A stretch of 64,000 nt of DNA, taken from contig CBDCCI010000002.1 in NCBI GenBank assembly GCA_965214705.1, forward strand, positions 2,432,001 to 2,496,000, in the 5' to 3' direction. A program made the translations under genes and the position numbers. Shown here piece after piece: positions 1 through 64,000 of the stretch; within the stretch, counting starts at the first letter, position 1; every line of letters begins with the position of its first letter. Source of the DNA: Alphaproteobacteria bacterium. GTDB taxonomy: Bacteria > Pseudomonadota > Alphaproteobacteria > UBA828. A model generated the notes under the pieces. The model saw only the letters and a program-made list of their open reading frames with translations, made no database searches and was not told the origin of the DNA.

Positions 1-267
1 CCCTTTTGAACGAAGCCGCGGGCCACGAGAGGCGAAGTTGAGCTATGTGGAAAGTGCGCTGATGTCAGCGTCAGGCGGCATCCACCGGCAGCAGAGTTGC
101 GCATAAAATCGACGCTCGCGCCGGTCTTTCGGCAGGCATGCGGGCGCACGCTGCGAGGACTGAGCGGGGTGTGAGCCGAGGGCTGTCAGCCCGGCTCAAG
201 CGGAGACAGGTTCGGTCGTGCGTCGGCGCTTTGGCGCCGTTGCGCGGGGCCGAAGCGAGCGGGCGTC

Positions 268-1509
268 TCACGGTTTCCCCCTGTGGGTCGGCGGCAGCGC
301 CGGCGGGCCGCGCGTCGAGCGGGGCTCATGGCGGCGGCGGATTTCGCGGACGAGGCGCATGACGCCGCCGCAGTGGGGGCAGGCCACGGGCGCGGTGCCG
401 ATCTCGGGCTCTTCGTCGGGCTCGGCCCGAGCGCCGTCCACGCTTCCCTCGGGGGCGGCGCAGCCGAGGGCGCCGAGAGCCTGGCGTGCTCTCTCCAGCG
501 TGCTGGCGCGGCAGCCGTTGGCGAGGATGCCGAAGTAGCGAGTGCGGTGCATGCCGTCCGGCAGGACGTGCCTCAGGAAGCGGCGGATGAACTCGTCGGC
601 GCTCACGGTGGCGATGCCGTAGCGCGGCTTTCTCTGCCCCGGCGCCTTGGGCTTTCGGTGGCGGAAGGAGACCGTCTCGCCGTCGAAGGAGACGATGCGG
701 CTGTCGGAGATGGCGATCCTGTGCGTGTAGTGCGAGAGGTACCGGAAGACCTGCTCAGGCCCGCGGAAGGGCCGCTTGGCGTAGACCACCCAGTCCCTGG
801 CCCGGGCGGCGGCAAGCGTGGCGTGGAACTCGCCGGGATTGGCGAGGTGGGCGACGGTGCCGTGGAACTCCAGGTCCCCCCGGCCGTGGGCGCGGGCGAG
901 CTCCTCGAGGAAGAGGCGGCGGAACAGGCTGCCGAGGACCTTGACGGGGGCGAGGAAGGTGGTGCTCCCCGTCTTCCACTCGCCACTGTCTACGTCGAAG
1001 CCCGCGTTGGGCACGACCACGTGCAGGTGCGGGTGGAAGCGGAGCTTCTGATCCCAGGTATGGAGGACCGCGGTGCCGCCGATGCGCATGCCGCCGTGGC
1101 GGGGATCGGCGGCGATGGTGCGCAGGGTCTCGGCGACGGCCCGGAAGAGGATGTCGAACACCACCCTGCGGTTGCAGAAGGCAATGGCGGCAACCTCCTT
1201 GGGCAGGGTGAAGACCACATGGAAGTAGGGCACCGGCAGGATGTCCCCGGCGCGCTCCTCGCTCCAGAGGTTGGCGGCGAGACCCTGGCAGGTGGGGCAG
1301 TGGCGGTTGCGGCAGGAGTTGAAGAGCGGATGCTCGCGCCCGCAGCCCTCGCAGGCGTACATGTGGCCGCCGAGCACGGCGGTGCGGCACGCCTCGATGG
1401 CGCCCATGACCTTGAGCCGGGCGGCGTCGATGCGCCCTTTGTGGCGCTCACGGAAAGCGGCGCCGGCGCGGCGGAAGATCTCCGCCACGCCCGCGCGTTC
1501 GGCCTCCAC
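268..1509 (-). CDS. IS91-family rolling-circle transposase (N-terminal Zn-binding domain, HUH/Y2)
   Basis: CxxC...SCRNRHCPTC Zn motif, YFHVVFTLP, HPHLH (HUH), YLSHY (YxxxY), C-terminal CPHC. Confidence 0.92.
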   Translation of the reverse strand: MEAERAGVAEIFRRAGAAFRERHKGRIDAARLKVMGAIEACRTAVLGGHMYACEGCGREHPLFNSCRNRHCPTCQGLAANLWSEERAGDILPVPYFHVVFTLPKEVAAIAFCNRRVVFDILFRAVAETLRTIAADPRHGGMRIGGTAVLHTWDQKLRFHPHLHVVVPNAGFDVDSGEWKTGSTTFLAPVKVLGSLFRRLFLEELARAHGRGDLEFHGTVAHLANPGEFHATLAAARARDWVVYAKRPFRGPEQVFRYLSHYTHRIAISDSRIVSFDGETVSFRHRKPKAPGQRKPRYGIATVSADEFIRRFLRHVLPDGMHRTRYFGILANGCRASTLERARQALGALGCAAPEGSVDGARAEPDEEPEIGTAPVACPHCGGVMRLVREIRRRHEPRSTRGPPALPPTHRGKP

Positions 1510-1515
1510 GCGCCG

Positions 1516-2394
1516 TCAGTTGCGCAACGCTGCGAAGCCTGAGATCGGGTGGTCGAGGCCCTCGAACATCTTGCCGGTGACGCGGGCGTAGTGACGGGTC
1601 GTGTTCGCGCTTCGATGGCCGAGCATGTCCCGGATCACCTCGATATCGCCGCCGCGCTCGAGGAGATGGGTCGCCGCCGAATGGCGCAGGCAATGGAAGG
1701 TGTAGCTGCGGTCGAGCTCGGCAATGTCGCGCGCCCTCCTGAAGGCGGCCTGCAAGGTCTCCGTTGCGATGGGCCTGTCGAGCGAGACGCCGTAGAAGAG
1801 CCAGCTCGTCGGACGCGGCCAGATGTTCCTGTAGTAGACGCGCAAGTAGTGGATGACGATGTCCGGCAACGGTGCCATTCTCTCGGTGCCGCCTTTGCCG
1901 GAGGGGATGTGCAGCAGCTTCTTCTCCGACAGGATGTCGCCGACCTTGATGGCCAAGGTCTCGGAGATGCGGAGCCCGCCGCCATAGCCGGTGACAATGG
2001 CAGCACGGTGGCGGAGGTCGGGTGTCGCAAGGATGAGGTGCTCGACCTCCTGCTCCGACATGTAGCGCGGCAGCTTGCCGGGCTTCTTGCGGGAGCGCAG
2101 GCCGGCGACATGGTCAGGCCAGCCGAGTGTGTCGATGTAGAGGAAGTTCAGCGCGGCGAAGGAGACGTTGGTCGTGCCCGGACTGAGCCCCTTGTCGATC
2201 CGCCCCAGGTACCACTGGCGCACCTGCTCGGCGTCGAGCTCGTCCGGCGAGGCGTCGTAGTACCTGGCCAGGTTCTTGATCTCGCAGATGTAGGCCTTGG
2301 ACGTGCTCGCGGCCAGATTGGCGATGCGGAGCTGCTCCTCCATGCGCTGGCGAAGAGGGGTGACGGTGTTCGTGTCGCACGCGGTCCCGGTCAT
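1516..2394 (-). CDS. Tyrosine recombinase / phage-integrase family protein
   Basis: GLRISE, GKG, HCLRHS, LGH, TRHY catalytic set; start moved to the ATG at 2394 behind an AGGGAG RBS. Confidence 0.92.
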   Translation of the reverse strand: MTGTACDTNTVTPLRQRMEEQLRIANLAASTSKAYICEIKNLARYYDASPDELDAEQVRQWYLGRIDKGLSPGTTNVSFAALNFLYIDTLGWPDHVAGLRSRKKPGKLPRYMSEQEVEHLILATPDLRHRAAIVTGYGGGLRISETLAIKVGDILSEKKLLHIPSGKGGTERMAPLPDIVIHYLRVYYRNIWPRPTSWLFYGVSLDRPIATETLQAAFRRARDIAELDRSYTFHCLRHSAATHLLERGGDIEVIRDMLGHRSANTTRHYARVTGKMFEGLDHPISGFAALRN

Positions 2395-2594
2395 TATCGA
2401 TCTCCCTGGATCGCGACGGCGCGCCGCCGGACCGATCCGGCGACGGTCCGTCGCAGGGGTCGATGCTAACCACTGGTGATCGGGAGGCTGCTGGGGATCC
2501 GCCACCCGACGGGCGGAGCGCCACTGACGCAACCGGGAAGCGAACGCACAGAACAAACGGCACCCGCGACGCCTCGGAAATGAATGAACTCTAC

Positions 2595-2625
2595 GCCGCT
2601 AACTCCGCGTAGCGGCTTCGTTCAA
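2595..2625. repeat. Element end: small hairpin GCCGCTA/TAGCGGC overlapping a 14-bp inverted repeat (GCGGCTTCGTTCAA; partner at 6-19)
   Basis: Read directly; same structure at 43823-43853 with partner at 41234-41247. Confidence 0.85.
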
Positions 2626-3465
2626 GACGAGCATGAGGCGGGTCGGAATTCGCCGGCGCGGCCGCGGGACGCCGGAGACCTCCTCGTAGAGATCCAGGAT
2701 ATCCGAGATGGTCTGGTACTCGGTGCTGAAGATGTACTTTTCGCCCGAGCGACCGTGGTGCATGCACAACACGTGCCCTTCGACGATGTCGCGCGCCGCG
2801 ACGAACTCGAAACCGCCATCGACGTAGGCACGGAGCTTGCCGTTGGTGTAGTCGCACAGGGTTCTTCCCAGTCGCGAGGGGAAGAAGTCGGCGCCCCCCA
2901 CCACCGCACAGCACGTCGCGACCACCACGTCCTGCCCCGATGCCGCCGCGCGCCAGCACTCCTGCTCGACGAGCGACTTGCTGCGCTCGTAGGGCATCGT
3001 GCGCTCCATGGGGTAGAACTGCATGGTCTCGTTGCTGGGAGCGGAGGGATCGTCCAGGTCGTATCCGACCGCGCTGAACGAGCCCGTCACCACCACCCGG
3101 CCGGCCCCCGCCTCCCGCGCCGCCTGCAGCACGTTGCGGGTACCGAGAACGTTGCACTCAAACACGTCGCGGCGATGGGCGCGGTTGCCTTCGATGGTCG
3201 AGACGTAGGCCGCGCAGTGATAGACGCCCTGACATCCCGTGATCGCCCGCCTGATGTCATCCAGATCCCGAATGTCGCCGAACGCGCGTTCGACCTCGAG
3301 ACCTTCCAGGCCCTCGTTGTTGTCCTCGTGTCTCAACAACACTCGGACCCGCACGCCCTCGTCGAGCAGCCGGCGCACGAGGTTGGCGCCGACATGCCCG
3401 GCCGAACCGGTAACGAAGACGGGCGGCATCGAAGATCCCGCCGGCATGCTCGATTCCGAAGTCAT
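2626..3465 (-). pseudogene. NAD-dependent epimerase/dehydratase (extended SDR, HpnA/dihydroflavonol reductase-like), 3' end interrupted by the IS91-like element
   Basis: VTGSAGHVG Rossmann motif, YERSK (YxxxK), VAARDIVEGH; final residues LNEAATRS are encoded by the element end. Confidence 0.85.
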
Positions 3466-4039
3466 GGATGCCGGATTCCGTCAAGCGGAACGCGGGGCCG
3501 ATCCCATTCCGCGGGATGTTCGCAAGGTCTTACAGACACCGTCGCGCGCCCGCCGGCCGGCGTCAAAATAGCCCCTGCGGCGAAGCCAAGCCGTGCCCGT
3601 TCGCGCTCCCACATACCGCGAATTCTCCATGTCTGTCCCTCCATGTTCGGTAAGCCCGCGGCACCGACCGACCGGTACGAATCCAGACAGGGAAAAATCT
3701 ATGCGATTTAGTCACATAGCGTCCAAGAAAATACACTCATAGCGCTCATAAGTTATGCCAATGTATCGCACTGCCGCGTCGTGCTTCTGCGTGCTGATGA
3801 TCTCCATACTCGTCCAGACCCCTTGGCAAGGTCTGTTGGATATACCGAATCCCTCCGCCGATGAGATTGCCATTGCGGTCTCCTTCGGCGTTCTGGCCAA
3901 TATCAATGTCAGTTCCCTGCAAACCGCCGAAGACATGGAATGGGTCTGCGACCTCGTAACTGAAGCCGAGGGTCAGCCCCTCAGAGCCCTGCTGAATGTT
4001 CGAGTGCTCCCACACCAGGCTGATGTGAATATAGAAAAA

Positions 4040-4895
4040 TTAGGGTTCGCTTCCAATCCCGTAGGAGCGGCCGGAGCCAGACGTCCTTTTTTGGCTTGTC
4101 ATAGAGTTTGTCGCGGTCGTAGCGCCCGCGCCCCTGCGTGATTCCGACACGGGTCCAGCCGGAGGCGCTGTAGACGGCGCCGGTGTAGCGCGGCGTCTCG
4201 ACGAAGGTCTCGATGAGCACGGGGGTGGTGCTATGGCGCTCGGCCCAGTCCTCGGGCAGGCGGCGGCGGACGGTGGCGAGAATGTGCGAGCCAAGGTTGA
4301 GGATATGGATCCAGGGCAGGATCAGGAACCTGGGGTTGTCGATGACCAGCGGCAGGCTCTTCTCGCGCTTCTGCGGCGTCTATCCGATAAAGGCGTCACG
4401 CGGGGCGAGTTTCCAGGCGGCGGTGCTGAAGCCGAGCATGGCGACGGGCCAGCCGTCGCGGTCGTGGACAGCGTAGCGCATCTGGGCGCCGACCAGGGTC
4501 TTGTAGCCGAAATAGTGGTAACGGGCGACAAACTCGTTCCACAGCTTGCCCTGGCGGGTGCCGCGCACGACGGTGCGCGGGTCGAGGGGGCGAACGTCAT
4601 CGAGGGCCGTCGGCGCTGGGAACAGCGGCGGTTCGGTGTCCGGCCCTAAGACGATCGGCTTGGGTCGGCCCCTTTCCCACTTGGGCGGCGGCAGCGTGAT
4701 CAGGCCGTCGCGGTGCATAGCCAGCGTGGTGACGCGGGCCATCATGTCCTTGAGACCGCCGTCGGGCTTGAACCAGCCGATGCGCCGGCAAGCTCTCTCG
4801 AAAGGGCCCGGCGGGTTGGCGGCGGTGAAGCAGCGATCAGCGCGTGCAGCAGCGCCATCTCTCCGGTGGTGAAGTCACGCCCGTAATAGCGGCAC
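4040..4895 (-). pseudogene. DUF4338 (DruA-like) domain gene, degraded
   Basis: YGRDFT...CRRIGWFKPDG...YHYFGYKTLVGAQMRY...RDAFIG*...NPRFLILPW...ETFVE...GAVYSASGW; frameshift near 4790 and in-frame TAG at 4380-4382. Confidence 0.75.
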
Positions 4896-5278
4896 TCGAC
4901 GATGGGCGGTGGCCGGCAACCTCCGGGCTGATCGACGAGTTCTTTGGGGCGAAGGGCAACACACTGGTGATGGGCGAGGGAGCGGCACCGGAGGATGTCA
5001 ACATCTTCTTCGCCCGGTTTTGCTTACCAGCCGCCGAAGGCGGAGCGGGAGAGGGAATACGACATGCCGGGCGCGTCCATGAAGACGGTCCGCCGCGCGT
5101 TCTTCCGCCCGATCAACGTCCGGCGCGAGGGGTGAGACCGCCCGCCCGCGAAGAGGCCGAATGGCCGACCCTCGAGTACGACTTCAGATTGTGAACGGCG
5201 TCCCGCCATTCTGATGCGTTCCGCATCGGGCGCTTCGGCGTTCGTATCCGTCCTCAGGAAGTGCCATGCGGACGCCTG

Positions 5279-5323
5279 AGCCCGCGTGCAGTTGGTGCGT
5301 GCTCGCTGCACGCGGGCTTTTTT
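5279..5323 (+). terminator. Rho-independent terminator
   Basis: 13-bp stem AGCCCGCGTGCAG/CTGCACGCGGGCT followed by a T run. Confidence 0.7.
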
Positions 5324-5443
5324 CATCGGAATGAGGCACCGTCGTTCGTGCTCGCTCCGGCGCCTCGGACCCGCGCGCAATATTCGAGCTTCTTCTGTGC
5401 GCGGGCCCGCTTTCACCAAGGAAATCCCCTTATGGATAGTGTC

Positions 5444-5617
5444 ATGGCGGATGAGAAGTTCGAGGTCGGGGACACCGTGCAACTCAAGTCGGGCGGCCCG
5501 CACATGACCGTCGTTACAGCGGCGGAGTATCAGAGGAAGCGGTTGGTCCAGTGCACATGGTTCGTCCATGGCGACAAGCGAGCGGTGGCGACGTTCTCTG
5601 CTGAGTCCCTCCGCTGA
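5444..5617 (+). CDS. YodC/DUF2158 family small protein
   Basis: FEVGDTVQLKSGGPHMTV...VQCTWF...F..ESL signature. Confidence 0.85.
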   Translation: MADEKFEVGDTVQLKSGGPHMTVVTAAEYQRKRLVQCTWFVHGDKRAVATFSAESLR

Positions 5618-5709
5618 TCGGAACGCGCCGAGCCGATAGTGGGCGACGAGGACTGAACTGCAGACGGGAGGCGGTCGACGGTTATCTCACGCGCCGTCCA
5701 CCGACCAGG

Positions 5710-5748
5710 GGGGCAGCCGGTTCTGAGCTTCTTCCCGGCTGCCCCTTT
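5710..5748 (+). terminator. Probable terminator hairpin after the YodC-like gene
   Basis: GGGGCAGCCGG/CCGGCTGCCCC stem followed by TTT. Confidence 0.5.
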
Positions 5749-6087
5749 CACCCACCACCGATGAGGCAGACCATGGCAGATGAGAAGTGCAACGACAGCG
5801 TGAAGAGCTTGACCATTGCGGCGGCCGTTACCGCCATTGTGTTGGCTGGCGCCGGGCGGGTGGCCAATGCCGATCCCGATCCTGAAGAATCGCTAAAATC
5901 CCCCTGCCCCCGAACGCTTACCACGCTTACGCCGAACGTGTGCACGATTGGAGGTCAGGAATGGTCGGGAGTTTACTTCGGGGTGCTTACTTGGTGAATA
6001 TTTTCCTTGATCGGGCACCTCACTCGTGTCCGTGTTGTCTCTCAAGCTATTGATGTACAAAGAATTTGTGCGCTCGCGCGGCAGACC

Positions 6088-6657
6088 ATGACCGTGGTGA
6101 GCAACCCGGCTCTTCGAGACGTGTTCTGGTTCGGCATGTACACCGGGATGCGGCGCGGCGAGGTGATGCCGCTCCGCTGGGATCGTGTAGACAGGGAGGC
6201 GCTGGTCTTCCGTGTGGACAACACCAAGACGGGGGCGCCGCTGGAGCTGCCCATCACCCGGCAGCTCGCAGCCATTCTCGATCGTCGGTGGGGCGAGAGC
6301 GGTCACCTGAAGGGCGGCTGGGTGTTTCCCTCTGCCACCAGCCGGACGGGCTACTTCGTGAAGCTGACGTATTTCCATCGCCGGATCAGCGAGGCCGGGG
6401 GAGCGAAGTTCTGGTTCCACGGGATGCGCAACTACTTCATCACCGTAGCGGAGCGGGAGCTGATGCTGCCGCACGCCCTGACCAAGCGCCTGGTGAACCA
6501 TGCGCCGCCCCGCGACGTCACCGAGGGGTACGCCACCGACTGGACGATCGGGCAGTTGCGCGAACCCGCTCAGCGTATCGTGGATCGCATCGAGGCCTTG
6601 ATGGGAGCTGAGCCCGACCGCGTTATCGGGGGGATGGAGACGCCGGGGGCTTCATAG
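6088..6657 (+). pseudogene. Phage/island integrase, C-terminal catalytic fragment
   Basis: TGMRRGEV, TKTG, HGMRNYF, LVNHA, VTEGY; no N-terminal DNA-binding domains. Confidence 0.8.
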
Positions 6658-6694
6658 CCTGATCTCTCAGGTTCAAATCCTGCCGCCGCTACCA
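6648..6694 (+). other. Degenerate 3' half of an initiator-type tRNA-Met (att-site remnant)
   Basis: GGCTTCATAGCCTGA...CAGGTTCAAATCCTGCCGCCGCTACCA resembles a CAT anticodon arm, T-arm and CCA end; no 5' half; directly follows the integrase. Confidence 0.7.
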
Positions 6695-6937
6695 GCTAGA
6701 GTCGGATAATTTATTGATATACAGTCGTTTTCAGAAGCAACGCCAAATCATTTACCCCGTTATATCCTGCACTCAAGCGGGCTTGGTGGCCCCCGCCTGC
6801 AATTGCCCCCAGGGTGTTGTTGGTCGCCGTCGTTTGATTCCTCGGAATCAAAGGGAATCAACACGTTGCCACGCCGATCGGCGTCCAATCTACGCACCGA
6901 ACAACAGGTAGGGTCTCCGAGGTACAAAACGACCGCG

Positions 6938-7276
6938 TCAACGGTCGAGCGCTGCCAGCGCGTCGGCCCTGGTCGGATGGATCGTGATGATCCTGTCGAA
7001 GCCGCTGGTCCCGAACGCAGCACGGACGACGTCGGAAAGGGAGCACAGCGCGAACCCGACGTCCCGGCTCCGGAGGCTCTTCGCGGTCATGAGCACGGCC
7101 CGAAGCCCGGAGCTGCTGATGTAGACCAGCCGCTCGAAATCCATGATCACCGCGCGGTCGCCGTCTTCGGTGGCGCATCGGACAGTCTCCATGAACTGCC
7201 GGACGTTGGCGCCGTCTATTCGCCCCTGCACGCGCACGGACAGGATGCCGTCCTCCCGATCTGCGCTCACCTCCAT
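6938..7276 (-). CDS. STAS-domain anti-sigma factor antagonist
   Basis: VQGRIDGAN...VIMDFERLVYISSSGLRAVL...FGTSGFDRII; GGAGG RBS before 7276. Confidence 0.9.
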   Translation of the reverse strand: MEVSADREDGILSVRVQGRIDGANVRQFMETVRCATEDGDRAVIMDFERLVYISSSGLRAVLMTAKSLRSRDVGFALCSLSDVVRAAFGTSGFDRIITIHPTRADALAALDR

Positions 7277-8353
7277 TGCCGTGACCTCCATCGCTGAAGC
7301 CCGCCGTACCTCACCTCCCGTACGCAACGCCTGCCGTCCTCGGCGTCGCCAAGTACGATTTCGGAGGTGCCGAGGCTGTGAGGGCCGCCTGCGAATCCGG
7401 GTCGCTGCCTCCGCCGTAGACCGCGAGGGAGGGGGCGGCTGATACCGCCAGACCGCAGGCAGAACGGACCCTCATGCTGGTGGACACCAAAAAAGCGGCC
7501 GCCCGCCCAAGGCAGCACAACAAGGCGTCACGAGGATGGGGCAGGCGGCCGAGTCGTCCCGAACCAATATTGGGGACCGAACCTTGAGATGGAGCCGTCC
7601 GCCAGTAAGGACGTTCCCGCCGCGACCGCAGGAACGAGGCGGACGGCCCCAAGGGACGGAAGCCGAGACAGGGATCGAGCTGATGCTCCAAAGGCTCCCG
7701 CCCTTTCCGTGATGCCAATGCCTCTTCTTCCGAAAGGGCCCAGCTTCCCCGGAGCAGGCCTTTGATGAGGGCAAGGCGCTCGCTGATCGAGCCCAGGTCT
7801 CTGTCGCGACCAAGCATGGCCCGACGCTGGTTTCACGCGACGCCTGCGACCACAACACCCGCGAGGATGGCGACGAATTCGCGTATCCGCATCGTTCGAC
7901 GGCTCGCGTTGGTCACCAACCCACCACCCTCGGCAGCACCACACCAGGACCGACGTTCGGCACGACGCCGTCACCGTCGGTTGCCCGCCTCGTTCCAGCG
8001 GCGTGGTGTCATCTTGCCCTTCGTGTCCCTTGAAGCCGCTTGTCTGATATCCACCGAACCAGAGCCACCTAGAACCGACATATGGAGAGCGTCCTGCCAT
8101 TCCTGCTGCTGCGCGCGCGACACGCGCGAACGAGCGCCCTGGAGGTGAATTCTTACCGAACTATTTGTAAATTGTGTGTGCCAAACTCGGTCATGTTGGT
8201 GTTTTTTCCGTAAATGTTGGAGCACGTTGGCCACGGCGCACCTGTGCCGCCAGCACAGTCGAAGCCTCGCCGAGCGTGCGTCCCGTGCGCCGCAGCGGAC
8301 GACCGTAGGCTGCGGGAACTGGAGTGCGGACCGGGTCAGCGAAGGAGGAGGTC

Positions 8354-10705
8354 GTGAACGAGACCAGCGAACCGCGGCAGGAGGTCGAGGCGCTGCGCGA
8401 GCGGATCTCGGCGCTCAGCGCGGCGGTGCTGCGCATCAGCGCGAGCCTCGACGTCACCACCGTGCTGCAGGAGGCGGCCGACAGCGCCCGCGCGCTGACC
8501 GCCGCGCGCTACGGCATCATCACCACCATCGACGAGGCGGGCGAGGTGCGCGAGTTCGTCACCTCGGGCTTCACCCCCGACGAGCGGCGCCAGTTCGTCG
8601 ACTGGCCGGACGGGCCGAAGCTGTTCGCGCATTTCCGCGACCTGCCCGGCCCGATCCGACTCACCGACCTCCCCGCCCTGGTCCGCTCCCTCGGCTTCTC
8701 CCCGGACCTGATGCGCTCCAAGACCTTCCAGGGCACGCCGATGCGCCACCGGGGCATCCATGTCGGCAACTTCTTCCTCGCCGAGAAGGAAGGCGCGCCC
8801 GCGTTCACCGACGAGGACGAGGAGATCCTCGTTCTGTTCGCCTCGCAGGCGGCGACCGCCATCGCCAACGCGCGGACGCACCGAAATGAGCGGCGCGCGC
8901 GGGCCGGCCTCGAGGCCCTGATCGAGACCTCGCCGGTCGGCGTCGTGGTGTTCGATGCGAAGAGCGGCCGCCCGGTCTCCGTCAACCGCGAGGCGCGGCG
9001 CATCGCCGAAGGCCTGCGCACGGCGGGCCGCCCGGCGGAGGAGCTGGTCGAGGTGGTCTCGTTCCGCCGGGCCGACGGCCGCGAGGTGTCCCTGAGCGAG
9101 TTCCCCATCGCGCAGCAACTCGGCACCGGCGAGACGCTGCGCGCCGAGGAGGTCGTGCTCTCGGTGCCCGACGGGCGCAGCGTCAGGACGCTGATCAACG
9201 CCACGCCCATCCCCGCCGAGGGCGGCGGGATCGGCTCAGTCGTGGTGACCCTTCAGGACCTAGCGCCGCTCGACGAGCTGGAGCGGCTGCGCGCAGAGTT
9301 CCTGGGCCTGGTGAGCCACGAGCTGCGCGCCCCGCTGACTTCCATTTTGGGCTCGGCCGCCACGCTTCTGGAAGAGTCGGCGGACCTCGATCCGGCCGAG
9401 ATGCACGAGTTCCATCGTATCATCCACGAGCAGGCCGGGCACATGCGCGGCCTCATCGGCGCCCTGCTCGACGCCGGGCGCATCGAAGCGGGCACGCTCT
9501 CGGTCTCGCCGGAACCCTCGGATGTGGCCGCGCTCGTGGACCGTGCGCGGAATACCTTCCTTTCCGGCGGCGGCCGGCACACCGTGCTCATCGACCTGCC
9601 GCCCAACCTGCCGCCTGTGATGGCCGACCGCCGGCGCATCGTGCAGGTTCTGAACAACCTGATCGCCAACGCCGCGAGCCACTCGCCCGACTCCTCCCCC
9701 ATCCAGATCTCGGCCGAGCACGACGGCGTCCACGTTTCGATTTCGGTCTCGGACGAAGGCAGGGGCATCGCGCCCGGGCAGCTGCCGCATCTGTTCCGCA
9801 AGTACGCCGGCTCCGCTGGCGGCGAACGCGCGACCGCAGGAACCGGCCTCGGGCTCGTCATCTGCAAGGGACTGGTGGAAGCGCACGGGGGCCGCATTCG
9901 CGTCGAGAGCGGCGGCACCGGCCAGGGCAGCCGCTTCACCTTTACCCTGCTGGCGGTCGAAGACACCCGTGAAGGCGAAGCCCCCCGTTCCGGCCGCCGC
10001 TCCGCCGATCCGGCGTCCGATCCGCGCGAGCCCACCCGCATCCTGGTGGTGGACGACGACCCGAAGACCCTTCGCTACGTGCGCGACATCCTCAGCGGAG
10101 CGGGCTACGCCCCCCTCGTGACGGGCGACCATGCAGACCTCTCCCACATCATCCGGACCGAGAAGCCATCCCTTGTCCTGCTCGACCTCATGCTGCCCGG
10201 AACCGACGGTATTGCGCTGATGGAGAGCGTGCCGGAGCTCGCCGACCTGCCGGTCGTCTTCATCTCCGGCTACGGCCGCGACGAGACCGTCGCGAGGGCG
10301 TTGAAGGCGGGCGCCGCCGACTACGTCGTCAAGCCGTTCTCGCCCACCGAGCTCATTGCCCGGGTCGAGGCGGCGCTCCGGCGCGTCGCACGCCCCGAGC
10401 CCTTCGCGCTCGGCGCGCTCGCCATCCATTACGAGTCGCACCGGGTCACGGTTGCCGGGCGCGAAGTAACGCTTACCGCGACGGAATACGAGCTGCTGCG
10501 CGTCCTCTCGCTCAACGCGGGACGGGTCGTGACCTACGAGGCGCTGCTGCGCCAGGTCTGGGGTGGGCGCGAGGCCGGCGACATGGATCTCATTCGCAAC
10601 TTCATCAAGAAGCTCCGCGCCAAGCTCGGCGAGGACGCGGCGAACCCGACCTGGATATTCAACGTTCGCGGCGTCGGCTACCGTATGGCCCCGCCCGGCG
10701 AATAA
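8354..10705 (+). CDS. Soluble hybrid regulator GAF-PAS-HisKA-HATPase-REC-OmpR wHTH (paralog 1)
   Basis: SHELRAP, NNLIANA, DEGRGI, GTGLGL, VVDDD/LLDLMLP/KPFS, LTATEYELL...NVRGVGY; GGAGGAGG RBS before GTG. Confidence 0.9.
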   Translation: MNETSEPRQEVEALRERISALSAAVLRISASLDVTTVLQEAADSARALTAARYGIITTIDEAGEVREFVTSGFTPDERRQFVDWPDGPKLFAHFRDLPGPIRLTDLPALVRSLGFSPDLMRSKTFQGTPMRHRGIHVGNFFLAEKEGAPAFTDEDEEILVLFASQAATAIANARTHRNERRARAGLEALIETSPVGVVVFDAKSGRPVSVNREARRIAEGLRTAGRPAEELVEVVSFRRADGREVSLSEFPIAQQLGTGETLRAEEVVLSVPDGRSVRTLINATPIPAEGGGIGSVVVTLQDLAPLDELERLRAEFLGLVSHELRAPLTSILGSAATLLEESADLDPAEMHEFHRIIHEQAGHMRGLIGALLDAGRIEAGTLSVSPEPSDVAALVDRARNTFLSGGGRHTVLIDLPPNLPPVMADRRRIVQVLNNLIANAASHSPDSSPIQISAEHDGVHVSISVSDEGRGIAPGQLPHLFRKYAGSAGGERATAGTGLGLVICKGLVEAHGGRIRVESGGTGQGSRFTFTLLAVEDTREGEAPRSGRRSADPASDPREPTRILVVDDDPKTLRYVRDILSGAGYAPLVTGDHADLSHIIRTEKPSLVLLDLMLPGTDGIALMESVPELADLPVVFISGYGRDETVARALKAGAADYVVKPFSPTELIARVEAALRRVARPEPFALGALAIHYESHRVTVAGREVTLTATEYELLRVLSLNAGRVVTYEALLRQVWGGREAGDMDLIRNFIKKLRAKLGEDAANPTWIFNVRGVGYRMAPPGE

Positions 10706-10985
10706 CGACGTCCTTGTGAGCCGGTTCGAATGGGACGTGTCGTCCCCGTCGCCGGCCCGATACCGTCACCGGTTCTCGGATTCTTCGCGGTGGCGCGTGT
10801 GCCCGCAGGTGGCTGGCGGCGATCCCGCGCTCATGCCGCTCCCGGCGAGCGCCAAGTGGCGCGGCATGATCGTCCCCATTCCTTTCACGGGTGCTTATCG
10901 CGGGGACCGGCCCCCTGGAAATGCGACCCTGCACTCTGCATTCTTCGTCGAGGCAGAAGTGAGCGATCCTTTGTCGGTAAGGAAC

Positions 10986-13322
10986 TTAGTCCTCTCCGAG
11001 TTTCGGCATGCGGTAGCCGACGCCGCGAACGTTGAATATCCAGGTCGGGTTCGCCGCGTCCTCACCGAGCTTGGCGCGGAGTTTCTTGACGAAGTTGCGC
11101 ACCAGGTCGAGGTCGCCCGCCTCGCGCCCGCTCCAGACCTTGCGTAGCAGGGCTTCGTAGGTCACCACCCGTCCGGCGTCGAGCGAGAGCACGCGCAGAA
11201 GCTCGTACTCGGTCGCGGTCAACTCGACCTCGCGCCCGGCCACCGTCACTCGGCGCTCCTCGTGGTGGATGGCGAGCGCGCCGAGCTCGAAGGGCTCAGG
11301 CCGAGCGACGCGGCGAAGGGCCGCGCCAACCCGGGCGGTGAGCTCGGTCGGCGAGAACGGCTTGACGATGTAGTCGGCGGCGCCCGCCTGCAGGGCTTCC
11401 GCGATGGTCTCGTCGCGGCCGTAGCCCGAGATAAAAACCACCGGCAGATCGGCGAGCTCCGGGACGTTTGCCATCAGCTCGATGCCGTCGGTGCCCGGCA
11501 GCATCAAGTCGAGCAGGACCAAGCGGGGATTCTCGGTACGGATGATCTGCGAGAGCTCCGTATGCTCGCCGGTCACCACCACGGTGTACCCGGCCTTGGC
11601 GAGGGCTTCGCGCGCGATGCGCAGCGTATGCGGGTCGTCGTCGACGACCAGGATGCGGGCGGCCTCGGGCGGTTCCGAGCTCGGGCGCCGGCCGGCGGAC
11701 CTGCTCTGCGCGACATCCTTCGCCACTGGTAAGGTAAAGGTGAACCGGGCGCCTTGGCCGATACCGCCGCTCTCGGCGCGGATGCGGCCCCCGTGCGCCT
11801 CCACCAGCCCCTTGCAGATGACGAGCCCGAGGCCTGTGCCCGTGATCGCCCGAGCGCCGCCGGCGCCCCCGTACTTGCGGAACAGGTGGGGCAGAAACTT
11901 GGGCGCCACGCCCCTTCCCTCGTCCGAGACAGAGACCGCGACGTGGACGCTGTCGCGTTCGGCCGAGACCCGGATAGGGGCGGACTCCGGCGAGTGCCGT
12001 GCCGCGTTGGCGAGCAGGTTGTTCAGCACCTGTACGATGCGTCGGCGGTCGGCCATCACCGGCGGCAGGTCCGGCGGCAGGTCGATGTGCACGGTGTGCC
12101 GGGCACCGCCGGACAGGAACGTGTTCCGCGCCCGGTCGACCAGCGCGGCCACCTCGGACGGTTCGGGGGCGACCGAGAGCGTGCCCGCCTCGATGCGTCC
12201 CGCATCGAGCAGGTCGCCGATCAGGCCGCGCATGTGCGCTGCCTGATCGTGGATGATACGGTAGAACTCGTGGCGTTCGGCCGGGTCGAGCTCGGCCGAC
12301 TCTTCGAGCAGGGTGAAGGCGGAGCCCGTGATCGAGGTGAGCGGGGTGCGCAGCTCGTGACTCACCAGGCCGAGGAACTCGGCGCGAAGCCGCTCCAGCT
12401 CCTGCAGCGGCGCCAGATCCTGCATTGTGACCACCATCGAGGCGACCTCGCCGTCGTCGGAACGGATCGGGGTCGCGTTGAGGAGCACGGTGACGCTGCG
12501 ACCGTCCGGAACCGATAGCTCGACCTCCTCGCCGCGCACCGTCTCGCCGATGCTCAGCGCCTCCACGATGGGGAACTCGCTGAGCGATACCTCGCGGCCG
12601 TCGCCGCGACGGAAGTACATTATGTCTAGCAGCTCCTCCACCGGGCGGTCCGCCATGCGCAGATGTTCGGCGAGGCGCCGCGCCTCGCGGTTGAACGACA
12701 CCGGACGGCCGGATCGGGCATCGAACACCACGACGCCGACCGGCGAGGTCTCGACCAGGGCTTCGAGGTCCGCCCGCGCGCGGCGCTCGTCGCGGTGGGT
12801 GCGGGCGTTGGCGATCGCGGCCGCCGCCTGCGAGGCGAACAGCGCCATTACCTCCTCGTCCTCGTCGGTGAACTCTGGTCCCGTCTCCTTCTCGCCGAGG
12901 AAGAAGTTGCCGACCTGCGCGCCGCGGTGGCGCATCGGCGTGCCCTGGAAGGTGTTGATGATCACCCCGTCGGTGGAAAAGCCGAGCGCGCCGACATGGG
13001 CGGGCATGTCGGCCACCCGCAGCGGCGAGGGCAGATCGCGCAGCACCTCGAAGACCCGCAGGTTGTCCGTCCACTCCACCACCTGACGTTTCTCCTCGGG
13101 CGTGAAGCCGGAGAGGACGGCGTCCTCGAGCCGCCCGGCGTCGTCGATGGTGGTGATGACGGCGTAGCGGGCGCCGGTCAGCGCGCGGGCGGTTTCAGCG
13201 ATCTCGTGAAGCACCGTGTCGAGGTCGAGGCTCGTGCTGATGCGCAAGAAGGCCGCGGTGAGTGCGGAGATCCGTTCGCGCAGGGTCTCGATCTGCCGCG
13301 CCGGTTCGGTCGGCTCGCTCAA
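10986..13322 (-). CDS. Soluble hybrid regulator GAF-PAS-HisKA-HATPase-REC-wHTH (paralog 2)
   Basis: Same motif set, collinear with paralog 1; TTG start behind GAGGAG inferred from alignment. Confidence 0.9.
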   Translation of the reverse strand: MSEPTEPARQIETLRERISALTAAFLRISTSLDLDTVLHEIAETARALTGARYAVITTIDDAGRLEDAVLSGFTPEEKRQVVEWTDNLRVFEVLRDLPSPLRVADMPAHVGALGFSTDGVIINTFQGTPMRHRGAQVGNFFLGEKETGPEFTDEDEEVMALFASQAAAAIANARTHRDERRARADLEALVETSPVGVVVFDARSGRPVSFNREARRLAEHLRMADRPVEELLDIMYFRRGDGREVSLSEFPIVEALSIGETVRGEEVELSVPDGRSVTVLLNATPIRSDDGEVASMVVTMQDLAPLQELERLRAEFLGLVSHELRTPLTSITGSAFTLLEESAELDPAERHEFYRIIHDQAAHMRGLIGDLLDAGRIEAGTLSVAPEPSEVAALVDRARNTFLSGGARHTVHIDLPPDLPPVMADRRRIVQVLNNLLANAARHSPESAPIRVSAERDSVHVAVSVSDEGRGVAPKFLPHLFRKYGGAGGARAITGTGLGLVICKGLVEAHGGRIRAESGGIGQGARFTFTLPVAKDVAQSRSAGRRPSSEPPEAARILVVDDDPHTLRIAREALAKAGYTVVVTGEHTELSQIIRTENPRLVLLDLMLPGTDGIELMANVPELADLPVVFISGYGRDETIAEALQAGAADYIVKPFSPTELTARVGAALRRVARPEPFELGALAIHHEERRVTVAGREVELTATEYELLRVLSLDAGRVVTYEALLRKVWSGREAGDLDLVRNFVKKLRAKLGEDAANPTWIFNVRGVGYRMPKLGED

Positions 13323-13860
13323 CGGGTTCTCCTCCCCGGATACGGCCTGGATTGACCTTCGATCGCCCAGCGCCGGCGTGCCGCGGCACAGGACAGTCAG
13401 GACCCTAGGGTGCCGACGATCCGGCCGGATCGTAAACGATCCAGTCAAATAATTACAGAAAAGACATCGTATTAATCAAATTAGGTACGAAGAAATCATT
13501 TAAAGCCTTTCAAATGCTGGTTTTGCCCGCGGTTCGGCGACGCTCGGAGAACGGAGAAGATGACCGGGCGGTTCGCAATGACGAGCGCGGTACGGAACCG
13601 TTCCGGGCATTGTCGACGGCGATGGCTGCCGCGCGTGCCTGCGCACCAGTTCAGCAACTAGCCGAAAGCGAGAGTTGTCGGGTCGCCAAGCTTGAGAGAC
13701 TTTCGATCGCCTCCGAAAAGGTAAGGGACTGGTGATCCGGTCGTTCATCCGCGTCGTCGGTCCGCTCCCGCAACACCGGACTGATCAATGGCAGCGGACT
13801 TGTGTTTCGATCGACCTGATCTACCTCAACGTGTCCCTAGACACTTACGGATCGCGCACT

Positions 13861-14778
13861 TTACGCACGGTCACTGTCTTGAGCGAGTCGGCCGACGGAA
13901 CGGTCAATTTCGTCCAGCAACCAAGCGCGAAAGTCGCTGACCTCCGACACGTCGGCCATCGTTTTGGGGATCAAGAGCCAGTAGCCGAACTCGCTCTGCA
14001 GGGTCTCGTCGACGGGCCGCACGAGGCGCCCCGATGCGAGGTCGTCATGTACAATCGTGGTGGGGGTCAGTGCGACGCCCAATCCTTCCCGCGCAGCGTC
14101 CATGATAAGCCCTCCGCTAAGACTGATGCCGGCATGCGGGTCGATCCCTTCGCGACCTTCCAGCCCTGCGCTGGTCAGGAAGGTGGGCCAGTCGGGAAAA
14201 TCGTAGCGATGCGGGAAACTATGGCGATGAAGGAGGGTTGCTCCGGCGAGAGTTCGGTCTTGACAGACCGAGGGAGCGCACACCGCCAAGATCGTCTCGC
14301 GGGTCAGTCTCTCCGCAACGACGTCGCCCTCGCTGTCAAAGAATCCCCAGTCGACGACGATATCCGCGTCGCCGATGGTCGATTCAGTGAATCGGTCAAC
14401 GAGGACGATATCGACGTTGCGAGCTTGGCGCTTGAAGCTTCCAAGGCGAGGAAACAGCCAACACTTCGCGAAAACGGGCGCGACCATGACCACGATTCTT
14501 TTTGTGCGAGGATTGCGGCGTGTACGCACGACGGCATTGTTGATCATGGTAAAGGCTGGGTAGAGGTTATCTCTTAAGCTCTTGCCGGCGACCGTAAGAC
14601 GCACGCCACGCCCGTTTCTCTCCAAAATGGCGACGCCGAGATCAGCCTCGAGCTCTTTGATGTGACGGCTTACGGCGCTAGGCGTGACCGACAATTCGCC
14701 GCCGGCAAGGGATACTGAACCGAGACGGGCGACGGCCTCGAATGCACGCAGCGAGTTCAGGGAAGGTAGGCGCGCCAC
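13861..14778 (-). CDS. LysR-family regulator, GcvA-like
   Basis: LPSLNSLRAFEAVARLGS...TPSAVSRHIKELE; AAREGLGVAL. Confidence 0.92.
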   Translation of the reverse strand: MARLPSLNSLRAFEAVARLGSVSLAGGELSVTPSAVSRHIKELEADLGVAILERNGRGVRLTVAGKSLRDNLYPAFTMINNAVVRTRRNPRTKRIVVMVAPVFAKCWLFPRLGSFKRQARNVDIVLVDRFTESTIGDADIVVDWGFFDSEGDVVAERLTRETILAVCAPSVCQDRTLAGATLLHRHSFPHRYDFPDWPTFLTSAGLEGREGIDPHAGISLSGGLIMDAAREGLGVALTPTTIVHDDLASGRLVRPVDETLQSEFGYWLLIPKTMADVSEVSDFRAWLLDEIDRSVGRLAQDSDRA

Positions 14779-15415
14779 CTCTCTCTACCTCTGTTTGCGG
14801 CAATGAAAGTCCGGTTCGCTCGCGACGCGTCCGGGCGCACATGGACGACCGCCGCCCGCGCTTTGCATCTTCCACGCGCAACGGGAAGCGGATCATTGGT
14901 GAAACATGCACATTCTGGCGCCAAATCCGTGATCTGTGTGTTCTTTTCTTGGCTAAAATCGTTCTCATTCTGTGACTTTCCTCTCGAACTGGTGGATGGA
15001 CCGGACGCAGGACGCACTACGTGGACGTCATGGTGAGATGAACGTCCAGGGCAGCAACTCGTCGCACTCAGAGCTGGCACTCTGCGCCGGTGGGCTCGAG
15101 CGTGCCAGCGAATGCGGCATGCCCGTGTTGCGAGTGGGAGTCGATCGATGATGGCGGGGAAGTGACGGATAACCCCAAACCGATCGCGCGCCGCTGGAAG
15201 ATGAACCACACGAGAGGCCCAGATGTCGGGCTGGAACAAGAGCGAGACCGCGAGGGCCAGTCTCCAAGTGAGCGATCAGGCGTGGTTCTGCAATCTGCAC
15301 CGGTACTCGCCGATTGCGTCTCCTCGGCCAGCCCGTTGTGCGCCGCGCTCGCGTGCCCACTCTGCTCGTTCTCACAGAGGAGCGGCGCTTCATGCCTGAC
15401 GGACCCCGGTGCGGA

Positions 15416-16399
15416 TCAGCGGTTGGCTGCGACACCGGAGGCGTGACCACCCATGATCCGCGCAGGGGGAGATTGCGCTGAACTCGGCTTGGCCGGTCCA
15501 CCCGAGCTGCGACCCATCTCATCCTTCAGCCAAGCCTGGAAGGCGACGACTTCAGGGCGAACACTCCGCGTCTGGGGAGCCAGCATCCAGTAGCCGCAGC
15601 CGTTTCTCATGGCTTCAGCGATCGGGCGCACCAAACGTCCGCTCGCCAAATCGTCATAGGCTACGGTCGTATTGGTGAGCAGCAGGCCTTTGCCGTTGCG
15701 TGCGGCTTCCATTATCAGCGCCGTAGACAGGCGAAGTCCCCGGCTGGTGTCGATGCCGTCCAGCCCCAAGAACGCAGCAAAGCCCGTCCAGCCCGGCCAG
15801 TTCGCGGTGGGCGGTATGCCCTTGCGGTGCAGGAGCGTACATTCAGCTAGGCTTCTCGTTTCCGCGATGTGGCGTGCCACATCTGGCCTACATACGGGAA
15901 AAATCTCCTCGTCGCTCAGCTTCTCGACGTCGAAGCCTGGAAATTTGTCGAAGCACCCGTAGTCAATGATTAGATCGGCGCCTGGAGGGATCCTGTCAGG
16001 ACATGTCCACTTGTCCTCGATTGCCACATCGATCGTCGCTCCGTGATAGTTGAAGCGATCAATGCGTGGAATCAACCAAGCTGAAGCGAACATGGGTGAG
16101 CTATAAAGCCTGATCCGATTGCCTGCACGCGAATCGGCCACTCTTTCAATGCATCCAGCGATTTCAGCGAACGCTGCTTCCAAGCCAATTTGGAGCTGCT
16201 CACCAACAGGAGTCAGGCGAACACCACGACCATCCCGCGAGAGGAGTTTGATGCCTAAGTCGGCTTCAAGATTCTTAATTTGGCTGCTCACAGCGCCGGC
16301 CGTAACATTAAGAGCGCGAGCCGCCTCAACCACTGAACCATGACGACCTACTGCTTCGTAAGCCTTCAAGGAATTGAGTGACGGTAATCTTCTTCCCAT
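15416..16399 (-). CDS. LysR-family regulator, GcvA-like
   Basis: LPSLNSLKAYEAVGRHGS...TAGAVSSQIKNLE; complete effector domain. Confidence 0.92.
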   Translation of the reverse strand: MGRRLPSLNSLKAYEAVGRHGSVVEAARALNVTAGAVSSQIKNLEADLGIKLLSRDGRGVRLTPVGEQLQIGLEAAFAEIAGCIERVADSRAGNRIRLYSSPMFASAWLIPRIDRFNYHGATIDVAIEDKWTCPDRIPPGADLIIDYGCFDKFPGFDVEKLSDEEIFPVCRPDVARHIAETRSLAECTLLHRKGIPPTANWPGWTGFAAFLGLDGIDTSRGLRLSTALIMEAARNGKGLLLTNTTVAYDDLASGRLVRPIAEAMRNGCGYWMLAPQTRSVRPEVVAFQAWLKDEMGRSSGGPAKPSSAQSPPARIMGGHASGVAANR

Positions 16400-17487
16400 G
16401 CCCTATTTTGCAATTTCCGGGTGCTAATGTCACCCCAAATCGTCCTCCTTTTGTGTTATTTTTGTAAATTATACGGCCAGAAAAATATTATTTGAGTGAC
16501 GACCGAGCTCGATTGTCACCGAGGCACCATCGCAGCGACGGCATGCACTGCGACTCGACACCAGCCCATCCCTGTGCTGCTCCCGTCCGAGGCCTGCTGA
16601 CAGGACGGCAACTCGTCGTCCGCCCCCTTCTGATGCAGCCTACCGCGTTGTCACGTTTGTGACGGTTCTCCATCCACCGCACCCGCCCTACCGCGAATGC
16701 CGAACCTGATACGGCAACCGCCAGCATAAACCTCTGTGGAGAAAATGGGTTTTCTTCATCACGCGTGCGCTTAGCGCTTCGCCCAGTTGAGCAGAGCAGG
16801 GCGTACGATTCGGCGCGGCGGCCAAGCGAGGGCTATCAGGTCCCTCGACCGGAGCTCGCCGTGAGCCTCCAAGACTGCTGGGCGAAGCCTTGCTACCTCA
16901 TGGCACAGTGGATGGGCTGGCGCCATATTTCTGAGCGGCAGGGAAACGCCCGCCGGGGTGTCGAGCAGGAGAGCCTCGAAACTCCAGCTATCTCGATCGC
17001 GTCGTGACCCGGCCCGGGCGTAACAACAGCGTGTCCACAAACCGCCGTTAACGTTCCGGTCTCAGGTCGCACTGAAGCGCAACGTCCGCTCGCGCGCGGC
17101 CTGATGTTTTTGCAATTCTAGCATTCTGAGTCGCCGAAGATGTAAAGCGAACGCATATGCGCCAAACGGCACGCCTCCTGATCGGGTCTTCTTGATATAA
17201 CTAATGAAGTAGTCTGCACGTGTTTCGAGAAAATCTAGTAGGCCGACGCAAGGGATTGAGATCACTTCTTCGTGAACAGGCAGGCCGAAATGTTTGGACA
17301 AAGAATGCAAATGCTTCAGACGTCGTTGGGAGGAGAGCTGCAGGCGGCTTGAATCGACGAAGTCGCGTAGTGAATTCGTTTTTCCCGGTGTTGCGCTAAG
17401 GGATCGCCGATCTCGGTACAACAAAATTCGACGATCAGCGATGGTATCCTGCAACATTGTCTCGGCACAGCAAATCGAAGTTTTAAT

Positions 17488-18630
17488 TCAGTCTCCCGGC
17501 ATCATGGTGGCGCTTTGAAGAACGCGTTTCATCACTTGCCGTATAGACTTGCGGTATACTGCGCTCGTACGTCTGGACTTGGCACCGGTGGCAAATGCAT
17601 GAATTGCTGGTTCGAAAGGGATAACGACGTCTGGGCGACGATCGCCGAGCGCGTAACGCACATGAGCTGGTGACAAGCGGCTCTTGGGCATTCGCGGAAG
17701 GCATTGAGTTAGAGTTACCGGGTAGTTCGTTCCCAACAGGGCCAAGCCGCGCACGACCGAGCTCAGACTCGAAAGTGTCGGCTCGAACTGCAAAACACGC
17801 GCGTCGGCGCGCTGCATGATCTCCAATCGCAAATCTCCATCGGGGAACCCTGTCACCAGGACCAGGTGGGTCCGGTTCGCGAGATGTGCGAGAAGCCTGC
17901 AAACGGCGGTGGAAGACGGCGGTTCTAATGGTGCGGCGACAGGGGTGTAGGCCACCAGCGATAGACCTTTGTCCGTTGGTGCGCACACGTCGTCGATCTG
18001 ATTCAGTGTGATGTCGGGCTCGGCGTCGGCGGATGCGTGGCTGCCGAGAGATTCGAGAAGGCCCGACAGCCCGTCGGCGGGGGGAATGCCAAACAATCCG
18101 GGAAGCCGTGCCGCGACCGGATCAAGATCTACGATCGAGGCCGTGCGCCCGTCGGCGGCAATAGCGCGCGCGACGGCCGCAACGAGCGTGGATGTCCCGC
18201 TGCCGGCGCTGCCCGCGAATGCGACGACACGCCCGGCATAAGCCCGCTCAGCGGGACTGGCAGACACTGACGCGCACGCTTCTCGGATCTGGAGAGAGGA
18301 AACCGGTTTGAGCAGATAGTCCGCGATGCCGCACTGAAAGAGAGACCGAGCAAATTGCGCAGTATCGGTCGAACCGATTGCGATGACCGCGGTTTCGACG
18401 GCGCAGACTGCAGCTAACTCCCTCGCGGCAATTTCGGGATCCGCGACTCCGTCAAGGTCGACGAAAAGCAGTTTCGCGGCGGGTTCGACCGCCAGACTTC
18501 TAAGGGCCGCCGGAAGACGGTCACGCTGAATTTTGGCCTTGCGGCCCGCGAGACCCTCACGCAGAGCACGCAAAGTGCGAGCGTCTGCAGCGAATCCTCG
18601 CGCATACAGGCTATCGGGGGGCAGAGCCAC
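17488..18630 (-). CDS. cpaE: CpaE/TadZ-like pilus localisation protein (pseudo-receiver + MinD-like), copy 2
   Basis: LLFVDLD...GIADYLLKP then AFAGSAGSGTSTL, VDLD, VVIPFEP; similar to the C-terminal part of 52708-55440. Confidence 0.75.
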   Translation of the reverse strand: MALPPDSLYARGFAADARTLRALREGLAGRKAKIQRDRLPAALRSLAVEPAAKLLFVDLDGVADPEIAARELAAVCAVETAVIAIGSTDTAQFARSLFQCGIADYLLKPVSSLQIREACASVSASPAERAYAGRVVAFAGSAGSGTSTLVAAVARAIAADGRTASIVDLDPVAARLPGLFGIPPADGLSGLLESLGSHASADAEPDITLNQIDDVCAPTDKGLSLVAYTPVAAPLEPPSSTAVCRLLAHLANRTHLVLVTGFPDGDLRLEIMQRADARVLQFEPTLSSLSSVVRGLALLGTNYPVTLTQCLPRMPKSRLSPAHVRYALGDRRPDVVIPFEPAIHAFATGAKSRRTSAVYRKSIRQVMKRVLQSATMMPGD

Positions 18631-18675
18631 TTCTGGGTTCCACGCCCAAATCAGGGCAAGAGCCGGTCTTGGGAC

Positions 18676-19107
18676 TCATGAGCCGCCGGTTATCGACGAA
18701 GCCGTGTCGGACGGGTCGGGCAACGGCCGGACCCGATCTTCAACCCAGCGCTTGTAGGCGTTGGATGCACTGCCATAGGCAGCGGTCGTTCGGGCGTTGG
18801 GGATGCACGGTTGCTGCCGTGCTTCGCCGACGGATGTAACGCCGAGGACGGGACCATGAAGAGTAATCGCATCTCGGGCTGCAGCGGTCGACAGGTTGGT
18901 CGTGCAGGGGCGCCGAAGGGCCTGGAGCGCCTCATGGTACGTGACGAGACGCTCGGTCTCCGCCCTGACCTCGGTGACCACCCCGCTGAAAGGGGCAAAA
19001 TACTCGTCCTGCAGTGCGAGCCGCCCCTGACAGCCGGCTACGAGCAAAGCGATCAACATTGGCATGACCAGTCGGGGATGCAAATGCGGGAATCCGACCT
19101 TCTTCAT
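18676..19107 (-). CDS. Putative lipoprotein of the Tad locus
   Basis: Lipobox LLVAGC; AGGAG RBS; co-oriented with the operon. Confidence 0.6.
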   Translation of the reverse strand: MKKVGFPHLHPRLVMPMLIALLVAGCQGRLALQDEYFAPFSGVVTEVRAETERLVTYHEALQALRRPCTTNLSTAAARDAITLHGPVLGVTSVGEARQQPCIPNARTTAAYGSASNAYKRWVEDRVRPLPDPSDTASSITGGS

Positions 19108-19304
19108 AGCATGCTCCTACGCAACGGATATTGCAGCACGACTCACACCGTCTCTCAAAAACGTGTCTCGAAATATTCAAAAACTTTCGTTCGAATGGCC
19201 GAGATGTTCATACCTTCGGCACTCCCTTACCCAAGCGACCTCATCACGGAAGTCTGACGAGAGAACCCTCGCTCAGAGACATCTTCCAACTTATACTCAA
19301 AGCG

Positions 19305-20554
19305 CTAGCCAGCTTGTTCTGCTGCTTTGCCGATTGTCTCCAAGTTCTTTATGACCAATAGTAGCCGCGCGAATACATCCGTGGTTGTCATTTTTTCAGC
19401 TTTATGAAGCCTGTTAGCTGTCAACTGGATGTTGAGATGGGTCTTGACCTCGCAACTTCTGCGAGCAAAAAATCGGTAACATCCAAGATATCTGACGAAG
19501 TTACGTTTGCAAGCGTGAAATTCGGCACGCTGGATGCATCCATACCCAGTCTGGTTTGCAAGTCCACTAACTTGTATGCTGCCCTTATCACTTGTTGAGC
19601 GACCGCCGTGGGCTGTTTGTCGTGCTCCACGGTCGGCGGATTCACGTCAAGAGAGACCTGTAGTTCCGCGGCAATCAAGTTCATCTCGTCGTGAACCCGA
19701 AGCACCTGAACATACACGTCGTTGGGCGTGGTGGATCGACCTACAAGGCCGTCCAGCAAGAGCGAGGCATGGAGAAGGTTCTCGTAGACATGAGAAGGCG
19801 ACTTGCCACCAACGAAGGGAGCGAACTCGATGTTGTGCCTGACAATCATCTGCCGCTTTATCCTGCGCAGTTCTTCGATGATGGCTTGCACCACCTCATG
19901 TAGGTCGATCAGGGTGAGCGGCTTCACCGGTATATGTCCAACGTCCACAGGGATCATGCCGAGGCGTTTCTGTATGCGCGCTGTCTTTTGCATGACTTCC
20001 AACGACTTTGCATAAGCATGTATGGAAGTTTGATGCTGGCGAAAGGCGACCTTCTCCGGACTGTCAGTAACGTTCATGGCATTCCGTAGAATTACAATTT
20101 CCGAAATGAGGTTCACTGTCGCCTGATGAATGTGACTGGCTGTAATGTCGTTGTCGGCGACTTGAGTGGAGCGAAAATCCCTGGGTCGATGCGGCTGATT
20201 GGGCGCAACCGCGGTTCCCTCGATCGCTAGCGCGCTTTCTTGCACATCTTCTGTTACGGCGCTGGCTTCCACATCCTTCTGACCCGCGAGGTCCTTCCCC
20301 TCAGTGTGCTGCAAGTTTTGACTACCATCTGACTCGGCGTCGGGCGATTCATCTACAAAGAAGTCTACGATAGACGAAAAGATGCCGTCCCAAAGGCCTT
20401 TGTCTTCTTCCGGCGTATCGCTTGGGACCAATTCTGTCGCCAGGTCTTCGGCGGCGGCCGATGCAGCATTTTGCGCTTCCGCAATTGGCGAGAGCACATG
20501 TGCCGACAGCAGGAGGAGCAGGAGCGAGAGTGTCAGTCGAAGCGGTACATTCAT
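19305..20554 (-). pseudogene. Secreted helical-repeat protein, paralog of 23949-24902, frameshifted near the C-terminus
   Basis: Signal peptide; HAYAKSLEVM, GGKSPSHVY, LQTRLGMDASSVP shared with the paralog; the homologous tail (KTHLNI...DVFA..LLLVIKNL..IGKAA) continues in shifted frames to a TAG at 19305. Confidence 0.7.
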
Positions 20555-20763
20555 GTCATGCCTCCGTGCTTGAAGCCAGAGCAAACGCCCCGCGGACAGG
20601 CAGAATCGGCTTGGGCAGATAGAACCTGACCATGCTGGATTTTGAACGCATCATTCCTTGGCTCCTTCCCCAAAATCGAGCATCCTAGATTCAGACATTT
20701 GTGCATATGTTGGTCGCCACGCACGGAGCGAAAAGTGGCTGTCTAGTGTCAGATATGTAGATG

Positions 20764-21954
20764 TCATGGGTCTAGCTCTTGCGACTCGCCTTCCAAGGTG
20801 TTGATAAAGGCGATGATCGCCTGCTTGTCTTCGTCAGGCGCTTCCCGCCCCAGCTGATGCTCGAACATGGCGTCAACGGCGTCGCGCAAAGTCGCGGCGG
20901 TGCCGTCGTGAAGGTAGGGAGCGGTAAGAGAGGCCATGCGCAGGCTCGGAACCTTGAAGGAATGTCGATCGACGGGGTTTCCAGTAACATTGTAGCGACC
21001 GTAGTCAGCCTGAGAGATATCTCCGCGCGTCTTGAAATACTCGTTTAGTACACCAAAAACCTGAAACATGTTGCCACCCACGTTTGCCCCCTGATGGCAA
21101 GAGGCACAACCGTAATGCTTGAACAACGCGTAACCGCGTTTTTCCAAGTTGCTGATGGCATTCACATCTCCACCCAGCCATCGATCGAATCTGCTGTTGG
21201 GCGTGGTGAGAGACCTCAGATACTCGGCGAGCGCATCTTTAACGTTGTTACGTGTGATGCCGTCCGGATAAAGAGCCCCGAAGCGCTGCGGATAACTCTC
21301 GTGCACATAGAGCTTCTCGACGACATCGGGCCACAAGCTACCTAGCTCCACCGAAGATTGCACAGGACCGTCGATCTGCTGCTCAAGCGTGTTGGCTCGA
21401 CCGTCCCAGAATTGCTTGAAGTTCAGTCCGACGTTAAAGACCGTAGGCGCATTTATCGTGCCTAGCTTGCCGTCAATTCCGACGGAGACCCTGCGCCCGT
21501 CATCTCCGCCGGAACCAAGATCGTGGCAGCTCACGCACGCGGTCGAGTTGTCCTTCGACAGCCTCGGGTCATGAAACAGAGCGCGCCCAAGGGCTACCTT
21601 CTGGGGACTCGTCCCCATGTCTGCCGGAATCGGCTTTATGGGTTCGTCGTCGTTCGGCCGAGCCGGCACATGTATGGTGAAATCTACGCCGCTTTCTTCG
21701 ACGATCGACTCGTCGGTGTTTTCCGGATCCCACGGCGCGACCTCCGACAGGGCGTCGGGCAATCCGGGGAACTGCACGTCAGTGCTCAGCCGGTAATAGG
21801 CGGCCTCTTCGGAAGGCTCGCCGGCGTTCTGCACGATTTGCGTGGCTGGACTGAAGCCGCGCGTATCGCCGGCAAGGGAGATGGAGGAAATAGCAGGAGT
21901 TGGCAACAAGGCAACGATCACCATTCTTCCAAGCCTGGATCGGACGAAATTCAT
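20764..21954 (-). CDS. Di-heme cytochrome c peroxidase-family protein (copy 2, N-terminally extended)
   Basis: CVSCH and CASCH, INAPTVFN, QFWDGRA, FKVPSLR, APYLHDG; signal-peptide-like start MNFVRSRLGRMVIVALL. Confidence 0.88.
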   Translation of the reverse strand: MNFVRSRLGRMVIVALLPTPAISSISLAGDTRGFSPATQIVQNAGEPSEEAAYYRLSTDVQFPGLPDALSEVAPWDPENTDESIVEESGVDFTIHVPARPNDDEPIKPIPADMGTSPQKVALGRALFHDPRLSKDNSTACVSCHDLGSGGDDGRRVSVGIDGKLGTINAPTVFNVGLNFKQFWDGRANTLEQQIDGPVQSSVELGSLWPDVVEKLYVHESYPQRFGALYPDGITRNNVKDALAEYLRSLTTPNSRFDRWLGGDVNAISNLEKRGYALFKHYGCASCHQGANVGGNMFQVFGVLNEYFKTRGDISQADYGRYNVTGNPVDRHSFKVPSLRMASLTAPYLHDGTAATLRDAVDAMFEHQLGREAPDEDKQAIIAFINTLEGESQELDP

Positions 21955-21974
21955 TTCTGCTTTGGCCAGAGCCG

Positions 21975-23653
21975 GGGTGTGATTCTCGTATGGCGATATG
22001 CCAGTCGTGATGGCGCTAAAGGATATGGGCTGGTTCATTTTGGTCAAGCAGCGAGTGCCAGGACTTCGGTTGGGCTGATGTTGTCGTTAGCTGGTCCGGA
22101 TCGGGCGTCCATGAGCGCATCCCATGCCCGGTCGAAGAGGCCGGATTTGATCAGGGCGCGGAAGGTCAGAACCGCCTGCCCGCCGTCGATCCGCCAGCGC
22201 ATGCCCGAGCGTTTCAAGCGCTGCGCGACGAGGGTCTTGCAGGCCGCCTCGACCACACCCGAGCCGATGGCGATGCCCTCTTCCTTCAGGGCGTGGTAGC
22301 GCATCCGATGGCGGTGCTTTCGGAAGAAGGCCAGTTCGCGCTCGATCTCGGCCGGGTCCCCCTTTGCCCTGTCCAGGAGGTAGCGCAGTGCCCGGATCAC
22401 CTTGTCGACGCCGCGGGGGTCGTGGCGCAGGATTTCGCGGTGCTTCTCGAACCAGTGGCGCGCCACCGCATGGTCAGAGGCCACGCGGAGATGCTCGCAA
22501 GCGTGCCAGAAGTCGATGACCTCGGTCTCGGGCGAGAGGCTTTCGAGGAAGGTCCAGTTGTCGGCGGCCCCGTCGGCGACGGCGCCGATCCTGATCTTCG
22601 GGCTCACACGGCGGATATGGGCGACCTCGCTTGCAAGTTGCGCTTTCAGCGCGGCCTTGCCGCTCTCGGGCATACGGCCGAGATAGAGGGTCTTCAGCCG
22701 TTGGCCCTCGGCGTCGTGGAAGGAGACCGTGCCGCAAGAGGCCTCGCGCCAGCACGCCTCGGCACGGCCGTCCTCGCCGGCCCGCAGCGCCACCATGACG
22801 CCGTCAAGGGAGACGGACGCGGTGACCGCATCGGGCGGTATGCCCTGGGTTTCACGGATGCTGGCCAGCGTCTCCGGGGCGACGCTCTCCCAGTGCTCAT
22901 GCATGCTCAGGGCCAGGCGCTGCAGCGTGCTCACCGACGGCGTCATTCCGCCCATTTTCGCGAAGAACTCCTCCGCTTCACGCGGCGTACAGTGGCCCAT
23001 CATCATCAGCCCGAGCTGCGCCGCCGGCCGCGTCAGGTAGTCGTCGATGAGGCCCAGGCTCTCGTCCACCGGCACCAGCGACGTGCTGCTCGCGCCGCTG
23101 CGATAGCGCGCACGCCGATAGGTCACGGGACCGAGCGTCGTCATGATCGTCTTCGGCGTCGCCGCCACCCGGACCCAGCTCTGTCCGTCGCGCTCGATCC
23201 GGCTCGCACCGTCGTCGCGGCTCTCGGCGAAGGCCCCAAGGAGCTTGCAACCCAAGCCGTTCATGGCGTCCCGCAGCCCCGTCTCAACCGTTTCGAACGT
23301 CTCGGCAGACGGGTCAGACCCAGCCTGTTCGCGACAGAACTCCACCACCTGGGCGACCGCTTCGGCGACTTCGGCAGGCAGGCCCAAAAGGTCGATGGAC
23401 GAGGCGATGAGAGACTGCGACACTGGCATGGGAACGCTCCTGATGTTGGGTCTGATGTTGGGTTGTCGGCGCGGCATCCTACCGCATCTCGCGGTGCGGA
23501 GCGTTCCCACCCACCACTGCTGGATGCCGCCGTTGTGACAAAATCCGGCCCTGCACCGGCCGATTGTCACGAAAACCCGATTCTGGCTGCCTACGGCCAC
23601 CCGCCAATCGCGCTAAATCAATGACTTACGATCGCCATGCCAGACCTACACCC
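21975..23653 (-). mobile_element. ISKra4/ISLre2-like (Mutator-type DDE) insertion sequence
   Basis: Imperfect IRs GGGTGTGATTCTCGTATGGCGAT / GGGTGTAGGTCTGGCATGGCGAT; 8-bp TSD CAGAGCCG at 21967-21974 and 23654-23661. Confidence 0.85.
22044..23429 (-). CDS. DDE transposase (ISKra4/ISLre2-like)
   Basis: SLDGVMV, ADGAADNW, IDFWHACEHL, IGSGVVEAACK...RLKRSGMRW. Confidence 0.88.
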   Translation of the reverse strand: MPVSQSLIASSIDLLGLPAEVAEAVAQVVEFCREQAGSDPSAETFETVETGLRDAMNGLGCKLLGAFAESRDDGASRIERDGQSWVRVAATPKTIMTTLGPVTYRRARYRSGASSTSLVPVDESLGLIDDYLTRPAAQLGLMMMGHCTPREAEEFFAKMGGMTPSVSTLQRLALSMHEHWESVAPETLASIRETQGIPPDAVTASVSLDGVMVALRAGEDGRAEACWREASCGTVSFHDAEGQRLKTLYLGRMPESGKAALKAQLASEVAHIRRVSPKIRIGAVADGAADNWTFLESLSPETEVIDFWHACEHLRVASDHAVARHWFEKHREILRHDPRGVDKVIRALRYLLDRAKGDPAEIERELAFFRKHRHRMRYHALKEEGIAIGSGVVEAACKTLVAQRLKRSGMRWRIDGGQAVLTFRALIKSGLFDRAWDALMDARSGPANDNISPTEVLALAA

Positions 23654-23948
23654 CAGAGCCGAGGCTATCACCGTCAGGCGGTTCCCTCCGACCAAGGTAA
23701 TGTTTCAGACGGCATTACCATCGATCTTGGGGATTCCAAACAATTGCGGTCCCTTGAAAGCGATCGCGCTTTCTCGGGGCTAGTATGGAAAGAAAGAGGA
23801 GCCGGCACTGCACAACGAAGCGACACCGATCGGATAGCGCCGTCACGCCTTGAGACCGGCCACTCCGACGACCAGGCCGAAGCACCTTGTTTCGCGGCGT
23901 AACTATTTCATTGCGCATTTGCCGGCCCTCTAGCCAGTGCAAAGGCTT

Positions 23949-24902
23949 TTATGCACTCTGATAGTTGTCCGCAGCCTTTGCCAGGATATCGAGATTTCTA
24001 ATCAGCAAGAGAACCTGTGAGAAGACATCACGCGGCCTCTTGTTTCTGGACAGCGCATGCTCTTGTCGCGGAAGCGGAATGTCGAGATGCGCCTTTATTC
24101 GGACCATTTCAGCCAAGAGAACGTTCGTAGCTTCATAGACTTCCGCTGGAGACACTCGCACCAGCGTTATCTGCGGCACACCCGATGCGTCCATGCCAAG
24201 CCTGGTCTGCAGGTTGATGATCTTGAATGTGGCTCTCAAGACCTGCTGCGCCACTTCCTTCATTCTTTTCCGCTGATCGATAGCAGGCGGATCGAGATCC
24301 AGCGCGACCTTGAGCTTGGTGGCAATAAGCTCCATTTCGTCGTGAAGGAACACGATATGGTTGTACACGTCATTCGGGTCAACGGGATGTCCAACCAAGC
24401 CGTCCAAGAGGTACGAAGCATCGCCGAGGTGTTTGTAGACATATGTCGGCGTCTTGCCTCCCTCGAGTGGAGCAGGTTGAATTTGGTCCTCGATTACGAG
24501 CTGCTCCTTGATTCTCCGAACTTCCGCAAGACTCGTTTGTACGCTCCTGTAGACATCTCCCGGATTAATGCTCTTGACTGGAATCTGTCCGACTTTGGCG
24601 GGATCGATGCCGAGCCTTCTTTGCGCAGCGGAGATCTTCTCCATCACCTCCAGCGACTTGGAGTACACGTGCACGGGGGCTCGATCCTCTTGTAGCTCGG
24701 CTTCTATGGGATAGACGGTAACGCCCATTGCATCGCGCAGAATTTCAATCTCGGAGATGAGATCAGACGTTACTTGATACACGTGGCTGGGAGTCATATC
24801 CTCATACTTGACTTCCTGAGAAGCCGCCTGACCAGCCAGACCTGGAACCGCCAACAGCCCAATACAAAAGAGGACTGCTGCCAACTTCGCTTGTCGATTC
24901 AT
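23949..24902 (-). CDS. Secreted hypothetical protein built of ~8 P-x-x-V-Y helical repeats
   Basis: Signal peptide; repeats TPSHVY, APVHVY, NPGDVY, TPTYVY, DPNDVY, SPAEVY, RPRDVF; paralog nearby. Confidence 0.8.
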   Translation of the reverse strand: MNRQAKLAAVLFCIGLLAVPGLAGQAASQEVKYEDMTPSHVYQVTSDLISEIEILRDAMGVTVYPIEAELQEDRAPVHVYSKSLEVMEKISAAQRRLGIDPAKVGQIPVKSINPGDVYRSVQTSLAEVRRIKEQLVIEDQIQPAPLEGGKTPTYVYKHLGDASYLLDGLVGHPVDPNDVYNHIVFLHDEMELIATKLKVALDLDPPAIDQRKRMKEVAQQVLRATFKIINLQTRLGMDASGVPQITLVRVSPAEVYEATNVLLAEMVRIKAHLDIPLPRQEHALSRNKRPRDVFSQVLLLIRNLDILAKAADNYQSA

Positions 24903-25322
24903 TCTGCCTTTTCCTTTTCAGCTAGGGTTGACACTTGAACTCCACACTTTTCTAGCGACGAGAATCCAAAAGGGTTTCATCGCAATACCGGCGCGTTCTT
25001 CATGACGCCGTTGTACCGTTCTCTGGTCAGTATTCCAGTGAACAAAGACGGAATTATCACTCTGCATAAACTAGAGATTAGCTGTAATTCGTTTAGGACA
25101 TACATCGAACGACCAGACAGTGAAGGTTGAACGCGCATGTCACATGACGTTTCTGAACGGCAGTGAGTGGAACGGTATGCGTCCTCGACTTTGGGCCTGA
25201 TCCTCTGGAGCGCGGTCAAGAGACCGAGACGGTCGGGTCCGCGGGAAAATCGAGCAGAAATGCTCGTAGACAAAGGTGCGCATCCGAAGATATTACCGAG
25301 AGATAACAACACACAGACCCTT

Positions 25323-26519
25323 CTAATAGTAATACTTGTTGACTCGCCCGGTCGCCGTCAAACCTGCCTCGTCGGGAAGCGGTCCGGCATCCACAAGCCG
25401 GGCGGTGACCGTAACGATTAGCTCGAGCTCGTCGGATCGCGTCGAGCTATGCCCGAAAAGTGCACCGACAAGTGGTAAGTCTTTGAGTAGCGGAACACCC
25501 GATTGCACATCGTTGGATGCACTGCGAAAGAGGCCAGCGATCACGATGGATTCACCGTCGCCCATCTCGACAGTGGTTTCCGCTCGCCGGACGTTGATGA
25601 CCGGAACATTGACTCCGGCAACCACCTGCACTGAGTTGTCCTGCGATGGTTCGGAAACTTCGGGCCGGACCGTTAGCTCGATCCTGTCCTCGTCGATGAT
25701 CGTCGGAACGAAATCGAGAAGAACTCCGTACTTCTTGTATTCGAAGACGATGACGCCGTCATCGAACCCGGTGGGCAGCGGATACTCGCCACCCGAAAAG
25801 AACGACGCGGTCTCTCCTGAGTTTGCGGTTACGTTCGGGCGGGCCAGCACGTTGGCCAAGCCTGCCTTTGCGAGCGCGTCCACAAAGGCGTTTAACCCGA
25901 CGTTGTCCCATGCCCGCTGAAGCATGAACGTGGGCGACAGCAGGCCATCCACGGAGGTCGATGGGATAGAGAGAAGGATGTTCCCCTCGTCGTTTGCACC
26001 CACATTCGGAGGCAAGCCCGGATGCGGCCGCCCTGCTAACCGCTCGGGCGCAGCAAGCGAGGTTCCGTCGGGCAGGCCGCGACCAATTCGGAATCCGAAG
26101 CCTAACGGATCATTTGAGTGCCCGAAGATCTCCCAGTTGAACCCGAAATCCTCAGCGACCGAACGCTGGACCTCGGCGATCTGGACCTCGAGGTTGACCT
26201 GCTGAGGCCCGACGATGCTCATATGGTTATCGACCAGGGCATCTTCCGGGAGCGAGGCGGTAGCGAAGCGTAGCGCACGCTCGGATGCGGCCGCAGATCC
26301 GACCTCGCCGCTCAGCGCGACACCGCGAGCGACGCGCTGCACGCGAACCCGATGCAGGTCGGGTTCTTTGGCGAGGAGTGTGCGCAGCGGCTGGAGGTCA
26401 GTCTCGACGCGCAGGTTGTTTTCCACGAGCATGTCTTCCGGGAGCGAGGCGGCCGCAAGGCGCACCACCCGATCGGCCCCGGCAACGGAGGCGATCTCAC
26501 CGCTCAGTGCCACTCCCCG
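25323..26519 (-). pseudogene. cpaC: C-terminal piece of the giant CpaC/RcpA secretin (last 1.5 repeats + secretin domain)
   Basis: QQVNLEVQIAEV, LARPNVTANSGETASFFSGGEYP, YGVLLDFVP, RRAETTVE, GVPLLKDLPLVGALF, ELIVTVT. Confidence 0.9.
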
Positions 26520-26727
26520 TGTTGTTTCCCGCTTTAGCCGGATAGCGGGTCGGCGATTTTTCTCACATTGATCGGTTCAGGGATTTCCCCGGATGGTGGG
26601 GGAAAGCGGGAGATCGGCGAGCATCGCGGCTTCGGCGGTTGGCGGTGCCGGGGCGGGACCGTAGTCTCGGGCTGACGAGGAACAAGAAAGAGGCCCGCGC
26701 GGGCTGACTCCCGCCGGGCCATGGCCG

Positions 26728-27363
26728 GTGCAGCTTCGCTACGAAACGGGGCTTACCGGCGAGGAATACGTTAGGGCCGAGGCGTGGCGCGACGCAAGGC
26801 TTGAGCGCTGCCCGAATCACCCGCACGGCGGATGTTCCGTGGGAAGCCACGGCACCTACGGGCGGAAGACCCCGCCCGGCGCGAGGGTTCCTCGCTGGTA
26901 TTGCCGCGAGAGCCATACGACGATCAGCCTTCTGGCCGACTGCCTGGCGGCGCGGCTGCCGGGCACGCTCGACGATCTGGAAGCGGTTGTCGTCGCGGCC
27001 GAGGGCGCGAAGAGCCAGGAGGAGGCGGCGAACGAGGTGCGCCGCCCCGAGGACGATGACGCCATCGAGCTTCCCGGCGCGCTGCGCTGGCTGCGCCGGC
27101 GGGTGGATCTCGTCCACGATGTCCTTTCCCGCGTTATCGGCCTGATCCCCGACAAGCTCGCGGGCTGCGCCGCCACCATGAGCGCGGTGCGCGACAAGCT
27201 CAAAAGCAACCGCGCATTGATGGCGCTGCGCGGCCTGGTCGCCGGGCAGCTGCAGGCGCTGCCCGCGCCGTTGGGCTTCCAACCCCACGGAACCGGCGCG
27301 AGGAGTCGCAAGCCGGGCCTCCAACACTCGATGGGGCCTGATCCGCCCCCGCCAGGCGCCTAG
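26728..27363 (+). CDS. Transposon accessory protein with Cys/His (Zn-finger-like) N-terminus
   Basis: CPNHPHGGC...HGTYGRKTP...RWYC...TISLLADCLA; first gene of the element. Confidence 0.7.
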   Translation: MQLRYETGLTGEEYVRAEAWRDARLERCPNHPHGGCSVGSHGTYGRKTPPGARVPRWYCRESHTTISLLADCLAARLPGTLDDLEAVVVAAEGAKSQEEAANEVRRPEDDDAIELPGALRWLRRRVDLVHDVLSRVIGLIPDKLAGCAATMSAVRDKLKSNRALMALRGLVAGQLQALPAPLGFQPHGTGARSRKPGLQHSMGPDPPPPGA

Positions 27364-27407
27364 CGTCATGGTCCCGGGCCCGAGGGGCCGCGAACGAGGA
27401 CCGTGAC

Positions 27408-28727
27408 ATGAAGGAATCGGATGACGACCTCCGCCAGGCGATCGCGCTCTTCCGATACGGCGTGATCGCCGATCTGGTGCATCTGCCGCTGGGCACGAAG
27501 GGCGTCGGCGACAGGCTTCGCGAGAAGGCCAGCCAGCCCTATGCCATCCCCGGAACCGACCGGACCCGGGTTGCCGCCGACACCATGCGGGAGTGGATCA
27601 GGCACTACCGCGATGGCGGCTTCGAGGCGCTCTACCCCAAGCCGCGCACCGACCGGGGCAAGCCCCGGCGGCTGCCGCCCGAGGTCGCCGAGCGCCTGGT
27701 CGCGCTGAAGGCCGACAACCCGGCCTGGCCGGTGCGCGCGATCATCCGCGCGGCCGCCGAGGAGGGCATCGATCACCCGCTCGCGCCCTCGACCGTGCAC
27801 CGGCTGCTGAGCCGCGAGGGGCTGTTCGACAGGAAGCCGCCGGACGGCGCCGACCGCCGCCGCTTCGCCTTCCGCGAGGCCGGCGAGCTGTGGATGAGCG
27901 ACGTCATGCACGGGCCCAAGGTCCGCTTCGGCCGGAGCCGGCGCAAGACCTACCTCATCGCATTCATCGACGACGCCACCCGGGTCGTGCCCTTCGCCGC
28001 CTTCGCCACGGCCGAGAACGTCCAGGCCTTCCTGCCCGTGTTCAAGAATGCGCTGATCCGCCGCGGGCTGCCGCAGCGCCTTTATGTCGACAACGGCGCC
28101 GCCTACCGCTCCCGCCATCTCGCCCTGATCTGCGCAAGACTGGGCGTCGTGCTGGTGCATGCGAGGCCGTATCAGCCAGCCGGAAAGGGCAAGATCGAAC
28201 GCTGGTTCAGAACGCTTCGCGCCGGCTGGCTCGCCCATCTCGATGCGCCGGTCCTGGACAGCCTCCAGACGCTCAACCGCAGCCTCTGGGCGTGGATCGA
28301 GGGCGAGTATCACGACACCCCGCATCGCGGCCTCGAGGGACGCACGCCGCTGGAGCAGTGGGCGTTGGCCTCGGTCGCGGTCCGCTACCCCGACGCCACG
28401 CTCGACCTCGACGACATCTTCCTCTTCGAGGCCAGGCGGCTGGTCCACAAGGACCGCACCGTCAGCCTCAACGGTCGCGTCTACGAGGTCGACGCCATCC
28501 TGGTCGGGGAAAGGGTCGTGCTGCGCTACGACCCGGAGGCACCGCCCGGCCGGCCGCTCGACGTGGTCTGCGACGGAAAGCCCGCCGGCCAGGCAACCCG
28601 CCTCGACGCCTATGCCAACACCGCGGTGAAGCGCGGCCACTACTCCAAGAAGATCGAACCCGACGACCCGGCGCCCGAGCCGCCGCCCTCGCCGCTCAAG
28701 ATGCGCAAGTTCAAGGAGGACGACTGA
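27408..28727 (+). CDS. DDE transposase (HTH + rve core + Mu-like C-terminal domain)
   Basis: LWMSDVMHGP, FIDDATR, LYVDNGAAY, GKGKIERWFRT, RLVHKDRTVSLNG. Confidence 0.92.
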   Translation: MKESDDDLRQAIALFRYGVIADLVHLPLGTKGVGDRLREKASQPYAIPGTDRTRVAADTMREWIRHYRDGGFEALYPKPRTDRGKPRRLPPEVAERLVALKADNPAWPVRAIIRAAAEEGIDHPLAPSTVHRLLSREGLFDRKPPDGADRRRFAFREAGELWMSDVMHGPKVRFGRSRRKTYLIAFIDDATRVVPFAAFATAENVQAFLPVFKNALIRRGLPQRLYVDNGAAYRSRHLALICARLGVVLVHARPYQPAGKGKIERWFRTLRAGWLAHLDAPVLDSLQTLNRSLWAWIEGEYHDTPHRGLEGRTPLEQWALASVAVRYPDATLDLDDIFLFEARRLVHKDRTVSLNGRVYEVDAILVGERVVLRYDPEAPPGRPLDVVCDGKPAGQATRLDAYANTAVKRGHYSKKIEPDDPAPEPPPSPLKMRKFKEDD

Positions 28728-29527
28728 TGTACCAGCGCCACTTCGCCCTGACCGGCATGCCCTTCGAGACCCCGGCACAGACCGACGAGCTGTTCGAATC
28801 CTCGGCCCGGCGCGAGGCCGAGGCCAGGCTCGGCCACCTCATCGAGCTCAAGGGCATCGGCCTGCTCACCGGCGAGGTCGGCGCCGGCAAGACCACCGTC
28901 TGCCGCCACCTCACCGACCAGCTCCACCCGGGGCTGTATCGCGTCCATTACGTCTCGCTCACCACCGGCAACGTGCTCGACACCTACAAGGCCATCGGAT
29001 GGGAGCTCGGGCTGACCGTCGAGCGATCCCGCTCCTCGGCCCATCACGCGATCAGGACCGAGATCTCCCGCCTCGCCAAGGAAGCCAGGCAGCTCCCCGT
29101 CCTCGTCGTCGACGAGGCCCACCATCTGCGCAACGACGTGTTGGAGGATCTCCGCCTGCTGACCAACTTCGCCATGGACTCCGAGAACCGCATGTGCCTC
29201 ATCCTGGTCGGCCTCACTGAGCTCAGGCGGCGGCTGTCCATGGCGGTGCATGAGTCCCTCAGCCAGCGCCTCGTCGTGCGGCACCACCTCACCGGCCTCG
29301 AACGCGACGAGGTCGACGCCTATCTGACCCACCGCCTCCGGCTCGCCGGATGCGAGCTGCCGCTGTTCGAGGAGGCCGCCGTCGAGGCCCTGTTCCAGGG
29401 CACCCGCGGCCTGCCGCGCCAGATCAACCGCATCGCCCATTACGCGCTGTCGGCCGCCGCCCTCGACAAGGCAAAGACCGTCAACGCCAACCACATCCAG
29501 ACCGCCCTCGACGAGCTTCAGCCATGA
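28727..29527 (+). CDS. ExeA/TnsC/MuB-like AAA+ ATPase
   Basis: MYQRHFALTGMPF start overlapping the transposase stop; Walker A GEVGAGKT, Walker B VVDEAH, GLPRQIN. Confidence 0.9.
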   Translation: MYQRHFALTGMPFETPAQTDELFESSARREAEARLGHLIELKGIGLLTGEVGAGKTTVCRHLTDQLHPGLYRVHYVSLTTGNVLDTYKAIGWELGLTVERSRSSAHHAIRTEISRLAKEARQLPVLVVDEAHHLRNDVLEDLRLLTNFAMDSENRMCLILVGLTELRRRLSMAVHESLSQRLVVRHHLTGLERDEVDAYLTHRLRLAGCELPLFEEAAVEALFQGTRGLPRQINRIAHYALSAAALDKAKTVNANHIQTALDELQP

Positions 29528-30591
29528 ACAGCGTCGCCACCGAGGGCATGGCGATGACCGGCTTCCCGACGCGGGCGCCGATCGAGCTGGAGGACCGGCC
29601 GCGCCAGCAGCAGTGGCTCATCGACGGGCTCTGGGGGCGCCAGGCCGTCGGCATCGTCGGCGGCGAGCCGAAGTGCGGCAAGTCCTTCCTCGCGCTCGAC
29701 ATCGCCGTCGCGGTCGCCGCCGGCGTCCCATGCCTGCGCCGCTTCGCCGCCGACCGGCCGGGCCCGGTCCTGCTGTTCGCCGCCGAGGACGCCGGGCACA
29801 TCGTGCGTGCCCGCCTCCAGGGTATCGCGAGCGCCGCCGGCGCCCGCTTCGACGCCCTCGACATCGCGGTCATCGACGTGCCCGCGCTGCGCCTCGATCA
29901 TCGCGCGGACCGTCAGCGCCTGGTGCAAACGGTGGAACGCGTCCGGCCCCGCCTCGTGGTCCTCGACCCCCTGGTCCGCCTGCACGGCATCGACGAGAAC
30001 ACCGTCGCCGAGGTCGCCCCCATCCTCGGCTTCCTGCGCGACGTCCAGCGCCGCTTCGAGACCGCCGTGCTGCTGGTCCACCACGCACGAAAGAGCGGCG
30101 CCGCCAGGCCGGGCCAGGCCCTGCGCGGAAGCAGCGAGCTGCACGCCTGGGGCGACTCCAATCTGTACCTGCGCCGGCGAGACAGGCAGATCCTCATGAC
30201 CGTCGAGCATCGCGCCGCCCCCGGCCTCAACGACATCGAAATCGAGCTCGCCGACGACGGCAAGGGGCCCGCGCTGCGCCTCCGCCAGGTCGAGACCGGC
30301 GATGCCGCGCCGCGGCCCGAAACCCCTGAACGGCGCATCCTCCAGGCCCTCGCCGAAGCCGACGCGCCGCTCTCCCAGCGCCAGATCCGGGAGCGCGCCG
30401 CAACCCGGCACAAGACCGTGGGCGCCATCCTGCGAAAGCTCGTCCGTGAGGGACGCATCCGGCACGACGCCGAGGGACATTACAGCCTCGTCACAGGCGA
30501 AACCGAGAACGCCGCGCCGGACGACGCCGCCAATGGCAGCCGCCATCCGGACGCCTCGCGGTTCCCGCCTCCCGGTTCCGCCCATCCCTAG
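29524..30591 (+). CDS. RecA-superfamily (AAA_25/RepA-like) ATPase with C-terminal wHTH
   Basis: WLIDGLW, GEPKCGKS, AAED, VVLDPL, LVHHARK, LRGSSELHAW; ATGA overlap with the previous gene. Confidence 0.85.
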   Translation: MNSVATEGMAMTGFPTRAPIELEDRPRQQQWLIDGLWGRQAVGIVGGEPKCGKSFLALDIAVAVAAGVPCLRRFAADRPGPVLLFAAEDAGHIVRARLQGIASAAGARFDALDIAVIDVPALRLDHRADRQRLVQTVERVRPRLVVLDPLVRLHGIDENTVAEVAPILGFLRDVQRRFETAVLLVHHARKSGAARPGQALRGSSELHAWGDSNLYLRRRDRQILMTVEHRAAPGLNDIEIELADDGKGPALRLRQVETGDAAPRPETPERRILQALAEADAPLSQRQIRERAATRHKTVGAILRKLVREGRIRHDAEGHYSLVTGETENAAPDDAANGSRHPDASRFPPPGSAHP

Positions 30592-30913
30592 GAGTTCGAG
30601 CGGGAACCGCCCGCCGGAACCGCCCCCCAGGCGCCTCTCGGGCTCAAAAAACGACAATGCGTCGAGCGATCGGCCCGTGGCCGAAAGCTCCGCTTACGGC
30701 CATGGATGCACTTCGTCGGATGGACGGCGGCGGGTCACCCGAAGGGCCGTAGCGAAGCGGAGGAGCCGCGCAGCGGCTTGACGCGCCGACGGCCGTCCGA
30801 CACCCCGGCACCCTGTCCCCCTTCCGGCAATGACCGATCAGTCCGGGAAATACGCGCGCCCGTCACCCGAAATAACCCGGGAAATCCGTCGTCAATCAAT
30901 CCGGGAAACAACA

Positions 30914-31789
30914 CCCCGCGCAACCCGCTGCACCTGCACCCCGTCCAGCCCCGGCTCGCCCGCCATCAGCGAGCGCAGCGGGCCGAGGTCCAGCCCCACT
31001 TCCAGGTTGTTCTCCACCAGCATGCCTTCAGGGAGCGAGGCAGCAGCGAGGCGCATTGCCTGGTCGGCCGCGCCCTGGGAGGCGACGTTGCCGCTCAGGG
31101 CCACCCCGCGCGCGAGACGCTTCACGCGCACGGCTTGGAGGATCGGGTCGCCGGCCAGCAGAACGCGCAGTTCCTCGACGTTCGGTAGAATTCGCAGATT
31201 GCTCTCGACCAGTACGTCTTCCGGGAGCGAAGCCGCTGCAAGCCGAAGCGCGCGATCAGCTGCCGCGGCCGATCCGACCTCGCCGCTGAGAGCTATGCCT
31301 CGAGCGACACGGCGTACCCGAACGCTGCGCAATTCAGGTTCGCTGACGATAAGGGCACGCAATGGCGCAAGGTCCAGCGCGACTTCCAGGTTACTCTGAA
31401 CCAGCATGCCTTCCGGAAGAGAGACAGCCGCGAGCTGGAGTGCCCGTTCGGCCGCCGTCGGAGAGGCCACTTCGCCGGATAGGACGACACCGCGCTCGAG
31501 CCGCTGGATGTGCACATCCCTGAGATCGGGATCGCTGGCCAACAACGCTCCCAGCCTGTCGACATTCGGCGTCACACGCAGGTTGTTCTCGACCGAGATG
31601 TCTTCCGGGAGCGAGGCGGCCGCAAGGCGCACCGCCCGCTCGGCTTCAGCCTCTGAGCTGACGTCGCCGCTCAGAGCCACGCCTCGGGCGACCCGCTGCA
31701 CACGGATCTCAGCCAATGCCGGCTCGCCGGCAAGGAGCGAACGCAACAGTTCGAGGTCCAGCCCCACCTCCAGATTGTCCTCGACCACC
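30914..31789 (-). pseudogene. cpaC: Middle piece of the giant secretin (~4.5 BON-like repeats)
   Basis: Same 64-aa repeat (RVARGVALSG..S...A.RA..LAAASLPE...VENNL); bounded by two mobile elements. Confidence 0.9.
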
Positions 31790-31879
31790 GTAAGCGGTAT
31801 CGGGCCCCCATACTTCCAGCGGATCTGATTTCGGGGCTGACTCTCCGCCTTGACCACGAGCCACACAGGAGAGATCGCG

Positions 31880-32305
31880 ATGACAGATTCGATTTTGGCA
31901 TCTGGCGACGGTGTCGCTGTTGCTTCGGTTGAGATCCCAGCTTCTGAGGGAGCCGCCCCGGCTCCGTCTGAGCCGGCCCCCATGCGACGCTGGCCGGACG
32001 ATGAGAAGGCGCGGATTGTCTCGGAGAGCTTTGAGCCGGGCTCTTCGGTTGCGGCGGTCGCGCGCCGCCATGGCGTCAGCGATACGACCCTGACCAAGTG
32101 GCGGCGGCGCGCGCGGGAGGGAACTCTTCCGGGCGCTCGGATTGGTGGCTCTGCACCGCCATTTGTTCCCGTGGTGGTTGATAGCGTGACGTCCGAGCGG
32201 ACGGTGGCGATCGAGGCGCTAGGCGTGGTCGTTCGCCTTCCGGTGGAGAGCGCGGTCGATCGGATTGTTGCGGTGGCCTCGGGCCTGGGCCGGGCGTCGT
32301 CATGA
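31880..32305 (+). CDS. tnpA: IS66 TnpA (HTH)
   Basis: RRWPDDEKARIVSESFEPGSSVAAVARRHGV. Confidence 0.88.
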   Translation: MTDSILASGDGVAVASVEIPASEGAAPAPSEPAPMRRWPDDEKARIVSESFEPGSSVAAVARRHGVSDTTLTKWRRRAREGTLPGARIGGSAPPFVPVVVDSVTSERTVAIEALGVVVRLPVESAVDRIVAVASGLGRASS

Positions 32306-32652
32306 TCGCGGCCCCCTCGCTTCGCATCGTGTTGGCGACGCGGCCGGTTGATTTTCGTCGCGGCCACGACGCGCTTGCGGCGACGGCGGCGGGGGAGCTG
32401 GACCTCGATATCTATTCCGGGGTGATCGTGATCTTCCGCTCGCGCCGCGGCGACAGGCTCAAGCTCCTTGCGTGGGACGGCAGCGGTCTGGTGATGACCT
32501 ACAAGCGTCTGGAGCAGGGCCGCTTCGCCTGGCCTCGGATCGAGGATGGTGTGATGCGCCTTACGAAGGGCCAGTTCGAGGCCCTCTTCGAGGGTCTGGA
32601 CTGGCGCCGGGTGAAGGCCCGCCCGGTTCGCCGCCCGCTGGCGGCGGAGTGA
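32302..32652 (+). CDS. tnpB: IS66 accessory protein TnpB
   Basis: PVDFRRGHDAL...KLLAWDGSGL...KRLEQGRFAWP. Confidence 0.92.
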   Translation: MIAAPSLRIVLATRPVDFRRGHDALAATAAGELDLDIYSGVIVIFRSRRGDRLKLLAWDGSGLVMTYKRLEQGRFAWPRIEDGVMRLTKGQFEALFEGLDWRRVKARPVRRPLAAE

Positions 32653-32745
32653 GGCGGCACGCAGGCGGGGCCGCAGATTTCGGTCGCGGTCCCGCCTGCA
32701 CTTTTCCCTGGTCATGCATTGGCGAATCGGATTAAGGGGTGGCCC

Positions 32746-34461
32746 ATGCCGAAGGTCACGCCCTCACCCCTCAGCAGCGCCGGTTCGCCGTCGCCTGCGG
32801 TGGTTTCGGCGGCGCTGGCGGCCCTGCATGCGGAGCTTGACGACGAGCGCGCGGCGCGCCGGGCGACGGAAGCAGCCCTATGCGAAGCGGAGCAGGCACG
32901 CGGCGCGGCGGAGGCGGCGAGGCAGACGGCGGAAGCGCGGGCGGCACGGCTGGAGGCCGAGAACGCGCAGAGCGCGGAGCAGATCAGCCGGCTTGAGCAT
33001 CTCAACAAGGAGCTCAGGAAGGCGCTGTTCGGTCCGCGCTCCGAGAAGCTCGGCGAGGACGAGCGCCAGCTTACGTTCGAGGAGTTTTGGGCGGCGATCG
33101 CTGAAGCCGGCGGTCGGCCCGAGGCAGATGACCAGGAGCAGGACGAGGGGGCTGGCGGCAAGCGCCGGCGGCGCTCTTCCCGGGGGTCGCGCAGCGGGGT
33201 GCGCTTCGGGCCCCAGGTCGACCGGCGCGAGGAGGTGATCGAGCCGGACACGATCATGTGCCCCTGCGGCTGCGGCGAGATGACGAAGATCGGCGAGGAC
33301 CGCAGCGAGCGGCTGGACTATGAGCCGGCGAAGTTCACCGTCATCGAGACCGTGCGCCCCCGCTACGCCTGCAACAAGTGCAAGGGGGGCGGGGTGGTGC
33401 AGTCGCCGGCGCCGGCCGCTCTGGTCGAGGGCGGCCTTCCCACCGAGGCTCTTCTGGCGCAGGTGCTGATCGCGAAGTACGGCGATCATTGCCCGCTCTA
33501 TCGCCAGTCGCAGATCTACGAGCGCTCGGGGATCGAGGTTCACCGTGCGACGCTGGCGACGTGGGTGGGCCAGGCGTCGTTTCACCTGCGCCCCGTGGTC
33601 GCTTGCCTGGAGGATGAGCTGAAGAAGTCGGATCACCTGGGTCTGGACGAGACCACGATCCGCGTTCTCGACCCGGGCCGGGGCAAGACGAAGACGGGCT
33701 ACATGTGGACCCTTGTGCGTGACGAGCGCCACTGGAGCGGCACGGACCCGCCGGGCGTCGTCTATCGCTATGCGCCCGGCCGCGGCGGCAAGTATGGCGC
33801 CGAGCTTATGGAGGGCTTTTCGGGGACGGTGCAGCTCGACGGCTACTCGGGCCACAACATCCTGGCGCGGCCGGACCGGGCGGAAGGCCCTGTGACGCGG
33901 GCCCTCTGTTGGGCGCATGTAAGACGGAAGCTGAAAGAGGTATACGACTCGAGCGCATCGCCGATCGCGCTGGCCGGTCTGAATCGGATCGCGAAGCTCT
34001 ATGCGATCGAGAAGAAGATCCGGGGCAAGCCGCCGGCGGAGCGCCGCGCGATCCGTTGGGAGGAGTCGGCGCCGATCGTGAACACCTTCGGTGTCTGGCT
34101 CGACGAGCAGCGCTCGCGCGTCTCACCGCGCTCGCGTCTCGGCGAGAAGCTGACCTATATCGCCAACCAGTGGGACGGGCTGCTGGAGTTCCTGCACGAC
34201 GGTCGTGTCGAGATCGACTCGAACCTGGTGGAAAACCGAATCCGGCCGCTGAAGCTCACCGCCAAGAACGCGCTCTTCGCCGGCAACGACGAGGGTGCGC
34301 AAGCCTGGGCCCGCATCGCCTCGCTGATCGAGACCTGCAAGATGAACGGCGTCGAGCCCTACGCCTGGATGCGGAGCACGCTCGAGAAGATCGCCAAGGG
34401 CCACCCGCAGTCGGGCATCCAGGAGCTTCTGCCGTGGAACTTCCAGCCCGAGGCAAAATGA
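32746..34461 (+). CDS. tnpC: IS66 transposase TnpC
   Basis: Coiled coil, FGPRSEK, CPCGC, PLYRQ, LDETT, CWAHVRRK, IDSNLVENRIR, ELLPWN. Confidence 0.93.
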   Translation: MPKVTPSPLSSAGSPSPAVVSAALAALHAELDDERAARRATEAALCEAEQARGAAEAARQTAEARAARLEAENAQSAEQISRLEHLNKELRKALFGPRSEKLGEDERQLTFEEFWAAIAEAGGRPEADDQEQDEGAGGKRRRRSSRGSRSGVRFGPQVDRREEVIEPDTIMCPCGCGEMTKIGEDRSERLDYEPAKFTVIETVRPRYACNKCKGGGVVQSPAPAALVEGGLPTEALLAQVLIAKYGDHCPLYRQSQIYERSGIEVHRATLATWVGQASFHLRPVVACLEDELKKSDHLGLDETTIRVLDPGRGKTKTGYMWTLVRDERHWSGTDPPGVVYRYAPGRGGKYGAELMEGFSGTVQLDGYSGHNILARPDRAEGPVTRALCWAHVRRKLKEVYDSSASPIALAGLNRIAKLYAIEKKIRGKPPAERRAIRWEESAPIVNTFGVWLDEQRSRVSPRSRLGEKLTYIANQWDGLLEFLHDGRVEIDSNLVENRIRPLKLTAKNALFAGNDEGAQAWARIASLIETCKMNGVEPYAWMRSTLEKIAKGHPQSGIQELLPWNFQPEAK

Positions 34462-34541
34462 CTCGCGCGCTCACGGCGCTCCTCAAGAAATCCCCGTCGT
34501 AGTCAAGCCAGATTCCGGTATGGGGTCTGCGTACCGCTTAC

Positions 34542-36872
34542 GCCAGAAGTGCGCGCAAGGGCCCGACGTCCAGGGCCACACGCAGGTTGTTCTCCACGAG
34601 CATGCCTTCCGGAAGAGACGCGGCCGCCAAGCGCACCGCCCGCTCGGCCGTGGAAACGGAGGCGACCTCACCGCTTAGCGCCACCCCCCGCGCAACCCGC
34701 TGCACCTGCACCCCGTCCAGCCCCGGCTCATCGGCCATGAGAGAGCGCAGCGGCCCAAGGTCCAGCCCAACCTCAAGGTTGTCCTCGACCAGCATCTCCT
34801 CGGGGATGGAGGCAGCGGCGAGGCCGACAGCGCGCTCCGCCGCCTCTGCCGATCCGACCGCTCCGGTAAGTGCCACGCCGCGTGCCAGCCGCTGAACGCG
34901 CACATCCCGAAGGTCGGGGTCCATGGCCAGAAGTGCGCGCAAGGGACCGATGTCCAGAGCCACCCGCAGGTTGTTCTCGACCGAGATGTTTTCCGGGAGC
35001 GAGGCGGCCGCAAGCCGCACCGCCCGGTCGGCCGTGGCGACGGAGGCGACCTCGCCACTCAGGGCCACGCCCCGTGCAACCCGCTGCACCTGCACCCCGT
35101 CCAGCCCCGGCTCTCCCGCCATGAGCGAGCGTAGCGGCCCGAGGTCCAGCCCAACCTCAAGGTTGTCCTCGACCAGCATCCCCTCGGGGATGGAGGCAGC
35201 GGCGAGGCCGACAGCGCGCTCCGCCGCCTCTGCAAACCCGACCGCTCCGGTAAGCGCCACGCCGCGTGCCAGCCGCTGAACGCGCACATCCCGCAGGTCG
35301 GGGTCCATGGCCAGAAGTGCGCGCAAGGGACCGACGTCCAGGGCCACCCGCAGGTTATTCTCGACCGGCATGTCCTCCGGAAGAGAGGCGGCCGTTAGGC
35401 GGACCGCCCGATCGGCGGTGGCGACGGACGCGACCTCGCCACTCAGCGCCACCCCCCGCGCAACCCGCTGCACCTGCACCCCGTCCAGCCCCGGCTCATC
35501 GGCCATGAGAGAGCGCAGCGGCCCGAGGTCCAGCCCCACCTCAAGGTTGTCCTCGACCAGCATGCCCTCCGGAATGGAGGCAACGGCAAGGCCGACTGCC
35601 CGATCGGCCGCCGCCGGAGAGCCCACCTCGCCACTGAGCGCGACCCCACGTGCCAGCCGCTGAACGCGCACATCCCGAAGGTCGGGGTCCATGGCCAGAA
35701 GTGCACGCAAGGGACCGACGTCCAGGGCCACACGCAGGTTGTTCTGGACCGGCATGCCTTCCGGAAGAGACGCGGCCGCAAGACGCACCGCCCGATCGAC
35801 AGTGGCGACGGAGGCGACCTCGCCGCTCAGGGCCACACCCCGCGCAACACGCTGCACCTGAACCCCACCCAGCCCCGCCTCGCCCGCCATGAGCGCGCGC
35901 AGCGGCCCGAGGTCCAGCCCCACCTCAAGGTTGTCCTCCACCAACATCCCTTCCGGGATAGAAGCCACCGCGAGCCCAACCGCACGCTCGGCCGCCGCCG
36001 AAGAGCCCACCTCGCCACTGAGAGCGATCCCGCGCGCCAGTCGCTGCACGCGCACATCCCGCAGGTCGGGGTCCACGGCCAGAAGTGCGCGCAAGGAACC
36101 GACGTCCAGGGCCACACGCAGGTTGTTCTCCACGAGCATGCCTTCCGGAAGAGACGCGGCCGCAAGGCGCACCGCGCGCTCGGCCGTGGCGACGGAGGCG
36201 ACCTCGCCGCTCAGGGCCACACCCCGCGCAACCCGCTGTACCTGTACTCCGTCCAACCCTGGCTCACCCGCCATGAGCGAGCGCAGCGGCTCGAGGTCCA
36301 GCCCCACCTCAAGGTTGTCCTCCACCAGCATCCCCTCGGGGATGGAGGCAACGGCAAGACCGACCGCACGCTCGGCCGCCGCCGGAGAGCCCACCTCGCC
36401 ACTCAGAGCGACCCCGCGCGCCAGCCGCTGCACCTGCACGCCCTGCAGATCCGGATCGGCGGCCAGAAGTGCGCGTAGCGGTGCGACATCGAGAGCCACC
36501 CGCAGACTGTTCTCGACCGGCATGCCTTCCGGAAGAGAGGCGGCCGCAAGGCGCACCGCCCGATCGGCGGTGTCGACGGACGCGACCTCGCCGCTCAGAG
36601 CCACCCCCCGCGCAACCCGCTGCACCTGCACCCCGTCCAGCCCCGGCTCTCCGGCAAGGAGCGAACGCAGCGGCCCGAGGTCCAACCCAACCTCAAGGTT
36701 GTTCTCCACCAGCATCCCCTCGGGGATGGAGGCAACGGCAAGGCCGACCGCACGCTCGGCCGCCGCCGGAGAGCCCACCTCGCCACCGAGAGCTACCCCG
36801 CGCGCCAGCCGCTGAACGCGCACGTCGCGCAGATCCGGATCTGCGGCCAGCAGTGCACGCAAGGGCCCGACG
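34542..36872 (-). repeat. 192-bp (64-aa) tandem repeat, 12 full units alternating A/B (384-bp higher-order period)
   Basis: Type A (DPDLRDVRVQRLARG...SIPE...LEVGLD) alternates with type B (EPGLDGVQVQRVARG...SLPE...LRVALD). Confidence 0.95.
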
Positions 36873-39238
36873 TCGATCACCACGAGAACATCCCGCTCCA
36901 GAACGGAGCCATCCTCGCCAAGCACGGAAATCGACGTGCTGCCCGCCGTCTGACCTAGGACGTACAGCACAGTGGGAGAGAGAAGCTGCACGTCTGCGAT
37001 CTCGGGGGAAGCAGCCGCCACTGCCTTTGCGGGACTGTCGAGATGCCACCGACGACTCTTTCCCAGCACGACAATCCACTCGTCATGGGGGAGCGCATCA
37101 CCTGGAGGATACTCAGGCGGCTGGGACTCCAAATTGGGTAGATCTTCCGCGGACGCTAGCGATAGCGAGGGAGCGGCGGAATAGGGCGCGGCACCGCCGG
37201 TCCAGGCATGTGCTGTCGGCCGTTCGTTCGGACTCATCCCCGACGGCGTGGAAGCAAAGGAAGCGAAAGGCGTATCGGAAGTCCGAACTCGATCAGGGGC
37301 GGGTTCTGCGAGGGCCACACTCTCGTACCACCCCGCCTGGCGCTCTCCTTCACCGTTGAGCCGTCCAGGCCCATCCTCAGGCAGTAACGCGGCGGTCAGG
37401 AGAGCTGCGTCCGATTCGGAGGTTGGATCGGACGCGAACGCAGTCGCGCTCGACGTGGACGAGGCGCGGTCGGGTGAAAATGCCGGCTGCAGGAACGCTC
37501 CTTCGGACCATGAAACGAGACCGAGGTTGGCAGCCGAGAGAGTCATGTTCCTGGGCCACGCGGCTCCTTGTTCCCAAACGTGGCCGCGCGACGAAGGTGT
37601 AGCTCCGGAATAGAATGCGTCTACCAAGGATGCCGCGCCGGCTCTGCGCGCGAATTCGGACGCCGTCGCGTTCGTGCCTGACTGCAGCATCGTGAGGTCG
37701 AGCAAGAAGATGGACTGCAGGAATGTCGCATGTGACAAGGAGACGTGACCGAAATCGGCAGCACCGAAGATCAGTCGTTGGGACAACGCGGCTCCCGGCT
37801 CCCACCAGCCGTTAGGCGGCGCGGATGAGCGGCTGGAAGTGGACGGGACGGGACGGGATGGCGCATGTCCTTCGGTCATTGACTGGGACGCCGCAGGCGT
37901 CGCTCTTCGCGTCAACCTGATGGGATTGGACGGAAGAGCAGGATGATCGAATGATGCATCCGACAAGGTGTCGACGTTGAAGTCGGCAGCCGCCACGGTC
38001 GCTCTCTCCAACCATGCAGAATCCGGCTCCTGCATGCCGCTCATCAATAAGGGTGCAACACCGGTAGAGGACGGGTTGGGAACGGGGACCGCGTCGGATT
38101 CGGTCGTTGGTGCCGGCGCCGACGCTGTCGCGGCGGTCGGCGTTGTGGCGTCTGCGGTCGAAAGGAACAGGGGAGTCGGAGACCCCTCGGGCGGCGCGGT
38201 GAAGTCGGGGTCGGTGGCGCCGGAGACGGCCATGATCGCGGACCGAGCGGCATAAGGATTCGGAACGCCCTGCTGCGATGCAAACGAGGCTTTTGGCGAA
38301 GGCGGGTTCGGGGCGCCCGCCTCCCCGCCCCCGGATGTGGATTGGGGCCGAGGCGCTCCGGCGTAATCGGGAACGGCGAATACTGCGTCCGCCGCGGGAA
38401 GAACGTCCCAGCCAGCCTCGCCGGTGAGGCGGAGCGTCAGCCCCAACGTACCTCCGAGTGCAATACCTGTTGAGGGCCCGAGCCCTTTGCTCGCGATCAA
38501 TGGCGGCGGGTCGAGGGGAGGCCACTCCAGCAGGAGTCTGGTATCGACCCGGCGCGGCGGCATTGACTGTCGGCGGGCAGTGTCCACAAGGTTCTGCAAT
38601 GCGCGTGAGTCGTCTTCCTCCCAGTAGGACGCGTCATATCGTTCGTAGATACCTGCTGCCGCGTCGATCCGACCGGAAGCGATCAGCATACGAACGAAGT
38701 TGGCTGCGATCCGGGGATGTGCCGAGGGATGGCGGAGCGCTTCGGTGTAGTGGGTTTCGGCGGTCTCGTAGTCGGCTTCGAGTACGGCGGCGACGGCGAG
38801 GCCGTTTTCGATCCACATGACTGACGAGGGATCTTGTACGAGCGCTCGCGCATCCAGCAGGTGTTGACGCGCCGCTTGGGTATCGCCGAGAGCGAGCGCC
38901 GTCCGCCCGGCACCGAGGAGCGCCTCTCCCCTGGTAGCGGGTGAGGCCTGCGCCAGGTCCGCAGCCTGGAGAAACTGTCGGCGCGCCGCGTTGAAGTCAT
39001 GGTCGTGCAGGAAGATGTAGCCCAGTCCCAGGACAGGTTCAGGCGCATCGTCGAATCGCTCTGCAAGCGAAAGGTAGAGCCTCCGGGCAACGGCCGGCTG
39101 TCCCGCCGCGAGCGCGGCGGAAGCGACGGACAGATGGTCTCGAAGCAGCTCCCTGGCGCCGGGCCTGTCGGCCGGCTCGGAGACGCCGGAGCAGGCGGCG
39201 ACAAAAATAAGCGTGGCAAGCGCGGCGGTTGCGGGCAT
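34542..39238 (-). pseudogene. cpaC: N-terminal piece of the giant secretin: lipoprotein signal, TadD-like TPR, long linker, CpaC pilus-N domain, 12+ BON-like repeats
   Basis: Lipobox FVAAC; TPR motifs (PVLGLG, ALLGAG, ENGLAV); LGKSRRWHLDSPAKAVAAASPEIADV...GSTSISV; start codon uncertain. Confidence 0.85.
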
Positions 39239-39362
39239 GCGTCTTGCGGAATTCAAGCGCAATACCGAACTTTTGAATCGGGACGCCAAACTTCGATGAT
39301 GAGCAGTTCGGACGTTCAAAATCTTCGCCTCCCGTGCCCGCGGTGAACCGGCGGCCGGAAAC

Positions 39363-40451
39363 TCAGGCGCAATCCACATGCCGAAACGAATTCGCGGAGA
39401 ATCGTGATCTCCAGGCATCGAACAGGGCATCGCGAGAACCGCTGAAGCGCGCCTGAATGGTCACGTACTCCTGCTGTGTTGTCGTGTTCGCGGCGGATTG
39501 AACGGAATATCCGAGCCTCTTCAGGCTGGTCATCCGCCGCTGCGCATTCGCTCTGCTCCTGTACACACCGAGCGAGACCGCGTTTCTCAGTTCACCTCCG
39601 AGGATGACCGCGACGTCGCGGATTCCCCGGCTCTTGAGTTCGCGCAATGTCCGAAGGGCACTCTTGCGGCTGTCCAAGGGCGGGATGTAGACCCGGTGGC
39701 TCTCGATCGTCTCACGCGGCTCCGCGGCTATCGCGAGAATCTCCGCCCCTCGCGAGCGCAGCCATTGCTTGGCGTCCTCAACGTCGTCGCGAGTCTCGAA
39801 CTCGCCCACCGACACACAGGCGGCATCGGCAACGGCCAAGGCGGCAGTCGGGCTCTGACGCTCTTCGCGTGCGAACCGGTCTGTAGCCCGTGCACCGGCC
39901 TCGCCCATCTCGGGCGCCTCTGAAACGACCGGTTCCGAGGTGCGCGGAATGGATGAGCGGACCGGCTCGCTGCGCTCTCGGACTATGGTCGTGCCGAAGC
40001 CGAGTTCCCGGGCGCGGGCGTAGGCACCGCGCGCCAGCTTCACGTAGATGTCGCCCAGGTTCTGGTATCCGATGGCGTCGGTCTGGCGTTCGAGTGCACC
40101 GAGGAGGACCCCGCGCGCGTCCTCGAGCCGGCCCTCTTGAACGTAGACGACGGCCAAATTGTTGTAGGCCTCGAACAAGTCGGGAAAGTCCCGCACGAGT
40201 GAGCGGAAGGTGTCGATCGCCTCGTCCCGATCTCCCTCGTGCAGGCGTAAGATCCCGTGCAGAAGCCGTGCATGGGAACTGCCGGGCTCTCGCTCAAGCA
40301 GCGGATCAAGGGTGAGACGTGCTTCCCGATAGCGTTCTTCGTCTGCGAGCGAGATCGCGCGGTCGAGCGTGTCCTCGGACAGCGCGGCGTTGGACGAGAG
40401 AGTCGCCGCTGACATCGCCAGCGCCAGCAGGACCGCGCCGATCTTCGTCAT
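39363..40451 (-). CDS. Secreted TPR + SPOR-domain protein
   Basis: Signal peptide; TPR (EAYNNLAVVY, YQNLGDIY); C-terminal NAVSLGVYRSRANAQRR SPOR-like region. Confidence 0.8.
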   Translation of the reverse strand: MTKIGAVLLALAMSAATLSSNAALSEDTLDRAISLADEERYREARLTLDPLLEREPGSSHARLLHGILRLHEGDRDEAIDTFRSLVRDFPDLFEAYNNLAVVYVQEGRLEDARGVLLGALERQTDAIGYQNLGDIYVKLARGAYARARELGFGTTIVRERSEPVRSSIPRTSEPVVSEAPEMGEAGARATDRFAREERQSPTAALAVADAACVSVGEFETRDDVEDAKQWLRSRGAEILAIAAEPRETIESHRVYIPPLDSRKSALRTLRELKSRGIRDVAVILGGELRNAVSLGVYRSRANAQRRMTSLKRLGYSVQSAANTTTQQEYVTIQARFSGSRDALFDAWRSRFSANSFRHVDCA

Positions 40452-41167
40452 GGCCGCCTCCAGTGCTCATCCAAGGCAGTGTTGTCTGCTCGCCGCGGCA
40501 GATCTGCGCGCGTGCGCTGGACCGCCTCATCGACATGCGGCGGACGCGTCTCCCTGGATTGCTGCCCAGTGGGATGGTCGTTCGCTTCACTGCGGTTGCT
40601 GGTACCGGCGATCCAGCCGGCAATGAACTTGTTGGCGATCGCGCGGATCCCTTCGTGAAGGTTCTCTGCAACCAAAGCGACCCGGGCAATCTCCTCAGGG
40701 TCTCGAGGGTCCGGTGCCTCGGCGGTGGAGGGCCATCCGGCTGCATTCCGCGCTGCGGATCCGACGCTCTTGAAGGCGTCCGAAATCATCGACGCCTCTT
40801 CCAATGCAGTCGGCATCGGCTTGTCGTATGCGCGTCTGACGCGGTCGAGCGTGAGTTCCAGCCTGCGAGCCGCTTCCAGCGTCTCGCGTTCGTTCTCCGA
40901 GAACTCACTGCCTTCGGCTTCTCCCTTGTCCAGGATCCAGCTGCTCTCCTTTCCGGCGTTCTGCAGCTCGTTGTGTGCTCTCCGAGCGTCCAGCGAATAG
41001 GTGAGACCCAGACGAACCTGCTGGATCAAGCCGAGGGGCGTAAGATGACCGACGGCACCGGTCTCGATTTCGATGGCGCGGTATCCCACCTCTCCTTCTT
41101 CTTCGTGTTGGAGGCGGATACTCTTCGTGCGCGTTCCCTCACTCGTCTGGGCGCCTGCGTCCGTCAG
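40448..41167 (-). pseudogene. 3' part of an interrupted ~652-aa hypothetical gene
   Basis: Open frame from 41167 (LTDAGAQ...VGYRAIE) to a stop overlapping the next ATG; joins 43852-45090 in frame. Confidence 0.8.
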
Positions 41168-41247
41168 AAAAGGTTAAGGGTTGAAAAGGTTAAGGGTTGG
41201 GCAGGCTCTCTCTCGAGAGCCTGCCCAACCCTTTTGAACGAAGCCGC
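41168..41247. repeat. Element downstream end: 2x AAAAGGTTAAGGGTTG, perfect 19-bp hairpin (41192-41233), 14-bp IR (41234-41247)
   Basis: AAGGGTTGGGCAGGCTCTC-TCTC-GAGAGCCTGCCCAACCCTT read directly. Confidence 0.92.
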
Positions 41248-41495
41248 GGGCCACGAGAGGCGAAGTTGAGCTATGTGGAAAGTGCGCTGATGTCAGCGTC
41301 AGGCGGCATCCACCGGCAGCAGAGTTGCGCATAAAATCGACGCTCGCGCCGGTCTTTCGGCAGGCATGCGGGCGCACGCTGCGAGGACTGAGCGGGGTGT
41401 GAGCCGAGGGCTGTCAGCCCGGCTCAAGCGGAGACAGGTTCGGTCGTGCGTCGGCGCTTTGGCGCCGTTGCGCGGGGCCGAAGCGAGCGGGCGTC

Positions 41496-42737
41496 TCACG
41501 GTTTCCCCCTGTGGGTCGGCGGCAGCGCCGGCGGGCCGCGCGTCGAGCGGGGCTCATGGCGGCGGCGGATTTCGCGGACGAGGCGCATGACGCCGCCGCA
41601 GTGGGGGCAGGCCACGGGCGCGGTGCCGATCTCGGGCTCTTCGTCGGGCTCGGCCCGAGCGCCGTCCACGCTTCCCTCGGGGGCGGCGCAGCCGAGGGCG
41701 CCGAGAGCCTGGCGTGCTCTCTCCAGCGTGCTGGCGCGGCAGCCGTTGGCGAGGATGCCGAAGTAGCGAATGCGGTGCATGCCGTCCGGCAGGACGTGCC
41801 TCAGGAAGCGGCGGATGAACTCGTCGGCGCTCACGGTGGCGATGCCGTAGCGCGGCTTTCTCTGCCCCGGCGCCTTGGGCTTTCGGTGGCGGAAGGAGAC
41901 CGTCTCGCCGTCGAAGGAGACGATGCGGCTGTCGGAGATGGCGATCCTGTGCGTGTAGTGCGAGAGGTACCGGAAGACCTGCTCAGGCCCGCGGAAGGGC
42001 CGCTTGGCGTAGACCACCCAGTCCCTGGCCCGGGCGGCGGCAAGCGTGGCGTGGAACTCGCCGGGATTGGCGAGGTGGGCGAGGGTGCCGTGGAACTCCA
42101 GGTCCCCCCGGCCGTGGGCGCGGGCGAGCTCCTCGAGGAAGAGGCGGCGGAACAGGCTGCCGAGGACCTTGACGGGGGCGAGGAAGGTGGTGCTCCCCGT
42201 CTTCCACTCGCCACTGTCTACGTCGAAGCCCGCGTTGGGCACGACCACGTGCAGGTGCGGGTGGAAGCGGAGCTTCTGATCCCAGGTATGGAGGACCGCG
42301 GTGCCGCCGATGCGCATGCCGCCGTGGCGGGGATCGGCGGCGATGGTGCGCAGGGTCTCGGCGACGGCCCGGAAGAGGATGTCGAACACCACCCTGCGGT
42401 TGCAGAAGGCAATGGCGGCAACCTCCTTGGGCAGGGTGAAGACCACATGGAAGTAGGGCACCGGCAGGATGTCCCCGGCGCGCTCCTCGCTCCAGAGGTT
42501 GGCGGCGAGACCCTGGCAGGTGGGGCAGTGGCGGTTGCGGCAGGAGTTGAAGAGCGGATGCTCGCGCCCGCAGCCCTCGCAGGCGTACATGTGGCCGCCG
42601 AGCACGGCGGTGCGGCACGCCTCGATGGCGCCCATGACCTTGAGCCGGGCGGCGTCGATGCGCCCTTTGTGGCGCTCACGGAAAGCGGCGCCGGCGCGGC
42701 GGAAGATCTCCGCCACGCCCGCGCGTTCGGCCTCCAC
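41496..42737 (-). CDS. IS91-family HUH transposase (copy 2)
   Basis: Two amino-acid differences from 268-1509. Confidence 0.92.
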   Translation of the reverse strand: MEAERAGVAEIFRRAGAAFRERHKGRIDAARLKVMGAIEACRTAVLGGHMYACEGCGREHPLFNSCRNRHCPTCQGLAANLWSEERAGDILPVPYFHVVFTLPKEVAAIAFCNRRVVFDILFRAVAETLRTIAADPRHGGMRIGGTAVLHTWDQKLRFHPHLHVVVPNAGFDVDSGEWKTGSTTFLAPVKVLGSLFRRLFLEELARAHGRGDLEFHGTLAHLANPGEFHATLAAARARDWVVYAKRPFRGPEQVFRYLSHYTHRIAISDSRIVSFDGETVSFRHRKPKAPGQRKPRYGIATVSADEFIRRFLRHVLPDGMHRIRYFGILANGCRASTLERARQALGALGCAAPEGSVDGARAEPDEEPEIGTAPVACPHCGGVMRLVREIRRRHEPRSTRGPPALPPTHRGKP

Positions 42738-42743
42738 GCGCCG

Positions 42744-43622
42744 TCAGTTGCGCAACGCTGCGAAGCCTGAGATCGGGTGGTCGAGGCCCTCGAACATCTT
42801 GCCGGTGACGCGGGCGTAGTGACGGGTCGTGTTCGCGCTTCGATGGCCGAGCATGTCCCGGATCACCTCGATATCGCCGCCGCGCTCGAGGAGATGGGTC
42901 GCCGCCGAATGGCGCAGGCAATGGAAGGTGTAGCTGCGGTCGAGCTCGGCAATGTCGCGCGCCCTCCTGAAGGCGGCCTGCAAGGTCTCCGTTGCGATGG
43001 GCCTGTCGAGCGAGACGCCGTAGAAGAGCCAGCTCGTCGGACGCGGCCAGATGTTCCTGTAGTAGACGCGCAAGTAGTGGATGACGATGTCCGGCAACGG
43101 TGCCATTCTCTCGGTGCCGCCTTTGCCGGAGGGGATGTGCAGCAGCTTCTTCTCCGACAGGATGTCGCCGACCTTGATGGCCAAGGTCTCGGAGATGCGG
43201 AGCCCGCCGCCATAGCCGGTGACAATGGCAGCACGGTGGCGGAGGTCGGGTGTCGCAAGGATGAGGTGCTCGACCTCCTGCTCCGACATGTAGCGCGGCA
43301 GCTTGCCGGGCTTCTTGCGGGAGCGCAGGCCGGCGACATGGTCAGGCCAGCCGAGTGTGTCGATGTAGAGGAAGTTCAGCGCGGCGAAGGAGACGTTGGT
43401 CGTGCCCGGACTGAGCCCCTTGTCGATCCGCCCCAGGTACCACTGGCGCACCTGCTCGGCGTCGAGCTCGTCCGGCGAGGCGTCGTAGTACCTGGCCAGG
43501 TTCTTGATCTCGCAGATGTAGGCCTTGGACGTGCTCGCGGCCAGATTGGCGATGCGGAGCTGCTCCTCCATGCGCTGGCGAAGAGGGGTGACGGTGTTCG
43601 TGTCGCACGCGGTCCCGGTCAT
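42744..43622 (-). CDS. Tyrosine recombinase (copy 2)
   Basis: Same protein as 1516-2394. Confidence 0.92.
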   Translation of the reverse strand: MTGTACDTNTVTPLRQRMEEQLRIANLAASTSKAYICEIKNLARYYDASPDELDAEQVRQWYLGRIDKGLSPGTTNVSFAALNFLYIDTLGWPDHVAGLRSRKKPGKLPRYMSEQEVEHLILATPDLRHRAAIVTGYGGGLRISETLAIKVGDILSEKKLLHIPSGKGGTERMAPLPDIVIHYLRVYYRNIWPRPTSWLFYGVSLDRPIATETLQAAFRRARDIAELDRSYTFHCLRHSAATHLLERGGDIEVIRDMLGHRSANTTRHYARVTGKMFEGLDHPISGFAALRN

Positions 43623-43851
43623 TATCGATCTCCCTGGATCGCGACGGCGCGCCGCCGGACCGATCCGGCGACGGTCCGTCGCAGGGGTCGATACTAACCA
43701 CTGGTGATCGGGAGGCTGCTGGGGATCCGCCACCCGACGGGCGGAGCGCCACTGACGCAACCGGGAAGCGAACGCACAGAACAAACGGCACCCGCGACGC
43801 CTCGGAAATGAATGAACTCTACGCCGCTAACTCCGCGTAGCGGCTTCGTTC

Positions 43852-45090
43852 AAATGCGGATGCCAGTTCTTCGAGCCAGCGGGGGGCGCGCTGCTTCGCC
43901 ATGACGGTGCTGATTTCGGCGCCGAGCGCATCGGCATCGTCGGCGCCGCGCAGGCGCGACAGCGCCTGGGTGAATCCGATGCCGTAGGACTCCCTCATCC
44001 GCCGCCGCACGGCGTCGGAGATACGGTTGGCAGCGACCTTGAGCTCGGTCAGTTCGTTGTCCCGAACGAGCGCGTCGGGACGGGTGAATTGCAGAGTGCC
44101 GGTGTCCTCGTTCGCAGCCCGGATGCGCGCCTCAAGCGCGTAGAAGTCTGCTGGGGACGCCTCCGCGCTCCTCGCCTCGGGCTCCGGGACGGTCGCCGTT
44201 CGGGTGCCGGCGGGCTTCTTTGCAGCATTCTCCGGAACACTCTCTTCCTGTTCTTCTTCGACGACGACGATCTCGGCGTGTTCGGCCAGGGCCCGCAGCC
44301 AGCGGATTTCATTGGGATCGAAGGCGTGCAGGCGATAGCTGGTCGCGGGCGTGTAGTAGCGCCGCAGCGGCGCACGCACGCCGCGTCCAGCTCGCAGGCG
44401 GATCGCGCTGAGCGACGCGCGCGTCTTCAAGCTCTGCCCGTTCCAGGCCCGCTCGAGCGCGTTTGCCACGCCTGCAGTCGTGCGGCGCTCCCGCACGTCT
44501 TCGAAATGGGATTGGAGATGCTCGAAGATCCTGACGGCGCAGAGGACCACAAGGCTCGATTCCGCGCCGGCCGCCGCCTTGTGCCTCTCGCCGGCCTGGG
44601 TCCAGCGCTCGGCGGTTTCGTGCACCGTCGTCGCCAACTCGAGAGCGAGGATCACGTATCCGGCAACCGACTCGGGACGAATGCCGACATGAAGCTCGCC
44701 CTTCGAGCCGTTCCATACGCGGTAGCACTCGCCTTCCGCCGCGACGGCTACGCTTCGACTCCAGGCGCCCGCAGAGACGACATTCTCAGCACCGGCAGCG
44801 AGGTCGGAGGCCGCGATCCCGACATCTCCGATCAGCCGGTTCCCGAGGACTTCGACAGGCTCAGGCAGGCGTCGGTGCGCACGGGCCGCTTCGCCGAGCA
44901 TGGCCCCCGTCTCCGGACGCTCGAGCGCGGTCCAATCGAGCGGCGCGTCTGCGTCGAGCCTGTCTCTGACCGCATTCGGGAGCGCCTTCACGGCGCGGGT
45001 GAACAGTTTGTCGGTATTCACACTGAGACTCCTTGCGACTGGTATGGAAAGCTCCGACTGGGAAGGTCCAGGGTCCCGCCTTTCTGTCAT
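43852..45090 (-). pseudogene. 5' part of an interrupted ~652-aa hypothetical gene in the Tad operon
   Basis: 413 open codons; the apparent tail ERSRYAELAA derives from the element. Confidence 0.8.
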
Positions 45091-45129
45091 CGCCGGCTTC
45101 CTAGCCCCTGAGAGTTGTGGACGAATGGA

Positions 45130-46077
45130 TTAGGGAGTCGTTTCGAGCTCCGCGTTTTCGAATGCGGCCGGCCCTGCGTCCGCCTCGAAGGCCACGCCGG
45201 TGACTTCCGTTCCCCGGATGACACGCACTGTCGTGTGCAGCTCGGGTTCAGGCGCCTCGGGTGGTGCTGGCTGCAGAGACAGCAAGGTTCGTGCGTCGAC
45301 GGGGCCGGTCCGTACCGTCTGCGCGCCGCCTGCAGCGAGCGGTCGAACGGCCAGAGCGAGCTCGCCTTCGAACTCTCCGAGCGCGAGGAGTCCCGTCTGC
45401 TCGGGCAACACCTCCAGGGTGGCCGTGACGATTTCGGTGCGCTCGATTTCCCGGCCGTCTTCCCCCGGCGCGGCGGTGCTTCCGATGCTTCTGTCGACCG
45501 CGAGCACCCGCACGTCCTCGAGGATCGTCCGCGAGAGCACGTTTTGCAGACCGTCCGAACGCGATTTCGCCGTGAGGACGACATCCACGCGATCGCCGGG
45601 ATCAACGAGGCCGGAGTGGCGCGTGCCGGCGCCTAGACGGATGGTCATGGCCCGCATGCCGGGCTTGAGCACGGCTGCGAGGAATCCTCTCTGGCGCGGC
45701 CCAACCAGCGCCCGCCAGGTCACCGGTGCGGCGTGGGCGAGCGCCTCGCGCACGACATAGCCGTACGGCACCTGGGCCGCGTCCGAGCTGTCCAAGAGGA
45801 TGTGGCTGCGGCGGACCGAATCCTCTTCGATCCCGAGTTCCGTCAGGTCCTCCTCTCGGAGCAGGGTGCCGACCGGCAAGTCGCGGGCGGCCGCAAGCAC
45901 CATGCGAAGCTCGGGCTCCTCCACAGGCGGCGGCTCCGGCTGGGCGGCAACGGCGGCCTGAGTCTCGACCTGCTCGGGCTGGCCGGCGGGCAGCATGTAG
46001 CGCATCACGAACACGCCGACGATCATCGGAACAATGCCCAACAGGGCCACGATGATCACGGTGCGGTATCGTCTCAT
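45130..46077 (-). CDS. cpaB: Flp pilus assembly protein CpaB/RcpC
   Basis: SAF domain VLAAARDLPVGTLL; LKPGMRAMTI, GLVDPGDRVDVVL, TILEDVRVLAVD, TATLEV. Confidence 0.93.
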   Translation of the reverse strand: MRRYRTVIIVALLGIVPMIVGVFVMRYMLPAGQPEQVETQAAVAAQPEPPPVEEPELRMVLAAARDLPVGTLLREEDLTELGIEEDSVRRSHILLDSSDAAQVPYGYVVREALAHAAPVTWRALVGPRQRGFLAAVLKPGMRAMTIRLGAGTRHSGLVDPGDRVDVVLTAKSRSDGLQNVLSRTILEDVRVLAVDRSIGSTAAPGEDGREIERTEIVTATLEVLPEQTGLLALGEFEGELALAVRPLAAGGAQTVRTGPVDARTLLSLQPAPPEAPEPELHTTVRVIRGTEVTGVAFEADAGPAAFENAELETTP

Positions 46078-46095
46078 CGAGTCAGCTCCCCCGGT

Positions 46096-46569
46096 TCAAA
46101 TGCCATCGGACAGCGCACGCAGTGTCACGACGATGATGGCGGGCGGTGCGATCGCGACGGCGAAGGGCAGTTCCGAACGCATGCGCCGTGTGCGTTCGAA
46201 AGGCAGCAGAGCGACCAAGCACAAGGCGAGCGCGAATGCGGCCAGACTGCATAGGAAGATTCCCAGCCAAGCCAGCGTCGGCCCGATCCAGAGGCCGGCG
46301 ACAGCAAGAAGCTTGGCGTCGCCTGCACCGAAACGCCCCGTGAGATAGAGCGCGAAGCCCGCGACCAGGATGAGTGCTCCAACGGCGAAGTGCTGCCACA
46401 GGGATCCCGCCGGGCCGGCGGCGCCGGTCGCCGCGTAGATCGCGAAGAACGCGAGCAGCATCAGGGGAACCTCGTTGGGGATTCGTCGTCGGCGGACATC
46501 GGTCGCAACGCTGGCGGCGAACAGCCCGCAGGCCGCCGTCTCCGCGACATACACGCCTAGGCTCTCCAT
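46096..46569 (-). CDS. cpaA: Prepilin peptidase A24 (CpaA/TadV)
   Basis: TDVRRRRIPN, FGAGDAKLL, LPFAVAI; multiple TM helices. Confidence 0.93.
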   Translation of the reverse strand: MESLGVYVAETAACGLFAASVATDVRRRRIPNEVPLMLLAFFAIYAATGAAGPAGSLWQHFAVGALILVAGFALYLTGRFGAGDAKLLAVAGLWIGPTLAWLGIFLCSLAAFALALCLVALLPFERTRRMRSELPFAVAIAPPAIIVVTLRALSDGI

Positions 46570-46612
46570 TCTCGGCCACTCCTGCTCGAGTCCGCATGCC
46601 CGCATAGCCCTC

Positions 46613-48352
46613 TTAGGGATTGGGTACGCCGGCCGGCAGCGTGATCTGCGCCACGGTTCCCTGGCCGGGCAACGAGTTGATCTTGATGACGCCTTCGTGC
46701 CTCTTGACGAGATAGCCGGCGAGCGTGAGACCGATCCCCAGCGCCTCCTCCCTGGTCGTGTAGAAGGGCTGGAAGATGTTCATGCGCTTTTCGGCGGGAA
46801 TACCGTTTCCGTTGTCGATGACGGTGATGAGGATCTCGTCGTCTTTGCGCGTCGAATCGACTCGGACCATGCCCTTCCTCTCGCCCAGGTCGCGCACGGC
46901 AAGCACGGAGTTGTCGATGATCTTGGTCAGCATGAGGCGCAACTCGGCCCTCGACGCCAGGATCTCGGGGATGTCACCCAGCCTCTTCGTGATCAGCCTG
47001 TTGGCCTCGGGCCCGCATTCCTCTATGGCCTCTTCGATGCAGGCGTTGATGTCGGTCATGCTGCGGTTGACATGGTTCCGCGGCATCGCGCTCACGGACT
47101 CGAGCCGTCTGGCCAAATCGGAAATGCCCTTCGCCTCCTGGCGGACGCTGGATGAAATCGCCGACAACGCTGCCATCTCCTCGTCGAGATCGATGCCGTC
47201 GTGCACCTCGGCGACGGTGTCGCCGTTGTCGAGCGCGTTCTGCAGGTGCTGCCGGGTCTGTCCCAGATAGTCCATGCGGGCATCGATCTGATCCGCCGAG
47301 GCGGCCAGGCTGCCGGCGGCGCACTTGACCACGAACCCGTTGATTGTCGCCTTCTCCAGATCGGCTTCGGCGCTCGTCGGCGGCGAGGCCTCGGCCTGTC
47401 GGACCGCGACGGGAGCCGGGGACGGGCGGGGGCCAATGCTCGGCTGCGACGACGCCAATGGCTCCGGCGGCGGGGCGGCGGCGGCGGTTCCGGCGGCGGC
47501 CGCGTCGGTCCCGCCCCGCCGTCTCTGGTGCAATGCAAGCAGAATCCAGAAGAGCGCCAACAGGGCGATGACGACCAGCATCCCGCGATCGTAATAGGCG
47601 AGCTGAACTTCCTTGCGGCCCAGCTCGAACCGCAAGCTGCCAGCGAGCTCGTCGGTGAGGCGGGAAATCTTGTCCGACGTGGCCTCCTCGAAGAGCTCCT
47701 CAATCGGACCCTGCCTGTTAAGAAGCACCTCCGCGTGTGAAAAGAGATTGGAGAGCGTGTTCGCCAGGGCCGGCGGATAGCGCACGCTCGTTTCGCGAAG
47801 GGATTCCATTTCGCGTCTGAGACGGGTCTGGGCTTCGTCGCTGGGTGTGACCAGATAGAGGTCCATCTCCTGGGTCAGTCCTGAGATGTCCCGCGCCAGT
47901 TGCTGGTCGCCCAGCTGCTCGGCCTGCTGCACCGCGTTCGCGGCCGCCAGGGGCAGATAGCGGGTCGAATTGCGCACCACCGCGTAGCCGGTCTTGAAGC
48001 GCTCGACCCGCTCCTCCTTCGCATCGATGGCGCTGATGTAAGCGTTGATGGAGTTGGCGAGTCGGTCAGGAAGATCGGGAATGCTGCGGGCGGTCTCGGA
48101 CAGATCCGTCTTGAGACGCGCCATGCGGGGAATGAACGCGGCCAGCGAATCGAAGTCCGCGAGAGGATCCGACTTGACCCGCGAGAGCTCGATGCTCCAG
48201 TCCGAGGAGAGCCGCTGGATCTGCTGGACCGTGCCGATGGAGCTGCGGTAGTGCCGCTCGCCGCCGTCGTTCGCCATCAGGTACAGGACGCCGGCCGCCG
48301 CCAACAGGATGACGGTCGCGACGGCACCGACAATCAGTGCGCCAGGTTTCAT
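46613..48352 (-). CDS. Membrane sensor with DAHL-like periplasmic domain and HATPase domain, H-box degenerate
   Basis: Two TM segments around KEERVERFKTGYAVVRNSTRYLP; N, G1 (DNGNGI), F and G2 (GIGL) boxes present; no HE/HD H-box; ATGA overlap with the peroxidase gene. Confidence 0.8.
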   Translation of the reverse strand: MKPGALIVGAVATVILLAAAGVLYLMANDGGERHYRSSIGTVQQIQRLSSDWSIELSRVKSDPLADFDSLAAFIPRMARLKTDLSETARSIPDLPDRLANSINAYISAIDAKEERVERFKTGYAVVRNSTRYLPLAAANAVQQAEQLGDQQLARDISGLTQEMDLYLVTPSDEAQTRLRREMESLRETSVRYPPALANTLSNLFSHAEVLLNRQGPIEELFEEATSDKISRLTDELAGSLRFELGRKEVQLAYYDRGMLVVIALLALFWILLALHQRRRGGTDAAAAGTAAAAPPPEPLASSQPSIGPRPSPAPVAVRQAEASPPTSAEADLEKATINGFVVKCAAGSLAASADQIDARMDYLGQTRQHLQNALDNGDTVAEVHDGIDLDEEMAALSAISSSVRQEAKGISDLARRLESVSAMPRNHVNRSMTDINACIEEAIEECGPEANRLITKRLGDIPEILASRAELRLMLTKIIDNSVLAVRDLGERKGMVRVDSTRKDDEILITVIDNGNGIPAEKRMNIFQPFYTTREEALGIGLTLAGYLVKRHEGVIKINSLPGQGTVAQITLPAGVPNP

Positions 48353-49317
48353 TGCGAGAAGTCCTCCGATTCGCCCGCCAGCGTCTTGATGAAGGCAACG
48401 ATGGCGTCCTTGTCTTCGTCGGGCGCCTCGCGCCCCAGCTGGAACTCGAACATCGCGTCCACGGCGTCCCGCAGGGTCTCGGCGGTTCCGTCGTGGAGGT
48501 AGGGCGCGGTGTGGGCCGCCATGCGCAGGCTGGGAACCTTGAAGGAGTGGCGATCCTCTTCGTTCCCGGTGATGTTGTAGAGACCGAGATCCGCGTCGGT
48601 TATGTCGCCCCTCTTCTTGAAATAGTCGTTCAGCACGCCGAAGACCTGAAACATGTTGCCGCCGACGTTGACTCCCTGGTGGCACGACACGCAGCCGTAG
48701 TCCTTGAACAGGGCATAGCCCTCGTTTTCCAAGGGGCTCAGGGCGTTGTCGTCGCCCTTCAGCCACTGGTCGAAGCGGCTGTTCGGGGTGATGAGGGACC
48801 TGACGAACTCGGCGATCGCGTTCTTGACGTTCTTGCGGTTGATCCCGTCCGCATAGATCGCCGCGAACTCGGCCGGATAGCCGTCGTCCTGATAGAGTTT
48901 GGCGACGACCTCCGGCCACAGATTTCCCATCTCGATGGGGCTCTGCACCGGGCCGTCGATCTGCGCGTCGAGTGTCTTGGCGCGCCCGTCCCAGAATTGC
49001 TTGAAGTTGAAACCGGCGTTGAACACCGTTGGCGAGTTGATGACCCCGGGCCTGCCGTCGATTCCGATGGAAACCTTGAGCCCGTCGTCGCCCCCGCTCG
49101 AGAGGTCGTGGCAACTCGCACAGGAGACCGTGTCGTCCTTGGAGAGCATGGTGTCGTGGAACAGCATCCTGCCGAGCTCCACCTTGCGCGGATCCACGTC
49201 GATCGCCTCCGGGATCGGCTTGATCGGCTCCTCCTCCTCCCGGCCCACCGCCAGCGCGACCGACAGACAAAGGGCGAGGCCGGCAACTGCCGGGATCAGC
49301 AGCGATCTTGCGTGCAT
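48349..49317 (-). CDS. Di-heme cytochrome c peroxidase-family protein (copy 1)
   Basis: Signal peptide; CASCH, CVSCH, INSPTVFN, QFWDGRA, PIEMG, FKVPSLR, APYLHDG. Confidence 0.92.
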   Translation of the reverse strand: MHARSLLIPAVAGLALCLSVALAVGREEEEPIKPIPEAIDVDPRKVELGRMLFHDTMLSKDDTVSCASCHDLSSGGDDGLKVSIGIDGRPGVINSPTVFNAGFNFKQFWDGRAKTLDAQIDGPVQSPIEMGNLWPEVVAKLYQDDGYPAEFAAIYADGINRKNVKNAIAEFVRSLITPNSRFDQWLKGDDNALSPLENEGYALFKDYGCVSCHQGVNVGGNMFQVFGVLNDYFKKRGDITDADLGLYNITGNEEDRHSFKVPSLRMAAHTAPYLHDGTAETLRDAVDAMFEFQLGREAPDEDKDAIVAFIKTLAGESEDFSQ

Positions 49318-49318
49318 G

Positions 49319-50320
49319 TCACTCGCCACCCGGTCCGGCTCCGATGCTGCCAAGTCCGCCCAAGGCATCCATGGCCGACAGGAACGCAGGCCCAGCGATG
49401 AGCAGCATGGTGCCGGGGACCACCAAGAGAAGCATCGGAAGGGTCATGAGCACCGGCAGCTTGGCTGACCAGGCCGTGATGCGGGCGGCGCGCTGAACAC
49501 GCTCGCCGGCTGCAATGTTCTTTATCGACTGAGTGAGGGGGGTTCCGTAGCGATCGCCCTGGATGAGGGTCATCGCGAAGTCGCGCAGGCCCTCCACGTC
49601 GCTACGCTCGTGATAGGCCTTCAGCACCGCCCGGCGGTCGGATCCGAGCCGAAGTTCGGCGTCGATGAGACGGAACTCACTCGCGAGGTTCGGCTCGATG
49701 GGCATGAGCTCGTGTGCCACCGTCGCAAGGGCCCGCTCGAAGGTAAGGCCCGATTCGAGGCACATCACCATCAAGTCGAGGGCGTCGGGGAGCGCGGCGG
49801 CCACGCGGCGCCTGCGCCGCTTCACCATCGAGCGCACCACGTACTCAGGCACGATGCCGCCGATCACGAGGCCGGCTACACCGGCGAAAGCGACGAGAGC
49901 GCCGGGAGGAACCATGGTCACGGCCGGACCGATCAGGTTGCCGACCAGCGCGCAGAGGCCGGCACCGACGAGTCCGCATACAAGCTTGCAGGACAGGAAG
50001 AGGGAGAGGGTGTCCTCCCGTGCGAACCCGGCCTGGCGCAGCGTCCGCGTGAGTTTCTCGCGCTCGCGCGCGCCGAGGGGCACCAGCATCGATGCGGCTT
50101 GAAGCAGCAGAGGGCCGAGCGCCCGTGCCGACAGGCCCGCGGTGGCTGACCTGGCGGAACCGGAAGCCGGATCCGCGCGGAGAAGCTCGTGTCGGGGTAA
50201 GGCGAGCCGCCTGTCGAGCACGCGGGTGCGCTGGGTCTCAAGGAAGATGAACGGGGCAAAGATCGCGAGGATGGCGCCGCAGGCGACGGCGGCCACGATC
50301 ACGAACATCGAGCTGACCAC
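49319..50320 (-). CDS. tadC: Tad inner-membrane platform protein TadC
   Basis: LPDALDLMVMCLESGL, RYGTPL, KLPVLMTLPM. Confidence 0.92.
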   Translation of the reverse strand: MVSSMFVIVAAVACGAILAIFAPFIFLETQRTRVLDRRLALPRHELLRADPASGSARSATAGLSARALGPLLLQAASMLVPLGAREREKLTRTLRQAGFAREDTLSLFLSCKLVCGLVGAGLCALVGNLIGPAVTMVPPGALVAFAGVAGLVIGGIVPEYVVRSMVKRRRRRVAAALPDALDLMVMCLESGLTFERALATVAHELMPIEPNLASEFRLIDAELRLGSDRRAVLKAYHERSDVEGLRDFAMTLIQGDRYGTPLTQSIKNIAAGERVQRAARITAWSAKLPVLMTLPMLLLVVPGTMLLIAGPAFLSAMDALGGLGSIGAGPGGE

Positions 50321-50336
50321 GGCCCTCTCCCCTTCG

Positions 50337-51293
50337 CTATTTCTCGCCACGGGCGCCGAGCTGGCGCGCGACGATGAGGCCGGCAACGATGAGGGCTACG
50401 CCGAGCTGCAGCAGGGTCTGGCCGTCCTCGGTGTTGAGCAGCAGGTCGACCGACTCGGGGGACGTCATGCTTTGCACCGCCAGGACCAGAGGCGGCATCA
50501 GCATCAGAACCAGGAGCGTGAGGCGGGTCTGCGCGGTGGAGGCCTTCGCCTTGAGCGCGGTCGTCCGCCTCTCGCGGAGCGTGTCCGCCAGGTTGGTGAA
50601 GGCCGTCGAGATGCTGCCGCCGGCGCGTCGTTGCAGGCGGATGACGGCAGCGAACAGCGTGAAGTCCGGGAGCCTTATCCGCTCCGAGACCATGCCGAGG
50701 GCGGTGTCGGGATCGAGGCCGGCGAGCAGCGCGTCCGTGACCTCGCGAAGGACGGGCTGCACCGGGGGCTGCGCATCCTCGGCGACACTCGAAAGCGCCT
50801 CGAGAGGAGGCAGGCCGGCCCCGGACAGGCGCACGATTTGATCGACGATCTCCGGGAATTGCTGAATGAACTGGCTCTCGAGCTTGGTCTGGAGCCGCGC
50901 CAGCGCATACCAAGCGCCGCCCACGCCGGCGAGCGCCGCGACGGGCGTGGACCACCAGCCCGACATTCCGAGCGCCCACATCCCGAGCCAAGCACCGGCG
51001 GCCGCGAGCACACCGATCGCCAACAAGCGCGGGAGGGCTCGCGGGGCATCGACCAGCGGATAGCGCGACTCGACGATCCCCAGGAGCCAGGTCAGCCGGG
51101 AACGGCGCCTAGCGGGGCGGAAAATGCTCTCCTCCGGCACGACCTCCTCGGCGGCACCGTGCCCCGAGAGCGGTGCGCCCACCCATTGGAGCCTCCGCTG
51201 GAGCGCCTTGTCCCTGCCGCCGAGCAGGAAGGCTGCGCCGAGCGGGACTGTCACGCCGGCAGCGATGAGGACGACGAGAACGAAGATGCTCAA
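50337..51293 (-). CDS. tadB: Tad inner-membrane platform protein TadB
   Basis: QFPEIVDQIVRLSGAG, QRRAGGSI, NLADTLRER; TTG start overlapping the tadA stop. Confidence 0.9.
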   Translation of the reverse strand: MSIFVLVVLIAAGVTVPLGAAFLLGGRDKALQRRLQWVGAPLSGHGAAEEVVPEESIFRPARRRSRLTWLLGIVESRYPLVDAPRALPRLLAIGVLAAAGAWLGMWALGMSGWWSTPVAALAGVGGAWYALARLQTKLESQFIQQFPEIVDQIVRLSGAGLPPLEALSSVAEDAQPPVQPVLREVTDALLAGLDPDTALGMVSERIRLPDFTLFAAVIRLQRRAGGSISTAFTNLADTLRERRTTALKAKASTAQTRLTLLVLMLMPPLVLAVQSMTSPESVDLLLNTEDGQTLLQLGVALIVAGLIVARQLGARGEK

Positions 51294-52705
51294 CTCCCGG
51301 CCTCCCCTATCCTCGGGTCTGCCTGGAGCGCGGCCAGAAGAGGCTCGCGCATGCCGACCGCGTCGACGGCATCCATCCACGAGGGTTGGCGCCCGGAGGT
51401 CTCAAAGATGTGCTGCTCGTCGCTCGTATGGCGCCGCCGCCAAAGCTCCTCGGTGGTGACGATATCGTTCTCGATCCCGACCACATTGGTGATGCTGGTC
51501 ACGCACCGGTGCCCGGAACGGAGGCGTGCGAGTTGAACGACGATATCAACCGCAGACGCGATCTGGCGCCGGAGCGCCGAAAGGGGCATGTCGGCGCCGG
51601 CCATCATCAGCATGTTCTCGAGACGGATGAGCGCATCGCGCGGGCTGTTGGCGTGCAGGGTGCACATGGAGCCCGGGTGGCCAGTGTTCATCGCCTGGAG
51701 CATCTCAGTTGCTTCGCCGCCCCTCACCTCGCCGACGATGATGCGGTCGGGACGCATCCTGAGCGTGTTCACCAGCAGATCGCGCATGGTGACCTGGCCG
51801 GTGCCTTCCGCGCTCATCGTGCGGGTCTCGAGGCGGACGACGTGCGGCTGCTGCAGCTGGAGTTCTGCCGCGTCCTCGATAGTCACCAGCCGCTCGCCGT
51901 GGTCGATTTTCTGGGACAGCGCGTTCATGAACGTGGTCTTGCCGGAGCCGGTGCCCCCGCTGATCAGGATGTTGAGCCGCGCGCGCACGCAGACGCGGAA
52001 GAGCTCGGCCATCGCCTCCGACATGGCTCGGCGTTCCGCCATGTCTTCGAGACCGATGCCCCGCATGGTGAAGCGTCGGATGGAGATTGCAGCGCCGTCG
52101 ATGGCGAGCGGCGGTATCACGATGTTGACGCGCGAACCGTCGGGCAGGCGCGCATCGACCATGGGGCTGGATTCGTCGACCCGGCGTCCGACCCAGCCGG
52201 CGATGCGCTGAGCGATGTGAAGCAGGTGCTGCTGATCCCGGAAGCGCACGTCGACGTGCTCGAGTCGGCCCCGCCGCTCGACGTAAACGCTGTCCATGCC
52301 ATTGATCAGGATGTCCGAGACCTGGCGGTCCAGGAGCAAAGGCTCTATGGGCCCCAGCCCCTTGATGTCGTGGACGAGCTGAGTGACGACCTGCTGCCGG
52401 TCCAGCGGGCTGAGGTCGGGTAGGCCCGCTTCGCCGGTCTCGAGAAAGGCGAGGAGCTGGGCCGCCAGCCTCTCGTTGTCCAGCTCCGCGATCTTGGTCA
52501 TGTCGAGAGACTTGACGATCGTGGGGTGGATCTTGGTGACAACGTCCGATATCGCGGCGCTCGTCTTAGCGTGCTGTCGGCGGGCGTCGGGCTGCTCGGG
52601 CGCGTCGGGCAACGGCTGAGGCTGAACCGCCGGGCGCGCCGCCGACGTCGGCCTCAACGAAGCGGCGGTGGGCCGGGGACGGCGACCGAAAGCGCGGGCG
52701 ACCAT
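51290..52705 (-). CDS. cpaF: Tad secretion ATPase CpaF/TadA
   Basis: GLGPIEPLL, VDARLPDGSRVN, GGTGSGKTT, TIEDAAEL, RMRPDRIIVGEVRG, NTGHPG. Confidence 0.97.
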   Translation of the reverse strand: MVARAFGRRPRPTAASLRPTSAARPAVQPQPLPDAPEQPDARRQHAKTSAAISDVVTKIHPTIVKSLDMTKIAELDNERLAAQLLAFLETGEAGLPDLSPLDRQQVVTQLVHDIKGLGPIEPLLLDRQVSDILINGMDSVYVERRGRLEHVDVRFRDQQHLLHIAQRIAGWVGRRVDESSPMVDARLPDGSRVNIVIPPLAIDGAAISIRRFTMRGIGLEDMAERRAMSEAMAELFRVCVRARLNILISGGTGSGKTTFMNALSQKIDHGERLVTIEDAAELQLQQPHVVRLETRTMSAEGTGQVTMRDLLVNTLRMRPDRIIVGEVRGGEATEMLQAMNTGHPGSMCTLHANSPRDALIRLENMLMMAGADMPLSALRRQIASAVDIVVQLARLRSGHRCVTSITNVVGIENDIVTTEELWRRRHTSDEQHIFETSGRQPSWMDAVDAVGMREPLLAALQADPRIGEAGS

Positions 52706-52707
52706 AG

Positions 52708-55440
52708 TCAGGAACTCATGGGCGGAGAGGTCGCGACGCCTGCGCCGATGCGGCGCGAGGGCTCAAGGAGCCTGTCGGTCAGCGCCCTCACGGGCTTGCG
52801 GAGAGAGCGGGGCAGGCGGGACTGAGGCCAGCCCCGATCGGCGGCCTCTGGCAGTTCCGGCTCGAACGGGATCAAGAAATCGGGCGCAATCGCGAGACCC
52901 GCGCTACGCAGCGCGCGTGCGCCTCCGCCACGCTTGAAGGCGCGTGTATGGTTCTGAACGAACAGCAGCGGCGGGTCCGCACCCAGCAGGCTCATGGTGT
53001 GGCCGAGGGGGGCGACGTTTGCTGCGGTCGGCTCTGCGACAAAGACGCGCGCGTCCAACTCGGATGAGGAAGAGAAGCGAAACGCCGGCTCATCCAGGCC
53101 ATCGACCAGGACGAGCTGCGAGCGATCCCGCAGCACGGCAAGCAACGATTCCAAGGCCTCCCGCGAGGGGACTGCGGGGAGGGTCGGGTTCCAACGATGG
53201 GCATAGACATGAATCCTGTCGGAGCGCTGGGTACAGACACCCTCCACCATCTCTGGATCGGGCGTGCCTCTTCCTGCGGCTTCGAGGAGCTGGTCGAGAC
53301 CGGCAGCCGGTTCTACGCCAAGGGTGAGCGCCGCCGCCGCGACGGAGCGGTCTAGATCGAGCACCGAGACGTAGCAGCCGCGCTCAGCCGCCTGCAGCGC
53401 CGCCGCTGCCAGCACTGTCGTGGTCCCGCTGCCGCCGCAGCCGACGAACCCGGCCACGCAGCCTCCTGAGCGGCGGGTCGCCGCATCCGGGCCGGCACGG
53501 TGCGCGGCGGCACGCACCGCTTCCGCCGTCAGCGGCTTGGCCAGGTAGTCGCTGACGCCCGCAAGCAGCAGTTCTCGGCCGGGCCGCGCTGTGTTGTCGG
53601 AGCCCAGGGCAATCACGACGGTGCCCACCTCGCAGACCGCCGCAAGCTCGTGGATGGCGCCGGCCGGATACGCGATGCGGTCGATGTCCACGAAGATGAG
53701 TGGAGCCGAATGTCCTTCCTTCAACGCGCCAATGGCCGCGCCGAGCCCGCCTTGCCACACTTGCGGATCGCCGTAGCCGGGCGAGAAACCCTCGTAACCC
53801 AACAAGCCGTCGCGGAGCGCTGCCTCGGTGTCCGGGTCGGCTGCGAAGGCGAGCGCACGAGAGGGCCCGGGGGGGACGGTCTCGAACGGAATGTCGTGCA
53901 GTTCGGCGGCGTTCTCAGTGTCAGGCACATCGGAACGCGCGACGCTCTTGTCGGGCGGGCCGCCGTCGAAGGCGGTCTCAGCAATGGGTATCTCAAGGCT
54001 GTCGTCAATCTCTATGGGATGCTCGTCGCCTGCCCCGCTGCCGGATGCGGGAGAGGACGGGCCGAGGTCGTCGGACGAGACGGACGGCTCGTCGACGATG
54101 CTGCGGAGCAGCCCTTCGTTCAGAGGGCCTTCGGCCGGTGCGGCCGGCGCTTTGGCCCGGTCGAGTGCCGCGGAAGCCGTTCCGCTGCCGCCATCAGCGC
54201 GCTCAACGTCGGATTCGGGGACGGGCGGGACTGTCTCTTCGGGCAAAGGTGCCGTCTCGGCTGTACGATCCGCACGTGGAGCCCCGTCCACGGCCGGCGC
54301 TGCGGCCGCATCCGGGCGGGGCGCGGCATCATGCGCTGTGATGTCGTCGAACTTGGAATCGTCCGAATCGTCCCGGTCGGACGAGACCGCCGGTGCGTTC
54401 GCAAGCTGCCGGAGGTATCCGTCGTCAATGTCGGCGGCCGCGCCGCCGCTGAGATCCGGCAAGGCGATGACGGTCGGTTCGGGGTCTTCGTAGGGCGGAC
54501 GCTTGCCATCGGCGGAACCCTCGAAGCCACGAGGAGCAGCCGGTTCAGGCGATTCGGCCCCGAGGACGGATGACGCATCGCCGAATGGTGCGCCGAAGTC
54601 GGGCACGGACGCTTCGACCCAAGTGGACGGGTCGGACAGCGCGTCGGCGATTCGGTCGAGAGAGGACGTTTCGCGGTCGGGATCGTTCTCGTGGAGTTCC
54701 GCGGTAAAAGCACCTGTGCCGCTGTCCGAATCCGCGTCTTGAGGGTAGGGAGCTGCCCCGGCACCCGACTCGTCCCCGGCGTCGCGATCGACCGCATCGC
54801 CGTGTGTCGCACGCGCGGACTCTGCGTGTGTCGCGGACTGCCCGGAGAGGTCTGAAGAGGCGCCGGCCATTCCTGGGGAGAGGACGCCATCCGAGTCGGC
54901 TTGGTCTCCGGCGTGCGTCGCGTCGGCGGAAGCGGTTAGTAGGATGGTGTCCGCGAGGTCAGAGTCTTCGCGCGATCTGCCGCCTTTGGCCCCGCGAGTG
55001 GAGAGCGTCTCGGAGGTGACGGAGGGAGCGTCGGCGGTCCCATCCGGCGGCGCGGAGCTGAGTTGGAAGGCGCTCACACCGGTTGAAGAAGCCGGCGAAC
55101 CAAGCGCCACTGTATCGTGAGTGTCCGGCTCCCTGCCCGGCATGGGTGGAATGTCGATGGCAGATTCGGTGATTGGGGCGAGCGGGCAGGAGGGAGCCAT
55201 GCCGGCGCGCGAACCGTCGAGGGAGGCCGAAGCCTCGGAGTCGGCCTTCGAGCTCGCGGATGCAGCCGAGAAGTCCGCGGAATCTTGATCGTCGGCGGAC
55301 GCACGCATTGGGTTCTCGGGTAGCGCTCCGTTGCCGTGCGGGTCGGCCTCCTCGTGACGGGCGCGGGCAGACGGGTCCATCGAGTCTGGCTTCAACGCCA
55401 GCGGACGCGCAGCTGTCGACCGGGAGGAGTGAAAGGCCAT
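52708..55440 (-). CDS. cpaE: CpaE/TadZ-like protein with ~520-aa acidic low-complexity N-terminal extension
   Basis: C-terminal LIFVDID...GVSDYLAKP, GCGGSGTTT, LDLD, LIPFEP; directly upstream of tadA. Confidence 0.8.
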   Translation of the reverse strand: MAFHSSRSTAARPLALKPDSMDPSARARHEEADPHGNGALPENPMRASADDQDSADFSAASASSKADSEASASLDGSRAGMAPSCPLAPITESAIDIPPMPGREPDTHDTVALGSPASSTGVSAFQLSSAPPDGTADAPSVTSETLSTRGAKGGRSREDSDLADTILLTASADATHAGDQADSDGVLSPGMAGASSDLSGQSATHAESARATHGDAVDRDAGDESGAGAAPYPQDADSDSGTGAFTAELHENDPDRETSSLDRIADALSDPSTWVEASVPDFGAPFGDASSVLGAESPEPAAPRGFEGSADGKRPPYEDPEPTVIALPDLSGGAAADIDDGYLRQLANAPAVSSDRDDSDDSKFDDITAHDAAPRPDAAAAPAVDGAPRADRTAETAPLPEETVPPVPESDVERADGGSGTASAALDRAKAPAAPAEGPLNEGLLRSIVDEPSVSSDDLGPSSPASGSGAGDEHPIEIDDSLEIPIAETAFDGGPPDKSVARSDVPDTENAAELHDIPFETVPPGPSRALAFAADPDTEAALRDGLLGYEGFSPGYGDPQVWQGGLGAAIGALKEGHSAPLIFVDIDRIAYPAGAIHELAAVCEVGTVVIALGSDNTARPGRELLLAGVSDYLAKPLTAEAVRAAAHRAGPDAATRRSGGCVAGFVGCGGSGTTTVLAAAALQAAERGCYVSVLDLDRSVAAAALTLGVEPAAGLDQLLEAAGRGTPDPEMVEGVCTQRSDRIHVYAHRWNPTLPAVPSREALESLLAVLRDRSQLVLVDGLDEPAFRFSSSSELDARVFVAEPTAANVAPLGHTMSLLGADPPLLFVQNHTRAFKRGGGARALRSAGLAIAPDFLIPFEPELPEAADRGWPQSRLPRSLRKPVRALTDRLLEPSRRIGAGVATSPPMSS

Positions 55441-55682
55441 GGCCGTGCGTCCGGGTGAAATGTCTTGATCAGCTCAGTACAAGGAGCCCAGGGGGGAGGC
55501 GTGTAGGCCCCCCTCCTGGGAAAGTGTTAGGGATGGGAAACTACGGAAATGTGTGTGCAAAACTCTATTCAGTGTCGTCATCGTTAATTCTGCCTCAAAT
55601 TCCGTTGCAAACGAGGGACTCAGAAAGCGTATGTTCCAGTCGTTTCACACTTGAATGGCGGCAATTATCTGGTCGAATCCAC

Positions 55683-55889
55683 CTATTCTTCGATTACTAC
55701 GTCTGGCGTTTCGATGGCCGCAACATTTGTGCCCAACTGAACAATCGGTTCGTTGATGTCGTCCGAAAACGCGATCAGAACACCCCCGATGCCGGCCAGG
55801 ATGAAGCCCAGGAGAATCGAGTGCTCCAGGGCCGATACGCCCCTTCCGGTTCGCAGAAACAGACCGCAGCGCTTCAGCCATGCTCTCAT
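55683..55889 (-). CDS. flp: Flp-family pilin 2 (variant motif G/VSALEH)
   Basis: 68 aa, basic leader, G-x4-E, hydrophobic helix. Confidence 0.8.
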   Translation of the reverse strand: MRAWLKRCGLFLRTGRGVSALEHSILLGFILAGIGGVLIAFSDDINEPIVQLGTNVAAIETPDVVIEE

Positions 55890-55923
55890 GTCGATGCCCG
55901 GATCGATCGAGGAGGAGTCCCGG

Positions 55924-55969
55924 ATGCGCCGTTGGGGGCGGCGTAGCGGATGCCGCCCCCAGGCCGCAT
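55924..55969 (-). promoter_or_regulatory. Stem-loop between flp1 and flp2 (mRNA stabiliser/attenuator candidate)
   Basis: TGGGGGCGGC/GCCGCCCCCA stem with outer ATGCG/CGCAT; no U tract. Confidence 0.5.
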
Positions 55970-56007
55970 GACAGCAGTCAGCCGATTAGCTCAGAGGCCA
56001 TGAAACA

Positions 56008-56232
56008 CTATTGCCCTGCCGCCAGATTGCCTTGGCTGACGGTACCCGTGCCTTGTGTCACCTTGGTTCCGACCGCTTCGATCGCGTCTTCGACGTCCCC
56101 GGTGAAGACGGCGAGCGCCCCTCCGACTCCGGCGACGACGACGCCGACGATGATGGCGTATTCGAGAGCCGATACGGCCTCCTGGGCACGGACGAAGCGG
56201 CCGAGAAAACGCAGCATGGTCTTCAACTTCAT
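56008..56232 (-). CDS. flp: Flp-family pilin 1 (A/VSALEY)
   Basis: MKLKTMLRFLGRFVRAQEAVSALEYAIIVGVVV; GGAGG RBS. Confidence 0.9.
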   Translation of the reverse strand: MKLKTMLRFLGRFVRAQEAVSALEYAIIVGVVVAGVGGALAVFTGDVEDAIEAVGTKVTQGTGTVSQGNLAAGQ

Positions 56233-56443
56233 GAGATCCTCCACTAAACGGTTGCCGGCGAGCCGCACCGGCGCGGTGATGAGGACCGGGAGAGTTTTCC
56301 GATGCTCCCAGTCCGAAGCTGAGGACGCGGAATTGAGGTACGTCCGCCGTCCTGTGTTCCTTGCAGGTGCACGCGATGTGCCGCAGCCGGGGATGGCCGA
56401 GACATCGCGTGCCTTAACCGCGTCGTCTGAAGTTTCGTCATCG

Positions 56444-57286
56444 TCACGCGACCTCCGGCACCGCTGTAGGCGCGGCTGCGACGGGCGAATCGAGGGATGC
56501 CCATCGGGCAGGTGCGCCGTCCTCGGAGGCTTTGGATTCGACGGGGCTCGGCTCCGTCGACTCTTCGGAGTCCTGCGCTGGTGCGTACACCGGCTGCGCC
56601 GGCGCCTGTTCCGTGTTGCGCGCCGGCAGTGCGTGGAGACGGTAGATGTTGCCCGTGACGAACCGGCTTGTAAGCATTCCCTGGCGAAGCAGCTTGGCGC
56701 AGACCTCGACGACGACGACCACATCGTTGGGCGCGAGGACAATGCTGCGCTCTTCGCCTTGGCCCAGCAGGGAACGGCGCCAGCCTTGCTGGCTGCGGAG
56801 CTCGCACTCTTGGGCGAGGGCCGCCGTTTCCTCTGCGTCGCCGATCCGGATCGAGTCGTCTTCCCAGAGCGCCACAGCCGCCGCATCGTCACCGGGCGGC
56901 TGCTGGACCGCGGAAATTCTATAGACCAGCTCGGCGGGCGCGCTGAACTCCCTCTCGTGAAGATCGCGACCCAGCGCGGCCATCTGGTCGCCGTCTGGAG
57001 CCGTCTCGACCGATACGTAGTCCGCCATCGTGGTTGCGATGCGGGCGCCGGCGGTGCGGGCCGCCACGAGGGAATAAACGTCGAGGGCGACCGCGGCGAT
57101 GGCCAGCAACACGACCGCGCCGATCGCGAGCTCGATTCCGGCCGAGGCTCGGCCGTCGCGCGCGAACCGCGATAGAGAGGCCGGAAGTGTCCCGGCGGAG
57201 GTTGGCCCGCTGTTGCGGCTGAAGCGGCGCGCGCGCGATGGCCGAGACATCGTATACGGGGATCGCGACTTCCGAAGTCTCGTCAT
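56444..57286 (-). CDS. TadE/TadF-like pseudopilin
   Basis: FARDGRASAGIELAIGAVVLL, TMADYVS, VVVVEVC; acidic tail. Confidence 0.8.
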   Translation of the reverse strand: MTRLRKSRSPYTMSRPSRARRFSRNSGPTSAGTLPASLSRFARDGRASAGIELAIGAVVLLAIAAVALDVYSLVAARTAGARIATTMADYVSVETAPDGDQMAALGRDLHEREFSAPAELVYRISAVQQPPGDDAAAVALWEDDSIRIGDAEETAALAQECELRSQQGWRRSLLGQGEERSIVLAPNDVVVVVEVCAKLLRQGMLTSRFVTGNIYRLHALPARNTEQAPAQPVYAPAQDSEESTEPSPVESKASEDGAPARWASLDSPVAAAPTAVPEVA

Positions 57287-57288
57287 CG

Positions 57289-58101
57289 TTACGCGACTTC
57301 CGTCAACGCTTGAGGCGCGGAGCCGAGGGGTGCTGCGCGGGATGCCCATCGTGCACTTGCGCCGTCGCGGGAGGCTGAGGGTTCGCTCGGTTGCTCCTCT
57401 GTGGATTCCTCGGACTCCGATTCCCCGTCTGTCGACTCCTCGGACTCCGATTCGTCATCTGCCGCTTGCGCGGGAACCTGGATTGCCGGTTCGCGACGGG
57501 CGACTCCTGTGGCCATCCCCGCGCCGGAGCCCCCCAGCAACTCCGCGGCGTGTGCCCAGGGCAGCTGGCTCCAACCGAGTTCGACCAGAACCATGTCGCC
57601 GGTTTCGCCACCGGAATTGACACCGGTGGCAAGCGCCGTCGGCGTCAGGCCCGTCGTGATGGTGACGGTCCAGGCTGCGGCGCAGTCGAAGTCGGCCTCG
57701 AGGTCGAGCTCCTGCCTGATGGCTGCGCACGCAATGCCGGCAAGCGCGGCCTGGCTCGCCGAAGTGTCTGTTTCCAGAGCAACGGCGCGGGCAGCGGCGC
57801 GGGCGGCACGACCCATGCGGTCGTCGGTGTATGCGGCGTGCACGATCGCCATGAGGCCGCCGAACAAGACGACGAGCACGGCGATCGCCATCGCCGACTC
57901 GACTGCCACTCCACCGCGCTCGACACGCAAGAACGTGGCTATCAGAGGCCGCACTGGCAGCCGGCATGGCACTTGGCCGCAACCGGGGTACAGCGTCGGA
58001 AGGGCCCGAGCCTGCGGCTCGAAACCCGAAACTTCTGGGGCGACCTCCAGCCCCTTTGGGGCGTCGCGCAGCCCGATTCCGGTGAATGTACTGGCTAACA
58101 T
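57289..58101 (-). CDS. tadE: TadE-like pseudopilin (start uncertain)
   Basis: FLRVERGGVAVESAMAIAVLVVL...AARAAARAVA, GDMVLVEL. Confidence 0.8.
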   Translation of the reverse strand: MLASTFTGIGLRDAPKGLEVAPEVSGFEPQARALPTLYPGCGQVPCRLPVRPLIATFLRVERGGVAVESAMAIAVLVVLFGGLMAIVHAAYTDDRMGRAARAAARAVALETDTSASQAALAGIACAAIRQELDLEADFDCAAAWTVTITTGLTPTALATGVNSGGETGDMVLVELGWSQLPWAHAAELLGGSGAGMATGVARREPAIQVPAQAADDESESEESTDGESESEESTEEQPSEPSASRDGASARWASRAAPLGSAPQALTEVA

Positions 58102-58292
58102 TCTCAACCGGTGCTACTCTAATTGTTGCGAATGGCCGGCAACTAATGACCAAGCCCGATTCCTAAAACAAGGGATTATTTCTCAATGATGACACCAAAA
58201 TCGCTGAATAATGAAGGAATTGGAACGAACCATTGCGCGAATATGATCAGTGGAGCATTCGGCAATTGTTTCTATAAAGGAAAGATAGAAAC

Positions 58293-58928
58293 GTGAGCGA
58301 CCTGCCATCCCTCAACGCATTGCGCGCCTTCGACGCCGTGGCGCGCTTGCACTCGGTCACCGCGGCAGCCGCAGAACTCTCCGTCACGCCCAGCGCGATC
58401 AGCCGTCAGATCAGCAACCTGGAGGAGGAGATTGGCATTGCCCTTTTGACACGTAATGGCCGCGGTGTGCGCCTCACGGACGACGGAAAGCGATTGGAGG
58501 GAGGTCTGGCCGGCGCCTTCGACCAGATCGCCGACGCCGTCAGCGGGCTACGTCGACCGGCGTCTGTCAAGCCGCTCCGTATCGTCGTTCCGCCGATGCT
58601 CGCGTCAGTCTGGCTAATTCCCCGACTCGACCGGTTCACTGTGCAACACCCCGGGACCGACATCATTCTCGTCGACAGCGAAGAGCAGGCGGAGATCGCG
58701 GCCCGCTCCGACTGCGCGATCGGCTGGGGACGCTTCCAGGACAGTGCCACGATGGTCGCCGAGCGCATGACTCCCTCGGAGCAGGTGTTCCCCGTGTGCC
58801 GGCCGGATGTGTGCGAAGCTGTCGGGCTCAAAGGCGTAACGCTCCTGGAGCTCGAAACGACTGCATACGCGCAAGACTGGCCGGACTGGTTCGCATTCAT
58901 GACGGCAATCGGCCTGGACCTTTCCTAG
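58293..58928 (+). pseudogene. GcvA-like LysR regulator, C-terminally truncated, divergent from the tad operon
   Basis: LPSLNALRAFDAVAR; stops at 211 aa after DWPDWF, lacking the A..G.GVAL segment seen in its paralogs. Confidence 0.8.
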
Positions 58929-59541
58929 CCACGTCCCTCGTTTAGCATCTCGACACACACATCGCCAAGTTGAGGCATGTGCGCTGCGGGGATTATCGAG
59001 CGTGCAACATTGATCTGAAGCGTTCGGATACCTTCGCGTTGAAGACACCCGGAGGTGGGGGCTACGGGCCATGTTGAAATGCCGTGTGGCGCGTCCCGAG
59101 GGCTTCCGACGCGGCGCGCAGCGCCGGAGATACTCGTCCGCGAACTCCGCCACCCATGCTGAGAAACCGAAGAATAAGGGGTCAAGCGAATCATCGCTTC
59201 TTCTGTGACCGGTTCCAAGAACCAGTTTGTGAGTCCGGTTCAAGCGGCATTATCGGTCGCGCCGACGCGTTCGCGGTTTTCACCGACCTCTGCGGCGCGC
59301 TTCAAGCGACCCTGTCTGCGCATTATTAGCGATTCGGAGCAGCAACCTCTTCATCCACAAATCACAATCTAGACATGACTTTGTGAATATAACGTGTCCT
59401 GTTGAAAACAATTTGTGCTTTTATCGTGCCTCCGCTGCCAGAGAGCGTTACTCTATTACCCTGCGCGCCCGGCTTCGGCCGGCGCTCCTGCACCGTCGCC
59501 CATGCGCGCCGGCGTCTGTCCCATTCCGCACGGATACGCCA

Positions 59542-61894
59542 ATGAACGGTCCCGAAGAGAGAGACCGTGAACTCCAAGCGCTCAGGGATCGCATCTCTGC
59601 GCTCAGCGCGGCCACCCTGCGGATCAGCGCGAGCCTCGACCTCGCCACAGTACTGCAAGAGGTCGTCGACAGTGCGCGCGCGCTCACTGGTGCGCGCTAC
59701 GGCGTCATCGCGACCGTCGACGACACGGGTGAGGTGCAAGATTTCGTCTCTTCCAGCTTCTCACCGGAGGAGCACGACCAACTCGCCGAGTGGGCCGACG
59801 GACCACGCCTCTTCGAGCACTTGCGGAACCTGCCCGGACCGTTGCAAGTCGGAGACCTGCACCATTACGTGCGCTCCCTCGGCTTTTCCCCGGACCTGAT
59901 GGTCTCAAGCACCTTGCAGGGCGTGCCGATGCACCACCGCGGTGTGCAGGTCGGCAACTTCTTCCTTGCCGGGAAGGGGGGCGGCGTAGAGTTCACCAGT
60001 GAGGACGAGGAGGTCTTGGTCCTGTTCGCTTCGCAGGCGGCGACTGCCATCGCGAACGCCCGCGCCCACCGCAAAGAGCAACGCGCCCGGGCCGACCTGG
60101 AGGCCCTCATCGACACCTCGCCGGTGGGTGTCGTGGTTTTCGACGCCCAAACCGGAAAGCCAGTGTCCTCCAACCGGGAGGCCAATCGAATCATCGAGCC
60201 CCTTCGCATCCCGGGCCGCCCCGCAGAAGAGCTGCTCGAGGTGCTGAGCTTCCGGTTTGCCCACGGGCGCGAGGTCGCGCTTGACCGCTTCTCGCTTGCG
60301 CAGGAGCTGAAGAACTCGGGGGTGGTGCGCGCGGAGGAAGTCGTGGTCTCGGTGCCCGACGGGCGGAACGTATCGATGCTGGTCAACGGAACGCCGATTC
60401 ATGCCGATGATGGAACGGTGGCGTCGGTGGTCGTCACCATGCAGGACCTTGCGCCGCTCAAGGAGCTTGAGCGGCTGCGCGCGGAGTTCCTGGGCATGGT
60501 AAGCCACGAGCTGCGCGCGCCGCTCACCTCCATCAAGGGCTCGACGGCCGCGGTGCTGGGCGCCGAGCCCGCCCTGCCGCGCGCCGAGCTAATGCAGTTC
60601 TTCCGCATCATCGACGATCAGGCCGACCACATGCAGGGCCTCATCGGCAACCTCCTCGATGCGGGGCGCATCGAGGCGGGGACGCTGTCCGTGGATCCAG
60701 AGCCCTCCGATATCGCCGCGCTTGTGGACCGGGCGAGGAACACCTTTCTGAGCGGCGGCGCCAGACACACGGTCATGATTGACCTGCCGCCCGACCTTCC
60801 GCGAGTGATGGCGGACCGCGAGCGCGTCGTGCAGGTGCTGAACAACCTGCTATCCAACGCGGCCCATCACTCTCCGGAAACCTCCCCCATTCGCGTGGAG
60901 GCGGCGCGCGAAGGGGTGCACGTGGCGGTCGCGGTCTCGGACCAGGGCCAGGGAGTGCCCCCTGAAATGCTGGCGAAGCTCTTTCGCAAGCATGTGGCGC
61001 TTGCCGGCGGCGACGGAGAGGGCGGAATCGGGGCGACAGGGCTCGGGCTTGCAATCTGCAAGGGGCTGGTGGAGGCGCACGGGGGCCGCATCCGCGCCGA
61101 GAGCGCAGGCCTGGGCCAGGGCACAAGGTTTACCTTCACGCTTCCGCTCTGCGACGACGGCGTCGGCGAGGCCCGATCCGGTCAAGCTCGCGCGCGCACC
61201 GCTGGCGTCTTTGGGCAGAAGCCGCGCATCCTCGTCGTCGACGACGACCCGAAGACCCTGCGCTACGTGCGCGACGCGCTTTCCCGGGCGGGCTACGCCA
61301 CGCTGGTCACGGGCGAGCCGGAGGAGCTGGCGAACCTGATTCGCACGGAGAGGCCCAGGCTCGTACTCCTGGATCTCCTGTTGCCGGGCACCGACGGCAT
61401 CGAACTGATGGCGCAGGTCCCGGAGCTCTCCGACCTGCCGGTGATCTTCATCTCGGGTTACGGCCGCGACGAGACGATCGCGCGGGCCTTTGAAAGCGGT
61501 GCCGCCGACTACATTGTCAAACCCTTCTCGCCGACGGAGCTGGTGGCGCGGGTCGGGGCAGCACTGCGAAGCCGTGCCGGCGCCGACCCCTTCGTTCTGG
61601 GAGCACTCGCCATCGACTACGAGCGGCGCAGAGTGACGGTGGAAGGGCGCGTGGTGGCGCTTACCGTTACCGAATACGAGCTGTTGCGCATCCTCTCGGT
61701 CAACGCCGGACAGGTGGTGACCTCCGACTCCCTGCTTCGCCAGGTATGGGGCGCGCGCGCCCGGAGACACCGAGCCCGTGCGCGCCTTTGTCAAGAAGCT
61801 CAGGGCGAAGCTCGGCGACAGCGCGGCGAGCCCCACGTACGTCTTCAACGAGCGGGGCGTCGGCTACCGCATGCCGAAACCCGGGGAGGACTGA
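59542..61894 (+). CDS. Soluble hybrid regulator GAF-PAS-HisKA-HATPase-REC-wHTH (paralog 3), frameshift near 61755
   Basis: Same motifs; wHTH end (VRAFVKKLRAKLG...NERGVGYRMPKPGED*) lies in another frame after a (GC)5 run. Confidence 0.85.
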
Positions 61895-62009
61895 GTACCT
61901 TCCCCTAGCGCCCGATCCCGCGACGGGGGGCCGACTTGGAGCACGCAAGGACGGGGGAGAAGCGATTCGGTCTTGAGGCCGACTCGCGCCACGCGCCGGT
62001 CTGGCGCGC

Positions 62010-62942
62010 TCACGCGCGGGACGCCTCATTCGTCAGGGTGCCGAGGGCGTCGAGACACCGGCGGGCGGCCCGCCGTTGGCGTCCACGTCTGGTGAGCCGG
62101 GCGAAGCAGCTCCGGTTGGGTTCGACGAAGCCGTCCACGACCGTGACCAGCGTCCCAGCGTTGAGGTAGCGATCGATGAAGTGACGCCAGCCGAGCGCCA
62201 GGCCCTGCCCGGCGACGGCCGCTTCGAGCAGGTAGATGTAGTCGTCGATGCCGATGTACCGGGGCAGCGGCGCCGGATATCCGGCCGCCTCGAACCAGTC
62301 ATGCCAAGTCGCCCAGCCTCGCGGGGACCGGGCGAGTCTAAGAAACGGCAACGAGCTCCAATCCGCGACGGGTCGGGCCAAGACGTGCGCGTGGGTTGCG
62401 GCGAAGCCGGGCGAACAAACCGGCGTGACGGCCTCCTCGAAAACCGTCACCCAATCCGCGGGCGCGCGGTCAGTTTCATCGAAGACGATCACCAGATCGG
62501 CCTCATCGTCGCCCAGCCGGTCGAGCATGTCGGGGTCGAGCGTGAGGACGCGCAGGCAGGCGTCCTCGCCGATCGCCTGGCTCAGGTCTTGGAAGCGCGG
62601 CATCACAAACTGGTACGAGGTTCCAGGGCCGCAGGCGACGACCACCCGCTGGTCCTCCGAGACGCTCGAAGCCGTACGCGCACCCGCGGCGATGCGCGCC
62701 AGACCGACGGCGACGGCGCGATGGAAGACTTCTCCCGCCGGAGTGAGGCTTACGGCGCGGTGGCTGCGTTCGAACAGTCGGACGCCGATCTCGTGCTCCA
62801 GCTCCGCGATGTAGCGGCTGACGGAAGGCTGGTGGGTCCCCAGCTCCTCGGCGGCACGGTTGAAGCTCGAATGTCGTGCGGCGGCGTCGAACGCACGCAG
62901 GGCGTGCATCCGCGGGAGCGGTCCATCGGGATTTTTTAGCAT
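62010..62942 (-). CDS. LysR-family regulator, GcvA-like
   Basis: LPRMHALRAFDAAARHSSFNRAAEEL; AAVAGQGLALGW. Confidence 0.92.
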   Translation of the reverse strand: MLKNPDGPLPRMHALRAFDAAARHSSFNRAAEELGTHQPSVSRYIAELEHEIGVRLFERSHRAVSLTPAGEVFHRAVAVGLARIAAGARTASSVSEDQRVVVACGPGTSYQFVMPRFQDLSQAIGEDACLRVLTLDPDMLDRLGDDEADLVIVFDETDRAPADWVTVFEEAVTPVCSPGFAATHAHVLARPVADWSSLPFLRLARSPRGWATWHDWFEAAGYPAPLPRYIGIDDYIYLLEAAVAGQGLALGWRHFIDRYLNAGTLVTVVDGFVEPNRSCFARLTRRGRQRRAARRCLDALGTLTNEASRA

Positions 62943-63231
62943 AACAGAACCGGTATCGATTCGCCGAAAACTTTGTATTTCACAAAGGCGGTGCGCTTCC
63001 GTCTACTCGCACGCATCCCGGCTAGGATCAAGGGGTTGGCGGAGTGCCGGAGCGGATCGAGCATCGGGAACGACACCCGCTGGCGCGGCGCAACCGACAC
63101 AGTTTCGTGGGTCACTAATGGCCGGTGGGAGATCGCTGTCGCCTTTGGCAAACCTGAACGAATCCGCGCCGCAGCGAGGTGCAAGCTGATGGGCTGCGCC
63201 TGCGCCGTCACGAGCCGCGGATGAGCCAAGA

Positions 63232-64000
63232 ATGACCCGCGGCCACCCGATTATCCGGGGACGAGAAGAAGATGGTCGCGTCAGCGAAAAGGGCCGCCGG
63301 AACCGTCAGTCGGTTCTCGAGCAAATCCTGCTGTTCGGACCCATATCCAGAACGGCAATTGCGGATAGAGTCGGCCTGACCGCAGGGGCAGTGTCGCGCA
63401 TCGCACGTCCACTAATCGATGAAGGTCTGGTGCGGGAATTGCCCGAGAAGCTCCGCGATGGTCCGGTCAAACCGGGTCGCCGCACCATGCGCTTGGATAT
63501 TGACCCCCAAGGAGGCCAAGTGCTGGGAATCGGCATTGACCCGACCTTCCTGACAATCACGTTGGCCGATATCAAGAACAATACCGTTGCGACCAGCAGT
63601 GTTGAGCTCGATACCATTGAGGAGCCCGACTTGGTCATCCGGCGCGTAGCACGAGAGAGTCGACGCCTGATCGGGGCGCATCTCGATGACCGAAGGCGCC
63701 TGATCGGCGGTGTTCTTACGATTGCGGGCGCGGTGGACCCGGTACGAGGAGACCTTCTGGTTTCGCCTCATCTTGGATGGGGCCCCTTCCCGGTACGCGC
63801 CAGGCTTGCAGACGTCCTCGACCTGCCGGTGAGAGTCCGATCAATGGCGGCCGCCATCGCGCAGGCAGAGACGCTCTTTGGTGCGGCACGCGGTTTCAAC
63901 AACGTGCTGACGCTGGTCTGCGGGCTGGGGATCGACGCGGTCGTAATTTTGGGAGGCCGACTGGTTGATCGAGAAGGATTCCCTGGCGGGGGGATCGGCG
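63232..64000 (+). CDS. ROK-family (NagC/XylR-like) transcriptional regulator, runs off the window
   Basis: Not in the ORF track; hand translation gives NRQSVLEQILLFGPISRTAIADRVGLTAGAVSRI...PGRR...VLGIGI...PHLGW...LPVRV...AETLFGAARG. Confidence 0.85.
   Translation, partial: MTRGHPIIRGREEDGRVSEKGRRNRQSVLEQILLFGPISRTAIADRVGLTAGAVSRIARPLIDEGLVRELPEKLRDGPVKPGRRTMRLDIDPQGGQVLGIGIDPTFLTITLADIKNNTVATSSVELDTIEEPDLVIRRVARESRRLIGAHLDDRRRLIGGVLTIAGAVDPVRGDLLVSPHLGWGPFPVRARLADVLDLPVRVRSMAAAIAQAETLFGAARGFNNVLTLVCGLGIDAVVILGGRLVDREGFPGGGIG

Follow-up and report, generated by a model that had tools for sequence, protein, structure and literature searches.

A giant Tad-type secretin with a tandem BON array, interrupted by two mobile elements

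The window, a 64,000-nt stretch of an alphaproteobacterial genome, carries a tad locus on its minus strand (Table 1). The secretin gene of this locus is broken into three pieces by an IS66-family element and a TniA/TniB-type transposon. Its open frame extends up to 39430, but the gene likely starts at 39238 (Met65 of the frame). The gene directly upstream, encoding a TPR and peptidoglycan-binding SPOR protein, adjoins the secretin in seven of eight relatives' loci, and the tad context is likewise kept in 7/8. Further up the operon, a third insertion of the IS91 type separates orf213 (40448-41089) from orf423 (43819-45090), which lie ~80 nt apart in relatives. The remainder of the locus spans 45130..58107. 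The genome, 98.5% complete, has no match at E <= 0.01 to the Flp pilin family PF04964, which is short (46 positions) and divergent. The PF13629 match in piece 1 is the sole one in the whole genome, and a search of the genome for a second pilus-N or Tad-type secretin found none; two other secretin frames of 709 aa on contig 1 have no unit or pilus-N match to the queries used and do not count as spare Tad secretins.

Table 1 Coordinates of the interrupted secretin gene, the inserted elements and the tad locus in the window.
Feature	Position	Strand	Remarks
Secretin, piece 3	25323..26514	minus	remainder of split unit, last BON unit, barrel, stop codon
ORF	25323..26513	minus	C-terminal part of secretin
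Secretin domain, Pfam PF00263	25389-25877	minus	E 1.1e-40
TniA/TniB-type transposon, 4394 bp	26520..30913	plus	TGT...ACA ends, TGTTGTTTCCCG.../...CGGGAAACAACA
rve/Mu-C transposase	27408-28727	plus	transposon gene
AAA_22 TniB-like ATPase	~28724-29527	plus	transposon gene
AAA_25 + winged-helix protein	29350-30591	plus	third transposon gene
ORF	30892..32715	minus	C-terminal 292 aa belong to secretin gene
Secretin, piece 2	30914..31789	minus	11-aa end of truncated unit, 4 full BON units, 25 aa
IS66-family element	31790..34541	plus	25-nt inverted repeats beginning GTAAGCG
tnpA	31850-32305	plus	IS66 element
tnpB	32302-32652	plus	IS66 element
DDE transposase (TnpC)	32719-34461	plus	IS66 element
ORF	34538..39430	minus	1630 aa
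Secretin, piece 1	34542..39238	minus	signal, TPR, linker, pilus-N, 12 BON units + 9 aa
12 BON units, 64 aa, A/B alternation	34568..36871	minus	period 192 nt, higher-order 384 nt
Pilus-N (VirB9-like), T2SS-T3SS_pil_N PF13629	36881..37072	minus	E 3.3e-14, aa 787-850
TPR module resembling PilW/PilF/TadD pilotin	38573..39223	minus	aa 70-286
TPR + SPOR (peptidoglycan-binding) protein	39363..40451	minus	upstream gene
IS91-type Y2 transposase + tyrosine recombinase	41496..43784	minus	third insertion, upstream in operon
CpaB/RcpC	45130-46077	minus	TIGR03177 2e-49; 315 aa, ordinary length
DAHL histidine kinase	46613-49270	minus	tad locus
TadC	49319-50386	minus	tad locus
TadB	50337-51380	minus	tad locus
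CpaF/TadA ATPase	51290-52705	minus	tad locus
CpaE-like protein, 910 aa	52708-55440	minus	tad locus
TadE-like protein	57289-58107	minus	tad locus

When the three pieces are joined by reference, the result is a single open frame, 2318 codons long and followed by a stop, with 2254 aa from Met65, in agreement with the predicted total of more than 2200 aa. The protein consists of several regions: a lipoprotein signal, a PilF/TadD-like TPR module, a linker of ~480 aa, a pilus-N domain, the BON array and the secretin barrel. Piece 1 ends on the first 9 aa of the 13th unit, its stop codon falling inside the IS66 end, and piece 2 closes with the initial 25 aa of the unit that the transposon divides. 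The three pieces give the anticipated Pfam matches to pilus-N, BON and Secretin, with BON (PF04972) at E 3.4e-54, 1.8e-23 and 2e-7 in pieces 1, 2 and 3. In sequence searches of the structural database, the barrel matches RcpA (8odn, E 1.5e-34), and the Tad-type secretin of Acidithiobacillus caldus (8jvb, E 2.3e-24) covers the last unit together with the barrel. The AlphaFold2 model of piece 3, poor overall (pLDDT 59.6) and used only where it covers the last unit and the strands of the barrel, compares to known secretins at Z 12.4-12.6 (VIA). The gene is an outer-membrane secretin of a Tad/Flp-type pilus locus, of the RcpA/CpaC type and an extreme architectural variant of it. The Pfam domains, the tad locus and the joined frame thus bear out the original prediction of a Tad secretin with an exceptional BON array hidden by two insertions; the N-terminal lipoprotein TPR module, the ~480-aa linker and the pseudogene status of the gene here are additions to it.

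The transposon leaves a clean trace. Splicing 30914 to 26514 deletes the element with one copy of its 5-bp target duplication (CCCCG at 26515-26519 and 30914-30918) and restores the frame exactly, as had been claimed, and the relative G005:C2 is contiguous at the exact insertion site. An rve transposase with a Mu C-terminal domain, a TniB-like ATPase, the ends and the duplication place the element among Tn5053/Tn7-like (TniA-TniB) transposons. It is not classed more finely because the third gene encodes AAA_25 and a winged helix and a Pfam search of the transposon yields no match to a TniQ/TnsD-type target selector. The IS66 copy lacks an 8-bp target duplication, its flanks being CGACCACC and GCCAGAAG. 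Since these flanks differ, whereas perfect duplications border 29 of the 33 full-length IS66 copies of the genome, part of the array has been lost at this site, which is read as a deletion linked to the element. Reciprocal flanks are absent at the other three duplication-less IS66 copies in the genome, giving no partner for an inversion or translocation. The loss amounts to at least 44 aa (44 or 44 + 64k aa), and the junction is in frame by chance. A deletion of 708 nt, obtained if the array were colinear with the 22-unit array of G005:C2, was rejected: the units near pilus-N are without positional orthology, so that the claim is limited to the 44-aa minimum. The secretin gene is a pseudogene in this genome, cut by the IS66 copy and the transposon, both of them recently active families in an IS-laden genome of 7.9 Mb. 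It is probable that the organism no longer has this pilus.

An origin of the array length or of its insertions in repeat misassembly is very improbable. In public runs, this sequence is represented by short-read contigs that end at every repeat: 20 runs contain part of the stretch, and in the four compared the breaks fall at the IS, the transposon and the array. These contigs neither span the array nor bridge the junctions, and the sides of the joints measure 20-26 letters, below a reliable length. No uninterrupted allele is seen among the contigs of these four runs. Against an artefact, the assembly consists of 3 contigs and resolves 33 full-length copies of a 2.75-kb IS, the units differ mutually by 4-39%, and both elements have proper ends, the transposon with a clean duplication at a site contiguous in the relative. 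All three unique flanks are covered by difference-free contigs at a single-copy depth of ~45 in two runs.

Between pilus-N and the barrel, the array comprises 18 full BON units of 64 aa and one truncated unit. The predicted 12 + 1 partly deleted + 6 units agree with the unit-by-unit recount, which gives 12 units, the truncated one, 4 more, the transposon-split one and a last one, a total of 19. An HMM built from the 12 units on the pilus-N side (hereafter proximal; the barrel-side units v1-v4 and z1 are termed distal) finds 12 + 5 (4 full) + 2 (1 full) stretches in the three pieces. Tandem Repeats Finder reports, at 34542-36874, a period of 192 with 12.2 copies (67% matches) and a period of 384 with 6.1 copies (87%). 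The A/B alternation proposed earlier is present in the 12 proximal units and in the nearest relative, but distant relatives do not share the same two classes; the A/B pair is therefore a unit of amplification in this lineage, not a structural pairing conserved among relatives. The suggested recency of the amplification also stands in part: A-A units are mutually 78-96% identical, but their mean dS of ~0.6 is near the between-species value, and the five barrel-proximal units are old.

The fold of the units is that predicted from the sequence. A four-unit sequence search against PDB chains gave nothing significant (best OsmY, E 0.32), and a fold search was therefore needed. In the AlphaFold2 model of units 3-6 (pLDDT 87.3), the order H-E-E-H-E (alpha-beta-beta-alpha-beta) occurs four times with inter-unit linkers of ~4 residues; the pTM of 0.56 leaves the relative orientation of the units uncertain. 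All nine Foldseek matches at E <= 1e-3 are periplasmic domains of YscD/CdsD/PrgH or the proteins OsmY/DolP/BonA, with 4alz at the top (E 9.3e-8). A single unit superimposes on OsmY at Z 9.4 (rmsd 1.8 Å, 65 residues), on DolP at Z 9.1 (2.0 Å) and on BonA at Z 7.4. The modelled units fold as BON domains. OsmY, DolP/YraP and BonA share with the array units the fold, the tandem arrangement and the periplasmic location, but hold two BON domains rather than dozens and are soluble proteins or lipoproteins outside any channel; lipid-binding or chaperone roles are attributed to those proteins. The top matches, SctD proteins of the T3SS (YscD, PrgH, CdsD), have three tandem BON-like ring-building domains, but SctD is an inner-membrane ring protein of another machine, with only three such domains and 13-21% identity to the units. 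A complex prediction for four copies of a two-unit block scored 0.00 in both runs, without controls, and says nothing either way.

At the N-terminus, the lipobox VAAC lies within LIFVAAC (aa 74-80 of the open frame), and a lipobox-like motif, by a loose pattern, occurs in 64 of 79 homologues. The TPR module matches Pfam TPR_19/TPR_12 (E 1.7e-5) and NCBIfam PilW (E 2.1e-5). Its alignment to TIGR02521 covers positions 2-214 of 234 but scores 24.2 bits against a curated cut-off of 154, for which reason the module is named only pilotin-like. The TPR lipoprotein TadD resembles PilF and binds the C-terminus of RcpA (PMC10499894). TadD/PilF/PilW pilotins have the same N-terminal lipobox and a TPR region of ~220 aa that aligns nearly fully to the PilW model; they are separate proteins, whereas here the pilotin-like module and the secretin form one polypeptide, joined in cis by the long linker. 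This linker, disordered and of low complexity, runs from aa ~300 to ~780. Its length is 79-146 aa where an array has 3-4 units, and 396-484 aa where it has at least 9. Across the 58 proteins with all three modules, which as relatives are not independent, linker length follows unit number (Spearman 0.73). Inside the giant class there is no scaling (rho -0.27, n=28). Given this and the non-independence of the relatives, the idea of a linker acting as a matching tether is no more than an argument from consistency.

Relatives in MAGs labelled Rhodospirillales or Defluviicoccus possess the same tad locus with uninterrupted secretin genes. The survey of repeat number proposed with the original prediction shows a highly variable array of 1-47 units: the uninterrupted genes carry 1, 3, 4 and 9 to 42, the largest complete protein has 3712 aa and 42 units, and the 47-unit gene call is truncated after 52 aa of the barrel. 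Repeats may have collapsed in short-read metagenome contigs, so that counts from these are possibly low. At least 9 units are found in 46 of the 79 retrieved homologues, so that a giant array is not a matter of chance. The TPR, pilus-N and barrel regions are all matched in 58 of the 79, with 1-47 units. Within the same genus, the family occurs in 7 of 20 genomes, with open frames to 3411 aa. In the nearest relative, G005, both secretin copies have a frame change, which may be long-read indel error or decay there too.

The array has two parts with different histories. The distal units v1-v4 and z1 match units 17-20 and 22 of G005 one to one, at 79-91% identity as against at most 77% to any other unit, and by this comparison the five barrel-proximal units are old and positionally orthologous. 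Positional orthology with G005 is absent among the proximal units, which become homogenised, and gain or lose copies, separately in each lineage. This behaviour, the 9, 11 and 15 units of proteins equally similar to the window and the short forms of 1-4 units in the same locus type are what would be expected if long arrays were neutral or selfish expansions by slippage or unequal recombination, with only a few barrel-proximal units functional. Such an origin is nevertheless improbable, because the proximal units have a dN/dS of 0.11 (distal units 0.20), old arrays of 27-37 units keep their frames open with only 66-67% DNA identity between units, unit length is held at 63-64 aa with a spacing almost always exactly 64 aa, and stop-free frames to 3712 aa recur in many independent assemblies. 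These substitution rates indicate purifying selection on the units.

Few bacterial outer-membrane machines have been studied as closely as the secretins, whose periplasmic necks, to our knowledge, hold between zero and four small domains in the forms described. The secretin barrel and the VirB9-like pilus-N are shared with RcpA of Pseudomonas aeruginosa (8odn) and CpaC of Caulobacter, and CpaC-type systems have, as here, a BON/N3-position domain under the barrel and a tad locus with CpaB/RcpC, CpaF/TadA, TadB and TadC. RcpA has no domain at the BON/N3 position and CpaC one, compared with 19 here and 1-47 in the family; both known proteins measure roughly 420-560 aa, the giant family secretins 2250-3700 aa with fused TPR and ~480-aa linker. 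A Caulobacter study gives CpaC one N3 domain and a VirB9-like domain and describes CpaD as a peptidoglycan-linked spoke belt (bioRxiv 10.1101/2025.11.05.686773). The A. caldus secretin (8jvb/9wfd) is the best solved match to the BON-position domain and barrel together (Z 12.5), but has a single such domain in 502 aa and no TPR fusion. The earlier statement that CpaC/RcpA proteins carry at most one BON domain does not hold generally. Eight of 15 weaker database matches examined (P0111, P0116, P0121, P0127, P0128, P0132, P0163 and P0173), from other lineages, have pilus-N, several BON domains and a secretin in the same order; they measure 850-1294 aa with 2-8 unit-like stretches by the HMM of this clade, lack the TPR head, have far fewer units and match the four-unit profile only weakly, at E 1e-5 to 1e-13. 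In two of the 15, BON arrays are joined to OmpA domains. Literature searches on secretin, BON, Tad and Defluviicoccus, covering main texts and the titles listed, gave no description of poly-BON secretins.

Two arrangements of the array in the envelope are considered. In a straight conduit or ruler, suggested in the original prediction next to a multivalent peptidoglycan anchor, 19-47 rings of 12-14-mers would be stacked in one tube taking the pilus through an unusually wide or layered envelope, and unit number would set the envelope span. The barrel-adjacent unit does sit where an ordered domain is found in the solved 14-chain structure 8jvb/9wfd, model residues 37-375 aligning with residues 97-429 of the chain. 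Ring-building T3SS domains are among the closest folds, and the strict unit length and short linkers agree with stacking. However, at ~3 nm per unit or ring, an estimate of ours and not a computed value, 19-47 rings would reach about 57-140 nm, compared with a periplasm of 29-33 nm measured at the Caulobacter Tad machine (bioRxiv 10.1101/2025.11.05.686773). The presence of 1-47 units in one conserved locus (1, 3, 4 and 9 to 42 in related genomes) argues against a conduit matched to a fixed periplasm width, and CpaB is of ordinary length. A straight conduit is thus unlikely.

We favour, at a probability of about 60%, a pseudogenised giant Tad secretin whose intact relatives use the outer units as an envelope scaffold or anchor, with a lipid-bearing TPR head in cis. 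In these relatives, 12-14 protomers would form the channel. The barrel-proximal units would replace the single N3/BON ring of CpaC-type secretins, with a few rings stacked under the barrel, and the units nearer pilus-N would form a semi-rigid rod or skirt, varying independently by lineage. A rod of more than roughly 10 units would be too long to stand upright in a ~30-nm periplasm, so the outer part would most likely lie along or pack round envelope layers, giving the machine a multivalent scaffold or anchor. The TPR head, lipidated and tethered by the long linker, may pilot or hold the barrel in cis, its lipid anchor being assumed to be sorted to the outer membrane.

In conclusion, the many-BON Tad secretin is an extreme form of a well-known machine part, undescribed in the literature searched. 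Secretins of 2300-3700 aa, with one domain repeated 20-40 times and their own pilotin-like head fused, constitute a conserved, selected family. Within this genome the case is more commonplace: an IS bloom has disabled one more gene. For the family it poses a structural puzzle, the fitting of hundreds of BON domains per channel into a periplasm of ~30 nm. It is doubtful that all 20-47 units of intact relatives form rings (12-14-mer) and build a tube of 60-140 nm. If they did, the tube would be several times the normal periplasm width and far beyond any known secretin neck, implying an unrecognised envelope architecture in which the periplasm is very wide or multilayered, the envelope invaginates deeply or the tube lies inside it, and the easily changed repeat number would genetically tune the length of a conduit across the envelope. 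The natural length series at one locus (1, 3, 4, 9...42 units) offers a test of the role of the N3/BON position in Tad secretins, and could bear on how BON domains pack and on whether envelope-spanning machines tolerate or exploit length variation.

When the three minus-strand pieces of the gene (39430..34542, 31789..30914 and 26514..25323) are joined by reference, a single continuous frame of 2318 codons plus stop results. Counted from Met65 at 39238, which stands before a signal peptide and the lipobox VAAC, the joined protein measures 2254 aa. In Pfam, piece 1 matches TPR repeats (aa 103-267), a pilus-formation N-terminal domain (pilus-N, aa 787-850, E 3.3e-14) and BON (E 3.4e-54); piece 2 matches BON (E 1.8e-23), and piece 3 matches BON together with the secretin barrel, the latter at E 1.1e-40. 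At 34542-36874, Tandem Repeats Finder reports a period of 192 nt (12.2 copies, 67% matches) and also one of 384 nt (6.1 copies, 87% matches). Sliced in steps of 64 aa, the array between pilus-N and barrel begins with 12 units that alternate strictly between two classes, A and B. These are followed by the 9-aa start of a 13th unit and an IS66 element. Beyond it come a unit's final 11 aa, four complete units, a unit that a transposon interrupts, and the last unit, behind which lies the barrel. The cutting agrees with the predicted count of 19 units, one of them truncated. The original observation is confirmed, and its interpretation holds for the identity and architecture as a Tad secretin with a BON array.

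Features of the secretin locus and its surroundings
Feature	Position	Strand	Description
Piece 1 ORF	34538..39430	minus	1630 aa
Piece 2	C-terminal 292 aa of ORF 30892..32715	minus	
Piece 3 ORF	25323..26513	minus	
IS66 element	31790-34541		tnpA, tnpB, DDE transposase; 25-nt inverted repeats
Transposon	26520-30913		TniA/TniB-type; TGT...ACA ends; 5-bp duplication CCCCG
Transposon ORF	26728-27363		211 aa
Third element	41496-43784		IS91-type Y2 transposase and tyrosine recombinase
213-, 423- and 171-aa proteins	40448-41089, 43819-45090, 46082-46597		conserved beside secretin; no Pfam/NCBIfam match
DAHL-domain histidine kinase	46613-49270		885 aa, between tadC and cpaB
910-aa protein	52708-55440		CpaE/Ssd-like stretch weak
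UPF0236 ORF	22044-23600		transposase-like
Low-G+C stretch	16000-25000		downstream of secretin; G+C 52-57% vs ~67%; includes di-haem cytochrome c peroxidase

The repeats fold as BON, as had been predicted. Units 3-6, modelled with AlphaFold2 on 44 aligned four-unit blocks taken from the window and seven loci (mean pLDDT 87.3, pTM 0.56), show helix-strand-strand-helix-strand four times, with connections of about 4 residues. Foldseek gives nine matches at E <= 1e-3, each of them either to the tandem periplasmic domains of YscD/CdsD/PrgH (T3SS ring) or to one of the BON proteins OsmY/DolP/BonA. The model of piece 3 is poor overall (pLDDT 59.6), with a confident last unit (80-88) that passes straight into the first barrel strand and, taken alone, superposes on OsmY (Z 9.4, rmsd 1.8 Å over 65 residues) and DolP (Z 9.1). 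Unit and barrel together (model residues 37-375) match the solved A. caldus secretin 8jvb/9wfd with Z 12.5, and the barrel matches RcpA 8odn with Z 12.4 (sequence E 1.5e-34). The N-domain of RcpA is described as VirB9-like, and an N3 domain beneath the barrel is additionally present in other homologues of RcpA (PMC10499894); for CpaC, an older analysis identifies this region as a BON domain (PMC3459982). Given these fold matches and the N3/BON region of RcpA homologues and CpaC, the repeated unit is the module present once in ordinary Tad secretins.

Searches of a word index with residues 780-1630 of piece 1 as query gave 79 proteins, 69 of them 896-2853 aa long and the other 10 in the range 2854-5000 aa; an HMM made from the window's units detects at least 9 units in 46/79. 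In 58/79, a TPR head is combined with pilus-N and a barrel match, and these proteins have unit numbers of 1, 3, 4, 9, 11, 15, 16, 18-21, 24-31, 36, 37, 39, 42 and 47. Surveyed in relatives, the repeat number therefore runs from 1 to 47 units; the 47-unit protein (3852 aa) ends early, inside the barrel, and the largest complete protein has 42 units in 3712 aa (a cluster with 19 members). Among relatives whose array and barrel are uninterrupted, the nearest carries 31 units and is 93.5% identical in the N-terminal and 97.6% in the C-terminal part. The gene is present in 7/20 same-genus genomes, in which stop-free frames of 2344, 2800, 2828, 2876 and 3411 aa correspond to 21, 27, 27, 29 and 37 units, counts that may be collapsed where assemblies are from short reads; a 955-aa form has 3 units. 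The nearest-species genome, G005, carries two giant copies: L031 on contig C2, with 22 units and a linker that changes frame at aa ~400, and L037 on contig C3, whose array is broken into stretches of 12 and 30 units that lie in overlapping frames. Either indel errors of long-read sequencing or parallel decay could account for these frame changes.

The matching contigs bear public titles that name Rhodospirillales, Alphaproteobacteria, Thalassobaculaceae and Defluviicoccus sp. MAGs, and one Bryobacterales; distant single-unit relatives are found in Azospirillum and Alteromonas. When 1.84 billion representatives were searched exhaustively with a profile, 183 proteins reached E <= 1e-3 and 14 reached 1e-30, so the giant clade is rare. 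Eight of the 15 weaker matches examined combine pilus-N, BON and secretin in 850-1294 aa, with 2-8 unit-like stretches and without a TPR head, so multi-BON Tad secretins do occur elsewhere at smaller scale. Two of the 15 are BON arrays with OmpA domains at the end. P0141 and P0143 from the profile search (1120-1248 aa, many BON/BON-like stretches, C-terminal OmpA domain) represent another type of long-BON-array envelope protein.

Within the window's array, identity is 78-96% for A-A, 84-90% for B-B and 61-71% for A-B pairs; piece 2's four units, like the last unit, diverge more (56-77%). Each of these five distal, barrel-side units has one clear ortholog in L031 (79-91%, vs at most 77% to any other unit). 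For the 12 proximal units, on the pilus-N side, none of the 22 units of L031 is an ortholog, and that array has a higher-order repeat of its own, of four units. The dN/dS ratio is 0.11 for proximal units (dS 0.64), 0.20 for distal units and 0.13-0.15 for paralogous A-A and B-B pairs (dS 0.4-0.6). More distant relatives show no recognisable A/B classes, and most of their units are just 66-67% identical in DNA, the frames nonetheless being open. Spacing between units is 64 aa in nearly all steps, occasionally 63, 80 or 85. Taken together, orthology pattern, dN/dS, divergence with open frames and spacing show that the arrays are old, selected and length-constrained per unit, stable on the side of the barrel and dynamic on the side of pilus-N.

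The 8-bp flanks of the IS66 element in the array are unequal, whereas perfect 8-bp duplications border 29/33 full-length IS66 copies of the genome; an array segment was therefore lost together with the element. Since the start of an A-type unit abuts the end of an A-type unit here, at least 44 aa, or 44 + 64k, are missing. Reciprocal flanks are absent from the other three IS66 copies of the genome that lack duplications, and the four copies without target duplications suggest IS-mediated rearrangements. The 33 full-length copies are mostly 100% identical, with additional partial and 93%-identical copies, and at 7.9 Mb the genome is the largest among the 21 same-genus genomes listed. The transposon encodes an rve/Mu-C transposase, an AAA_22 TniB-like ATPase and, where a TniQ-type selector is expected, a protein with an AAA_25 (RepA/RecA-like) ATPase and a winged helix; its 211-aa ORF has no family match. 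Two more near-identical copies lie in this genome (C3:2624120-2628520 and C1:2616642-2621036), and contig C2 of G005 is contiguous at exactly the insertion point. The third element lies between two tad-operon genes that are ~80 nt apart in relatives, and it probably has a polar effect on the operon's secretin side.

Piece 1 ends just within the IS, without barrel, and piece 3 lacks a signal peptide, so the gene as encoded in this genome is dead. It is the sole match to the pilus-N family in the genome. Two further secretin frames of 709 aa each (C1:1999301-2001427 and C1:3732268-3734394), nearly identical though not the same sequence, have no unit or pilus-N match with the queries used and are probably a duplicated T2SS-type secretin. 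Hence no spare Tad-type secretin was found with the pilus-N family and unit queries. This genome is undergoing an insertion-sequence bloom, and the secretin survives in the window only as a pseudogene.

The genes upstream, which share the secretin's strand, encode a TPR + SPOR protein, the conserved 213-aa and 423-aa proteins, CpaB/RcpC (TIGR03177, 2e-49), the DAHL-domain kinase, TadC, TadB, the CpaF/TadA ATPase, the 910-aa CpaE-like protein and a TadE-like protein. The block of TPR-SPOR, 213-aa and 423-aa proteins adjoins the secretin in 7/8 relatives' loci, and CpaB is present in 6/8; the 213-aa and 423-aa proteins are candidate array partners. The kinase is kept at its place in at least 3 relatives' loci, at 74-80% identity over the covered part. 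In 7/8 relatives' loci the secretin gene is immediately followed by that of a paralog of the 910-aa protein (~36% identity), which is absent from this place in the window. The Flp pilin family, whose model is short, has no match in the genome. The low-G+C stretch may be acquired DNA.

A lipobox-like motif, by a loose pattern, precedes the TPR head in 64/79 homologues, the other 15 being truncated calls or starts inside the protein. The TPR region aligns to almost the entire PilW/PilF model, with a score below its cut-off. TadD is described as a PilF-like lipoprotein pilotin with its binding site in the C-terminal tail of RcpA (PMC10499894). The TPR head would be a pilotin-like module, fused in cis through a long disordered tether. 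In other secretins, three or four N domains are stacked as rings; the few stable distal units would occupy the place of the N3 ring, plausibly also stacked.

For the Caulobacter Tad machine, a periplasm width of 29-33 nm is reported (bioRxiv 10.1101/2025.11.05.686773). At a rise of ~3 nm per unit, our own estimate, 5-6 units fit this width, but 19-47 units need 57-140 nm, and the same locus type is found with 1 to 42 units. A straight conduit matched to envelope width, as first proposed, is therefore unlikely. In the working that we infer for the protein, the outer units most likely form a semi-rigid rod or skirt, running along or packed around envelope layers, which would anchor or brace the channel. 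Precedents are the spoke-like, peptidoglycan-linked CpaD belt described around CpaC (bioRxiv 10.1101/2025.11.05.686773), dual-BON proteins whose PDB titles report membrane- or envelope-binding roles and the BON-array + OmpA proteins found in this analysis. The literature searched (titles and passages) contained no account of secretins that have long BON arrays or a TPR-head fusion. In conclusion, the secretin is a new and extreme form of a protein of known kind.

Follow-up and report, generated by a model that had tools for sequence, protein, structure and literature searches.

Two genes lie in tandem on the minus strand of the alphaproteobacterial DNA analyzed here (64,000 nucleotides, hereafter the window), one for a tyrosine recombinase and one for a HUH transposase. 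Do they form a single mobile element and, if so, where does it end and what might its second enzyme do? We found that positions 41170-43853 (-) hold a full-length insertion sequence of the IS91 family of rolling-circle jumping genes, and one with recent activity. Probably it is autonomous and belongs to a subgroup in which a Xer/integron-like tyrosine recombinase gene directly precedes the HUH-Y2 transposase gene. The combination with a tyrosine recombinase was already known. ISMno23, ISAzo26 and ISWz1 (ISfinder/TnPedia) are IS91-family elements with an upstream tyrosine recombinase. In the excerpts consulted, two papers name ISWz1 as IS91-family, one also names ISMno24, and one describes the tandem of genes. 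RefSeq plasmid NZ_CP041223.1 annotates a 'tyrosine-type recombinase/integrase' next to an 'IS91 family transposase', the same two-gene layout, so recombinases in IS91 elements have been published before (Smyshlyaev et al. 2019; RefSeq gene pairs).

The transposase gene (41496-42737, (-)) encodes 413 amino acids from a GTG start 4 nt past the recombinase stop. Its product matched the Pfam domains Y2_Tnp (2.7e-54) and Zn_Tnp_IS91 (4.3e-30), with no other domains found, and scored 382.5 bits against the NCBIfam model transpos_IS91 (cut-off 125). It carries the HUH motif, the YxxxY motif and the N-terminal zinc-binding domain of the family, and H159, H161, H163, Y257, Y261 and the zinc cysteines were invariant in 44 of 44 sequences. 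The recombinase gene (42744-43622, (-); ATG at 43622, stop TGA at 42744-42746) encodes 292 amino acids matching Phage_integrase (6.7e-33) and Phage_int_SAM_4 (7e-12) in Pfam, but falling below the NCBIfam cut-offs for XerA, XerC and integron integrase. The product has the catalytic residues of IntI and Xer proteins and, like them, a SAM-like domain at its N-terminus. The catalytic residues (R142, K167, H234, R237, H260 and Y269) were likewise invariant in 44/44 sequences, indicating that the recombinase is under selection as an enzyme. These domain and family-model matches bear out an earlier interpretation made from the letters alone (the sequence-only reading), which had proposed a rolling-circle element with its own tyrosine recombinase.

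A scan of a genome collection confirmed 547 relatives of the transposase. In the 79 best loci among them, the recombinase lay directly upstream on the same strand in 74; four of the remaining five were on short or cut contigs, and the fifth (L026) had only a weak match on the opposite strand. The gap from recombinase stop to transposase start ranged from -4 to 13 nt in all 48 loci compared. Recombinase-carrying IS91 relatives are thus common in Alphaproteobacteria. In the closest relative found, identity was 78% for the transposase and 65% for the recombinase, and on these values we regard the element as distinct. A megablast of plasmids with the element as query returned distant pieces of IS91 transposases, with no copy and no empty site.

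The window holds two copies. Copy 1 (1-2625, (-)) is truncated, as the window begins within the last bases of its end hairpin, and the core of copy 2 (41186-43853, (-); 2668 bp) is complete, reading 5'-TTGAACGAAGCCGC ... recombinase ... transposase ... GCGGCTTCGTTCAA-hairpin-AACCTT-3'. The two differ by 3 mismatches in 2620 aligned positions, and their identity breaks off exactly past ...GTTCAA, at 2625 and 43853, the latter being the 5' limit of copy 2. Copy 1 overlaps the 3' end of an epimerase ORF (2599-3465) and copy 2 splits another gene; this disruption of ORFs by both copies, together with their near identity, indicates recent activity. An intact homologue of the gene split by copy 2, P0001 (652 aa, 96% identical), matches its N-terminal part (43854-45090, (-)) with residues 1-412 and its C-terminal part (40448-41169, (-)) with residues 413-652, none being lost or doubled. 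P0001 reads ...ELAST-F-LTDAG..., the fragments contribute ...ELASA+T and TT+CTG..., and in this protein-level comparison taking out 41170-43853 restores the gene exactly. From the empty site reconstructed in this way, and from alignment with a related multi-copy family (family A), which ends ...CCTTAAGATT, we placed the 3' limit of copy 2, with an ambiguity of at most 2 nt within TTT. Judged from this one site, whose empty form is a protein-level reconstruction, copy 2 appears inserted inside TTT (T|TT) with no target duplication. The sequence-only reading had placed the element in TTT without a duplication, and the homologue and both fragments agree with it.

That reading had also counted a 16-bp tandem repeat at the outer end among the element's parts. 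The unit does occur twice, at 41167-41182 and 41183-41198 (Tandem Repeats Finder: 2.1 copies). It is best read, with a parse that follows the reconstructed empty site, as a local duplication of the element/flank junction (41170-41185, (-)), made up of the 13-nt tail AACCCTTAACCTT and the 3 nt TTC, and lying outside the element's architecture. Junction-adjacent arrays were present in only 3 of the 80 sequences scanned. The start coordinate first proposed, 41168, is therefore about right for the inserted DNA, but the outermost 16 bp probably arose by this duplication.

A second proposal, that TT is the target, fared worse. The TT preceding both insertions pairs with the AA of the subterminal repeat described below and belongs to the element; the base before copy 1 is C and that before copy 2 is T. 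In four related multi-copy families TT preceded the element at 1 of 17 distinct sites, and non-TT targets were what the sequence-only reading had itself named as counting against it. Nor did we see, in the window or its relatives, the GTTC/CTTG-type tetranucleotide that typifies the IS91 family in the flank abutting oriIS. The 3' flanks vary (TTCTGA in the window; TTCGAG, TACCAG, GGTGGG, ATTGAA and GTTGAG in family A) and none starts with GAAC or CAAG; a [CT]AA[CG] tetranucleotide is located inside the conserved tail instead of the flank. One relative, locus L001, is flanked on either side by a 12-bp repeat, and given this repeat, exceptions to the absence of target duplication, or special targets, may exist. 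By eye, a handful of 3' flanks among the closest relatives look like the TTGAAC at the start of the element. We also considered whether targets resemble the circle junction and found no support for the idea: in an ungapped comparison, reconstructed targets did no better than displaced controls, with 7.7 vs 6.9 matches of 28 (16 sites), 8.3 vs 6.8 (11 sites) and 6.0 vs 7.6 (2 sites).

The ends of the element are unlike. At the recombinase end, resembling the terIS end of IS91, lies a terminal 14-bp repeat (43840-43853, (-)) that contains GAAC and is conserved and covarying in relatives; its inverted copy is subterminal at the other end (41234-41247, (-)). Exact matches to TTGAACGAAGCCGC fall at 41234-41247 (+) and 43840-43853 (-) in copy 2 and at 6-19 (+) and 2612-2625 (-) in copy 1. 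These four and one match with two mismatches compare with 0.86 expected, and five matches were reached in 0 of 100 shuffles. The mismatched one (63154-63167) looks like chance and has neither a hairpin nor a partner close to it. A perfect 19-bp hairpin with a 4-nt loop (41192-41233, (-); arms 41192-41210 and 41215-41233) immediately follows the subterminal repeat, as the sequence-only reading had it, and folds as DNA with -26.3 kcal/mol (z = -6.8), a value equalled in 0 of 200 shuffles. A small hairpin had likewise been noticed at the recombinase end, and folding recovered it at 43813-43852 (-): it uses part of the terminal repeat, which supplies GCCGC, and consists of a 7-bp stem (GCCGCTA/TAGCGGC) and an outer TGAAC/GTTCA stem (minus strand, -9.0 kcal/mol and z = -2.2; plus strand, -10.6 kcal/mol and z = -3.8). 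Farther into the element than the subterminal repeat lies a box, TTTCCACATAG (41271-41281, (-)), that is present in families A, B, C, E and G and resembles the IS91 right terminus AATTCCTATCG, a likeness judged by eye and unscored.

The same arrangement, with covariation, is found in 50 non-redundant relatives, whose repeats were located by a motif scan allowing 3 mismatches. At position 8 the repeat has G, C or A, and in 47 of the 50 loci the subterminal copy carries the matching partner base. The 3' hairpin follows the repeat by 1-8 nt in 50/50 loci, folds with z < -3 in 32/50, and shows compensatory changes in 9 of its 18 pairs. At 45 aligned 5' ends the key pair of the small hairpin is CG in 16, AU in 16, GC in 9 and broken in 4. 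The 5' boundary is less regular. In GAACGAAC-type relatives the element begins with GAAC; 2 nt precede this motif in the window and family A, and 5-6 nt in two further types. Between families the 5' end is offset from GAAC by -1 to +6 nt, with family B beginning at the second base of the motif and family E about 25 nt ahead of it, and three loci (L038, L075 and L079) have a longer conserved 5' stretch in common. From this varying offset and shared stretch it follows that the cleavage rule is not simply 'after GTTC'.

Might the hairpin, tail and 16-bp repeat be host sequence, for example a terminator, with the element ending at the 14-bp repeat? In keeping with this, the hairpin is rich in G+C and, on the plus strand, a T-run comes after it. 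But the 5 bases before the repeat are common to copy 1, removal of 41170-43853 restores the interrupted gene, and all 23 copies in five multi-copy families span from the repeat, or a few bases earlier, through the hairpin and tail. A host terminator contradicts each of these observations; we rejected it and regard a host origin as barely conceivable. The ends defined here allow exact delimiting of such elements, presently annotated as two unrelated genes, and their conserved, covarying layout offers concrete sites to mutate.

How such an element would move can be sketched from its homology to IS91, from which alone we take the moving strand and the initiating end. The transposase would nick one strand at the hairpin end downstream of its own gene, the putative oriIS equivalent; replication would displace the nicked strand, and a second cut, beside the small hairpin and the GAAC/GTTC motif, would fall at the recombinase end, which would correspond to terIS. 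The displaced strand would then close into a single-stranded circle and insert. To this we add a step of our own: in the displaced strand the terminal 14-mer may pair with its subterminal inverted copy, folding the junction into one long stem of 14 bp and 19 bp with a short bulge where the ends join, and so putting the termination site beside the transposase-bound origin end. The same role has been proposed for Helitron2 repeats in the available text of Bao and Jurka (2013, PMC3627910). Alternatively, the repeats could be double-stranded binding sites for one protein, a reading that fits their covariation equally well. The recombinase, probably co-translated with the transposase and in the position of IS91 orf121, would be an accessory acting at the ends or on circular or dimeric intermediates; this is the least certain step.

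It may, more specifically, be a resolvase-type accessory that reduces double-stranded circles, tandem dimers and co-integrates from rolling-circle read-through to single units, with no cutting or joining at the target. Substrates would exist, as IS91-type termination fails in 1-14% of events according to the portions seen of Fauconnier et al. (2026, PMC13181058). The genes of the two enzymes are tightly coupled, and the recombinase's best relatives among solved structures, by sequence, are Xer-type resolvases (4a8e, XerC-like, 1.2e-26; 1a0p, XerD, 6.6e-23), with IntI4 and XerA also matching. By eye, however, the ends hold no Xer-type core site (two short inverted arms with a 6-8 bp spacer), the 14-bp repeats stand about 55-90 bp apart across the junction, and nothing separates a resolvase from other accessory roles; we hold this version possible but rather unlikely.

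A more radical division of labor would have the HUH transposase only copy out the single-stranded circle and an integron-like recombinase integrate the folded repeat-hairpin-repeat junction, as IntI does with attC cassettes. The invariant catalytic residues suit this, as do a junction able to fold into a long imperfect hairpin, the lack of target duplication that such recombination would produce, and family-specific flank motifs at fixed distances in some relatives, which a sequence-reading recombinase might recognize. The parts seen of Smyshlyaev et al. (2019, bioRxiv 10.1101/542381) also place recombinases "found in IS91 and IS3 transposons" in an integron-like subgroup. Those same parts, however, report that IS91-linked recombinases lack the IntI-specific insertion, the extra helices of the catalytic domain. 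Against the integron integrase models the recombinase scored 129.1 bits (TIGR02249, cut-off 265, in two pieces skipping about 54 model positions) and 73.7 bits (NF011946, cut-off 435), no attC, attI or dif context is present at the element, targets resembled junctions no better than displaced controls did, and in canonical IS91 TnpA suffices for integration (Fauconnier et al. 2026, PMC13181058, in the excerpts available). We therefore think this arrangement improbable. Slightly more doubtful still is the proposal that, across the recombinase-carrying subgroup, the HUH-made single-stranded circle is folded at its junction, by way of the hairpin and the asymmetric repeats, into an attC-like stem on which the recombinase acts in integration or precise closure. 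If true, the Helitron2-type end layout would be an old solution to rolling-circle termination common to bacterial and eukaryotic elements, and these elements would connect integron-type and rolling-circle-type DNA mobility.

We prefer the reading of an IS91-family element with an accessory recombinase, and compared it with IS91 itself. The IS91 family also includes IS801 and IS1294; our canonical reference was one copy of IS91 on E. coli plasmid NZ_CP122834.1. The available text of Fauconnier et al. (2026, PMC13181058) counts only four IS91-family elements with demonstrated transposition, none of which has a recombinase. IS91 is described there as having oriIS downstream of tnpA and, on the upstream side, terIS with a single palindrome close to where it is cleaved, as making no target duplication, as using a bottom-strand circle as its functional intermediate, and as carrying an upstream orf121 that improves terIS cleavage. 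Our element has in common with this family an HUH-Y2 transposase with an N-terminal zinc-binding domain, the lack of target duplication, and two unlike ends with subterminal palindromes, here seen as conserved structures and named putative terIS and oriIS by homology. A small hairpin lies a few bases from the upstream end (GCAGCC-TGGC-GGCTGC in canonical IS91), palindromic DNA lies downstream of tnpA, and GAAC stands at or close to the coding-strand start (GTTC on the transferred strand) of the terIS-type end. In both, too, an upstream ORF abuts tnpA (orf121, overlapping tnpA, in IS91) and a TTCC..AT.G box lies near the downstream end. The transposase, however, shares just 23% identity with the IS91 enzyme and 27-28% with other IS91-family transposases of enterobacteria, and the upstream ORF encodes a 292-aa tyrosine recombinase, not the 121-aa Orf121. 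The box, which in IS91 forms the very terminus and abuts a GAAC flank, is internal here, followed by about 25-35 nt, the inverted repeat, the hairpin and the tail, with no GAAC/CAAG tetranucleotide in the flank. An inverted copy of the IS91 left terminus near the right end was absent among the 25 longest of 107 inverted pairs in the one canonical copy.

The inverted repeats recall those of the eukaryotic rolling-circle transposons Helitron2, or Helentrons, as the sequence-only reading had suggested, by a likeness that may be convergent or ancestral. The literature searched, outside ISfinder/TnPedia and subscription journals, yielded no description of this end layout or of IS91-type ends compared with Helitron2. 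In the available text of Bao and Jurka (2013, PMC3627910), Helitron2 ends have asymmetric inverted repeats of 8-15 bp, of which the 5' repeat, within 0-2 bp of the terminus, folds into a 5' hairpin, and the subterminal 3' repeat is set back about 20-30 bp and directly precedes a 3' hairpin. As far as sequence and that text go, our ends show a largely similar placement of repeats and hairpins: the repeats are asymmetric and 14 bp long, the 5' one sits right at the terminus, at a distance of 0 bp, and makes the 5' hairpin by pairing with the bases that follow it, and the 3' one is subterminal and abuts the 3' hairpin with no gap in the window. Compensatory changes preserve both end features, and the window copy lies, without target duplication, in a T-run. 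The 3' repeat stands farther in than in Helitron2, 48 nt from the end of the core element, and relatives lack the TT target. If IS91 polarity holds, moreover, the hairpin end would be the origin, the mirror image of the Helitron model, in which it is the terminator. The host is bacterial and the transposase has no helicase domain, unlike RepHel, in which Rep is fused to a Pif1-like helicase, and lacking a helicase the element is like Helitron2 in architecture, not a member of that group. It nonetheless provides a bacterial system for testing the proposed role of asymmetric repeats in Helitron2 termination.

The complete copy of the element (copy 2, 41170-43853, with a core of 41186-43853) lies on the minus strand, as do all of its parts. 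Reading of the sequence placed the 14-bp repeat TTGAACGAAGCCGC at the recombinase end (43853-43840). Next come a leader of 230 nt and the gene for a tyrosine recombinase (43622-42744); 4 nt past it begins the gene for an IS91-family transposase (42737-41496), and a non-coding stretch of about 250 nt with a TTTCCACATAG box follows. The sequence-only reading had described an inverted, subterminal copy of this 14-mer followed by a perfect 19-bp hairpin, and both are present (41247-41192), with the inverted copy at 41247-41234 and the hairpin directly after it at 41233-41192; a short tail and a 16-bp unit present twice come next. Folding gave the hairpin -26.3 kcal/mol (z = -6.8). The exact 14-mer occurs four times in the window, with an expectation of 0.86 at up to two mismatches. 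Two of the four belong to copy 1 (1-2625, minus strand), which is truncated by the window start five bases outside its subterminal repeat and differs from copy 2 at 3 of 2620 positions. Copy 1, too, seems to have truncated a gene at its 3' end, since an NAD-dependent epimerase ORF (2599-3465, minus strand) runs 27 nt into the copy. With two near-identical copies, both disrupting ORFs, the element has been copied recently.

The transposase matches the Pfam models Y2_Tnp and Zn_Tnp_IS91 and scores 382.5 bits against the NCBIfam IS91 equivalog (cut-off 125). The gene adjoining it upstream encodes Phage_integrase and SAM-like domains, which bears out the proposal of a rolling-circle-type element with its own tyrosine recombinase. 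This recombinase fell under the cut-offs of the NCBIfam models for XerA, XerC, XerD and integron integrases, and its nearest solved structures by sequence are XerC-like, XerD, IntI4 and XerA. Alignments of 44 non-identical sequences per protein, from the window and related loci, indicate that both proteins are maintained as enzymes, because their catalytic residues are invariant: the zinc cysteines, H159/H161/H163 and Y257/Y261 in the transposase, and R142, K167, H234, R237, H260 and Y269 in the recombinase.

Relatives were taken as the best 79 of 547 loci from one scan of a genome collection. The recombinase lies directly upstream of the transposase on the same strand in 74 of these 79; four of the five loci without it are on contigs that are short or cut off, and in the fifth (L026) the only match is weak and on the opposite strand. 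In all 48 pairs with full ORFs, the recombinase stop lies -4 to 13 nt from the transposase start. We set the ends of five multi-copy families (23 copies in total) by loss of identity. The unit opens at GAACGAA... or a few bases ahead of it, the exceptions being family B, which starts one base into this sequence, and family E, which starts about 25 nt ahead of it. All 23 copies run through the inverted repeat, the hairpin and a short tail, CC(C)T[CT]AA[CG] plus 1-5 nt; none of the 23 stops at the repeat, so the hairpin belongs to the element.

This layout is conserved across 50 non-redundant loci with both ends. By raw counts, uncorrected for relatedness, 10-12 of 12 positions of the terminal 12-mer agree with the reverse complement of its subterminal partner in 47 of the 50 loci, and repeat position 8 (G, C or A) corresponds to its subterminal counterpart, likewise in 47 of the 50. 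Every locus has a hairpin starting 1-8 nt past the subterminal repeat, with a sequence that varies by family; compared with shuffles, these 3' hairpins have a median z of -3.55 (z < -3 in 32/50). Compensatory changes, again as raw counts, occur at 9 of 18 predicted 3' hairpin pairs in 17 aligned ends of one type. The final five bases of the terminal repeat are part of a small 5' hairpin, whose key pair among 45 aligned ends is CG in 16, AU in 16, GC in 9 and broken in 4. Three alternative states in register at three places are hard to explain without constraint.

The gene interrupted by copy 2 is a member of a Tad/Flp-pilus-type cluster, and an intact homologue of it, P0001 (652 aa), shares 96% identity with the N-terminal fragment. 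Where P0001 reads ...ELAST-F-LTDAG..., the fragments read ...ELASA plus T, then the element, then TT plus CTG ACG..., with no residue missing or doubled. We infer an empty site of ...GCAT/TTCTGACGG and an insertion of 2684 nt (41170-43853) inside TTT without target duplication, its break point ambiguous by up to two bases; the site is derived from protein, which allows either TTT or TTC as the Phe codon. This alignment agrees with the earlier claim of a complete copy in TTT with no target-site duplication. Elsewhere in the same pilus/secretion cluster, a second, unrelated insertion sequence, an IS66-family transposase ORF (32719-34461, plus strand; DDE_Tnp_IS66, 1.1e-96), sits between BON-domain genes, and a 1630-aa ORF (34538-39430, minus strand) whose product matches BON domains repeatedly and has an N-terminal pilus-formation region adjoins secretin, Tad-type ATPase and platform genes. 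The window also holds three paralogous hybrid proteins (8324-10705, plus; 10986-13448, minus; 59383-61908, plus) in each of which GAF, histidine kinase, receiver and winged-helix output domains are joined in a single chain.

The 16-bp tandem repeat, read previously as part of the element's architecture, is present, but looks like a local event at the copy 2 junction because its unit spans element tail and flank. Family A relatives end in ...CCTTAAGATT, and by alignment with them the window element should end at ...CCTTAACCTT (41186). Beyond this point on the minus strand come TTC, AACCCTTAACCTT, TTC and then flank, so that on this alignment the duplicated unit combines 13 nt from the element tail with 3 nt from the flank. 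Tandem Repeats Finder detected junction-adjacent arrays in only 3 of 80 sequences: the window, its closest relative L001, and L023, where a 20-mer is repeated twice across the 5' end (2887-2925). In L001 a perfect 12-bp array, ATTCGCCCGTGA, runs for 9.4 copies directly after the 3' tail (5539-5651), and a single near-identical 12-mer stands directly before the 5' end (2805-2818); this reflects one of two events, a target duplication that was amplified on the hairpin side or insertion of the element at the margin of a minisatellite. The three cases hint that junctions of these elements are prone to tandem duplication.

Flanks of other relatives show patterns of their own. At loci of the GGATTGAAC... 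type (L039, L040, L048, L054, L055, L057, L068 and L078), TGATTC lies exactly 17-22 nt past the 3' end, which holds for 8 of 10 distinct insertion sites in several genomes; at four sites it can pair with GAATC just past the element end to form a small hairpin with a 9-nt loop. Either the target here is strict and structured, or TGATTC is an outer segment of the element that has gone unrecognised. At GAACGAACCCGC-type loci (e.g. L051, L053, L066, L073 and L077) the 5' flank reads ...(G/C)ATGTC(C/G)G, 6-8 nt, GGG(T/C)CA, NN and then the element; 13 of the 16 distinct sites have CA at -4/-3. Frequently GCAGACAT follows 3-6 nt past the 3' end; the target of this type thus looks like a dispersed imperfect palindrome. 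Two GAACGAACCCGC-type copies in one genome have similar, not identical, flanks. L038, L075 and L079 share TTTCACC.CC.AGC..TTGA.CATGC..GGCACA in the 34 nt before the GAAC repeat, and L014, L018 and L039 share GTTGACAA.A.GGATT upstream of it; in types with such conserved upstream sequence the 5' repeat is not terminal.

The ends are constrained, the two enzymes are intact, and copy 2 was inserted without target duplication. By extension from work on IS91, transposition would begin with a nick at the downstream end, followed by strand displacement and a second cut at the upstream end, and the displaced strand would form a single-stranded circle that inserts. We propose that the displaced strand folds through pairing of both 14-mers, so that the junction would form a single extended stem of 14 bp and 19 bp, with 6 nt bulging out where the ends are joined, and would hold the termination site beside the origin end. 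The recombinase may have the role of IS91 Orf121, which improves cleavage at terIS, the termination end (PMC13181058). It may instead resolve circles or multimers, as suggested previously. The most daring possibility is that it acts on the folded single strand, recombining it in the way that integron integrases recombine attC; IS91-linked recombinases have been placed in an integron-like subgroup without the IntI insertion (Smyshlyaev et al. 2019, bioRxiv 10.1101/542381).

RefSeq annotates the recombinase and IS91 transposase as neighbouring genes. ISfinder has entries for IS91-family elements with a recombinase. Recombinases in IS91 elements are already in print (Smyshlyaev et al. 2019). In one recent IS91 paper neither 'integrase' nor 'recombinase' occurs. 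Judged by sequence, the window element itself is new, since its best relative among the loci listed is only 78% identical in the transposase. A literature search outside ISfinder/TnPedia and subscription journals returned no comparison of IS91-type ends with Helitron2 and, with the original IS91 end papers also outside its scope, no description of the conserved asymmetric-repeat layout.

Helitron2 ends are described as having inverted repeats 8-15 bp long. The 5' repeat, at 0-2 bp from its terminus, is also part of a 5' hairpin, the 3' repeat is 20-30 bp in from its own terminus and immediately precedes a hairpin, and compensatory mutations preserve these features; pairing of both repeats is suggested to mark the replication end point (Bao and Jurka 2013, PMC3627910). 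The window element agrees with this description except in spacing, its subterminal repeat lying 48 nt from the core end. Thus repeat placement and hairpins support the Helitron2-like ends proposed earlier, whereas the TT target and the 16-bp repeat as architecture fall away: the two bases just before the element are TT at only 1 of 17 distinct sites in four related families, unlike Helitron2, and the window element's TT pairs with AA of the subterminal repeat and is therefore element sequence. Unlike Helitron2, the window element also has no helicase. In the Helitron model the hairpin end is the terminator, whereas homology to IS91 would make the hairpin end the origin here, on the bottom strand. 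The likeness is thus one of architecture, compatible with both common descent and convergence.

For comparison with IS91 we used a canonical copy with orf121 and tnpA, taken from a plasmid of E. coli, its ends set by megablast. Its left end, CGAGTAGGCAGCC-TGGC-GGCTGC..., has a small hairpin a few bases from the terminus, of the same kind as in our elements, and no inverted copy of this terminus near the right end appeared among the 25 longest of 107 inverted pairs in this one copy. Its right end stops at ...AATTCCTATCGAT, abutting GAAC, in line with the published rule that places a target tetranucleotide beside oriIS, the origin end (PMC13181058). The IS91-like box that forms this right terminus is internal in the elements studied here, where repeat, hairpin and tail follow it, and neither GAAC nor CAAG was seen in their flanks. 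The recombinase-carrying subgroup therefore shares the IS91 plan, but with a downstream end that is extended and differently organised.

Follow-up and report, generated by a model that had tools for sequence, protein, structure and literature searches.

A di-haem peroxidase-like protein and a histidine-less DAHL sensor inside a Tad/Flp pilus locus: a probable oxidant or redox input to the pilus machine

Why should the genes for a peroxidase-like di-haem protein and for a sensor kinase that has lost its phospho-acceptor His lie in the middle of a Tad/Flp pilus locus? In the window (the whole 64,000 nt stretch of DNA analysed, to which all positions refer), both genes are found between tadC and cpaA, and all four are on the (-) strand (Table 1). 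Reading of the junctions bore out the tight packing described in an earlier note on this DNA. The TGA stop codon of tadC is followed, after 1 base, by the ATG of the peroxidase gene at 49317, the peroxidase stop and sensor start codons overlap as ATGA at 48349-48352, and 7 bases separate the sensor stop codon from the ATG of cpaA. We conclude that the His-less pair probably informs the pilus machine of oxidants or of redox state by some means other than ordinary phosphotransfer.

Table 1. Features of the Tad/Flp locus and associated elements in the window
Feature	Position	Strand	Details
Second copy of IS91-type element	268-2598		
Second, short TadZ/CpaE (TadZ2)	17488-18630	-	380 aa
Lipoprotein gene ahead of TadZ2	18676-19107		143 aa
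Second peroxidase copy	20764-22047	-	Homology over 20773-21651
Secretin piece 3	25323-26513	-	Last BON repeats and Secretin domain
Secretin piece 2	30892-31790	-	Four to five BON repeats
IS66 element within secretin gene	31789-34542	+	25 nt inverted ends 31789-31813 and 34518-34542
Secretin piece 1	34538-39430	-	TPR, pilus N-terminal domain, BON repeats (seven scoring BON stretches)
TPR-SPOR protein of locus	39363-40451	-	Pfam; synteny with related loci
Inserted mobile element	41496-43784	-	IS91-type Y2 transposase and tyrosine recombinase
p423, conserved protein without known family	43819-45090	-	423 aa; synteny
cpaB/rcpC	45130-46077	-	RcpC 92.8 bits; TIGR03177 168 bits, above its cut-off
cpaA/tadV prepilin peptidase	46096-46605	-	Peptidase_A24 59 bits
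Membrane sensor, DAHL and HATPase_c	46613-48352	-	579 aa; Pfam, alignments, structure model
Di-haem peroxidase-like protein	48349-49317	-	322 aa; Sec-type leader; CCP_MauG match
tadC	49319-50386	-	T2SSF
tadB	50337-51380	-	T2SSF
cpaF/tadA secretion ATPase	51290-52705	-	T2SSE 223 bits; TadA-family match
CpaE/TadZ-like protein	52708-55440	-	910 aa; weak CpaE-homologue match; resembles TadZ2 and tadZ of related loci
Flp-type prepilin 2	55683-55889	-	68 aa, GVSALEH motif; tblastn with pilins of related loci, E 1.7e-10
Flp-type prepilin 1	56008-56232	-	About 74 aa, AVSALEY motif; tblastn E 6.9e-14

The locus contains the genes known from the Caulobacter cpa and Aggregatibacter tad loci, namely flp prepilins, the prepilin peptidase cpaA, cpaB, a secretin, tadZ/cpaE, cpaF, tadB and tadC, as well as a TPR protein. 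Relative to those loci it has additional conserved genes (peroxidase, His-less sensor, p423, TPR-SPOR protein, second TadZ and lipoprotein), and its secretin bears TPR and many BON repeats; canonical Tad loci have, to our knowledge, no built-in sensor. An initial regular-expression search for pilins found none and the Pfam Flp_Fap profile detected no pilin in the genome at E 0.1; the two prepilins were recovered by homology, using the pilins of related loci, and the start codon of prepilin 1 was picked by eye. The 910 aa CpaE/TadZ-like protein, which gave no match in a Pfam profile search, has a long acidic N-terminal region followed by a receiver-like domain and then a ParA-like domain. The N-terminal domain of TadZ2 matched the CpaE receiver-like domain 4n0p (E 4.2e-7), and it is on this match that the receiver-like assignment rests. 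p423 follows cpaB in alphaproteobacterial loci and had no match in Pfam or NCBIfam searches.

The locus, with its giant secretin, had been put forward as the best candidate for an undescribed system, and in this genome the state of the secretin gene counts against that. The gene is in three pieces, the first of which stops at the IS66 boundary, while some 4.4 kb of mobile sequence (rve transposase, AAA_25) lies between the second and third, and the essential Tad genes are thus not all intact here. With two insertions disrupting the secretin gene, this genome may no longer make a functional pilus, and the sensor module may have no working machine to control here. The two insertions had gone unnoticed in the earlier note.

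The peroxidase-like protein matched CCP_MauG (PF03150) at 197.6 bits against a cut-off of 25.6 and has two CxxCH haem motifs (C66-H70 and C209-H213); its Sec-type leader was read by eye. The classical peroxidases of Nitrosomonas (1iqc), Shewanella (3o5c) and Pseudomonas (1eb7) belong to the same fold family (E 1e-74 to 1e-58) and have the same two CxxCH motifs, and the Trp, Gln, Glu and Met residues of the window protein align with those of the solved enzymes. Trp109 and Met289 do not vary among 30 DAHL-linked peroxidases, and conservation is at least 90% for Gln119 and Glu129. The classical enzymes carry a distal His on the SIGHxW loop (SIGHKWQQG in 1iqc, SIGHHWQEG in 3o5c), by which that subgroup is recognised, whereas the window protein reads VSIGIDG, and none of the 30 DAHL-linked copies has a His in this column. 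The second haem motif also differs, being CHNGPAVGG in the classical enzymes and CHQGxNVGGNMFQ in the window protein. A second copy of the peroxidase, 72% identical to the first, reads VSVGIDG, and the lack of the distal His with the Trp, Gln, Glu and Met kept, as described in the earlier note, is confirmed. The second copy has no DAHL partner and is flanked by the helical-repeat proteins p317 (23949-24902) and p387 (19421-20584). The possibility that p317 is a DAHL-like protein was rejected (hhalign probability 0.2%).

The closest solved relative is the chain 9qdt_A, named 'Probable cytochrome c peroxidase' (E 3e-90), which reads SIGVGG and also lacks the distal His. Adding 45 to the numbering of 9qdt gives exactly H211, W250, Q260 and E270 of Escherichia coli YhjA, as numbered in an excerpt of the YhjA study (PMC10301912). 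A literature search on structure 9QDT found nothing, and it is from the matching residue numbers only that we infer 9qdt to be YhjA. According to the same excerpt, the P haem has no distal residue in an AlphaFold2 model of YhjA, substrate is bound in the oxidised state with no need for reductive activation, and an OH-/His coordination is reported (PMC10301912). The core of the window protein, with the same Trp, Gln, Glu and Met and no distal His (SIGIDG versus SIGVGG), is probably of this 'non-classical' kind, and a peroxidatic haem without a distal protein ligand should take H2O2 or another small oxidant without prior reductive activation. The N-terminal third-haem domain, which is the quinol electron route of YhjA, and the membrane anchor, which together characterise the YhjA/QPO type, are both absent: the window protein has only two CxxCH motifs and no transmembrane helix, and begins 27 residues ahead of the region aligned to residue 124 of 9qdt. 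It also differs from YhjA in being encoded with a DAHL sensor.

No NCBIfam model scored above its cut-off for the peroxidase. The best matches were to the MbnH (173 bits) and MauG (143 bits) models and secreted substrates are encoded next door, as might be expected of a MauG/MbnH-type protein-modifying oxidase acting on a Tad substrate (pilin or secretin), with the sensor only regulating the operon. However, these scores are far under the respective cut-offs of 363 and 444 bits, and solved peroxidases matched at E 3e-90 to 1e-58 compared with 1e-24 for MauG. The Met ligand of the peroxidases is kept, where MauG has a Tyr, and members of the same peroxidase clade lie beside DAHL in loci with no Tad gene seen within 10 kb. 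We consider an oxidase of this type very improbable.

The sensor matched DAHL (PF19443; 95.8 bits against a cut-off of 38) over residues 35-240, between two membrane helices, and HATPase_c (68.5 bits against 26.4) over residues 469-574. In the structure model (mean pLDDT 80.5) the first membrane helix is followed by an all-helical periplasmic DAHL domain (about 28-254), the second membrane helix, a disordered linker (281-326), a DHp-like helical hairpin (327-421, with helices at 327-376 and 389-421) and the HATPase_c domain (431-573). The predicted DHp-CA fold matched chains of ZraS, CckA and HK853 (E 3e-12 to 1e-9), and also DivL. No NCBIfam model scored above its cut-off for the sensor, the NifL model reaching 61 bits, under its cut-off, with the C-terminal part.

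A Pfam search of the sensor found no HisKA domain, and PF00512 was found in none of 120 sensor homologues among the matches listed. The H-box region reads KCAAGSLAASADQI. Five other DAHL kinases read AAGVAHEINTP, AGFSHEINTP, AAGVAHEVNTP (twice) and NVLHNVGN at the H-box, and an Ala stands in the window sensor at the place of their His. No conserved His was found between the second membrane helix and the ATPase domain, either in 20 homologues or in 21 sensor homologues from three phyla. The N, G1, F and G2 boxes (N481, D513-N514-G515-x-G517, F530 and G539-x-G541) are invariant in homologues from three phyla. In a tree of 51 DAHL domains, the 21 His-less sequences formed a single clade with support of 1.0 and a long stem. 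The sensor thus has the HATPase_c boxes and predicted DHp hairpin of a class I histidine kinase without the phospho-acceptor His, and what had been read from one protein, that the ATP boxes are kept and the His is lost, is true of the family.

The invariant ATP boxes would fit catalysis as well as mere binding, and with the DHp hairpin kept in the model, the transmitter might still be an active kinase on a target other than its own His. This target might be a Ser, Thr or Tyr of a Tad protein, or a His modified in trans, on a partner kinase or a phosphotransfer protein. SpoIIAB/RsbW are protein kinases of the HATPase type. The window holds three complete hybrid kinases with HisKA, which speaks for this explanation, and these were outside the set of query proteins used in the neighbour scan of related loci. 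Against it, the DHp region has no Ser, Thr, Tyr or His that is notably conserved across the clade, the Pfam scan of the locus proteins found no STAS or HPt gene, and the only STAS-domain ORF of the window is far upstream (6938-7471). An active kinase is on these grounds an unlikely explanation.

We favour a transmitter that acts by contact, for which there are precedents. DivL and NifL signal without autophosphorylation, through protein contact, and like the window sensor DivL of Caulobacter (4q20) and NifL have a DHp-CA unit without a phospho-acceptor that has kept nucleotide binding. Past the common kinase fold there is no sequence relationship between them and the window sensor, which has an Ala where DivL has a Tyr and would differ from both in sensing in the periplasm via a partner protein. 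The first DHp helix, the place where a receiver would dock, is poorly conserved across the His-less clade and is shortened in some Pseudomonadales. This poor conservation counts against our explanation.

In 78 of 79 related loci the gene immediately upstream of the sensor gene, in the same orientation, was that of a peroxidase, and 25 of the 78 had the stop/start overlap seen in the window; in the exception (L055) the sequence begins inside the sensor gene. In a sample of 401 genomes from across the phylum, DAHL was found in 74, and 29 of 30 DAHL proteins had a peroxidase gene upstream, the exception (L104) having only 177 bases upstream of the DAHL match. These counts put numbers on an earlier remark that such peroxidase genes are often beside DAHL sensors. 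Literature searches found nothing on DAHL-peroxidase pairs, and only an alignment-methods paper on the DAHL domain or PF19443. The outputs of the 30 sampled proteins were HisKA (22), GGDEF (1) and an H-box His missed by Pfam (5), while two were cut off before the output domain. Canonical DAHL histidine kinases and diguanylate cyclases share the periplasmic domain and the upstream peroxidase, and carry PAS/GAF with HisKA and the H-box His, or GGDEF, whereas the His-less clade has neither PAS nor the His.

In 40 of the 79 relatives a third gene, absent from the window, follows the sensor gene. It is not a single family, as there are two unrelated kinds with 15-18% identity between them. The third gene might be the true partner of the sensor, and its occurrence in relatives weighs against our explanation.

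When the mature peroxidase was co-folded with two haems and residues 28-254 of DAHL, a check suggested in the earlier note, the score was 0.90 and that of the best of three controls 0.07; in calibration, 58 of 80 solved complexes and 2 of 110 mismatched pairs came up to this mark, although the co-fold differed from its calibration in using its own alignments and in carrying the haems along. The runs agreed in at least 96% of contacts, with a partner pLDDT of at least 89. On the DAHL side, 11 of 28 interface residues are invariant across three phyla (including D66, D68, E117, R118, K120, R127, N128, R131 and H206), compared with 14 of 199 elsewhere (Fisher p 2e-5), and the mean identity of this face is 0.82 versus 0.50 elsewhere. 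On the peroxidase, the predicted interface is formed by the CHQG...GGNMFQ stretch around the second haem, which is specific to the clade, and enrichment on this side is weak (9 of 30 invariant versus 45 of 267, p 0.07). Interface conservation is partly what the co-fold model reads from the alignment. Binding of the peroxidase to the DAHL domain is thus predicted by the model; given the gene pairing (78/79 and 29/30) and the co-fold, the most likely role of the peroxidase is that of a co-sensor, acting in the periplasm with the DAHL domain.

The same data bear on a plainer explanation, in which the peroxidase simply removes H2O2 in the periplasm and is co-expressed with the pilus, while the His-less sensor is a functionless, decaying remnant. 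Plain peroxidase activity may be retained, since the catalytic Gln and Glu are kept along with the bridging Trp and the Met ligand. The many insertions in this genome's copy of the locus also speak for this explanation. However, an open frame of some 580 codons, as seen in 21 fully translated homologues from three phyla, would not persist in a dead gene, nor would invariant ATP boxes and a conserved DAHL face. The peroxidase has no evident electron-input module, and the adjacency and co-fold point to a joint function of the two proteins. This explanation is therefore improbable.

The pair was found in Tad loci of Alphaproteobacteria, Gammaproteobacteria and Binatia, so the arrangement is not unique to this genome; uniqueness would, according to the earlier note, have refuted its proposal. 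Of 60 loci flanked on each side by at least 8 kb of sequence, 45 had Tad genes no more than 10 kb away, arranged in three distinct orders, and the other 15 had none. In 5 of 5 tested among those 15, the only CpaF homologue was elsewhere in the genome, and the Tad link is thus frequent but not fixed. The earlier interpretation stands as regards the DAHL-peroxidase adjacency, the His loss, the recurrence and the co-fold; the 15 loci without Tad genes nearby count against an obligatory link to Tad. Short contigs from the metatranscriptome run X20, with 90-99% likeness, covered 28 of the 30 bins of 45100-50400, including the sensor/cpaA junction; stretches uncovered in this run carry no meaning. 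As these are contigs only, from relatives and with possible DNA carry-over, they were not counted as proof of transcription or co-transcription. Related copies were also present in runs labelled sponge metagenome.

We place a little more belief than doubt in the explanation taken as a whole, in which a di-haem co-sensor on DAHL governs a His-less transmitter acting by contact on the Tad machine. The di-haem protein would be a periplasmic co-sensor and not just a detoxifying enzyme. Its C-terminal domain, that of the electron-transfer haem, would dock on the face of the all-helical DAHL domain that is conserved, and changes in the oxidation or ligand state of haem would be relayed across the membrane to the DHp-CA transmitter. 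In most DAHL proteins this transmitter is an ordinary histidine kinase or diguanylate cyclase. In the His-less clade the phospho-acceptor appears to have been lost once (His to Ala) with ATP binding retained, so the output must differ from His-to-Asp phosphotransfer; it would most likely resemble that of DivL or NifL, a nucleotide-dependent protein-protein contact, here with some component of the Tad machine encoded in the same operon. As targets, the obvious candidates are the receiver-like domains found in both CpaE/TadZ proteins. We infer the signal (H2O2 or redox state), the non-phosphotransfer output, the Tad target and the route that would lead to it from the transmitter.

Control of a kinase or cyclase by contact with a small sensor protein encoded nearby has parallels. 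TorS-TorT and LuxQ-LuxP are sensors that read a separate binding protein, and H-NOX and NosP are haem sensor proteins encoded beside kinases or cyclases. The window differs from these in that the partner is a periplasmic di-haem peroxidase homologue, and a literature search found no described case of such a protein as a sensor partner. A wider proposal, which we put forward tentatively and with more doubt than confidence, is that YhjA-like peroxidases without an electron-input module are obligate periplasmic co-receptors of all DAHL sensors, forming a widespread undescribed family of haem-based oxidant or redox signalling and a periplasmic counterpart of H-NOX/NosP. One branch would have lost its His once and been captured as a built-in, phosphotransfer-free checkpoint of a Tad/Flp variant spread by gene transfer among unrelated bacteria.

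Being small, partly soluble and about 70% identical across phyla, the pair lends itself directly to binding tests and spectroscopy. Should the pairing work as proposed, it would give a function to DAHL, a Pfam domain without a literature, and show that a peroxidase family known solely for its enzymes also has a signalling role, and it would account for the reading of periplasmic oxidants by many proteobacterial kinases and cyclases. The His-less branch would be a natural case of a kinase turned nucleotide-binding switch inside a pilus operon, and through it the environment would act directly on Tad/Flp pilus assembly, for which we know of no built-in sensor.

The Tad/Flp pilus locus containing the peroxidase and sensor genes lies on the minus strand and extends from approximately 58.1 to 17.5 kb of the window (see table). 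The earlier note had placed a peroxidase-like di-haem protein in a tightly packed Tad operon, and this was borne out, as the peroxidase (CCP_MauG, 197.6 bits in Pfam) is encoded between tadC and the sensor, with a one-base gap on the tadC side (TGA-C-ATG) and an ATGA overlap with the sensor. Contigs from two DNA runs of different studies were identical to 45100–50400 over the pieces listed, which rules out assembly errors as the source of the peroxidase and sensor frames. The source genome (7.9 Mb in 3 contigs, 98.5 % complete, 8.7 % contamination) contains one DAHL gene and four CCP_MauG genes. The Flp-type prepilins, one with His for Tyr in the GxxxxEY motif (GVSALEH), were missed by the Pfam Flp_Fap profile, which gave no hit anywhere in the genome at E 0.1. 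In the large CpaE/TadZ-like protein, the N-terminal ~530 residues form an acidic extension, rich in Ala, Ser and Asp, that matches no family. The locus also encodes another TadZ, of ordinary length.

Features of the Tad/Flp locus and other genes in the window
Feature	Position	Strand	Remark
TadE-like genes (two)	57289–58107, 56444–57349	−	hydrophobic N-terminal motif only, read by eye
Flp-type prepilins (two)	56008–56232, 55683–55889	−	
CpaE/TadZ-like	52708–55440	−	910 aa
cpaF	51290–52705	−	
tadB	50337–51380	−	
tadC	49319–50386	−	
Di-haem peroxidase-like protein	48349–49317	−	CCP_MauG
Sensor	46613–48352	−	DAHL + HATPase_c
cpaA	46096–46605	−	
cpaB	45130–46077	−	
p423	43819–45090	−	423 aa, no family
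IS91-type transposase + recombinase	41496–43784	−	inserted
TPR-SPOR protein	39363–40451	−	
Secretin, very long	within 25323–39430	−	pieces 34538–39430, ~30892–31790, 25323–26513
IS66	31789–34542		between pieces 1 and 2
Insertion of ~4.4 kb	~26520–30910		between pieces 2 and 3
p317, inserted transposase, second peroxidase copy, p387 (p317 paralogue), lipoprotein			in this order after the secretin, then TadZ2
TadZ2, short second TadZ	17488–18630	−	
IS91-type transposase + recombinase	268–2598		second copy
DruA-like ORFs (two)	3981–4874		
Two-component proteins (three)	8309–10705, 10986–13475, 59233–61908	+, −, +	single chain

The arrangement is not unique to this genome. The comparison covered 79 related loci, taken from 91 confirmed among 276 pattern matches. 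In 78 of them the gene immediately upstream of the sensor encodes a peroxidase; the 79th (L055) begins within the sensor. Of the 78, 25 share the window's overlap of stop and start codons. Within 10 kb, one or more Tad genes were present in 54/79 loci; among the 60 loci with flanks of 8 kb or more on each side, 45 had such a gene and 37 had three or more. Three gene orders were seen, namely tadZ-cpaF-tadB-tadC-peroxidase-sensor-(x)-cpaA-cpaB-p423-TPR/SPOR-secretin in Alpha- and some Gammaproteobacteria, TPR-peroxidase-sensor-secretin-lipoprotein-tadZ-cpaF-tadB-tadC in Binatia, and peroxidase-sensor-x-cpaA-cpaB-secretin-tadZ in some Pseudomonadales. The 15 full-flank loci with no Tad gene nearby were all titled Gammaproteobacteria or Pseudomonadales, and one CpaF homologue (54–57 % identical) was encoded elsewhere in the genome in all five examined. 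Across phyla the peroxidase is 68–84 % identical, about as conserved as CpaF, with TadB and TadC down to 31–43 %. In 40 of the 79 loci (L009–L083) a third gene, absent from the window, follows the sensor. In Alphaproteobacteria its product is a membrane protein that weakly matches dCache_1 and has a HAMP-like tail, and in Pseudomonadales it is an unrelated membrane-anchored coiled-coil protein; the closest relatives (L006) have a 1112 aa He_PIG/Ig-repeat protein in this place.

The sensor is a histidine kinase lacking the histidine. Pfam detected DAHL (95.8 bits, residues 35–240) and HATPase_c (68.5 bits, residues 469–574) but no HisKA. In an AlphaFold2 model (mean pLDDT 80.5, pTM 0.42) two membrane helices flank an all-helical periplasmic domain, followed by a disordered linker (281–326), a two-helix hairpin (327–376, 389–421) and an alpha/beta ATPase domain. 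A Foldseek comparison of the modelled cytoplasmic part gave matches with DHp-CA chains of ZraS, CckA, HK853 and YycG; the pseudo-kinase DivL was matched too. Where helix 1 of five other DAHL proteins without Pfam HisKA reads AAGVAHEINTP, AGFSHEINTP, AAGVAHEVNTP (twice) or NVLHNVGN, the window sensor has CAAGSLAASADQI, in which Ala takes the place of the His. No conserved His was found between TM2 and the ATPase domain in alignments of 20 alphaproteobacterial-type homologues or of 21 from loci titled Alpha-/Gammaproteobacteria and Binatia, in agreement with the earlier note. A search of 8000 scored candidates gave 652 homologues at E 0.001, and among the 120 listed HisKA was detected in none and HATPase_c in 119. 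When 51 DAHL domains were placed in a tree, those of the 21 His-less sensors grouped together with support 1.0 on a stem of 1.66 substitutions per site, and their sister is a short DAHL kinase still carrying a His. This single clade, together with the ATPase residues that are invariant in the alignments (N481, D513, N514, G515, G517, F530, G539 and G541), argues that the His was lost once and that the gene has been selected ever since. The loss is no local decay.

The best solved relative of the peroxidase was 9qdt_A (E 3e-90), in which the loop reading SIGHKW or SIGHHW in the classical peroxidases 1iqc and 3o5c is SIGVGG. The 9qdt residues aligned with H70, W109, Q119 and E129 become, with 45 added to the numbering, H211, W250, Q260 and E270, the residues named for Escherichia coli YhjA in PMC10301912. 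For YhjA that paper describes a peroxidatic haem with no protein ligand on the distal side (OH−/His) and an oxidised state that binds substrate, reductive activation not being needed. The matching residue numbers suggest that 9qdt_A is YhjA, and the window protein is assigned by sequence to the YhjA kind. It has neither the membrane helix nor the third-haem domain of YhjA. As the earlier note had observed, the distal His is missing and the other motifs are kept: none of 30 aligned DAHL-linked peroxidases had His in the distal column (L098 alone has one a column later), Trp109 and Met289 were invariant, and Gln119 and Glu129 were at least 90 % conserved. Their second haem motif is CHQGxNVGGNMFQ.

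Co-folding of the peroxidase with DAHL, proposed earlier, used the mature peroxidase, DAHL residues 28–254, two haems and custom alignments, and scored 0.90 against 0.07 for the best control. Of 80 solved complexes 58 attained this mark, as did 2 of 110 mismatched pairs; these counts are only a rough guide, because the use of custom alignments and riding ligands departs from the calibration. Contact agreement between runs was at least 96 % and partner pLDDT at least 89. The modelled DAHL interface comprises the ADFDSLAAFIPR stretch, the ERFKTGYAVVRNSxRYLP helix and residues 198–209, including invariant H206; 11/28 of its residues are invariant versus 14/199 elsewhere (p 2e-5). For the peroxidase the figures are 9/30 versus 45/267 (p 0.07), and the interface lies in the C-terminal domain around the second CxxCH, which we take to be the electron-transfer haem domain. 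In classical peroxidases, electron donors dock at that domain. The co-fold and interface conservation support the predicted binding.

We consider it likely that the peroxidase is a co-sensor of DAHL. More tentatively, the His-less transmitter may work without any phosphorylation, through a nucleotide-dependent contact with a Tad component. The obvious candidate targets would be the receiver-like domains of CpaE/TadZ. Residues 22–127 of TadZ2 match the solved CpaE N-terminal domain 4n0p (E 4.2e-7), and by eye both TadZ copies keep an Asp after the third strand and a Lys-Pro motif. Among rival readings, a kinase with another substrate is unlikely, plain detoxification by the peroxidase beside a dead sensor improbable, and a MauG-like modifying di-haem enzyme very improbable.

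The secretin, composed of TPR, a pilus N-terminal domain and more than 12 BON repeats of 64 aa, is interrupted by IS66, with 25-nt inverted ends (31789–31813 and 34518–34542), and by a segment that holds genes for an rve transposase and AAA_25. This organism probably does not export the pilus. Two further insertions in the locus are both intergenic, and relatives' loci are uninterrupted as far as read. The IS91-type Y2 transposase and tyrosine recombinase pair in the locus lies between p423 and the TPR-SPOR gene. The second peroxidase copy (region 19421–24902), 72 % identical to the first, has no DAHL partner and is flanked by the secreted paralogues p317 and p387, helical-repeat proteins of no family. 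The same proteins occur near the peroxidase-sensor pair in eight related loci (L022, L023, L065, L066, L069, L076, L078 and L080), with the order sensor-p317-peroxidase-p317-p317 in L023; comparison with DAHL led us to reject them as DAHL-like. This copy, p317/p387, the lipoprotein and TadZ2 lie in a region (14000–26000) with G+C of 0.54–0.61 versus 0.65–0.70 elsewhere. Elsewhere in the window, three paralogous two-component proteins (GAF-PAS-HisKA-HATPase_c-receiver-winged-helix DNA-binding domain, the last domain truncated in 59233–61908) adjoin LysR genes. Two adjacent ORFs match positions 55–117 and 121–232 of the Druantia DruA profile, which points to a DruA-like gene disrupted by a frameshift or stop.

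Runs of 12 studies carry the window stretch or close relatives; several are labelled sponge metagenome (shares 0.36–0.61), including one with contigs at 90–99 % likeness, and one coral metagenome. A literature search lying outside most subscription journals found nothing on DAHL, peroxidase-DAHL pairs or a sensor built into Tad operons. Each part is from a known family, and there are precedents both for accessory-protein sensors and for pseudo-kinases. DAHL matches occurred in 74 of the 401 genomes sampled from the phylum, 63 above the cut-off. The peroxidase gene was directly upstream in 29 of the best 30 loci, the other having just 177 bases upstream of the match, consistent with the earlier statement that such genes accompany DAHL sensors. 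The outputs of these 30 proteins were HisKA (22), GGDEF (1) or an H-box His missed by Pfam (5), and two sequences are truncated ahead of their output domain. Pairing across loci with such varied outputs marks the peroxidase-DAHL unit as the conserved entity, one joined to different outputs, of which the Tad-linked His-less form is one branch.
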